Below, one piece after another: positions 1 through 32,000 of a DNA stretch of 32,000 nt; the first letter of the stretch is position 1, and the number at the start of each line of letters is the position of its first letter. The notes under the pieces are model-generated. The model was not told the DNA's origin, made no database searches, and saw only the letters and a program-made list of their open reading frames with translations. This DNA comes from Bryobacteraceae bacterium. GTDB taxonomy: Bacteria > Acidobacteriota > Terriglobia > Bryobacterales > Bryobacteraceae. Where the stretch lies: assembly GCA_035638575.1 (NCBI GenBank), contig DASQZT010000132.1:1-32000 (forward strand), written 5' to 3'. The position numbers and the translations under genes are program-made.

Positions 1-102
1 CTTCAGCCGGTTGAGCGATTCGAAATGGGTGCGCGGCTTGCGCGCAAATTCGGGGAGCCTGGGCCGCGCGGAGGGGCCGATCTGTACCAGCGGGTCGGCC
101 AC
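1..102 (-). CDS. 5' end of an unidentified gene running off the left edge (VADPLVQIGPSARPRLPEFARKPRTHFESLNRLK...)
   Basis: GTG at 100-102 lies one nt after the TAA of the SPOR gene. 34 codons stay open to the window edge with strongly G/C-biased third positions. Too short to assign a family. Confidence 0.35.
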   Translation of the reverse strand, partial: MADPLVQIGPSARPRLPEFARKPRTHFESLNRLK

Positions 103-103
103 C

Positions 104-712
104 TTATCTCCGGAACGTGGCCAGGCGATTGAATCCGGCGCTCTCCAGCTCCGACTTGGCGCGTCCCATGGAGGCCGTGTCGGTGTACGGGCCCACCAGC
201 ACGCGCGTGAGACTGTTCGGCCCGGGACTCAGGGTGGCGGGGAAGCCCTTGTCGCGGAGCGTCTGCACCATGGCCTGGGCCGAATCGCGGTTGGCGGTGG
301 CGATGACCTGCCAGTAGGCGCCGGGCGCCAAATCGCCGGCGGCGTCGGAGGCGGAAGCGGACACCGACGGCGCGGAAGGCGGGGGGGCGGCGGGCGGCGT
401 GGCCTCGCGGGCGGGCTGGGTAACGGGTTGCGCGGGCGCTTCGGCCGGCGGGGAGTCCGCGGCCTTGGACGCCGGCGGCGTTTCCTGCGGCGGGGGGACG
501 GGCACCGGCTCGGGCCGCGTTTCCGAAGCCTTTGCCGGCGGTGGGGACCCGGCCGCCTCGGCCTGCTGCGGCTTGGCGGAGCGGGAGTTCTCACCCACTA
601 CATAGCCCATGGCAAAGGCCACGGCAAACAGGAGCACGATGACGAAAAAACCGCTCAACAACTGGCGGTTGCCCACCACCATTTCGAATTCGCCCGTCTC
701 GTGATTTCTCAT
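104..712 (-). CDS. SPOR-domain membrane-anchored protein (N-terminal TM helix, Pro/Ala-rich linker, C-terminal SPOR peptidoglycan-binding fold)
   Basis: TM segment LLSGFFVIVLLFAVAFAMGYVV, then a long P/A/E linker. The C-terminus YWQVIATANRDSAQAMVQTLRDKGFPATL...TRVLVGPYTDTASMGRAKSELESAGF matches the SPOR pattern. Starts 3 nt after the stomatin stop. Confidence 0.8.
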   Translation of the reverse strand: MRNHETGEFEMVVGNRQLLSGFFVIVLLFAVAFAMGYVVGENSRSAKPQQAEAAGSPPPAKASETRPEPVPVPPPQETPPASKAADSPPAEAPAQPVTQPAREATPPAAPPPSAPSVSASASDAAGDLAPGAYWQVIATANRDSAQAMVQTLRDKGFPATLSPGPNSLTRVLVGPYTDTASMGRAKSELESAGFNRLATFRR

Positions 713-715
713 GTC

Positions 716-1510
716 TTACGGATTTCCGGCTCCTGGCCCGGGGGCTCTGGCGAACCTGTCGAGCGCGCCCCCCAAAGATGAGAGTATATCGAGCGGCAGC
801 GGAAATACGATTGTGGTATTTTTCTCCGTGCCGATTTCGACCAGCGTCTGCAGGTAGCGGAGCTGAATGGCCGCCGGCTGTTTCTGGATGACCTCCGCGG
901 CCATGGCCAGCTTTGTGGCGGCGGTGTACTCCCCCTCGGCGTGGATGATCTTGGCGCGCCGCTCGCGTTCCGCCTCGGCCTGCCGCGCGATGGCCCGGAT
1001 CATCTGCTCGGCCAGGTCCACCTGCTTTACTTCCACCACCGTGACTTTCACGCCCCAGGGGGCCGTGTGCTGGTCGAGAATGGATTGCAGCCGCACGTTC
1101 AGTTTTTCCCGCTGGCTCAGCAGTTCGTCCAGCTCGACTTCGCCGAGCACGCTGCGCAGCGTCGTCTGTGCCAGTTGCGAGGTGGCGTAGAGGAAATCCG
1201 TAACCTCCAGCACGGCGAGCTGCGGTTCGATCACGCGAAAGTAAATCACGGCATTCACCTTCACCGTCACGTTGTCGCGGGTGACCACGTCCTGCGAAGG
1301 AACTTCGAACGCGGCGATGCGCAGCGAGATGCGCACCATGCGGTCGATGGGCGCGAAGACGAAGATGATTCCCGGTCCTTTGGGTTTTTCCAGCACGCGT
1401 CCCAGGCGGAAGATCACGCCGCGCTCGTATTCGCGCAGAATCTTGATGGAACTGAGCAGGTACAGAACGATGAAGATAATGATAATCGAGCCAAACGGAA
1501 GTGCGTCCAT
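716..1510 (-). CDS. SPFH/band-7 stomatin-like protein (slipin)
   Basis: [38 protein letters not shown]...[18 protein letters not shown]...[17 protein letters not shown] is a classic stomatin/PHB core. ATG at 1508-1510 was chosen over the 547-aa ORF extension, which overlaps nfeD out of frame. Confidence 0.9.
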
Positions 1511-1512
1511 TT

Positions 1513-2820
1513 TCAGCCTCCAGTACGGTCCGGAACCGGTTCCACAGTGAGCTTCAGTTTGTCGATGGCCGTGACCTTGACGCGCGCTCCAGCGGCCACG
1601 GGCTGGAGCGCCACGGCGACCCAATACTCGCCGTGGACAAATACCATGCCGCCGGGCGCAAGCGTGGTGATGGCCGCGCCGACTTCGCCGATCATGCCTT
1701 CCGAGCCGGTCTGCACCTTGCCGCGCCGCGCGCGGACGGCCAGCGTCACCAGCAGCAGCGTAATCAGGGAGAAGGGAAGCACCAGCGCGATGGCGGTCAG
1801 CCAGTGGACGCGCATCTCCGGTATGGGGCTGTTGACCAGGGTCACGGCGCCGATCAGCAGGGACACCGCTCCGCCGACTCCCAGGACGCCGTGGGTGGGA
1901 TACTTGGCTTCCAGCGCAAACAGCACGAACCCCAGCAGCAGCATCGCCGCCCCCAGCCAGTTGATGGGCAGCACCGAGATGGCCGAGAGGCCCAGCAGCA
2001 CGCAGATGGCCCCGAACACGCCGGGCGCCACCATTCCGGGCGAGCTGAACTCCACGTAGATCAGCATGGCGCCGATGAACAGCAGCACCAGCGCGATGTT
2101 GGGATCGGCGATCGCGGAGATGAGCTTCTGCCGCGGGGAGAGCTGATAGACTTCGATGTCCGCGCCCGCCGTGTGGAGCGTCTGCGTGGTGCCGTTGAAG
2201 CGCGTGACGGTGCGGCCGTCGAGCGCCGCGAGCAGTTCGCGCTCGCCGGGCGCGACCAGGTCGATCAGGTGCTGGTCCAGCGCCTCGCGCTCGGTGAACG
2301 ATTTGCTCTCGCGGACCGCGGTTTCGGCCAGCGCGGCGTTCCGCCCGCGCTTGACGCAAATGCTGCGCATGTAAGCGGAAGCGTCGTTCTCAACCTTCTG
2401 CTTCATGACGGCGTCCATTTCGGCGCCGCCCAGCGAGACGGGATGGGCCGCGCCGGTGTTGGTGCCCGGCGCCATGGCCGCCATGTCTCCCGATTCCAGA
2501 ATGAAAAAGCCGGCCGAGGCGGCACGCCCGCCGCTGGGCGCGACATAAGTGGCCACGGGGACCGGCGAGGAGGCGATCTTCTCTATGGTCTCGCGCATCG
2601 CGTCCATCAGCCCGCCGGGCGTGTTGAGCCGGACGATGAGCAGGATGGCATTCTCTTGCTTGGCTTGCTCGATGGCGCTGGCCACGATGTCCACGGTGAT
2701 CGGGTGCACCACGCTATCGATGTCGACGACGATCACCCTGGATGCCGCAGCGCCCTGCGCCGCGAGCGCCAGCGCTAACGCAAGTATGGCACTTACTCGC
2801 AACCTATCCTCAATATACAC
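1513..2820 (-). CDS. NfeD-family membrane-bound ClpP-class serine protease (stomatin operon partner)
   Basis: Signal peptide, then the ClpP-like domain ([16 protein letters not shown]...[19 protein letters not shown]...[15 protein letters not shown]). Multiple TM helices follow, with a C-terminal NfeD OB-fold ([14 protein letters not shown]...[18 protein letters not shown]). Ends 2 nt before the stomatin start. Confidence 0.9.
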
Positions 2821-2957
2821 CTTAGATACACCCCCGGGAGGCCGCGGTCTGAAATGACACTCTGGTAATTGAACTGATAGAAAGATTTAATGCCTTTTTC
2901 ACCGGAATTCGGCTATAATCGTAAGGAATACTCAAGCAGGGAGAATCGCTAACTTAC

Positions 2958-3266
2958 ATGGCTAAACGCAATCCCGAAAACGATCTGGTAGTGTCTTCCA
3001 ATGCCGCGGCTGTCCCCGCGCGCCACAAACCCGCTTCGAAGCGCGCTAAGCATTCCGCCGGGGCGCCCACAGGGGCCGTCGAGCCGGCGATGGCGCCGGA
3101 ACCAGCCCCCCTGGCAGAGGCCCCCGTGTACGTTTCCGAACCGAGCAACGCAGAAATCGCCACGCTGGCCTACTCGTTTTGGGAAGCCCGCGGTTGTCAG
3201 GGTGGCTCGCCCGCGGAAGACTGGCTGCGCGCCGAGCAGGAACTGCGAGTCCGCGTCACTGCCTGA
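2958..3266 (+). CDS. DUF2934-family small protein
   Basis: C-terminal motif IATLAYSFWEARGCQGGSPAEDWLRAEQEL is typical of DUF2934. An AT-rich upstream region carries TATAAT at 2914-2919. Confidence 0.7.
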   Translation: MAKRNPENDLVVSSNAAAVPARHKPASKRAKHSAGAPTGAVEPAMAPEPAPLAEAPVYVSEPSNAEIATLAYSFWEARGCQGGSPAEDWLRAEQELRVRVTA

Positions 3267-3269
3267 TCT

Positions 3270-3893
3270 TCATTTATATTTCCTGAGCACCGCCAGCAGG
3301 CGGCCTTGAATCATCACGTCCCGCGCCGGGACCAGAATCGGCTTGAGAGCGGAATTCGCTGGCTGGAGCCGTATCGTGTCTCCGCTTTCGCGGTAGAACC
3401 GTTTCAGCGTGGCGTCGCTCCCGGCTACCAGCGCCACCACGATGTCGCCGTCCCTCGCCTGGGCCACGCGCTCCAGCAGGATGAGGTCGCCGTCGCAGAT
3501 GTGCTCGTCGATCATCGAGTTCCCGCTCACCTCGAGGGCGTAAGTGTTGGGGTTGCCCGCAAAATCGGCGAAATTCAGCGTCTCCCGGTGCTCCACGGCC
3601 TCCACCGGCGATCCCGCCGCGATGCGCCCCAACAACGGGATTTCCGGAGCAGCGGGTCTGGTCCTCCGCGATTCCTGAAGGTACTTCGGAGTCAGCTCCA
3701 GCGAGCGGCTCTGGTTGAACCCGCGCTTGAGGTAATTCTTGCCCTCCAGCACCGAAATGTGCTTGTGCACGGTGGCCAGCGAAGCCAGATCCAGCCCTCG
3801 GGCGATCTCGTCGTAGCTCGGACAGTAGCCGTTATCGTCCAGGAAATCGGCGATGAAGTCGAGCACCTGCTTTTGCCGCTTGGTCAGTGCCAT
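3270..3893 (-). CDS. lexA: LexA SOS repressor
   Basis: N-terminal wHTH (MALTKRQKQVLDFIADFLDDNGYCPSYDEIARGL), cleavage region GRIAAGSPVEA, and S24 catalytic context (SGNSMIDEHICDGD ... TLKRF). The ATG at 3891-3893 was preferred to two in-frame ATGs 12 and 18 nt upstream. Confidence 0.92.
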   Translation of the reverse strand: MALTKRQKQVLDFIADFLDDNGYCPSYDEIARGLDLASLATVHKHISVLEGKNYLKRGFNQSRSLELTPKYLQESRRTRPAAPEIPLLGRIAAGSPVEAVEHRETLNFADFAGNPNTYALEVSGNSMIDEHICDGDLILLERVAQARDGDIVVALVAGSDATLKRFYRESGDTIRLQPANSALKPILVPARDVMIQGRLLAVLRKYK

Positions 3894-3983
3894 GTATGTC
3901 CTCATGTTCATTGTGGGCGAATAAAAAGGGAAAATCAAGCCTAAAGAAATTTCCCGCGCCGCCGATAGTCTTGGGGAGAGGCA

Positions 3984-4976
3984 TTGATGATCTCGATTCG
4001 AAACTCGATGTCCGAGTTGGAGCGCTGCCACCAGGAGCGGACCCTGGCGGTGGAATGCTACCAAACCGCCATCCAGAATCTGAGCCACTATACGATCGAG
4101 CTGGACAAGGAGATTACCGAACCCCAGCGAAAATACCTGGCTGCTCTGGCGGAGTCGCTTTCGCCGGGCACGCCGGAGGCCCTGGAGGAGAGCCAGGCCA
4201 CCTTGCGCGGCCTGCTGCGCGATTATCGCGACAAGGCGGCGGAGTTCCTCAACGAGATGCGCGAAGAGCTGGTGAGCACGACCCGCGCGCTCGAGGAGAT
4301 CCTGGACTCGCTGTCGCAGACCGATGGCGATCAAGAGCTGCGGCTCCGCAACGCCATGAGCCGTCTGCGGGACATAGCGACCTTCCCCGAGGCGTCCGGG
4401 ATTCGCGCGACGCTGCTCTCGGTGGCCGGCAACATGGAGGACAGCCTGGAGCAGATCCGGAAACAACACCAGCTTGCCATAGCCGAGTTTCAAGTGGAGA
4501 TCCGCATGCTCCACAAGCGCATCGATTCGCTGGAGGTGGCATCGTCTATCGATCAACTCACCAAGCTGTTCAACCGCCAGGAAATCGAGCAGCGGATCCG
4601 CGCCTCGCCAATCGGGTACTGCATGCTGCTGGCCAGGGTGAGCGGCATGCGCCTGGCCGAGGTCCACTTCGGCCCGGACGTGGCCGGGGAACTCGCGGGC
4701 GCATTCGCCAAACGGCTGCGCAACAGCCTCCCGATTACCGCGGTTCTCGGCCGCTGGAGCAAGGAGGAATTTGTGGCCTTGCTCACCATTCCGAAAACCC
4801 AAGCCATCAATCTCTCTAAAGTGCTTTCGGAACAGCTATCCGGCTCCTATTCCTGTCTGAAGGACGGCAAGACCGTCCGTCCGGCGCTCCAGTTGACCGT
4901 GGCGGTAGTCGAGAGCGTCGGCAACACGCCCGAGCGCATGGTCCAATGCGCAGCCGCTTTCCTCACCGGCGACTAA
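3984..4976 (+). CDS. Coiled-coil protein with a degenerate GGDEF (diguanylate-cyclase-like) C-terminal domain
   Basis: Domain entry DQLTKLFNRQEIEQRI resembles the GGDEF start D-x-LT-x-L-x-NRR. The signature position reads GRW-SKEEF-VALL (4758-4772) instead of GG[DE]EF. The N-terminal ~190 aa are heptad-rich. Confidence 0.7.
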   Translation: MMISIRNSMSELERCHQERTLAVECYQTAIQNLSHYTIELDKEITEPQRKYLAALAESLSPGTPEALEESQATLRGLLRDYRDKAAEFLNEMREELVSTTRALEEILDSLSQTDGDQELRLRNAMSRLRDIATFPEASGIRATLLSVAGNMEDSLEQIRKQHQLAIAEFQVEIRMLHKRIDSLEVASSIDQLTKLFNRQEIEQRIRASPIGYCMLLARVSGMRLAEVHFGPDVAGELAGAFAKRLRNSLPITAVLGRWSKEEFVALLTIPKTQAINLSKVLSEQLSGSYSCLKDGKTVRPALQLTVAVVESVGNTPERMVQCAAAFLTGD

Positions 4977-4983
4977 GGCCGCG

Positions 4984-7464
4984 TCACATCAAGGTCAGCG
5001 GGTCCACATCGATCATCAGCGCCGTCGCGTTCCACTTGTGGTCGAGCGCGAAGGAGCGAATCCGCTGGAGCAGCTCATTCAGCGCCTTGCGGCTGGCCGC
5101 TTTGATCAGGAACTGGTAGCGGTACTCGCTCTTGAGGCGCGCCACCGGCGCCTCCGCCGGTCCCAGGATCCTCAGTTTTTCGGGAGGCGGAACCAGCAGC
5201 GCTCCCAGCTCCGCGCTCATCCGCATGGCCATCTCCTGCTTCTCGCTGCGGACCAGCACGTTGGCCATGGCGGTGAACGGCGGATAGTGCATCATGCGGC
5301 GGAACGTCAGCTCCTTTTCGTAGAAAGCCTGATAGTCCTGCGCCGCGGCCATGCGCACGGCATAGTGGTCGGGGTTGATGGTCTGCACCAGGACGATTCC
5401 AGGAACGCTGCCGCGGCCGGCGCGGCCCGCCACCTGCGTCAGCAATTGGAAGGTCCGCTCCGCCGCGCGGAAGTCCGGCATCCCCAGTCCGACGTCGGCC
5501 GACACCACGCCCACCAGCGTCACGTTGGGAATGTCGTGCCCCTTGGCGATCATTTGCGTTCCCACCAGCACGTCGTAAAAGCCTTCGCGAAAATCGTGGA
5601 GCACGGTCTCGTACTGGCGCTTGCCCGTCACCGTATCGCGATCCAGCCGCGCGATGCGGGCGGCGGGAAACGCCTGGTGCAGCTCTTCCTCCACGCGCTC
5701 CGACCCCAGCCCCAGAAAGTAAATATGCTCGCTGGCGCACTTGGGGCAGACGCTCGGCACCTTCTCGGCATACCCGCAGACGTGGCACAACAGCCGCCGG
5801 TCCCGCTTGTGGTAGGTGAGGGTCAGCGAGCAGTTCATGCACTCCACCCTCTGGCCGCAGGAGCGGCACGCCACAAAGCTCGAAAAGCCGCGCCGGTTCA
5901 GCAGGACGATAGTCTGCTCGCCGTTCTCCAGCCGGGCGCCGAGCGCCTCCAGCAGCTTCCGCGAAAACGTGGACTGCTTGCGCGTCTCGAGAAACTCCTG
6001 GCGCATGTCGATCAGCTCCACCGTGGGCATCGGCCGCTCTTCGATCCGCCCCGGCAGTTCCAGCATGCGGTACTTCCCGCGCTCCGCGTTGTAGCGCGTT
6101 TCCAGGCTCGGCGTGGCCGACCCCAGCACCACGCACGCGCCCGCCGCCTGCGCCCGCACGATGGCCACGTCGCGCCCGTGGTAGCGCGGCGTTTCCTCCT
6201 GCTTGTAGCTGCCGTCGTGCTCTTCATCCACCACGATCAGGCCCAGGTTGCGCACCGGCGCGAACACGCCCGACCGCGTGCCTACCACCACCAAAGCCGC
6301 GCCGCTGCGGATTCTGCGCCACTGCTCGGAGCGCTCCACGTCGGTGAAGGCGCTGTGCAGGATGGCCACCTTGTCGCCGAAGCGCGAGAAAAACTGGCCG
6401 GCCATGGCCGGGGTCAGGGCGATCTCGGGAACCAGCAGCAGCGCCCCGCGCCCTTCCGCCAATGCCGCCTCGATGGCGTTCAGATACACTTCGGTCTTGC
6501 CCGACCCGGTGACGCCGTGCAACAGGAAGGTCTGGAATTGTTTGGCGGCGATGGCGTCCCGAATCGCGTCGAATGCGGCCTGCTGCGCCGGGTTCATGGC
6601 GTGCCGTACGCGAACCGGCCCGCTCCGGATGGCCGCGTTCTCCGGCCGCAGCGTGACCATCCCCTTGCGCGCCAGCGAACGCGCCGCCGCGCTCGCGTTC
6701 TTGACGGCATCCTCCAGGTCTTTCAGGTTGTGCGAGCCCGGGTGCAGCTCGAGGAAGGCCCGCAGCTCGCGCTCGGGCTTGGTCAGCTTGCCATCCGCGG
6801 CGCTCCCCGCCAGCTCCACCCGCAGGCGCTCGGCGGGCGCGCGCAGCGGATCCCGCTCGGTCTGCACCTGCTCTGCCGCGATGAACCCTTTGCGCTGGAG
6901 CGACCGCACCGCCTTGTCGGCCAGCGGCAGAGCCTTGGCCAGGTAGGCCGCCGAGAGCGGCCGCTTCTCCAGCATCCGCAGCACCTGCGCCACCGGGTCG
7001 TCGGGCGCCGAGTCCAGCAGAAGCTGGCGCGCGGCGTCCTGCCCGGCATCGGTCAGCGACCAGATCTTGCCGCGCCGGATTTCCGAGGCCAGCGGCAGCA
7101 TGGATCGCAAAACGTCCCCCAGCGGCGCGCAATAATACCCGGCGATCCACCGGCCCAGCGCCAGCAGCTCCGCATCCAGCACGGGCGTGGCGTCGATCAG
7201 CCGCAGCGCCTCCCGCGTGGCAACCGCGGGCGGCTCGTCGTGGCAGCGCAGGATGACCCCCGTCAGCTTGCGCGGGCCGAACGGCACGATGATGCGGCTG
7301 CCCGGCTGCACGCGGTGCCGCAGCGTCTCGGGCAGCTCGTAGGTGAACGGCTGATCGAGGGGGACCGGAAGGCTGACGTCGATGTAGCGGTACGTGGCAG
7401 GGCTCCTGGTTTCAGGATACACAGTGCACTGCCGTACAACGGTGCTCGGTGTGCTACGTTGCAT
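4984..7464 (-). CDS. priA: Primosomal replication-restart helicase PriA
   Basis: Walker A (LLHGVTGSGKTEVYL), DEEHD box, Cys-rich zinc insert (CRSCGQRVECMNCSLTLTYHKRDRRLLCHVCGY...CPKCAS), and a helicase C domain. Confidence 0.92.
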   Translation of the reverse strand: MQRSTPSTVVRQCTVYPETRSPATYRYIDVSLPVPLDQPFTYELPETLRHRVQPGSRIIVPFGPRKLTGVILRCHDEPPAVATREALRLIDATPVLDAELLALGRWIAGYYCAPLGDVLRSMLPLASEIRRGKIWSLTDAGQDAARQLLLDSAPDDPVAQVLRMLEKRPLSAAYLAKALPLADKAVRSLQRKGFIAAEQVQTERDPLRAPAERLRVELAGSAADGKLTKPERELRAFLELHPGSHNLKDLEDAVKNASAAARSLARKGMVTLRPENAAIRSGPVRVRHAMNPAQQAAFDAIRDAIAAKQFQTFLLHGVTGSGKTEVYLNAIEAALAEGRGALLLVPEIALTPAMAGQFFSRFGDKVAILHSAFTDVERSEQWRRIRSGAALVVVGTRSGVFAPVRNLGLIVVDEEHDGSYKQEETPRYHGRDVAIVRAQAAGACVVLGSATPSLETRYNAERGKYRMLELPGRIEERPMPTVELIDMRQEFLETRKQSTFSRKLLEALGARLENGEQTIVLLNRRGFSSFVACRSCGQRVECMNCSLTLTYHKRDRRLLCHVCGYAEKVPSVCPKCASEHIYFLGLGSERVEEELHQAFPAARIARLDRDTVTGKRQYETVLHDFREGFYDVLVGTQMIAKGHDIPNVTLVGVVSADVGLGMPDFRAAERTFQLLTQVAGRAGRGSVPGIVLVQTINPDHYAVRMAAAQDYQAFYEKELTFRRMMHYPPFTAMANVLVRSEKQEMAMRMSAELGALLVPPPEKLRILGPAEAPVARLKSEYRYQFLIKAASRKALNELLQRIRSFALDHKWNATALMIDVDPLTLM

Positions 7465-7469
7465 GGCAG

Positions 7470-8735
7470 ATGCGCATCCGGATGCTCCTATTGTGGGGCG
7501 CCGCCGTCGCGTATGGCGCCAGCGACCAGCGGCCGGCCCTGCTTTCGAAGGCGGAATCGGCCTTTGACCGTGTCCAACTGAACGCGGTGCCCGACCTGCG
7601 CGATACCACTGCTTGTGTTCAGGCGCTGGCGGCTTTCCTGCCGGCCGCCTTGCCCGACGACCTGCCGATGGTCCACTTCCGCAAGGCCTACTGCACCCTG
7701 GCGGGCGCCGCGATCACGGGCAATGCCGCCGAATTTACCGACGCCGCGTCCGAATTCGACCGGGCCATGCAGTCCTGGCCGGCCCGAACCGCCACTCGAA
7801 ATAAGCCGCCGGAGCCGATCTCCTCGGGTCTTCTTGTGCTCGCCTCCATTGCGCGCCTGAAAGCCGGGACCGACGCGGACGGCGCCGAGCTTGCCCGGAA
7901 CCAGATCGCCGCCGCCTTATCCAACCCGGTCTGCTCGTCTGCCGTGGTGCCTGCCGAATTCTGCCAGGCCGTCCTCCGGACCGGGCGCGAGTGGCTGGGC
8001 TGGATGGCATTGCGCAACGGCGACCTCGCCGGCGCCGCGAAGGAGTTTGCCGGATCTTCCTCGGGCTGGCTGGAGTGGATCGCCGGCCGCCGGGCCTTTG
8101 ACCAGGCCCGCTACCAGGAGGCCGCCTCGGCCTACCGGCGCGCCATGGAGATTCTGCATCCCGCCGTGCCGTCCTCGCTCGCCGCGCGACTCGGCCCGCC
8201 CGCCGGCCGGGCGTCCGAACTGGTGGAATTGGGTAGCGCCCAGCTTCTGGCGGGCGAAGCCAGGGAGGCCATCGCCACCTTCGATGCCGCGGTGAAAGCC
8301 GATGCTTCCGACGCGCGGGCGCTCTACTTGCGGGCTCGCGCCAAGGAGATCGCCGGCGAGACCGAGTCCGCGCTCGCCGATTACAACCTCGCCAGCCGTA
8401 CCGCGTTCGCCGGCGCCAAGGATCTGGCATCCGGCGAAGCGCACCTGTACCGGGGAATTCTCCTTTACCGCCGCAAGGGCTACGCGTTCGCCGAAGACGA
8501 ATTCTCGAGCGCGCTCAACTTCGAGATCACCGGACAGATGCGGGCCGACGCCGAAGCCTGGCGGCATCTTGCCGCGGTCGCTGGCGGCTCTTGCGGAGTG
8601 TCGCGGCAATACCTGGAGCGCGCGCTCCCCGCTGTTTCGCCCTATTTCCCCAAAGACGAAGCACGGGCGGCGCTAGCCACCTGCGCGGCCGGCTTGAGCG
8701 AGGTGAAACCGGCCGCCGCCGGCGACGCAAAATGA
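7470..8735 (+). CDS. Secreted TPR-like repeat protein
   Basis: Signal-like MRIRMLLLWGAAVAYGASDQ. Several TPR-like A/Y/L-rich helical pairs (ALYLRARAKEIAGETESALADYNLA; AHLYRGILLYRRKGYAFAEDEFSSAL). Start set at the first ATG that does not overlap priA. Confidence 0.6.
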   Translation: MRIRMLLLWGAAVAYGASDQRPALLSKAESAFDRVQLNAVPDLRDTTACVQALAAFLPAALPDDLPMVHFRKAYCTLAGAAITGNAAEFTDAASEFDRAMQSWPARTATRNKPPEPISSGLLVLASIARLKAGTDADGAELARNQIAAALSNPVCSSAVVPAEFCQAVLRTGREWLGWMALRNGDLAGAAKEFAGSSSGWLEWIAGRRAFDQARYQEAASAYRRAMEILHPAVPSSLAARLGPPAGRASELVELGSAQLLAGEAREAIATFDAAVKADASDARALYLRARAKEIAGETESALADYNLASRTAFAGAKDLASGEAHLYRGILLYRRKGYAFAEDEFSSALNFEITGQMRADAEAWRHLAAVAGGSCGVSRQYLERALPAVSPYFPKDEARAALATCAAGLSEVKPAAAGDAK

Positions 8736-8756
8736 CCGGTCACGCCGCGGACCGGT
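8735..8756 (+). terminator. Hairpin after the TPR gene (ACCGGTC-N8-GACCGGT)
   Basis: 7-bp perfect stem overlapping the stop codon, followed by TGTGTT. No strong U-tract. Confidence 0.3.
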
Positions 8757-8777
8757 TGTGTTACAGTTCAGGGTAAT

Positions 8778-9281
8778 ATGGCATCCCGAAGTGTCAACAA
8801 AGTGATCCTGCTGGGGAATCTCGGCAAGGACGCCGAGACCAAGTTCACCCCCGGCGGCGTGGCCCGATCCAGTTTCACGGTGGCGACCAGTCGCCGCTGG
8901 AAGGACAAAGAGACCGGCGAATGGAAGGAAGAGACCGACTGGCATAACGTCACCATCTGGCGCGCGGAGAATCTCGCGAACTACCTCACCAAGGGCAAGC
9001 AGGTCTACGTGGAAGGCCGCCTCCAGACTCGCAGTTACGATGACAAGGACGGGCAGAAGCGTTACTTCACGGAAGTCGTGGCCGACGAGCTGATCCTCCT
9101 GGGTGGCCGCGGCGACTCGCCCGGCGGACCCCCTGGCTCCGGCGATTTCGAACGCCCGGTTTCCATGCCCCGCTCCGCCCAGCGCTCCCAGCCGTCGGCC
9201 GCGCCGCCCGCGCCGGCCGCACCCCAAGCGCCGCCGGACGATTTCAACCAGGGCATCACGGACGACGACGTGCCGTTCTGA
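8778..9281 (+). CDS. ssb: Single-stranded DNA-binding protein
   Basis: OB-fold (VNKVILLGNLGKDAETKFTPGG...WHNVTIWRAENLANYLTKGKQVYVEGRLQTRSYDDKDGQKRYFTEVVA), a Pro/Gly/Ala-rich linker, and the acidic tip GITDDDVPF. Confidence 0.95.
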   Translation: MASRSVNKVILLGNLGKDAETKFTPGGVARSSFTVATSRRWKDKETGEWKEETDWHNVTIWRAENLANYLTKGKQVYVEGRLQTRSYDDKDGQKRYFTEVVADELILLGGRGDSPGGPPGSGDFERPVSMPRSAQRSQPSAAPPAPAAPQAPPDDFNQGITDDDVPF

Positions 9282-9290
9282 TCTTCTCCC

Positions 9291-9530
9291 GTGACCCGGC
9301 GATTCACAGGCAAGCAGGGCCAGTATCTGGCCTTCATCCATTACTACACGAAATTGCACCGGTGCCCGCCGGCGGAGATGGACATGCAGAGGTACTTCCG
9401 CGTGAGCCCGCCTTCCGTTCACGACATGGTGATGCGGTTGGAGGCCAATGGCCTCATCGAGCGCACACCGTGGGAGAGCCGGTCGATCCGGCTGCTGGTC
9501 CCGAGCGAGGATCTGCCCGATCTGGAGTAG
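9291..9530 (+). CDS. Small winged-helix DNA-binding protein resembling the LexA N-terminal domain, with no peptidase domain
   Basis: GKQGQYLAFIHYYTKLHRCPPAEMDMQRYFRVSPPSVHDMVMRLEANGLIERTPWESRSIRLLV follows the LexA_DNA_bind/MarR-like wHTH pattern. GTG start 10 nt after the ssb stop. 79 aa only. Confidence 0.6.
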   Translation: MTRRFTGKQGQYLAFIHYYTKLHRCPPAEMDMQRYFRVSPPSVHDMVMRLEANGLIERTPWESRSIRLLVPSEDLPDLE

Positions 9531-9570
9531 CTGCCCGGCCACTGCGGAAAGGAGAAACTGGACCACTAGA

Positions 9571-9592
9571 GGGGCCGGCAGGATCCGGCCCC
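9571..9592. terminator. Palindromic GC hairpin between convergent genes (GGGGCCGG-CAGGAT-CCGGCCCC)
   Basis: Perfect 8-bp stem located between the wHTH stop (9530) and the cytochrome c stop (9640). Weak T-runs on either side. Confidence 0.35.
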
Positions 9593-9639
9593 GAGCGGCT
9601 GTCCACGCACGCGCCAGTCAGCGATCAGACCAGCGGGTC

Positions 9640-10491
9640 TTAACGCCGCCACCTGCGCAACGGTTTCCCGATCGTTAGTTCAGCCCCAGGCGTAGCTGGT
9701 GTCCCGCAGTCGTTGCGCAGCTCGTTGGGGTCGCCTGCCGGCCCCGGACTAACACTGTTGTCGATGCAGGGAATGGCGCTCAGATACGTGTAGATGGCTT
9801 GGATGTCGTAGTCGGTCAGGTTCGAAAAGGTTGGCCACGGCATGACTTGGAGAAGATCGCCGTTGGTATTATTGTCGGGTGAAGTGGGAATGCAGATCGG
9901 GGGCGGCGTGGTGCCTGCTGCAATTGTTGCCAGTTGATCTGCTGTACAGATTGGATGGACGTGATCGAAATCCGTGCCAGTTTTCAGGATCTGCATAAAC
10001 TGTGCAAGGGTCATCCCCCCTTCCGGCAGCCCAGTCTTGTCGGGTGTCAAATTTCTTGCGATCATGTCTGGTCCTCCGTACATGGAAGGCCCGGTTGGAG
10101 TCCCGACTGGACCGAAGTCCTGGCCCCCACTCAGGTAGACCGTCGGATCGACCTTCGCCGGCACGGGAAGCGGCCTTCCAAGAAAAAGATGCGTCGACGC
10201 AAAGTATGGGTTTCCGCCAGTGGCGTAATTGAAGTTTGGCGGCCCGCCACCGGTGTGGCAACCATTGCAGTCGCCTATCGCGTTGACCAGATAGCTGCCC
10301 AGTCCCACCAACTGCTGATCTTTTCCGGCCAGATTCAGCGGGACGGGCGCTATCGCGAGACCTATCTGGCTGAGCATCGCCTCGGTGTCCTGCGCTTGTA
10401 CGCGCGGGGAGCGGATCGATAGGCCCGCGATCAAGATTCCGAAACATACAGCACCTGCCGCTGCCCGTGATGCAAATTGTCTAGTCGTCAC
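9640..10491 (-). CDS. Secreted monoheme c-type cytochrome
   Basis: Single CNGCH heme site and the class-I-like C-terminal segment LLQVMPWPTFSNLTDYDIQAIYTYLSAIP. Signal peptide AGAVCFGILIAGLSIRSPRVQA. GTG at 10489-10491 is preceded by AAGGAGGAGGG. Confidence 0.8.
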   Translation of the reverse strand: MTTRQFASRAAAGAVCFGILIAGLSIRSPRVQAQDTEAMLSQIGLAIAPVPLNLAGKDQQLVGLGSYLVNAIGDCNGCHTGGGPPNFNYATGGNPYFASTHLFLGRPLPVPAKVDPTVYLSGGQDFGPVGTPTGPSMYGGPDMIARNLTPDKTGLPEGGMTLAQFMQILKTGTDFDHVHPICTADQLATIAAGTTPPPICIPTSPDNNTNGDLLQVMPWPTFSNLTDYDIQAIYTYLSAIPCIDNSVSPGPAGDPNELRNDCGTPATPGAELTIGKPLRRWRR

Positions 10492-10888
10492 TACCCTCCT
10501 CCTTTGTGGCGCGGAAATCCCGGGCCAATGGACGAAGAGTGTACCACACGCGCAAACACTCTTCAATCGGCGCCACGTTGGGAACGTTGGGATGATGAGC
10601 TGATTTGGCCAGAAGGACTCAATCGACAATCGCCTGGTCCACCGCGTTGGAAACTCTGTGCGCAACCGTCTCTCCTCGACAAAGTTTACCTCAGCGTCGC
10701 AGCCCGTCCCCGTTTTGGGACTCAGCCCTCGCCAGCAGTTAATTCTTCAGTGGGGCAAGATGGCCTGAAAGCCCGACCTGGGTTGGTATCCAGGGCAGGC
10801 CTTCGGTCATTTTCGGGGCCGCCGTCCCGGGCCGTTCGCAAGGCCGCGGTCCGGCGCCCCAGCCTCCGGCGCCCCACCGAAGCCGCTG

Positions 10889-11242
10889 GTGGCGAATGCC
10901 GCTCCCGTGCGCTCGTGCGAGAGCCTGACCTCTGTTTCGCTCCCTGACACCACCATCGATTCCGCCGCCGTCGCTCCAGCCGGCGGACCCTCCCGCATCA
11001 CCGCTACGGTTACGCATCCGCCTTCCGGCGATCGGGTCAAAATATTCATCGGACTTCCGATGCGTGGCTGGAACGGAAGATTCCAGGGAACCGGCGGCGG
11101 CGGCTTTTCGGGAGGCAGCGCGGCCGGCGTGCTCTCGCCGGCAGCTTCCGGCTATGCCGCCGGCGCAACCGACACCGGCCACGAAGGCGGCAGCGGCAGT
11201 TTTGCGCTCGACGCCAACGGGCGGCTCAACTGGCAGGCGTGA
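10889..11242 (+). pseudogene. N-terminal fragment of a tannase/feruloyl-esterase-family hydrolase
   Basis: SCESLTSVSLPDTTIDSAAV...ITATVTHPPSGDRVKIFIGLPMRGWNGRFQGTGGGGFSGG...GYAAGATDTGHEGG matches the family N-terminal pattern as recalled (C..L...lp.t.i.sA ... LP..WNGRf.g.GgGG ... tDtGH). It stops after ~117 codons, whereas family members are several hundred aa. No signal peptide in the upstream frame. Confidence 0.55.
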
Positions 11243-11357
11243 TGGTGGTCCAGTCCCACTGCGGGTCCTCGGTCAGAAAGAAACGGAACCAGTCGAGCGT
11301 GATCCCCATGGGCCTTCCGGCAAGCGGAGCCGGCTCCAGGTCGAGCGCGATATCGGC

Positions 11358-11633
11358 GTGCCGCATTTCGAGGTGGATGTTCACATCTTCGAGCCCGGCA
11401 CGGACCGCTATCGCGGCCGCCTGTGCATCTTCGGCGAATGCCCGAAGCCCGGCAAGGACGACTGTTACGTGCCCGGTTGCGGCGCTCAGCTCTTCCTGCG
11501 GCAGTTCGACGGCTACAAGTTCGACCGGCTCGAGTTCTGGGAAGCGAAGAAGGAGATCCTCTTCGAGCGTCCCGGCGCCCCGCCGGAGGACGAGTCGGCC
11601 GGCGGCATCACCGGCGAGGACTTGCCGTTTTAA
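11358..11633 (+). CDS. Orphan ORF (or gene remnant) ending in an SSB-like acidic tip
   Basis: Third-position G/C bias is strong in this frame from about 11313 to the stop. The wobble-sharing antisense frame is S/P/R-rich with several stops. No ATG, so GTG at 11358 or 11373 is possible, and there is no clear RBS. The C-terminus APPEDESAGGITGEDLPF parallels the ssb tail APPDDFNQGITDDDVPF. Confidence 0.3.
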   Translation: MPHFEVDVHIFEPGTDRYRGRLCIFGECPKPGKDDCYVPGCGAQLFLRQFDGYKFDRLEFWEAKKEILFERPGAPPEDESAGGITGEDLPF

Positions 11634-12058
11634 AAAGATCCGCCCGGACTTCCACTTGGTTCAGGATTGTCCCGTATCCTGCGCATCAGGAAAACCCAAA
11701 GGGCCAGCAGAACGAGGAACGGCGACGCGTTGATGAGTATGTTGAGGGCCGCGGGGTTTTCTTGAATCTCGACGTTGACGAGCTTGGCCTGCAAAGCCGC
11801 AAGCACGTCCCGGTAGTCCCGCGGCAGTACGGTGCGCACTGTTCGGCCGCCCTTCAGCACGGCCATCGCCCGGTTCGCGCCCGAGCCGCCTGCGGTGATG
11901 GTCACGCCGGCCACCTGTCCGTCCTCCACCTGTCGGAGAAATTGGGAATAGCTCACCTTCGCTGCGCTGGACCCGGTGGTCCGAACCGTCGCAAGCAGAG
12001 CAAGGGCCACCAGGATCGGCACCATCCAAAAAACGAGAGTCTTCCTGTTCGAATCCAT
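11630..12058 (-). CDS. FtsH N-terminal module only (TM1, periplasmic FtsH_ext domain, TM2), lacking AAA and M41 domains
   Basis: MDSNRKTLVFWMVPILVALALL...KVSYSQFLRQVEDGQVAGVTI...NILINASPFLVLLALWVFLMRR aligns by eye with the first ~140 aa of FtsH. It stops at ...GGSF, where FtsH proteins read SFGKS. Confidence 0.65.
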   Translation of the reverse strand: MDSNRKTLVFWMVPILVALALLATVRTTGSSAAKVSYSQFLRQVEDGQVAGVTITAGGSGANRAMAVLKGGRTVRTVLPRDYRDVLAALQAKLVNVEIQENPAALNILINASPFLVLLALWVFLMRRIRDNPEPSGSPGGSF

Positions 12059-12072
12059 ATCCACGCTCCCGG

Positions 12073-12756
12073 CTACACCCGCCTGAACAGCAGATAAACC
12101 GCCGCCAGCAGCAGAACCGCCCCGGCCCCTTTCACCATGCGTGCCACGCCCGGCGTGATCCGCATCGGCTCTCCCGTCTGCCTCACCCAAAACGCGGGTC
12201 CGGCGGCTCCCACCGGCCGGTCTTGAAGTGGCGGAAACAACACCCGCACCAGCGTCAGCAGAAGCAAGCTGATCCCCGCGCCGCGAAACGTTACCCAGAG
12301 TGGCAGCGCCAGGTCCCGGCTCCCCAACTGAAGTATCGCCTGCGACAAACACGCCGTCCCGAGGGCGAACGCGGTCTCCACGGCGCCGGCCAGCGGCCCC
12401 CGCTTGCCCGGCTTCGCGTAAGCATCGTAAAGCTTGAGTGCCAGGAGCGCCACCGCCGCCGGGATCGCCAGCCGCGTCAGGCCCCACGAGCCGCTCACCA
12501 ATGCCCGATCCCGGTATTCCGCGGCGCCCGTGAAAGACAAGTACAGGACGAACGCCTCCATCAGCGTCACCTGCGGGTCGAGTGTGCGCCGCACTCTGCT
12601 CACGATCACCAGCGGCACCACTCCCAGCGCTTCGGCGAGATACCGCACGGTGCCCGCCGATCGCTCGTGGAGGTCGCCCAGCACCTCCTCGCGGCAGGCC
12701 GGCGGCAACAGAAACCCTACAACCGCTTCGGCAATCCTATGCGGAGGCGCGCCCAT
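12073..12756 (-). CDS. Polytopic membrane protein translationally coupled to PadR
   Basis: N-terminal cytoplasmic helix RIAEAVVGFLLPPACREEVLGDLHERS followed by about 5-6 hydrophobic helices. Its ATG shares one nt with the padR stop (TGATG). Confidence 0.65.
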   Translation of the reverse strand: MGAPPHRIAEAVVGFLLPPACREEVLGDLHERSAGTVRYLAEALGVVPLVIVSRVRRTLDPQVTLMEAFVLYLSFTGAAEYRDRALVSGSWGLTRLAIPAAVALLALKLYDAYAKPGKRGPLAGAVETAFALGTACLSQAILQLGSRDLALPLWVTFRGAGISLLLLTLVRVLFPPLQDRPVGAAGPAFWVRQTGEPMRITPGVARMVKGAGAVLLLAAVYLLFRRV

Positions 12757-13133
12757 CAGCCCGCCTCCTTACCCCACCGCTTCCCCCATTCCTTGGCCCA
12801 CTCCTTGCCCCACACCTGCGCGATCCCGTCGAAGATCCGTTTGGCCGTCACGGCCGACTCCTGCAACGCCTGCTCCCCCAGCGCCTCCAGCCGGTAACAG
12901 CGCTTGGCGCGGCCGCCCCGCTCCGGCGTCGGATCCGAAAGCTGCGACACCAGGAGGCCTTTGTCCTCCAGCCGGTCCAGCGTGACATACACCGCCCCCA
13001 GCGAGATGTCCTTGGGCCGGGCCAGTTCCTGAACTTTGCCGTGAATGGTGACCCCGTAGGCGTCGTCGCGAAGCAGCAGAACCGCCGTCAGGACCAACTG
13101 CTCGAATTGGCCGAGAGAATCTGTACGGGGCAT
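12756..13133 (-). CDS. PadR-family transcriptional regulator
   Basis: FEQLVLTAVLLLRDDAYGVTIHGKVQELARPKDISLGAVYVTLDRLEDKGLLVSQL...GGRAKRCYRLEALGEQAL is a PadR wHTH of the type recalled from Acidobacteria. Confidence 0.9.
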   Translation of the reverse strand: MPRTDSLGQFEQLVLTAVLLLRDDAYGVTIHGKVQELARPKDISLGAVYVTLDRLEDKGLLVSQLSDPTPERGGRAKRCYRLEALGEQALQESAVTAKRIFDGIAQVWGKEWAKEWGKRWGKEAG

Positions 13134-13227
13134 TTCTCAAACATTGTATGACAAATCGGCGTGCGCGTCAAGCCGGAAATTTCAGCGTCGAAAATTCTGA
13201 CTCGTGGCTCCTGACTCCTGACTTCGG

Positions 13228-13437
13228 TCAAGGGCGTGGCTTAACCGGGCGGGGCAGATTCGGGGGCGCCTTTGCCTTCTCCTGCGCCTCGCCGCGAATC
13301 GCGGCCCTGGCATCCGCCAGCAGGGTCGGTGGCCTGCCGCGGCGGTTTTTCCTCTGGAGACGTTCGAGGCTTAGAATTGCGGCATCCAGATGCTGCAATT
13401 CCTCGTGAAGTTGCTGGAGCACTTTTGCCAGGTCCAT
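13228..13437 (-). CDS. Small hypothetical protein (coiled-coil N-terminus, basic Pro-rich tail)
   Basis: AGGAGA lies 8 nt upstream of the ATG. Moderate G/C third-position bias. MDLAKVLQQLHEELQHLDAAILSLERLQRKNRRGRPP. Confidence 0.45.
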   Translation of the reverse strand: MDLAKVLQQLHEELQHLDAAILSLERLQRKNRRGRPPTLLADARAAIRGEAQEKAKAPPNLPRPVKPRP

Positions 13438-13570
13438 CGATAAGTTCTCCTGAGGATAGACGTTTTCTTCCTCTCGAGCAAACCGGAGTATGCTGATTGT
13501 GCGATCGGAGAAAAGTAAAGGAATGAAGGGACAATCCGTACCCCGCCTCGGAAAAGAATCTTCTCCGATA

Positions 13571-14035
13571 TCACACCGGACGCTGGAGGATTGCGTCTTG
13601 CGTCAACTCCGACGGGTCGGTGAAAGTCTGTAAGGAATCCAGCGATTCCAGGACGCGCTCGAGCAGGCTGTCGGTCTGCGAGACGGTGGTTTTCAAGACC
13701 TCGATGGAGTGGGCCTGGGTGGTAAGCCGCTCGTCCAGCGAGGCCATGGTCTTCGAGAGCAACTGCTCCATGGCTGCGACGATCTGCGCGGTCGAAGGAA
13801 CCTCCGCCAGCTTCGCGGAGTGTTCGTCCAAGCGCGCCTCGATCTGTGTGAACCGGTTGGTGTTAGTCGATTCCTGCTCGGCCAGCCGGCCCTCCAGGCC
13901 GGCCAGCTCCTTCTTCAGTTCCCTGGCAGCCGACGCATCGGCTCCACCCTCTTTGCGGGAGAGCGCCAAGGCGCCTAACGCAGCGCCCGCCAGGAAGATG
14001 GCCGCTCTCGGTACAAACGCGATCGCTTTATTCAT
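13571..14035 (-). CDS. Membrane-anchored coiled-coil protein of unknown function
   Basis: The ATG at 14033-14035 gives MNKAIAFVPRAAIFLAGAALGALALS (TM anchor), then heptad-rich sequence (ELKKELAGLEGRLAEQESTNTNRFTQIEARLDEHSAKLAE...). The longer ORF extension was rejected as low-complexity and overlapping the AT-rich intergenic region. Confidence 0.6.
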   Translation of the reverse strand: MNKAIAFVPRAAIFLAGAALGALALSRKEGGADASAARELKKELAGLEGRLAEQESTNTNRFTQIEARLDEHSAKLAEVPSTAQIVAAMEQLLSKTMASLDERLTTQAHSIEVLKTTVSQTDSLLERVLESLDSLQTFTDPSELTQDAILQRPV

Positions 14036-14061
14036 CCGTGATCCGTTTATAATACGTAACC

Positions 14062-14168
14062 GCAAGTCTATGCAAGTACTACATTTAGTAACTAAGGTAC
14101 TAGGCAAGTACCGCGCACCTCTCAAGGCAGACTCGCAGCCACTGGACGTAAACGTACTAAGTACTTGC
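14062..14168. promoter_or_regulatory. Repeated GCAAGTAC motifs in the divergent intergenic region (candidate response-regulator operator)
   Basis: GCAAGTAC at 14072-14079 and 14104-14111, inverted copy GTACTTGC at 14161-14168, and half-site GCAAGT at 14062-14067. An 8-bp palindrome AAGTACTT sits at 14159-14166. The local sequence is AT-rich, unlike the flanks. Confidence 0.4.
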
Positions 14169-14240
14169 CGGAATTGCCGAATAGGTGTCTTTACTGGCAT
14201 TCTGAATCCGAAAGACCCAACGGACTTAGGAGAGATCCGG

Positions 14241-15332
14241 TTGAACCACGGCTCTAACTCGGAGGCTGATGCCGGCGGCGCGGGCGATGATCCGCTCCTG
14301 ATGGAGTGCGGCCGGAAGGGGCAGGTCCTCTTCATGACCGAAGCGGCGCGCGCCGCATTCGGACCCGCGGACAACCTCGCCGACGCCATGCGCTCGGTCG
14401 CGCCCTCCGGAACCGCCGCTCTCCTGAAACGCACTTCCACCGCGCGCTTCTCCCCGGTCCTTCAGGAGGGCGACAGCCTGTGGATCACCGCCGAGCTTGC
14501 CGGGCAGGCCGAAGTCACCGCCCGTGGGGAGGCCGCCGCCCTTCTCGACGTGCAGTGGGATTTCCTCCGCAATTACTTCCGCCTGCAAAATGTCGAGCGC
14601 GCGCTCTCTACCCGCACACTCCGTCTGCGCCAGGCAACCGGCGCGCAAACGCTCTTCCAAATCGAGCGCGAGCGCGAGCGCCTCGGCCGCGAAATGCACA
14701 CCGGCCTGGGCCAGACCCTTGCCGCGATCCGCCTGCAGCTCGAAATCATTGCCAGGCAATCCTCCGACCCGCCCTCCCAGGTCCAGCAGGCCTTGTCGCA
14801 CATCTCCATGCTCGCCACCGAGGCGCTGGATTACGTCCGCTCCATTTCCAAACGGCTGCTTCCGCCCGAGTGGCAACGGCTGTCGCTTGAAACCGCACTC
14901 GCCCAACTGTTTGAGATCAGCGGCGTTCCCCAGGGTTTCGAGGTCAACCTGCAACTCGAACCGCTGCCTCACGACCCCGCCCTCGAAGTCAAGGTGCTGC
15001 TGTACCGCGCCGCCCAGGAAGCCCTCTCCAACCTGGTGCGCCACGCCCGTGCCCGGCGCGTCGAGATGACGCTTCGGCACGATAGCGGCGTGCTGGTCCT
15101 GACCGTCCGGGATGACGGCGTCGGATTCGACGCCGAGCGCCTGTTCTCGGCCCCGGCGGGCGTTGCGTCCGGAATCGGGCTCCGCTCCATTCGCGAGCAG
15201 GCCGCTTCGCTCGGCGGCCAATTGCGTATACAAAGCGGCCCCAATGGAACTACACTGGAGGTCTCCGCGCCATTCACAGCAGGACAGGTGGACAGCGTGC
15301 CTCGGCCTGTCCCGCCAAAGAGGAATCGATGA
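14241..15332 (+). CDS. Cytoplasmic sensor histidine kinase (PAS-like N-terminus, HisKA_3, HATPase_c)
   Basis: H-box ERERLGREMHTGLGQTLAAIRLQLE, N-box AAQEALSNLVRHA, G-boxes VRDDGVGFD and GIGLRSIREQAASLGG. No TM helix. TTG at 14241 has AGGAGAG 6 nt upstream, with ATG 14301 as the alternative. The stop overlaps the regulator start (ATGA). Confidence 0.85.
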   Translation: MNHGSNSEADAGGAGDDPLLMECGRKGQVLFMTEAARAAFGPADNLADAMRSVAPSGTAALLKRTSTARFSPVLQEGDSLWITAELAGQAEVTARGEAAALLDVQWDFLRNYFRLQNVERALSTRTLRLRQATGAQTLFQIERERERLGREMHTGLGQTLAAIRLQLEIIARQSSDPPSQVQQALSHISMLATEALDYVRSISKRLLPPEWQRLSLETALAQLFEISGVPQGFEVNLQLEPLPHDPALEVKVLLYRAAQEALSNLVRHARARRVEMTLRHDSGVLVLTVRDDGVGFDAERLFSAPAGVASGIGLRSIREQAASLGGQLRIQSGPNGTTLEVSAPFTAGQVDSVPRPVPPKRNR

Positions 15333-16024
15333 AACCAGCAGACGAGATCACGTTGGTACTCGCCGACGACCACGCTATCGTGCGCGAAGGCATTGCCGCG
15401 TTGTGCACCGCCAATGGGCTGCACATTGTCGGGCAATGCGCTGACGGTCCCTCGGCGTTGGACATGATCACCAGGCTTAAACCCGATTTCGCCATCCTCG
15501 ACCTGCACATGCCCGGAATGACCGGCGTCGAGACCATCCGCCGCCTGCGCTCCTCCGGTTGCGCCACCAAGTTGATGGTCCTCTCCGTCAGCCGCGAAGA
15601 AGCCACCGTGCGCGAAGCTTTACTCTCCGGCGCCGACGCCTACCTGCTCAAGGACGGACCCTCGCGTCACATGCTGGATGCCATCAGCTATGTCCGGGAA
15701 GGCGGCGTCTGGGTCTCCCCCCTGCTCGGCGGCGCCGGCCTCTACGCCAAGGGCGGGGCGGCCCGGGCCGAAGACCCGCTGGCCGGTCTCAGCCCCCGCG
15801 AACTCGAGGTCTTTCAGTTCCTGGTGGACGGATTGCGCGCCAAGGACATCGCCGACCGGCTCGAAATCAGCCCCAAGACCGTGGACACCTATCGCGCCAG
15901 TCTTATGCGCAAACTAAACGTGCCCGACCTGGTCAGCCTGGTCAAGTTCGCAATCGAGCGCAATCTTACGAGCACTTCGCCCCAGAGGTCCAAGGAAAAC
16001 GCGAGGCCGGTCGCCTGGGAGTGA
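15329..16024 (+). CDS. NarL/FixJ-family response regulator (REC plus LuxR-type HTH)
   Basis: LVLADDHAIVREG...DFAILDLHMPGMTG...KLMVLSV form the receiver domain. LSPRELEVFQFLVDGLRAKDIADRLEISPKTVDTYRASLMRKL is the LuxR HTH. Confidence 0.92.
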   Translation: MKPADEITLVLADDHAIVREGIAALCTANGLHIVGQCADGPSALDMITRLKPDFAILDLHMPGMTGVETIRRLRSSGCATKLMVLSVSREEATVREALLSGADAYLLKDGPSRHMLDAISYVREGGVWVSPLLGGAGLYAKGGAARAEDPLAGLSPRELEVFQFLVDGLRAKDIADRLEISPKTVDTYRASLMRKLNVPDLVSLVKFAIERNLTSTSPQRSKENARPVAWE

Positions 16025-16166
16025 CCCTTTGGTACTTTTCGAACCAATGGATGAGATCTTCCAGAGCGTCCCTTTCCGCGTACAGGTGTTCTAACAATTC
16101 CAGACGGACTTCTTGGTCCACGTGGTGCTGAATCCACTCGTCCCGAGAGGGGTAAATAGTCGGCAT
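15966..16166 (-). CDS. Possible small hypothetical protein (66 aa)
   Basis: AGGA lies 5 nt upstream of the ATG, and the helical-looking core is DEWIQHHVDQEVRLELLEHLYAERDALEDLIHWFEKYQ. However, its last ~59 nt overlap the regulator gene on the opposite strand, and no family was recognised. Confidence 0.25.
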   Translation of the reverse strand: MPTIYPSRDEWIQHHVDQEVRLELLEHLYAERDALEDLIHWFEKYQRVTPRRPASRFPWTSGAKCS

Positions 16167-16625
16167 TCAGATCCTGACATCCGGAGCGGTATCCGACGAC
16201 AATACCAGGATAGATTGATCTCGCTGGTCAAAGCAAGGGATCTTTCGTACTATATATCGCCGCCCTGGCTCTCAGTTCAGGACCAGAGCGGCATTCCGCG
16301 GCGCTTCGAAATCGAGCCCCTGCCCACGAGCCCCGGTGCCCGGCGGCCGGTTCCAGGACGCGTCATGGGGCGGTCGACATATTTCAGGTTACGCTTGTGC
16401 GCGACCTGCATCCGTGCGCTTTTCATGGATTAACTGCTGGCGACTCACTCATCGGGGGATAGGTGACAGATCATGAGCAAAGATTCTCTGCAGGAACGTG
16501 AGCAATATCCGATAACAAGATCTGAATATACCTGAGTTTTTATGAAGGCAAGCCACTTTCGCCGAGTAATGACGTCTTCCGTCTCAGGATATTGCTTAAG
16601 CAGTCGTGGTACTTATAATACGGAA

Positions 16626-17186
16626 ATGAGCAAAGCGTGCGGCGAGTCCGGTGGTGTGTTGACCATCGGCCATTCCAACCGCCCGCTCGCGGATCTGCTC
16701 GAGATGCTCACCGCCCACGGCGTCGAGCTTTTGATCGACGTCCGCACCGTGCCGCGCTCCCGTCACAACCCGCAATTCAACCGCGAATCCCTGCCCGCGT
16801 CTCTGGCCGCCGCGGGCATCCAATACCTGCACATGCCCGGCCTCGGCGGCCTGCGCCACGCGCGCAAAGACTCCATCAACGCCGGCTGGCGCAATCCCGG
16901 TTTCCGCGGATTCGCCGATTACATGCAGACCCCCGAATTCGCCGAAAACCTGGCAGGCCTGGAGCGCCTCGGCCAGGCCCATGTGGCCGCCATCATGTGC
17001 GCCGAGTCACTCCCCTGGCGCTGCCACCGCTCCCTGATCGCCGACGCCCTCACCGTCCGTGGGATCCCCGTCCGGCACATCATGGCCGCGGGCAAAGCCG
17101 ATCTCCACCATCTCACCGCCTTCGCCCGCGTCGAAGGCGCTCGAATCACCTATCCCCCCGCGGACCTGGAAATGTTCCGGGAGTGA
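16626..17186 (+). CDS. DUF488-family protein
   Basis: LTIGHSNRPLADLLEMLTAHGVELLIDVRTVPRSRHNPQFNRESL...GIQYLHMPGLGG...MCAESLPWRCHRSLIAD matches the DUF488 pattern. ATG 16626 was chosen over the upstream low-GC extension. Confidence 0.85.
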   Translation: MSKACGESGGVLTIGHSNRPLADLLEMLTAHGVELLIDVRTVPRSRHNPQFNRESLPASLAAAGIQYLHMPGLGGLRHARKDSINAGWRNPGFRGFADYMQTPEFAENLAGLERLGQAHVAAIMCAESLPWRCHRSLIADALTVRGIPVRHIMAAGKADLHHLTAFARVEGARITYPPADLEMFRE

Positions 17187-17220
17187 CCGGGCGGTTGAAA
17201 TCCGATTCCGCGGCGAATGC

Positions 17221-17754
17221 CTACTTCTTCTGCGCTCGCAGCCACTTCTCCAGCGTCGCAGTCTCCTCGGGTGTCATGCGTGGAACAGCCTTGCCGAGCA
17301 TCGTCAGGAACCAGTCGATCTCGAATGGCTCGACCGGGTGGCCGATGTTCCCGCCGGGCTTGCCGCCCTCCCCCGGCCGGATCGAGTTCACGATCAGCGT
17401 GCCCTGGGCATCCAGAAACGCGAAAAACGGCAGCCCGGACGGGCCGCCGAGGCGGGCCATCAGTTGATCGCCGCCGGGTGTGTTCAGCGCCTTCTTCTCG
17501 CTGGTTTCCTGCACGGCGAAATGAACCGTGACAAAGTACTTCTCGAAGATCTCTTGGATGCCGGGGGACTCGATGAACCTATCGAGTTGCTTGCACCATC
17601 CTCACCATGAGGCGTGAAAAATGGCGAAGACGGCGCGCTGGCCCTCGGCCGCCTGTGCCTTGGCCTGGTCGAGTAGAGCGGACGAGGAGGGCTGCGTCTG
17701 CGCGCCGGCCAGGACGGCGCCCAGCAGCACGCCGGCCAGAATCCTGCGAGTCAT
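17221..17754 (-). CDS. Secreted thioredoxin-fold protein with an in-frame TGA at the first redox position (candidate selenoprotein, motif W-U-G-W-C)
   Basis: ORFs 17602-17838 and 17221-17514 are in the same frame and separated only by TGA (17602-17604), with 29 further open codons between them. The joined product reads signal peptide MTRRILAGVLLGAVLAGAQTQ...AVFAIFHASW-[TGA]-GWCKQLDRFIESPG...PFFAFLDAQG. That is the F-x-A-x-W-C-G-W-C-K thioredoxin-like signature with TGA in place of the first Cys. Confidence 0.7.
17556..17601 (-). promoter_or_regulatory. SECIS-like stem-loop immediately 3' of the in-frame UGA
   Basis: mRNA reads UGA-GGAUG-GUGCAAGCA-ACUCGAU-AGGUUC-AUCGAGU-CCCCCGG-CAUCC. The upper stem is 7 perfect bp (17568-17587) and the apical loop AGGUUC contains GGU. 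The lower stem GGAUG/CAUCC starts at the nucleotide after UGA. The loop begins 21 nt after UGA. Confidence 0.5.
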
Positions 17755-18294
17755 CGATGAATACGACGTCACAGCCACATCATAACCCCATTTCCCGCTC
17801 CGGCCCGACCGTGTTCTGCCAACAGGGTTTGTTTTCAATCAATTGCGCTTGAGGCCGAGAAAAAATCCCAATCGGCCGGTAAACGGTCCCGCGGCGGGAA
17901 AGCGCTTTTTCATCCGTCCCGGTGACGGCCCCGGGGCCGTAAAGTTGCGTCACCCAGGGGTGGCTTATCTTGAAAAACGCGCTCCACACCGGGCACGGTT
18001 CTTCCGCCCAGAATCCGAGCACCGGAACTGGCCCCCCGCTTAGCGCAATTTCACCCAACCATGTCCGGGATTTTCACCCATCCTGACAACCGCCGAGTTC
18101 CGCACCCAACTGCTGGATTTTCCAACATACAGAAAACAAAAGGTTTCGTTGTCCGATTTCCGTACACCCGGGTTTGGACTGGTGTGTGCTTTGGTGTTGT
18201 AGCCCGGTAGCTTTACAGCATTTCGCCCTGGGAGGGGTGTTTTGCCAGTCTCGGGAGCTCTCGCGGTCAAGCTTTCTTGGAGTGGAGAATCGGT

Positions 18295-20493
18295 ATGCGG
18301 ATTCCTTCGATAGTTTTCGCGGCAGGCCGTTACGCCCTGACGTTCGTGATAATCGCCGGCTCGGTGCTTCTGATGAGCGCACCGAAGAAAAACAGCTTTT
18401 CCAGGTTCGACAAGGCATATTACGCCGATCCCGCCACGGTGAATTTCGTGCTGCCGGGATTTGCCATCTCGATCGTCTCGGCCAAGATCGGGACGGACGG
18501 CACCATCAGTGTGGATTACAAGATCTCCGATCCCACGGGCCAGCCCCTGGATATTGCGGGAATCGTCACTCCCGGCGCGGTCTCGGTGAGTTTCCTCGCG
18601 GCGTATATCCCCGCGGGGCAGCAGCAGTACGTGTCGTACGCCAGCCGCATCTCGACCAGCATCAACGGGAAAGTCACCGCCACCCAGGCTGCCGCGGACT
18701 CCGGCGGCACAACGCAAGCCTCCAGCCTCGGCGAGTACGTCTACACCTTCAAGCAGAAGGCCGTGACCGCGGCGGGCGCGCCGTTTGATCCGAACGCCAC
18801 CCACCGCATCGGGATTTACGGCAGCCGGAACCTCACCGAATTCGACCTCGGCACGGACTACGCTTCCGCCACCTTCGACTTCGTGCCCGCCGGCGGAAAG
18901 CCCTCTCCCCGCGACGTCATCCGCACCGCCTCCTGCAACAAATGCCACGACCAACTGGCCTTCCACGGCGGTTCGCGCCGCGGCCTGGACCTGTGCATCA
19001 TGTGCCACCAGCCGCAGACCTCCGACCCGAATACCGGCAACACGCTGGACATGAAGGTGTTCGCCCACAAAATCCACATGGGCAGCAGCCTCCCCAGCGT
19101 GCAAGCCGGCACCCCTTACCAGGTTGTCGGGTTCCAAAACGCCGTTGCCGACTGGTCCACCGTGGTCCTGCCTTCCGACGCCCGGCGATGCGCCTTCTGC
19201 CACGAGTCCACTACCGGCGCAGCGCAAGCCAACGCCTGGCTTCAGAACCCCAACCGCGCCGCTTGCGGCGCCTGCCACGACGATGTCAACTTCGCCAGCG
19301 GCCAGAATCACGTCAATCTCCCCCAGGTGGACGATAGCCAGTGCAGCCAGTGCCACATCCCCAAGGGCGAACTGGAATTCGACGCCTCCATCATGGGCGC
19401 GCACACCATCCCCACGCAGTCCGCCACCGCGCCGGGCATTAATCTCACCATCGCCAACGTGGCCAACGGCGTCGCCGGCAAGGCGCCGACGGTGACCTTC
19501 ACTATCCGCGACAATTCCGGCGCCGGCATTCCCATGAGCGCCATGACCGGCGGTAACAACCGGCTGTACCTGGTGATGGCCGGCCCCACTTCGGACTACG
19601 GCTACACCAGCTTCGGTTCCGATGTCACCACTCCGGGCTACGTTTCCGAAAACGTGGTTCCCACGGCCAGTTGCAGCAACGATGGAACCTGCTCCTACAC
19701 TTTCACGCACTCCATACCGGCCAAGGCCACCGGCACCTATTCCATCGGCATCGAGGGCCGCCGCGGCATCACCCTGCTGCCCGGCACCACCCAGCAGATG
19801 ACCACCGATTACGGCGCCATCAATAAAGTCGTGAATTTCTCCGTGGACGGATCGCCGGTAGTGCCGCGCCGCACCGTGGTGAGCATCGCCAACTGCAACG
19901 GCTGCCACTCGTTCCTCTCGCTGCACGGCGAAAACCGCAACCAGATCGAGATGTGCGTGCTGTGCCACAACCCCAGCGAGAACGACCTCTCGCAGCGGCC
20001 CAGCGCCGTGGTAACCGCGTATAGGACCCTGCCGCCGCAGAGCGTCAACTTCGCCATGCTGATCCACAAGATCCACACCGGCGACGTGATGAGGACCCAG
20101 TACGGAACCGACTACATCGTCGTGGGATTCGGCGGAAGCACCAACGACTTTGGCGCTGCGTTCGCTACCGTCCCGGCTGCCATTCCCAACACCGGCGTCC
20201 GCTTTCCGGCCATGACCCCGATCGGCGGCATTGCCGACACCGCCAAGTGCTACATGTGCCACGTCAACAGTTCGGAAACGGTGTTCCCCATCGGCAAGAA
20301 CAACGTGGCCGATACGCAGGGCCCCTTGAATCCGGCGCCGGCCACTACTTCGGCCTGCACGGCTTGCCACCAGAACCTATCGGCGCTGGCCCACGCCGTA
20401 GCTCAAACCGATCCCAGGTTCGGCGAGAGCTGCGATGTGTGCCACGCCGCCGGCGCGGCTTTCGACGTCGACCAGGTGCACGCCGGAAAGTGA
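18295..20493 (+). CDS. mtrC: OmcA/MtrC-family decaheme c-type cytochrome
   Basis: Ten CXXCH sites in a 5+5 arrangement (CNKCH CIMCH CAFCH CGACH CSQCH / CNGCH CVLCH CYMCH CTACH CDVCH). Each pentaheme block follows a long heme-free segment. Both blocks open with C-x2-CH-x5-HG-x8-C-x2-CH. GGAGAA lies 5 nt before ATG 18295. There is an N-terminal hydrophobic anchor but no lipobox Cys. Confidence 0.9.
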   Translation: MRIPSIVFAAGRYALTFVIIAGSVLLMSAPKKNSFSRFDKAYYADPATVNFVLPGFAISIVSAKIGTDGTISVDYKISDPTGQPLDIAGIVTPGAVSVSFLAAYIPAGQQQYVSYASRISTSINGKVTATQAAADSGGTTQASSLGEYVYTFKQKAVTAAGAPFDPNATHRIGIYGSRNLTEFDLGTDYASATFDFVPAGGKPSPRDVIRTASCNKCHDQLAFHGGSRRGLDLCIMCHQPQTSDPNTGNTLDMKVFAHKIHMGSSLPSVQAGTPYQVVGFQNAVADWSTVVLPSDARRCAFCHESTTGAAQANAWLQNPNRAACGACHDDVNFASGQNHVNLPQVDDSQCSQCHIPKGELEFDASIMGAHTIPTQSATAPGINLTIANVANGVAGKAPTVTFTIRDNSGAGIPMSAMTGGNNRLYLVMAGPTSDYGYTSFGSDVTTPGYVSENVVPTASCSNDGTCSYTFTHSIPAKATGTYSIGIEGRRGITLLPGTTQQMTTDYGAINKVVNFSVDGSPVVPRRTVVSIANCNGCHSFLSLHGENRNQIEMCVLCHNPSENDLSQRPSAVVTAYRTLPPQSVNFAMLIHKIHTGDVMRTQYGTDYIVVGFGGSTNDFGAAFATVPAAIPNTGVRFPAMTPIGGIADTAKCYMCHVNSSETVFPIGKNNVADTQGPLNPAPATTSACTACHQNLSALAHAVAQTDPRFGESCDVCHAAGAAFDVDQVHAGK
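20383..20446 (+). repeat. Left arm of a 64-bp inverted repeat (inside the mtrC 3' end, encoding ALAHAVAQTDPRFGESCDVCH)
   Basis: The reverse complement of 20743-20806 matches this segment at 60 of 64 positions by hand alignment. Confidence 0.85.
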
Positions 20494-20546
20494 CCCTCGG
20501 GCGGTAAGTGTAGTTCGGTGTTTCGGTAGTTCGGCAGTACCGTACG

Positions 20547-20592
20547 GCCACCGGGCGGGTCCATCCGCGCCCGGTGGCTCGATGCTTTTTTT
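20547..20592 (+). terminator. Candidate intrinsic terminator after mtrC
   Basis: 11-bp stem GCCACCGGGCG / CGCCCGGTGGC (20547-20557 and 20568-20578). A T7 run at 20586-20592 is separated from the stem by 7 nt, which is not ideal geometry. Confidence 0.45.
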
Positions 20593-20609
20593 GCTAGCTG
20601 GAGGATTCA

Positions 20610-20816
20610 ATGCGGATTGCTTCTCCGGGTTTCGGGGTCGGCCGTTATCTCGCGGCGGTCGCCGGGCCGCTGGCTTTGTTGAGCGCGGCTAAGAAGACCG
20701 GATTCACGAAGTACGACAAGGCCTATTATGCCGATGCCGCCACGTGGCACACATCGCAGCTCTCGCCGAACTTGGGATCGGTTTGTTCCACGGCGTGGGC
20801 CAGCGCAGGGCAGTAG
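20610..20816 (+). pseudogene. Chimeric mtrC-paralogue relic: a 45-codon 5' fragment fused to an inverted 3' fragment
   Basis: GGAGG plus ATG, then MRIASPGFGVGRYLAAVAGPLALLSAAKKTGFTKYDKAYYADAAT. This parallels the mtrC N-terminus MRIPSIVFAAGRYALTFVIIAGSVLLMSAPKKNSFSRFDKAYYADPAT. From 20743 the sequence is the reverse complement of the mtrC 3' end. Confidence 0.6.
20743..20806 (-). repeat. Right arm of the 64-bp inverted repeat (on the minus strand still encodes ALAHAVEQTDPKFGESCDVCH-VAASA-stop)
   Basis: 60 of 64 nt identical to 20383-20446 in inverted orientation. The four differences give A-to-E and R-to-K or are silent. There are stop codons just upstream of the fragment on the minus strand. 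Confidence 0.85.
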
Positions 20817-20831
20817 ATTACAATTTAAGAA

Positions 20832-21866
20832 ATGACGACCTTCTTCCCGCTGTTCGGCCTGGGAACGGACAGGGCAAATTGTGCGGCGCGTCGCGCCCGC
20901 GGGGTGCTGAGCCCCCTGGGCCCGGCGGCGCGGCTGGCCGTTTTTGGGGCCGTATTTTTTATCGCAAGTGCGTGGGGCGCCCAGGAACAACAGGCGGCTC
21001 CCGCTCCTCCTGCCAAGGACTCCAAACCGGCGGAATTCGTCGGTTCCGAAACCTGCCAGGCGTGTCACGAGGACATCTTCAATGCCTTTCAGAAGAACCC
21101 TCACCACCTGGTGGAAACCGACAAGAAACGCGGCTGGGAAACCAAAGCCTGCGAATCCTGCCACGGCCCCGGAAGCAAGCACGCCGAGAGCATGAACGCG
21201 GCCGACATCCAGAATCCCGCCAAGCTCAGGCCCGCGGAGACAGACAAGGTGTGCCTGACGTGCCATCTGAATCAACCCACGCACGTGGGGCGTATTAACA
21301 GCAGTCATGCCAAGAACCAGGTGAGCTGCGTTGCCTGCCATTCGATCCACAAGAACGGGCCCAACGGCCTGGTGGAGCGCAAGGCCGCCGGCGTCAACCA
21401 GCTGTGCGCCAAATGCCACGCCGACGTGTGGGCCAGTTTCCAGAGGCCGTACCGGCACCGGCTGCCCGAGGGCGCCATGGCCTGCGTGGATTGCCACAAC
21501 CCCCACGGAAGCCTTCTGCCGCGTTCCATTCAGACCGCCAACGCCAACGAACCCGGCTGCTTCAAGTGCCACGGCGACAAGCGCGGGCCATTCGTGTTCG
21601 AGCACGCTCCGATGCGCCTCGAAGGCTGCGCCGCCTGCCATGAACCCCACGGCTCCGCCAACCCGCGCATGCTGACCCGGCACGAAGTGCGCTTCCTGTG
21701 CCTGGAGTGCCATTCCAACGTGCCCGGCCCGAAGCTTCCCGCCAACGGCACGCTGGCCACCGCGCCGCCGGGCTTTCACGACCTGCGCGAGCCGCGCTTC
21801 CAGAACTGCAACCTCTGCCACCAGAAGGTGCACGGCTCTTACGTCGACCGGGGGTTAACCAGATGA
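20832..21866 (+). CDS. mtrA: MtrA/DmsE-family periplasmic decaheme c-type cytochrome
   Basis: Ten CXXCH sites (CQACH CESCH CLTCH CVACH CAKCH CVDCH CFKCH CAACH CLECH CNLCH) in ~300 mature residues. The family-typical segment is GDKRGPFVFEHAPMRLEGCAACHEPHGS. Signal-like ARLAVFGAVFFIASAWG. The exact start is uncertain, with ATG 20832 or a downstream GTG possible. Confidence 0.9.
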   Translation: MTTFFPLFGLGTDRANCAARRARGVLSPLGPAARLAVFGAVFFIASAWGAQEQQAAPAPPAKDSKPAEFVGSETCQACHEDIFNAFQKNPHHLVETDKKRGWETKACESCHGPGSKHAESMNAADIQNPAKLRPAETDKVCLTCHLNQPTHVGRINSSHAKNQVSCVACHSIHKNGPNGLVERKAAGVNQLCAKCHADVWASFQRPYRHRLPEGAMACVDCHNPHGSLLPRSIQTANANEPGCFKCHGDKRGPFVFEHAPMRLEGCAACHEPHGSANPRMLTRHEVRFLCLECHSNVPGPKLPANGTLATAPPGFHDLREPRFQNCNLCHQKVHGSYVDRGLTR

Positions 21867-23929
21867 GATTGCGATTGGCTCTGATTCTGATCGGCGCCGC
21901 CGTCGCCGGCGTTGCCTTCGGCCAGGACGCGCCCGAGCAAGCTCCCGCCCCGCCAGCCCAGGCTGCCAAGCCGGCGCAGGCCGCCACACCGCAGGCCCCC
22001 GCACAGCCGGACCAGGCCCCCGCCAAGACCGAAGCCAAGCCCGCCGAAAACCCCGCGCCCCCCGCCGCCGAGCAGTGGATCTCCGGGAGCCTCGATTTCG
22101 GCTACCGCTGGCTGACCGATATCCACGGCAGCTCCGACGAATACCGCAGCGTCGTGAACCTGGGTGAAGGTCCCAAGCTGTTCGGTGTGGACCTCACCAT
22201 CCAGGATCCCAACAAGCGCCTGTTCGACCGCATCGACGCGCAGGCCTACGGGTGGGGCGGCGACCCCAACAACACCGCCCGCGTCAACGCGCGCAAGCAG
22301 GGTGTTTACGATTTCACTTTCGACTACCGCAACATCGCCTACTTCAACGCCGTCCCCTCGTACTCCAACCCGCTGGCGCCCGCCGGGTTCGACCAGCAGT
22401 CGTTCGACATCCACCGCCGCATGGCCGGCTTCCATCTGGACGTGTCGCCGGGCAAGCGCTTCAGCACGTACGTCGATTACGAACGGAACTCCGGCTCTGG
22501 CCACGGCATCGACACCTGGGTGCAGGATGCCAACAACTCGTTCGCCGTTCCCACCACCTTCCGGGATGGCACCGGCAACGCGCGCTGGGGCGAACACATC
22601 GAGTACAACCGCTTCCACTTCACGCTGGAGTTTGGCGACACCTCTTTCACGGACGACCAACAGGCCAACTGGAGCGGGATCAACCTGGGCAGCCGGACCA
22701 CGCCCCTTCCGTTCGGGGCGGCCAGTTCCTTGACCGGCCTGTCGCAGGCTTACGGCGTGCGGGGATCGGGCACTTACGAGAAGGGCCTGTTCACCGCTCG
22801 GCCGGCCTCCTGGATCGATGTCTACAGCCAGTTCCTCTTCAGCCAGCCGAAGACCACGGTGAACTATCAGGACCTGGCTTACGGCAACTTCGAGAATGCC
22901 GCCGCGCTGCTGCTCTATGTCGGGCAGTCGAACCTGGGCACCGGCGCGGCCATTCAGCCGCACGTCTCCGGTAATGCCGGCTTCGAGCTGCGCCCCATGC
23001 GCAGGCTGCGTGTCATCGAATCGTGGATGACCGACCGCTTCCACGACGCCTCCTCTTCCCTGGTCACCCAGCAGCTCCTGCTGGGCGGCGCCGGCCCCAA
23101 CCAGAACCTCCAGGCCGCCCTCAATTACGGCCAGTACGTCAACTACAACCAGCAGCAGACCGACGTGCTGTTCGACCTCACTTCGAAGATCACCCTGCGC
23201 GGCGGCTTCCGCTACATCTGGGGCGATGCCTCGGTCCTGGCCGGCGAGCTCAGCCAGTTGGGCACCCTCGTCTCCGGCCAACTGAGCCGCACCGTGGGGC
23301 TCGCGGGGCTGACGTTCCGCCCGTCGCAGAAGCTCTCGGTCAACCTGGATTACGAAGGCGCCTCGAGCGACCGGATCTACTTCCGCACCAGCCTGAACGA
23401 GTACAGCCGGGCACGGGCGCGGGCCCGCTACCAGGCCACCACCTCGCTGATGTTCCAGGCCAACTTCCAGGTGCTCAACAACCAGAACCCCGCTCCGGAC
23501 ATCAAGCTCGACTTTGAGAGCCGCAGCAACTCCCTGGCCGTCTACTGGACTCCGGCGAGCGCCAAACGCATCAGCATGATGGGCGAATACGACCGCTCCA
23601 CCCTCCGCAGCGACATTCAATACCTGGGGCTGTTCCTGGCGCCCGGCACCTCGTCGTACCGCGACAACGCGCATACGGCGAGTTCCGCCATCGACGTGGC
23701 CCTCCCCGGCTTGAATGGGGCGAAGCTCACGCTGGGCGGATCGCTGTTTCTCTCCGCCGGAAGCCGCCCGACCCACGACTATCAGCCGCTGGTCAAACTA
23801 TCGCTTCCTCTCCAGAAGCACGTATACTGGAACACCGAGTGGCAGTATTACGGCTTCGGGGAGTCGTTCTACTTATACGAGGGTTTCCGGACGCACATAT
23901 TCCAGACCGGACTCAGGGTGACCAGATAG
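21863..23929 (+). CDS. mtrB: MtrB/PioB-like outer-membrane beta-barrel protein (688 aa)
   Basis: The ATG overlaps the mtrA stop (ATGA). Signal peptide MRLRLALILIGAAVAGVAFG-QD, then a Pro/Ala/Gln-rich linker. About 600 aa follow with alternating amphipathic Y/F/W-G-rich segments (GSLDFGYRWLTD, YDFTFDYRNIAYFN, FHLDVSP, FTLEFGDTSF...). Size and position match MtrB. The family assignment rests on context and composition. Confidence 0.72.
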   Translation: MRLRLALILIGAAVAGVAFGQDAPEQAPAPPAQAAKPAQAATPQAPAQPDQAPAKTEAKPAENPAPPAAEQWISGSLDFGYRWLTDIHGSSDEYRSVVNLGEGPKLFGVDLTIQDPNKRLFDRIDAQAYGWGGDPNNTARVNARKQGVYDFTFDYRNIAYFNAVPSYSNPLAPAGFDQQSFDIHRRMAGFHLDVSPGKRFSTYVDYERNSGSGHGIDTWVQDANNSFAVPTTFRDGTGNARWGEHIEYNRFHFTLEFGDTSFTDDQQANWSGINLGSRTTPLPFGAASSLTGLSQAYGVRGSGTYEKGLFTARPASWIDVYSQFLFSQPKTTVNYQDLAYGNFENAAALLLYVGQSNLGTGAAIQPHVSGNAGFELRPMRRLRVIESWMTDRFHDASSSLVTQQLLLGGAGPNQNLQAALNYGQYVNYNQQQTDVLFDLTSKITLRGGFRYIWGDASVLAGELSQLGTLVSGQLSRTVGLAGLTFRPSQKLSVNLDYEGASSDRIYFRTSLNEYSRARARARYQATTSLMFQANFQVLNNQNPAPDIKLDFESRSNSLAVYWTPASAKRISMMGEYDRSTLRSDIQYLGLFLAPGTSSYRDNAHTASSAIDVALPGLNGAKLTLGGSLFLSAGSRPTHDYQPLVKLSLPLQKHVYWNTEWQYYGFGESFYLYEGFRTHIFQTGLRVTR

Positions 23930-23938
23930 GAGACAGCC

Positions 23939-25045
23939 ATGTTAACGGTTCGAGTGATTGCCGCGGGTGCGCTGTGGGCCTCGAGCGTGCTTGCCGCCAC
24001 CATCATTCCGGGTGACGCGCGCCGCGGCGAGGAGCTGTTCACCAGCGAGCAGTGCATCCAGTGCCATAGCCTGAACGGCAAGGGCGGCGCGCTGGCGCCC
24101 GACCTGGCGCGCCGCGTGGACCGCGAGTTCACTCCTTCGGTGATGGCCAGTCTCATGTGGAATCACGCGCCCGACATGTGGGCCGCGATGAAGAAGCAGG
24201 GCATCGTCAAGGGCACGCTGAGCCAGGAAGCGGCGGCCGACCTGTTCGCCTATTTCGTTTCCGCGCATTATTTCGAAAAGCCGGGCGACGCCGGGCGCGG
24301 CAAGCAGATCTTCGCCGCCAAGCACTGCGCCGGGTGCCACGGCATCGCCACGTCGAACGCGGCAGGCGCGCCTCCCGTGGCCAAGTGGGAGTCGCTGGCC
24401 GATCCCATTGTGATGGCGCAGCAGATGTGGAACCACGGCGCGCAGATGCGCGGCGCCTTCTCCCAGAAGAAGATACCCTGGGTGGCGCTGACCGCGCAGG
24501 AACTCACCGATATGCTGGTGTACCTGCAAAACCTGCCGGAAACCCGCCACCTGGCGCAGAATTTCGAGTTCCCGCCGACGAATTCGGGCGAGTCGCTGTT
24601 CCAGAGCAAGGGCTGCGCGGGCTGCCACAAAGGCTCGCTGGCGCTCGAGAACCGCCTGCACAACAAGACCCTGACGGAGATCGCGGTGGACATGTGGGAC
24701 CACCAGCCCAAGATGAAGAATCCGCCGCCCACGCTCTCCCAGGAGGAGATGCGCCAGCTCCTGGCCTACGTCTGGGCGCGCCAGTATTTCCGCGGCGAGG
24801 GCAACAGCGGCCGCGGCAAAAAGGTGTTCTCCGAAAAGAGCTGCGCCACCTGCCACAACGACGCGTCGAGCGGAGCCCCCACGCTGAGCAAGGGCAAGGA
24901 CGCCTACTCGGCCATCACCCTGGTGTCCGCGCTGTGGGAACACGGGCCGCGCATGCTCGACCTGATGGGCCGCAGGAATCTGCCCTGGCCGCGCTTCACC
25001 GCGCCGCAGATGTCCGACCTGATCGCCTACCTGAACTCGCTGTAA
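23939..25045 (+). CDS. Secreted tetraheme protein built from four tandem class-I cytochrome c domains
   Basis: Four CXXCH sites (CIQCH, CAGCH, CAGCH, CATCH). Each is followed ~30-40 aa later by [ML]W[NDE]H (MWNH, MWNH, MWDH, LWEH) and ends in an L-x-AY[LFV] helix. Signal peptide MLTVRVIAAGALWASSVLA. Starts 9 nt after the mtrB stop. Confidence 0.85.
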   Translation: MLTVRVIAAGALWASSVLAATIIPGDARRGEELFTSEQCIQCHSLNGKGGALAPDLARRVDREFTPSVMASLMWNHAPDMWAAMKKQGIVKGTLSQEAAADLFAYFVSAHYFEKPGDAGRGKQIFAAKHCAGCHGIATSNAAGAPPVAKWESLADPIVMAQQMWNHGAQMRGAFSQKKIPWVALTAQELTDMLVYLQNLPETRHLAQNFEFPPTNSGESLFQSKGCAGCHKGSLALENRLHNKTLTEIAVDMWDHQPKMKNPPPTLSQEEMRQLLAYVWARQYFRGEGNSGRGKKVFSEKSCATCHNDASSGAPTLSKGKDAYSAITLVSALWEHGPRMLDLMGRRNLPWPRFTAPQMSDLIAYLNSL

Positions 25046-25051
25046 GGGTGG

Positions 25052-25069
25052 GGCAGGCTTCAGCCTGCC
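25052..25069 (+). terminator. Hairpin after the cytochrome cluster (GGCAGGC-TTCA-GCCTGCC)
   Basis: Perfect 7-bp stem with a 4-nt loop, 7 nt after the stop. The downstream T-run is weak (GTTTCT). Confidence 0.4.
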
Positions 25070-25082
25070 AACGTTTCTCCCC

Positions 25083-25117
25083 TTGACGCAAGTGATATAG
25101 TGATATATATCACTATA
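25083..25117 (+). promoter_or_regulatory. Promoter-like TTGACG / TATAT region overlapped by a 22-bp perfect palindrome (candidate YtrA-type operator)
   Basis: TTGACG at 25083-25088, with TATATC 17 nt downstream. The palindrome TATAGTGATATATATCACTATA at 25096-25117 ends 1 nt before the GTG start of the GntR gene. GTGATATA also occurs as a tandem direct repeat. Confidence 0.6.
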
Positions 25118-25118
25118 G

Positions 25119-25526
25119 GTGCAGATCACCGTCAATCCCTCCGACGAACTGCCGATCTACCGGCAGATGATGCGGCAGATCATCGAGGCGATCGCCGGCG
25201 GGAGATTGAAGGCCGGCGAGAAGCTGCCCTCGCACCGCGAGCTGAGCGAGCGGATCGTAGTTGCGCCGCTCACCGTGAAGAAGGCCTACGACGAGCTGGA
25301 AGCGCTTGGCTTCCTCGAAACGCAGCGCGGGCGCGGCACCTTTGTTTGCCTCGCGCTGCCTGAAATCGACCGTGAAGACCAGCTCCAACGCATCCGCCAG
25401 GATGGCCGCAAACTGCTTTCGCAGGCTCACCTTGCCGGCCTCCGTTTCTCCGAGCTGGTGGACCTCCTCCGAAGCGCCAACCGGGAACTGACTGGCGGCG
25501 CGCGCGACCAGAAAGAGACAGTATGA
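25119..25526 (+). CDS. GntR-family transcriptional regulator, YtrA-like short subfamily
   Basis: PIYRQMMRQIIEAIAGGRLKAGEKLPSHRELSERIVVAPLTVKKAYDELEALGFLETQRGRGTFV is a GntR wHTH. The short helical C-terminus is typical of YtrA-type regulators linked to ABC transporters. Confidence 0.88.
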   Translation: MQITVNPSDELPIYRQMMRQIIEAIAGGRLKAGEKLPSHRELSERIVVAPLTVKKAYDELEALGFLETQRGRGTFVCLALPEIDREDQLQRIRQDGRKLLSQAHLAGLRFSELVDLLRSANRELTGGARDQKETV

Positions 25527-26431
25527 CCCCTGTTCTTGAATTTCGGAACGTCTCCAGATCCTTTCAGAAAGGCGTGCCGGTCCTCGACGATGTCAGCTTC
25601 TCGATGGCCGAAGGCGAAGTGGTCGGCTTGCTGGGCCGCAACGGCGCGGGCAAGACCACGCTCATCCACATCGCCATGGGGTTGCTCTCCACGCACGGCG
25701 GCGCGGTGCGCGTCTTCGGCGTCTCGCCCTTCGACGACCCGGTCGCGGTCAAGCGGCGCGTCGGCTTCGTTTCCGAGGAGCAGGTCCTCCCGCCGCGATC
25801 CACCATCGCCGAGCTGATCGCATTTCACCGCTACCTCTTCGCCCGGTGGGACGACGCGCTGGAACGCCAGCTTCTGGACCGCTTTGCGCTTTCGCCATCC
25901 TCCAGGATCCACCGCCTGAGCAAGGGCCAGGCGCGTCAGGCCGCGTTGCTGTGCGCGGTGTGCCACCGCCCCGAATTGCTCCTGCTGGACGAGCCCGCCG
26001 GCGGCCTGGACCCCGTAGCCCGGCGCGAGTTCCTGGAGACCTCGATTCAATTGCTGAACCGCGAGGGCACGGCGATCCTGTTCTCCTCGCACCAGATGGG
26101 CGACGTGGAGCGCATCGGCGGACGCATCGTTCTCCTGAACGAGGGCAAGGTGCGCATCGATCGCGATCTCGACCGCATTCGCGAGGACGTCTGCGTCGCC
26201 ATGATCCCGCGCGCTTCGGTTCCGGACGCCGCCCGATTCGAAAGCCTTCCCGGCTGTCTCCGTGTCCGCGCGGTATTCGACGACTGGCACGTCGTGGTGG
26301 AAGGAGACCCCGACGCCGTGCGCGGCCGGTTGACGGCCTTGTCGCCCGCCAACAACATTCGATGCGTGCGGGTTCCGCTCGAAGAGTTGTTTATCGAGTT
26401 GGTGGGTGGGGAGCGCGAGAGGACGCCATGA
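25523..26431 (+). CDS. ABC transporter ATP-binding protein
   Basis: Walker A GRNGAGKTT, signature LSKGQARQ, Walker B LLLDEPAGGLD. ATGA overlap with the GntR stop. Confidence 0.92.
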   Translation: MTPVLEFRNVSRSFQKGVPVLDDVSFSMAEGEVVGLLGRNGAGKTTLIHIAMGLLSTHGGAVRVFGVSPFDDPVAVKRRVGFVSEEQVLPPRSTIAELIAFHRYLFARWDDALERQLLDRFALSPSSRIHRLSKGQARQAALLCAVCHRPELLLLDEPAGGLDPVARREFLETSIQLLNREGTAILFSSHQMGDVERIGGRIVLLNEGKVRIDRDLDRIREDVCVAMIPRASVPDAARFESLPGCLRVRAVFDDWHVVVEGDPDAVRGRLTALSPANNIRCVRVPLEELFIELVGGERERTP

Positions 26432-27669
26432 TCTACCAACTCATTCGGCGCGACCCGGCGTGGAAGGCCTTGCGATGGCTCGCGCTGGTAACCGCCGTGG
26501 TCTGGGCCTGGCCCGGGCCGATCGGCCAGCTCGGCGCGCTGATGGCGATGATGGGTCTCTTCGGCGGGATGCCGCACCGGCGCGCCAGCCGGTTCGAGGC
26601 GGCATTGCCGATTGAAGCCCGCGATCTTCTTCTGGCGCGCACGCTTTCCCTGATGGCGGTGATTTGGATACCGGCGCTCTCGGGCGCCGCGGGCATCGTC
26701 GCCGTGAGAGGGTTTTCGGCGTTGGCGGCGAGGCCGCTGGCGGTGGGAGCCCTGTGTACCCTAATGGCCGCCGTGGCGCAGACCGCCTGGCTGAAGGAAC
26801 TCGCCGGGCCGCAGTGGATCCTCTATCCTCTTTTCGTGGTGGTACCGGCCGCCGGCGCGCTGATGGCGGAGCATCCGGTCGCACTGGTCCCGCCGCTTTG
26901 CGCTTTGGCTGGCGTTGGGCTCTTCGTCCGGGCCTGGGCAGCCGTTCCACGGTCGTTCCAGGTGAGCAGTGCGGGTCTCGAGGTGGCTGGGCGGGCCGGG
27001 AGGCCTGCCCCACTTGCGGCACTCCGTTGGGCGCCGGTCTGGCGATCGGTCTGTTCCTGGCAGTACCTGTTTTTCGTCACCATGATGGGCGTTCAAACGG
27101 CCAGCGGCCAATGGCTGTTGACCCCTTTCTGGCTGTTGATCGCCTGGGCGGGTCCGCGCACGAGGACAAGCTGGCTGTGGGCGCTTCCGGTTGGAAGGCG
27201 CGCTCTTTTGTGGACCATGATGGGGCCGATACTCGCCGCGCACGTGCTGGGATATCTTGCCGGCTTCCGCGTCCATCGGCACGCGGCTCCGGTTTCCGAA
27301 CCCCGGGTCGTGGCCGTCACGCTGGCGGCCATTCTCGGTTGGGTGATGCTGACGATCCTGTTCTGTGTGCTCGCCGACTGGCGAGGCTTCGCCCGCATCC
27401 CGCGCCGGATCCTCACCACCGTTTTTCTTTCGCTCGCCGGACTCTGGTATGTGGCGAGCCTTGCCGCGCTGTTCTTCGCGCCGCACGGCGCCACGTGGGG
27501 GCGGGACGCCCTGGCGCAATTCGGCCGCACGGCGCCCATGGGCTTGCCCGCGCTGATCGCGGCCGCAGCGGCGGTTTTGATCGCACTCTACTGGGCAGTC
27601 GAGAAGGTGTTCAGCGAGCCCGATTTTGCGGACAAGCCCAGGGTGAGCCAGCCCGACGCATTTGCATGA
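26428..27669 (+). CDS. Polytopic membrane protein coupled to the ABC ATPase (putative permease component)
   Basis: ATGA overlap with the ATPase stop. About 10-12 hydrophobic helices across 413 aa. No recognisable named family. Confidence 0.7.
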   Translation: MIYQLIRRDPAWKALRWLALVTAVVWAWPGPIGQLGALMAMMGLFGGMPHRRASRFEAALPIEARDLLLARTLSLMAVIWIPALSGAAGIVAVRGFSALAARPLAVGALCTLMAAVAQTAWLKELAGPQWILYPLFVVVPAAGALMAEHPVALVPPLCALAGVGLFVRAWAAVPRSFQVSSAGLEVAGRAGRPAPLAALRWAPVWRSVCSWQYLFFVTMMGVQTASGQWLLTPFWLLIAWAGPRTRTSWLWALPVGRRALLWTMMGPILAAHVLGYLAGFRVHRHAAPVSEPRVVAVTLAAILGWVMLTILFCVLADWRGFARIPRRILTTVFLSLAGLWYVASLAALFFAPHGATWGRDALAQFGRTAPMGLPALIAAAAAVLIALYWAVEKVFSEPDFADKPRVSQPDAFA

Positions 27670-27690
27670 AACGCCTGTGAAGAAATGGGG

Positions 27691-27721
27691 CCGCCGCTCG
27701 GAATCGGGAGCGCAGCGGCGG
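27691..27721. terminator. GC hairpin between convergent genes (CCGCCGCT-N15-AGCGGCGG)
   Basis: 8-bp stem between the permease stop (27669) and the membrane-protein stop (27738). No clear U-tract. Confidence 0.3.
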
Positions 27722-27737
27722 GCGGAGTGACACGCAC

Positions 27738-28772
27738 TTAGCCCAACTGCAGCGCTTCGCGGAGGCCGGGGTCGTGGCGCACGCGCCAGATGCGGCTGTC
27801 CAGGTAGTAGTGGGTGAGGCCGAAACCGCAGAAGAAACCGAAGGCCAGATCCGATACCTGGCCGAGCATGAAGCCGGGCACGCGGTACAGCAGGCTGAAA
27901 ACCAGGCCCATGGCGGCATATGCCAGCAGGCTGCGGCCGACCGCCGATGGAATCCGTCCATGCTGGACCTCGCCGCCGCTCACGCCGTAGCGGTTCCGGT
28001 TGTGGAACCAGACGATGGCGTGATATTGCAGGTTGTGCACCACCGTCACCGTCGGCACGGCCGCCTGCCAGCTCATATAGGCGAACGTGAGCCAGTGCAG
28101 CGGAATGATGGCCGCCAGCAGGAGGTATTTGGGCACGCTCGGGGACTCGCCCGCGCGAAACCGCATCCACTGGCGCGCCAGATAGACTGCGGCGACCGCG
28201 AACACCGCGGCCCACAGCGGCATCTCGAGCTTCGCCAGCGAGAGGTGCAGGCCCAACTCCTCGGGATGATGGAGGAAGAACCGGTGGAACGGAGGGAACA
28301 CCATCATCACCCCGAGGAATACGCGATCCAGCGTGTTGTCCAGCGGGGCCAGGTCGCGGCTCTTGACCTTGTACAGCACCATGAACCCATAGTGCTGGCG
28401 AACCACGTGGTAGTAGGCCCACACGCCCACCAGCAGCGCCAGCCAGCCTTTGGCGCCCACCAGCACCATCGCCGGGCCCAGCGAAAAGAAGACCAGCAGG
28501 CTGCCGAACAGAAGCTTCCGCTGGCGCGCGCGCGCTTCGCGGTCGAAAAACGTGCGCGACGCGGTTCCGAAAATGTGGGTGCCATCGAAACCCACCGACC
28601 AGAACCACCACAGCAGCGTGACCGGCACGTGGAACGCCGTATAGAGAAGCAGGTACAGGTAGCCGGCAAGAGCGCTGCCGATCACCAGGGACAGGTCCAC
28701 ATTCCGGCTGATGATCCAGGGAGATTTGCGGCTCGCGCGCGGCGGCGCGGCCATTGGGGCAACGGCGGCCAT
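27738..28772 (-). CDS. Polytopic membrane protein with conserved-looking His motifs (unknown family)
   Basis: About 9 hydrophobic helices, with the motifs WAYYHVVRQHYG, VVHNLQYHAIVWFHNR and GLTHYYLDSRIWRVRHDP. Starts 10 nt after the oxidoreductase stop, so an operon is likely. The start is uncertain (ATG 28772 or 28754). Confidence 0.65.
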   Translation of the reverse strand: MAAVAPMAAPPRASRKSPWIISRNVDLSLVIGSALAGYLYLLLYTAFHVPVTLLWWFWSVGFDGTHIFGTASRTFFDREARARQRKLLFGSLLVFFSLGPAMVLVGAKGWLALLVGVWAYYHVVRQHYGFMVLYKVKSRDLAPLDNTLDRVFLGVMMVFPPFHRFFLHHPEELGLHLSLAKLEMPLWAAVFAVAAVYLARQWMRFRAGESPSVPKYLLLAAIIPLHWLTFAYMSWQAAVPTVTVVHNLQYHAIVWFHNRNRYGVSGGEVQHGRIPSAVGRSLLAYAAMGLVFSLLYRVPGFMLGQVSDLAFGFFCGFGLTHYYLDSRIWRVRHDPGLREALQLG

Positions 28773-28782
28773 GCGGTTCCGA

Positions 28783-30060
28783 TCAGGCGAAATGGTAATT
28801 GTTGGCGGCTTCGTCCCAGATGATCTTCTTCTGGTTCTTGAAAGCAAGGGTCGCCATGTGTCCGGAGATCGCGGCCTGCTGTCCGATGGGCGGAGGCGCG
28901 ATGGGCTTCTCGTTGCCGAGAATCGACTGTATGAAGTTCTTGAAATGGTTGATGACGCCGTCGACCTCGCCGAAGTCGGCCTTGCCGTTGAGGTGGATCG
29001 GCTGGCGCGCCGCGACCTTGGGCGGCGCCTTCCCCGCGAAGGTCTCCGGAGTGAAGTAGAGGTCCTGGCGGTTCATCACTTCGATGGTGCCTTCGTTGCC
29101 GCACAACTGCTCGCCGTAGCCGTAGTGGACGTTGCCGAAGTAGCAACTGTAGTTGATCTGCAACTTGTCGGCATATTCGTAGACCGCGCTGAGGGTGTCG
29201 GGCACGTCGCGGTCGTCGGTCTTGTCGGTCCAGCGGTAAATGCCGCCGGAGGCCATGCACGAGCGGGGCACCGTCTTGCTCAGCATGAAGTTGACGATAT
29301 CGGTCTGGTGCACCAGCAGGTCGGTGGAGATGCCGCCGGAATAGTCCCAGTAGAGGCGCCACTGGAAGTAGCGGTGGGAATCCCACGGCCGCTTGGGCGC
29401 GGCGCCGAGGAAACGGTTCCAGTCGGTGTTCTGGGGCGTGGCTTCGGGCGGGATGACGTAGCGCCAGGCGGGATCGTTGTCGAGCGAGTTGCGGTACCAG
29501 AAAGCGCGCACGTAATGCACGTCGCCGATCATGCCCTGCTGCACCAGCTCCTTGGCCTTCTTGTAAAGTGAGGAACTCCGGTTCTGCGTGCCGACCTGCA
29601 TGATCTTGCCGGACTTCTCCCATTCTTTGACGATGTCGAAGCCCTCGGCGATGGTGTGGGCCAGGGGCTTCTCGACGTAGACGTGCTTGCCGGCGCGGAG
29701 CGCGGCGATGGCCATGTCGTGGTGCAGATGCTCGGGCGTCATGATGAACACGGCGTCGATGGACTTGTCGGCCAGAAGCTCGCGGTAATCGACATAGGTG
29801 GCAGGCGTGCTGCCCCAGATGGTCTGCATGCGGTCCTTGGCGCGGGCGATGTAGCCCTGATAGGTATCGCAGATCGCGGTGATTTTGACGTCGTTGGGCT
29901 GCGCCGTGTGCATCCAGTCGAGCGCGGCATAGCCCCGCGTGCCCACTCCGATCCATCCGATGTTGACTTTGTCGTTGGCCGCGCGCCCCGACACGATGGC
30001 TGGCCCGGCCGCCAGCGCCGCCGCTTTCAGAAAGTTCCGGCGATTGAATTCGTCCGCCAT
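28783..30060 (-). CDS. Tat-exported Gfo/Idh/MocA-family NAD(P)-dependent oxidoreductase
   Basis: Twin-arginine signal MADEFNRRNFLKAAALAAGPAIVSG, Rossmann start VNIGWIGVGTRG, and the EKP motif HVYVEKPLAH. GGAGG lies 5 nt before ATG 30060. Confidence 0.9.
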   Translation of the reverse strand: MADEFNRRNFLKAAALAAGPAIVSGRAANDKVNIGWIGVGTRGYAALDWMHTAQPNDVKITAICDTYQGYIARAKDRMQTIWGSTPATYVDYRELLADKSIDAVFIMTPEHLHHDMAIAALRAGKHVYVEKPLAHTIAEGFDIVKEWEKSGKIMQVGTQNRSSSLYKKAKELVQQGMIGDVHYVRAFWYRNSLDNDPAWRYVIPPEATPQNTDWNRFLGAAPKRPWDSHRYFQWRLYWDYSGGISTDLLVHQTDIVNFMLSKTVPRSCMASGGIYRWTDKTDDRDVPDTLSAVYEYADKLQINYSCYFGNVHYGYGEQLCGNEGTIEVMNRQDLYFTPETFAGKAPPKVAARQPIHLNGKADFGEVDGVINHFKNFIQSILGNEKPIAPPPIGQQAAISGHMATLAFKNQKKIIWDEAANNYHFA

Positions 30061-30092
30061 TAGGACCTCCACACCCGATGATACCAGTTGGA

Positions 30093-30118
30093 GGGAGGGG
30101 GGCCGGGGGGCTGGGGGG
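30093..30118 (+). other. G-quadruplex-type motif (GGG-A-GGGGGG-CC-GGGGGG-CT-GGGGGG)
   Basis: Four G-runs of 3-6 with 1-2 nt loops, read directly from the plus strand. The motif lies 33-58 nt upstream of the minus-strand oxidoreductase start. Confidence 0.3.
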
Positions 30119-30318
30119 ATGGTTCCCTCCACGCCGCCAAAAGCGGGCGGCTCCCCCCACCAGAGGGGTCTTGAACCGCTCCGCCAAAGCCCCCCTTGTG
30201 CATCTCCCCAAAAACGAAGACCGGCGAACGTTTACGCCACTGGCACCGAGCGTTCGGCTGACAGAGCCTTCTTTTCTCCGACTATTCCTTGGTACGATTG
30301 AGTTGGAGCCGGGACGAA

Positions 30319-30552
30319 ATGAAACGCCAGACAACATCGCCGGGTGAAGCGACACCGGCGCCGCCCCTCGCGCAGCCGGCGAGCAACGGTTCCATCGACA
30401 CAGCTACACTGGAACTCTTCGCCGGCTGGAGGCTTGAAGACTCCACGCAGAACCCGGAAGACATTCGATCCGCAGAGCAAGAGCTGGCCGAGTTCAAGGG
30501 AGCGATGAACGAAGCCCGGGCGGCGGCAGGGGAGCCTCTCCTCTATCCGTGA
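30319..30552 (+). CDS. Putative antitoxin partner of the downstream PIN protein
   Basis: 77-aa ORF whose stop overlaps the PIN start (GTGA). It has a disordered N-terminus and a helical C-terminus (DIRSAEQELAEFKGAMNEARAAAGEPLLYP). No named family was recognised. Confidence 0.55.
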   Translation: MKRQTTSPGEATPAPPLAQPASNGSIDTATLELFAGWRLEDSTQNPEDIRSAEQELAEFKGAMNEARAAAGEPLLYP

Positions 30553-31010
30553 GCCAGGTTCTCTTTCTCGATTCGGGCCCCCTCGGTCTTCTCACCCACC
30601 CACAGCGCAGCGCCGAAGTTGTCGCTGTCACGGAATGGCTCTCCCGTTGTCCTCTGAGCGGAAGCCGCGTCTTCGTTCCGGCCATTGTCTATTACGAACT
30701 TAAGCGCGAACTCTTGCGGGCGAAGAAAACGTTCAGCATCGGCCGGCTCGACGCATTCATCAATGCAACACCAGGGCGCTACGTCCCACTGTCCGATGAA
30801 GCCCTGCGGCTGGCGGCCGAGTTGTGGGCGAAGGCACGGCAGGAGGGACAACCGACCGCAGATCCGAAAGCCATCGACATTGATGTGATCATTGCCGCGC
30901 AGGCTCTTGCCTTTGGAGCCCCTTCATCCTACCTGCTGATTGCGACCACGAATCCAAAGCACTTGTCCCAGTTCACCGCCGCGAAGCACTGGAACGAAAT
31001 CCATCCTTGA
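30549..31010 (+). CDS. PIN-domain ribonuclease (VapC-like toxin)
   Basis: VLFLDSGPLGLL carries the first acidic residue. YYELKRELL, DIDVIIAAQA and LIATTNPKHL fit the PIN acidic quartet layout. Confidence 0.85.
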   Translation: MSQVLFLDSGPLGLLTHPQRSAEVVAVTEWLSRCPLSGSRVFVPAIVYYELKRELLRAKKTFSIGRLDAFINATPGRYVPLSDEALRLAAELWAKARQEGQPTADPKAIDIDVIIAAQALAFGAPSSYLLIATTNPKHLSQFTAAKHWNEIHP

Positions 31011-31020
31011 CGCCAAGAGC

Positions 31021-31707
31021 TTATTCCGAGCCCTCTACCGGCTCGGTAAAAGAAACGGTAAGCGACTGGGTAACCAGAGGTGAGAGCGCCCGCAGATCGT
31101 CCACCCAGTAATCGGGTTCGTATTTCGCCAGAGCTTCGGGTTGGCCGTAGCCGTAGCGCACCGCGCAGGTTTTCACTCCGGCGCGCTTGCCGGCTTCCAT
31201 GTCGGCGGGGGAATCGCCGACCATGAGGCACTCCTCGGGATCGGCGCCCAGGGCGGCGAGCGCGGTCAGGATGACGTCGGGCGCGGGCTTACAGGGGAAA
31301 CCGTCGGTGCCCTGCACGTGGTCGAAAAAACGGATCAGGCCGAACTGCTCCAGGATGGCCCGCGTCGTGGGCGTGCCCTTCGTGGTGGCCGTCCCCTTGC
31401 GGCCGGGGAGCGCCGCCAGCGCCTCCGGCACGCCGGGATAGACGTGCGTTTGCGTGTGCCCACGCGCCAGATAGATGGCGCGGTATTGACGGATGAGCTC
31501 ATCGACCTGGGTGGCGCCGTAGTGCGGAAGAACGTCGGTGAACAGGTCGATCAGGTGCAGGCCGATGTAGCCTTTCAGAAACTCGAAGGTGACGGGAGAG
31601 CAATCGGTGGTTTCGAGCACCTGCTGGACCGCGCCGCAAATGTCGCGGGCCGAGTCCAGCAGCGTGCCGTCGATGTCGAACAGGTAGACCGGAAACGCGG
31701 GAATCAC
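31021..31707 (-). CDS. HAD-superfamily hydrolase, phosphoglycolate-phosphatase-like
   Basis: Motif I YLFDIDGTLLDS, motif II GTATTKG, motif IV MVGDSPADMEAG. The start overlaps the ftsH stop. Confidence 0.88.
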   Translation of the reverse strand: MIPAFPVYLFDIDGTLLDSARDICGAVQQVLETTDCSPVTFEFLKGYIGLHLIDLFTDVLPHYGATQVDELIRQYRAIYLARGHTQTHVYPGVPEALAALPGRKGTATTKGTPTTRAILEQFGLIRFFDHVQGTDGFPCKPAPDVILTALAALGADPEECLMVGDSPADMEAGKRAGVKTCAVRYGYGQPEALAKYEPDYWVDDLRALSPLVTQSLTVSFTEPVEGSE

Positions 31708-32000
31708 GCGGGCTGCGGGCGCTCCCCTTCCGAGAGACCGGTCACGCGGCGGCCGCTCTCGGGCCGAAGGACCTGCTGGGTGTGGTCCTCGGAGTCCTTC
31801 GAGCCGGTCTTCGCCACGGGATCGAGCGCCTGGCCCTTGATGATCTGCATGACTTCGTTGCCGTCCAGAATCTCGCGGACCAGCAGCGTCTCCGCGATCC
31901 GGACCAGGGCTTCGGACCGCTCCTCGAGGATCTGCGCGGCCGTGTCGTAACTGCCCTGCACCAGCTTCTTCACCTGCTCGTCGATCCGGATGGCGGTCTC
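31704..32000 (-). CDS. ftsH: ATP-dependent zinc metalloprotease FtsH, C-terminal end (partial, continues beyond the window)
   Basis: The frame is open to the right edge. ...IDEQVKKLVQGSYDTAAQILEERSEALVRIAETLLVREILDGNEVMQII matches the helical C-terminal region of the M41 domain. Confidence 0.8.
   Translation of the reverse strand, partial: ETAIRIDEQVKKLVQGSYDTAAQILEERSEALVRIAETLLVREILDGNEVMQIIKGQALDPVAKTGSKDSEDHTQQVLRPESGRRVTGLSEGERPQPA

Follow-up and report, generated by a model that had tools for sequence, protein, structure and literature searches.

A putative Mtr-type outer-membrane electron conduit in the genome of a peat Bryobacteraceae bacterium

Organization of the locus

The window analysed is a 32-kb stretch of a Bryobacteraceae (Acidobacteriota) MAG from peat; a sequence-only reading of the same DNA had rightly suspected a host outside the Proteobacteria. 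It contains a cluster of four co-oriented genes coding for MtrC-like, MtrA-like and MtrB-like proteins and a tetraheme cytochrome, cyt4 (Table 1), with 10, 10, 0 and 4 CXXCH sites respectively (24 in all). Ten such motifs in ~700 residues are far above chance, as the number expected is ~0.01 (a rough estimate from Cys and His frequencies), and there is no other multi-heme open reading frame within the window. Independent JGI metagenome assemblies reproduce the locus, three of them base for base and a fourth with a 1-nt difference, so it is not an assembly artefact. As first read, the mtrB start codon overlaps the mtrA stop codon (ATGA) and cyt4 begins 9 nt past the mtrB stop, which suggests that mtrA, mtrB and cyt4 are co-translated. 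GC content is 58–70%, with no difference between the cluster and its flanks, and no mobile-element genes were seen beside it. The PadR module described in the neighbourhood is present, but the 69-aa open reading frame taken to be the reported DUF2934 protein has no Pfam match at E≤0.01.

Table 1. Features of the window, with positions counted from its first base.
Feature	Coordinates	Strand	Remarks
69-aa open reading frame	13228–13437	−	
Membrane-anchored coiled-coil protein (predicted)	13571–14035	−	154 aa; divergent from the kinase gene
Histidine kinase, soluble	14241–15332	+	Pfam HisKA_3, HATPase_c
NarL/LuxR-type response regulator	15329–16024	+	Pfam Response_reg, GerE
Four-gene cluster	18295–25045	+	mtrC-like, mtrA-like, mtrB-like, cyt4
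mtrC-like gene	18295–20493	+	732 aa; TIGR03507, Pfam and PDB matches
GC-rich hairpin	20546–20594	+	GGCCACCGGGCGGG...CGCGCCCGGTGGC then a seven-T run; 53 nt past the mtrC stop
Relic of second mtrC paralogue, 5′ end	20610–20744	+	tblastn
Relic of mtrC paralogue, 3′ fragment, inverted	20729–20806	−	encodes ALAHAVEQTDPKFGESCDVCHVAASA
mtrA-like gene	20832–21866	+	344 aa, 10 CXXCH; predicted periplasmic, barrel-inserted decaheme
mtrB-like gene	21863–23929	+	688 aa; predicted outer-membrane beta-barrel (AF2/Foldseek, Pfam)
cyt4	23939–25045	+	368 aa, 4 CXXCH, signal peptide; predicted periplasmic tetraheme cytochrome

The kinase and response regulator genes lie upstream on the same strand and form a two-component system that likely regulates the cluster; among the 52 related loci whose flank reaches 7.9 kb or more, 30 have a homologue of one or the other similarly placed. 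The divergently transcribed 154-aa protein has an N-terminal hydrophobic helix followed by a coiled coil, with weak Pfam matches to coiled-coil models only. Homologues occupy the same position in 13 of the 52 loci, and it accompanies the two-component system in many relatives.

The decaheme cytochromes

The MtrC-like protein matches the NCBIfam OmcA/MtrC model TIGR03507 over profile positions 3–672 of 672 (575 bits; cut-off 209) and Pfam Mtrc-MtrF_II-IV_dom twice, and its PDB sequence matches include MtrF (1.7e-21), OmcA (3e-20) and MtrC (1e-11). The ten CXXCH motifs have the 5+5 layout recognised earlier (residues 214–354 and 534–717), within a beta domain I, a pentaheme domain II, a beta domain III with a CX5C pair (C460/C466) and a pentaheme domain IV; the Cys pair is kept in all listed MtrC homologues. 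The N-terminus is a hydrophobic signal or anchor with no lipobox Cys, as in most family members.

The MtrA-like protein scores 267 bits against the NCBIfam DmsE family model TIGR03508 (cut-off 192) and contains the 24-residue MtrA/DmsE segment to which the sequence-only reading had pointed. Residues 69–337 match chain A of PDB entry 6R2Q (E 8e-35), which we take to be the MtrA of the Mtr complex; the label in the file differs.

The MtrB-like barrel

The 688-aa protein has a signal peptide (MRLRLALILIGAAVAGVAFG/QD cleavage), a Pro/Ala-rich disordered linker (roughly residues 21–67) and then ~26–28 strands; MtrB has 26. It contains no Cys and therefore lacks an N-terminal CXXC. Whereas MtrC and MtrA clearly pass their family models, the barrel matches Pfam MtrB_PioB marginally (25.9 bits, GA 23; residues 123–273 only) and no NCBIfam model, and searches of the PDB by sequence and by family profile give no match, MtrB included. 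More distant members of the barrel family have no Pfam match at all, and public records annotate the protein as 'hypothetical'. The AF2 model (pLDDT 73, moderate) has 28 strand elements, and its best Foldseek match is 6R2Q_B, the MtrB chain (E 2.7e-14; TM 0.62/0.65; 12% identity), followed by 22-strand TonB-dependent receptors and SusC at TM 0.36–0.44. The model thus bears out the barrel proposed from composition and predicts an MtrB fold.

The tetraheme cytochrome

The product of cyt4 consists of four class I cytochrome c domains in tandem (residues 22–112, 113–208, 209–285 and 286–368), 26–36% identical to one another, each with a CXXCH and an invariant (M/L)WxH...M (invariant residues from 34 homologues). 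Its Pfam matches are to Cytochrom_C (102 bits) and Cytochrome_CBB3 (92 bits). Among solved structures the domains are closest to bc1 QcrC, cbb3 CcoP and c552/c555-type cytochromes, with E values of 2.5e-9 to 1.7e-8 for QcrC and CcoP against the domain profile, and the invariant Met aligns with that of the QcrC 'NMP' motif. The 60 best PDB relatives do not include MtoD and so give no support to the specific link with it that had been suggested; nor does the PDB hold a full-length structural analogue of cyt4. Tandem class I domains are shared with QcrC (the actinobacterial bc1 diheme cytochrome cc) and CcoP of cbb3 oxidase, but cyt4 is predicted to be soluble, has four domains and carries an additional invariant W-x-H motif, and its gene lies within an mtr cluster with no bc1 or oxidase genes alongside. 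The protein corresponds to what Baker et al. 2022 (PMC8805035) call c-cyt group 5.

Remains of a second mtrC

The spacer between mtrC and mtrA contains a hairpin with the appearance of an intrinsic terminator or attenuator, placed between mtrC and the other genes of the cluster. The segment 20494–20610 has a predicted minimum free energy of −55.6 kcal/mol (z = −3.3), with 0 of 200 shuffles as good; the hairpin is absent from the list of a simple terminator scan. Beyond it, sequence comparison identifies what remains of a lost second mtrC. The 5′ relic still has its ATG and its ribosome-binding site (GGAGGA), codes for the equivalents of MtrC residues 1–48 (52% identity to the MtrC encoded in the window, E 1.5e-8; 74% identity over 39 aa with MtrC from locus L008; both tblastn), is placed by gene callers inside a 68-aa open reading frame (20610–20816) and is unchanged among four independent assemblies. 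The inverted 3′ fragment encodes the heme-10 region and corresponds to MtrC residues 697–722 (81% identity over 26 aa, E 5e-9, tblastn).

Related clusters and earlier descriptions

Related clusters occur in 158 species-representative genomes, and the 80 relatives fetched are nearly all Bryobacterales, Solibacteraceae or Terriglobia MAGs. The order mtrC(1–2)-mtrA-mtrB-cyt4 is kept across these ~80 loci, with cyt4 immediately 3′ of mtrB in 70 of 74, and intact tandem mtrC pairs are present in 16 of 52. Identities are 58–73% for the barrel (best 120 of 917 homologue clusters found) and 70–80% for cyt4 (best 120 of 2,211), values that fit purifying selection. No CymA-type gene is found in the crown-group loci, but in deep-branching relatives a gene for a membrane NapC/NirT-family multiheme cytochrome, a candidate CymA-like quinol dehydrogenase, lies directly beside cyt4 or mtrB.

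This architecture was described by Baker, Conley, Gralnick and Girguis (2022, mBio, PMC8805035) as MtrCAB 'Group 5' of Acidobacteriia/Bryobacterales, with a periplasmic tetraheme immediately past mtrB and CymA not nearby, and by Fiorito et al. (2026 preprint, bioRxiv 10.64898/2026.05.27.727921) as the Bryobacterales 'EET2' Mtr-like cluster, whose transcripts they report all through anoxic peat profiles, deep peat included. The cluster in the window is a member of this family, sharing its lineage, gene order, lack of an adjoining CymA-type gene and an MtrB-like protein recorded as 'hypothetical'. Because the architecture is published and common in the lineage, it is a further example and not a discovery, and the view of the sequence-only reading that the module is unusual for its host does not hold. 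Recent lateral acquisition is likewise unsupported, given the flank-like composition, the lack of neighbouring mobile-element genes and synteny across the order. It differs from Group 5 as published from 5 genomes in the relic, in the tandem mtrC genes of related loci (reported as 'none') and in the NapC/NirT-type neighbour of deep branches; these, together with the linked upstream two-component system, are the new details.

Comparison with characterised conduits

Like Shewanella MtrCAB (6R2Q), the cluster encodes a four-domain 5+5 MtrC with a domain-III Cys pair, a decaheme MtrA and a predicted MtrB-fold barrel in the order C-A-B, and the wiring across the outer membrane is presumably the same. 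Identity is low, however (12% for the barrel model to 6R2Q_B), and MtrC lacks the lipobox Cys here and in most members. The domain-III pair is CX5C as opposed to CX8C in Shewanella MtrC, the barrel is Cys-free where gammaproteobacterial MtrB has an N-terminal CXXC, in the periplasm a class I tetraheme takes the place of a class III-type small tetraheme, and cymA is not nearby. With MtoAB-MtoD-CymA of Sideroxydans/Gallionella and PioAB of Rhodopseudomonas the cluster shares an MtrA-family decaheme and an MtrB/PioB-type barrel, and a class I c-type cytochrome gene adjoins the barrel gene as MtoD does in mto clusters. However, MtoD carries a single heme and is not among the nearest solved relatives of the four-domain cyt4, an MtrC-type surface cytochrome is a constant feature of the family, and the indications as to direction favour the opposite flow.

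Proposed function and direction of electron flow

Sequence homology, the family HMMs, PDB matches, barrel model and domain split agree with the porin-cytochrome cluster plus four-domain class I cytochrome first proposed, and identify a Mtr-type outer-membrane conduit gene set. Read by homology and context, it probably provides a trans-outer-membrane conduit of the Group 5/EET2 kind in this peat Bryobacteraceae bacterium, with flow most likely outward. The MtrB-like barrel would sheathe decaheme MtrA in the outer membrane, MtrA would pass electrons to surface decaheme MtrC, and cyt4, with four His/Met-type class I domains, would link the conduit to the respiratory chain of the inner membrane, the role of CctA/FccA in Shewanella. 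Electrons would most likely serve anoxic respiration, with extracellular Fe(III) or redox-active organic matter of the peat as acceptor. The quinol-oxidising entry point would be encoded elsewhere in the genome, the HisKA_3/NarL-type system upstream probably controls expression, and mtrC is set apart from mtrA-mtrB-cyt4 by the terminator-like hairpin and the lost-mtrC remains.

Outward flow is favoured because a surface MtrC is present with its domain-III Cys pair conserved in all listed homologues, because deep-branching relatives encode the NapC/NirT-family cytochrome beside cyt4 or mtrB, because Paludibaculum fermentans, a cultured Bryobacteraceae species, reduces Fe(III) (PMC8407742) and is reported to have OmcA/MtrC genes (PMC8841776), and because of the reported EET2 transcription across anoxic peat profiles. 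Counted against the proposed conduit as a whole are the absence of NapC/CymA-type genes or other quinol dehydrogenases from the 32-kb window, as first read, the poor recognition of the barrel by sequence models, its pLDDT of 73 and, as regards export and retention, the lack of the lipoprotein Cys of Shewanella MtrC. The sequence-only reading had reserved judgement on direction, and that reserve stands, outward flow being what we infer from these lines together.

An inward conduit, in which MtrC and MtrA would pass electrons from Fe(II) or another external donor through cyt4 to a bc1/ACIII-oxidase chain in the manner of Mto/Pio, or a truly bidirectional one governed by redox conditions, seems rather unlikely, yet it accounts for several observations. 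Class I His/Met hemes usually have positive potentials, so cyt4 fits uptake (Mto-like Fe(II) oxidation) at least equally; its domains are most similar to QcrC and CcoP, with the Met alignment noted above, and carriers of this kind normally feed terminal oxidases. At peat redox interfaces both Fe(II) and O2 are available; CymA-type genes are lacking from the window and crown-group relatives; and the Fe(II)-oxidising mto clusters also have a class I cytochrome, MtoD (PMC8805035). The cultured family member is nevertheless an Fe(III) reducer (PMC8407742), the reported transcription extends to deep anoxic peat with no obvious Fe(II) oxidant, and MtoD is not within the 60 best relatives of the cyt4 domains. 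MtrC is moreover universal in related loci and often duplicated, whereas to our knowledge the characterised Fe(II)-oxidising MtoAB and PioAB have no MtrC-type surface decaheme. The linked NapC/NirT-type cytochrome of deep branches also speaks against inward flow, although weakly, since the family can in principle run reversed.

Outward flow through an MtrB-type sheath also has to be set against readings in which the conduit itself is in doubt. The marginal, partial Pfam match, the 0 matching NCBIfam models, the failure to reach PDB MtrB even with a family profile and the distant members without Pfam matches would suit a generic outer-membrane barrel (a porin or TonB-dependent-like transporter) that is merely adjacent and sheathes no cytochrome. 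This is very improbable: MtrB is the best structural match by a wide margin (TM 0.62/0.65, against ≤0.44 for other listed barrels), the size and strand number are MtrB-like, the start codon overlaps the mtrA stop, and the gene lies between mtrA and cyt4 in all related loci with long enough flank. We give similarly little credence to another redox task between periplasm and exterior, such as supplying an extracellular or outer-membrane terminal reductase in the way that DmsEF serves DMSO reductase, or to a decaying, non-functional cluster. The best family of MtrA is that of DmsE, DmsE included, but the window and ~80 related loci contain no DmsAB-type or other reductase genes. The dead mtrC copy and terminator-like hairpin in the spacer do point to gene loss at the locus and would accord with decay; against this, all four genes remain intact, with close spacing and strong conservation, in situ transcription of the cluster family is reported (bioRxiv 10.64898/2026.05.27.727921), and the relic concerns a redundant paralogue only.

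Organization of the cluster

The Mtr-type cluster spans 18295–25045 of the + strand and consists of four co-oriented, tightly coupled reading frames: the mtrC-like gene A, the mtrA-like gene B, the barrel gene C and the tetraheme cytochrome gene D (cyt4). The start of gene C overlaps the stop of gene B in an ATGA, and gene D begins 9 nt after gene C. Counting CXXCH motifs gives the same 24 heme sites as a preceding sequence-only reading, and there is no further multi-heme or NapC/CymA-type reading frame within the 32 kb window. The locus is base-identical in three independent metagenome assemblies and differs at 1 base in a fourth, and is therefore not an assembly artefact.

Coordinates of the cluster genes, of neighboring features in the window and of genes adjoining related clusters in other genomes (L-numbered loci)
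Location	Feature	Coordinates	Strand	Description
Window	Gene A (mtrC-like)	18295–20493	+	732 aa; ten CXXCH as two groups of five
Window	Gene B (mtrA-like)	20832–21866	+	344 aa; ten CXXCH
Window	Gene C (mtrB-like barrel)	21863–23929	+	688 aa; zero Cys; clear signal peptide
Window	Gene D (cyt4)	23939–25045	+	368 aa; four CXXCH
Window	Ordinary chromosomal genes	716–2820 + 3270–7464	-	NfeD/SPFH (band 7) pair, LexA, PriA helicase, SPOR-domain protein
Window	CNGCH protein	9640–10665	-	secreted; no Pfam match
Window	Two-component genes	14241–16024		HisKA_3 kinase, NarL-type regulator
Window	Thioredoxin-like gene	17224–17754	-	called as 50-aa and 97-aa ORFs; TGA at 17602–17604
Window	Genes directly 3′ of cyt4	25119–27669	+	GntR-family regulator, ABC ATPase, 413-aa polytopic membrane protein (no Pfam match)
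L076	~470-aa multiheme protein	10965–12395		directly 3′ of cyt4
L077	~470-aa multiheme protein	11065–12513		directly 3′ of cyt4
L082	~470-aa multiheme protein	11074–12543		directly 3′ of cyt4
L087	~470-aa multiheme protein	11115–12599		directly 3′ of cyt4
L089	~470-aa multiheme protein	10972–12384		directly 3′ of cyt4
L085	~470-aa multiheme protein	9844–11325		directly 3′ of mtrB; cyt4 absent
L090	Crp/Fnr-family regulator	12271–12909		directly 3′ of cyt4
L091	Crp/Fnr-family regulator	7128–7805		directly 3′ of cyt4

The outer-membrane components

Gene A is a full-length member of the OmcA/MtrC family, as had been proposed, scoring 575 bits against NCBIfam TIGR03507 (cut-off 209.3) over profile positions 3–672 of 672; it also has two matches to Pfam Mtrc-MtrF_II-IV_dom and matches the solved structures of MtrF, OmcA and MtrC. 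Its product is predicted to contain two pentaheme domains alternating with two beta domains. The only non-heme cysteines, C460 and C466 (CSNDGTC), lie in domain III, and this CX5C pair is kept by every acidobacterial MtrC homologue listed. Apparent nine-heme homologues have an additional cysteine pair spaced CX3C, which would form a CX3CH variant site replacing the absent CXXCH. The lipobox cysteine of Shewanella MtrC and OmcA is absent from gene A, whose N-terminus (MRIPSIVFAAGRYALTFVIIAGSVLLMSAPKK) contains no cysteine; the lipobox is a trait of the Shewanella proteins and is not demanded by the family model. A lipobox-like cysteine context (VVGAC or LIAC) is present in a minority of acidobacterial MtrC N-termini (L014 and L017–L020), with VGAC specifically in a few (L014 and L018–L020), and the window MtrC and most other homologues have AGS at this position. 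MtrC lipidation thus appears to vary within the acidobacterial family, judging by these N-termini.

The DmsE/MtrA assignment of gene B is likewise supported by its family model (NCBIfam TIGR03508; 267 bits, cut-off 192.2). Gene B also matches chain A of 6R2Q, the solved Mtr complex of Shewanella baltica (E 8e-35), which we take to be MtrA despite a differing label in the PDB file.

The barrel is far more divergent. Gene C matches Pfam MtrB_PioB (PF11854) with 25.9 bits (GA 23) over residues 123–273 only, corresponding to profile positions 37–207 of 635, and matches no NCBIfam model. MtrB is not found in the PDB by sequence with either gene C (phmmer) or a 43-sequence profile, and none of ten distant barrel homologues (27–33% identity) scanned as a bridge to MtrB_PioB matches that family. 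Membership of the barrel family therefore rests on fold and context. An AF2 model of gene C (pLDDT 73) has a disordered Pro/Ala-rich linker and is all-beta past residue 70, with 28 DSSP strand elements; the MtrB barrel has 26 strands. The best Foldseek match of this model is the MtrB chain, 6R2Q_B (E 2.7e-14; TM 0.62/0.65), followed by 22-strand TonB-dependent receptors and SusC at TM 0.36–0.44. The match to 6R2Q_B and the ATGA coupling to mtrA make gene C a probable, very divergent MtrB-type sheath; in related loci with sufficient flank, too, mtrA immediately precedes the barrel gene. The barrel proposed by the sequence-only reading is upheld as a large barrel with a predicted MtrB fold, the sequence family models giving a marginal Pfam match and no NCBIfam one. 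As to MtrA inserted in the barrel and MtrC docked outside, Fiorito et al. 2026 (bioRxiv 10.64898/2026.05.27.727921) report supportive multimer models for EET2, a Bryobacterales Mtr-like cluster.

The tetraheme cytochrome

Gene D encodes four tandem class I cytochrome c domains with 26–36% mutual identity, each containing an invariant (M/L)WxH...M motif. Searched with a domain profile, the PDB gives 215 hits; closest among the best 60 are QcrC of bc1, CcoP of cbb3 and c552/c555-type cytochromes, and the invariant methionine aligns with that of the ‘NMP’ motif in QcrC. The periplasmic partner of the conduit is therefore likely to be an array of His/Met-type class I domains, as far as these alignments indicate. 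A resemblance to MtoD of iron-oxidizing clusters had been suggested from gene order; MtoD is monoheme and bis-His. It is not among the best 60 of the 215 hits, and with c555, QcrC, CcoP and c552 as best matches a specific kinship of cyt4 to MtoD is not supported. Foldseek searches with the cyt4 model find no full-length analogue in the PDB, and only weak matches to single class I domains.

Host range and conservation

As had been surmised, the host is non-proteobacterial: its lineage is Acidobacteriota, Terriglobia, Bryobacterales. An identical barrel protein occurs at NCBI in a record of a ‘Bryobacteraceae bacterium’ MAG; JGI metagenome contigs, the longest of 241 kb, carry it as well. Among the candidates scored, the barrel family falls into 917 clusters at 90% identity; at 50% identity it has 1,208 representatives. 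With one genome scanned per species, relatives turned up in 158 genomes. The best 80 of these 158 are nearly all MAGs of Bryobacterales, Bryobacteraceae, Solibacteraceae or Terriglobia, from peat, bog, fen and palsa.

When the window proteins are mapped onto the related loci fetched from other genomes, the order mtrC-mtrA-mtrB-cyt4 is essentially universal, and cyt4 is directly 3′ of mtrB in 70 of the 74 loci with enough downstream sequence. This strong conservation bears on an earlier suspicion that the module had been acquired laterally. The cluster does not differ from its flanks in GC content, no mobile-element genes are seen beside it and its synteny is order-wide, all of which argue against recent horizontal transfer; the module is an order-wide, largely vertically kept trait. 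The NfeD/SPFH, LexA, PriA and SPOR-domain genes, with FtsH and TilS further downstream, fit an ordinary chromosome rather than a mobile element. Two clusters of the acidobacterial type, complete or partial, are also present on contigs binned to other phyla, in records titled Verrucomicrobiia bacterium (L052) and Gemmataceae bacterium (L084), reflecting either mis-binning or genuine transfer, and cyt4 is present in one NCBI record named ‘Verrucomicrobiae bacterium’.

Relationship to published clusters

Baker et al. 2022 (mBio, PMC8805035) described an MtrCAB ‘Group 5’ found exclusively in Acidobacteriia/Bryobacterales, all members of which encode a predicted periplasmic tetraheme cytochrome immediately 3′ of mtrB, and none of which have an inner-membrane quinone oxidoreductase nearby or mtrC duplicates. 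MtrC, MtrA and MtrB hits in tropical soils are dominated by Acidobacteriia (Epihov et al. 2021; PNAS, PMC7980381), and Fiorito et al. 2026 modelled EET2, detected it in MAGs from SPRUCE and Stordalen and reported its transcription along anoxic peat profiles. The window shares with Group 5/EET2 the clustered mtrC, mtrA and mtrB genes in a Bryobacterales genome, the cyt4 gene close behind mtrB and the lack of a NapC-type reading frame. Its assignment to Group 5/EET2, which we consider well suggested by these comparisons, rests on taxonomy, architecture and 46–76% identity to other Bryobacterales clusters. The sequence-only reading correctly described a non-proteobacterial Mtr-type module that has a class I cytochrome and lacks CymA, but such a module had been published before, and the supposition that it is unusual does not hold for a family that is already described and order-wide. 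With this locus a published, uncharacterized family gains one more member, and no new concept is introduced. What goes beyond the publications is the class I definition of cyt4, the cysteine features of MtrC, a linked two-component system, the duplication and decay of mtrC and a NapC/NirT-type lead; the modest weight of the window lies in the latter two and in the ecological importance of the family.

A relic of a second mtrC gene

The 338 nt spacer between mtrC and mtrA contains a hairpin and a relic of a second mtrC. The hairpin, a strong GC structure 53 nt past the mtrC stop and followed by seven T residues, was missed by a simple terminator scan and revealed by folding (z = -3.3); an Rfam scan of the entire window gave nothing at gathering thresholds. 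Downstream of it a ribosome-binding site and ATG open a 68-aa reading frame, the first 45 codons of which correspond to an MtrC N-terminus, with 52% identity to the window MtrC and 74% to that of locus L008. Joined head-to-head to this MtrC part is a fragment in inverted orientation that covers the heme-10 region (ALAHAVEQTDPKFGESCDVCH; 81% identity). These fragments are the wreck of a second mtrC, apparently removed by an inversion plus deletion or a similar two-step event.

No comparable mtrC relics were found in the other loci; the remaining short matches are cross-matches to MtrA and, in L055, a 25-aa piece just after the end of mtrC. The two nearest relatives fetched (L090 and L091) have a single mtrC and no relic. 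Tandem pairs of full-length mtrC genes stand ahead of mtrA in 16 of 52 related loci, about 30% (L009, L015, L030, L032–L034, L039–L041, L045–L047, L049, L071, L073 and L088), the paralogues being ~64% identical in L009. The relic fragments are too short, with equal scores, to be assigned to either the distal or the proximal copy of such loci. Compared with the nearest two-copy loci (L015 and L088), the intact mtrC of the window resembles their distal copy more than the proximal one, which would fit loss of the mtrA-proximal copy, with the relic fragments themselves too short for proof. The mtrC copy number is thus dynamic, as seen in both the tandem pairs and the window relic. The claim in print that Group 5 has no duplicates is thereby corrected; given the tandem genes in 16 of 52 loci, it reflects small sampling. 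The relic directly supports the idea of paralogue loss raised in the same publication.

A NapC/NirT-type gene in deep-branching relatives

In Bryobacterales/Terriglobia relatives with MtrB proteins 46–53% identical to that of the window, a ~470-aa multiheme protein absent from the window adjoins the cluster, and further loci with such a protein are L081, L083, L086 and L069. Its N-terminus has 2–3 transmembrane helices, and it carries five CXXCH and an FCGxxCH(V)M motif; it scores 28–31 bits against Pfam NapC/NirT (GA 24.1) and resembles NrfH. It is a candidate CymA-like quinol dehydrogenase and could provide the missing entry point for electrons. Whereas Baker et al. 2022 reported no such gene near Group 5 clusters, a NapC/NirT-type gene adjoins those of these deep-branching relatives.

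Direction of electron flow

By analogy with the families to which its products belong, the barrel would hold MtrA in the outer membrane, MtrC would dock on the outside and cyt4 would act as an electron shuttle in the periplasm. A DmsEF-like role is rejected, as no reductase genes accompany the cluster in the window or in about 80 related loci. The probable direction of flow, in our view, is outward, with Fe(III) or redox-active organic matter of the peat as acceptor. Four observations point this way: surface MtrC is always present and often duplicated; in deep-branching clusters a membrane cytochrome of NapC/NirT type is linked to the locus; Paludibaculum fermentans, a cultured species of the family, reduces Fe(III) and reportedly has OmcA/MtrC genes (PMC8407742, PMC8841776); and transcription of EET2 is reported from deep anoxic peat (bioRxiv 10.64898/2026.05.27.727921). 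The main argument against it is cyt4, which is likely His/Met-ligated and therefore probably high-potential; this speaks for inward or bidirectional flow, which we nonetheless consider rather unlikely.

A more elaborate and distinctly improbable proposal is that cyt4 is a high-potential adaptor connecting the conduit to a bc1/ACIII-oxidase branch and not to a CymA-type quinol dehydrogenase, with the conduit running bidirectionally or inwards at acidic pH, oxidizing Fe(II) or reduced humics. The crown-group Bryobacterales would then have lost on rewiring the NapC/NirT-type gene still present in deep-branching relatives, and the differences in mtrC copy number, with tandem pairs at one end and the relic at the other, would reflect ongoing tuning to different extracellular substrates. 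Acidobacteriota of the order Bryobacterales are among the dominant bacteria of peat and acidic soils. For Fiorito et al. 2026, an expressed Mtr-type conduit in these bacteria, with which they would respire Fe(III) or particulate organic matter, is a leading candidate explanation for anaerobic CO2 production without methane in bogs.

Regulators and neighboring genes

The cluster frequently has a linked two-component system: of the 52 loci whose flank reaches at least 7.9 kb, 30 have homologues of the HisKA_3 kinase or NarL-type regulator upstream on the same strand, and in 13 of the 52 a divergent gene for a 154-aa membrane-anchored coiled-coil protein lies alongside. The Crp/Fnr-family regulator behind cyt4 in L090 and L091, whose MtrB proteins are 70–71% identical to that of the window, may be a second regulatory input; the window has GntR and ABC-transporter genes at that position instead. 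The latter, together with the polytopic membrane protein gene, are kept only in identical or near-identical contigs and not in other relatives, and are therefore probably unrelated to the conduit.

Divergent from and upstream of mtrC are two called reading frames that share one frame with a single TGA between them. Read-through gives a 177-aa secreted thioredoxin-like protein that matches Pfam Thioredoxin_7 across the TGA (47 bits), with the active site W-[TGA]-G-W-C-K, and the product is a candidate UxxC selenoprotein. An AGGUUC-loop hairpin of ordinary folding energy (z = -0.4) begins 3 nt past the TGA, and the gene is absent from the other loci examined. A secreted protein encoded about 8 kb upstream of the cluster has one CNGCH motif, followed further on by MPWP, and is a possible monoheme c-type cytochrome that annotation has missed.
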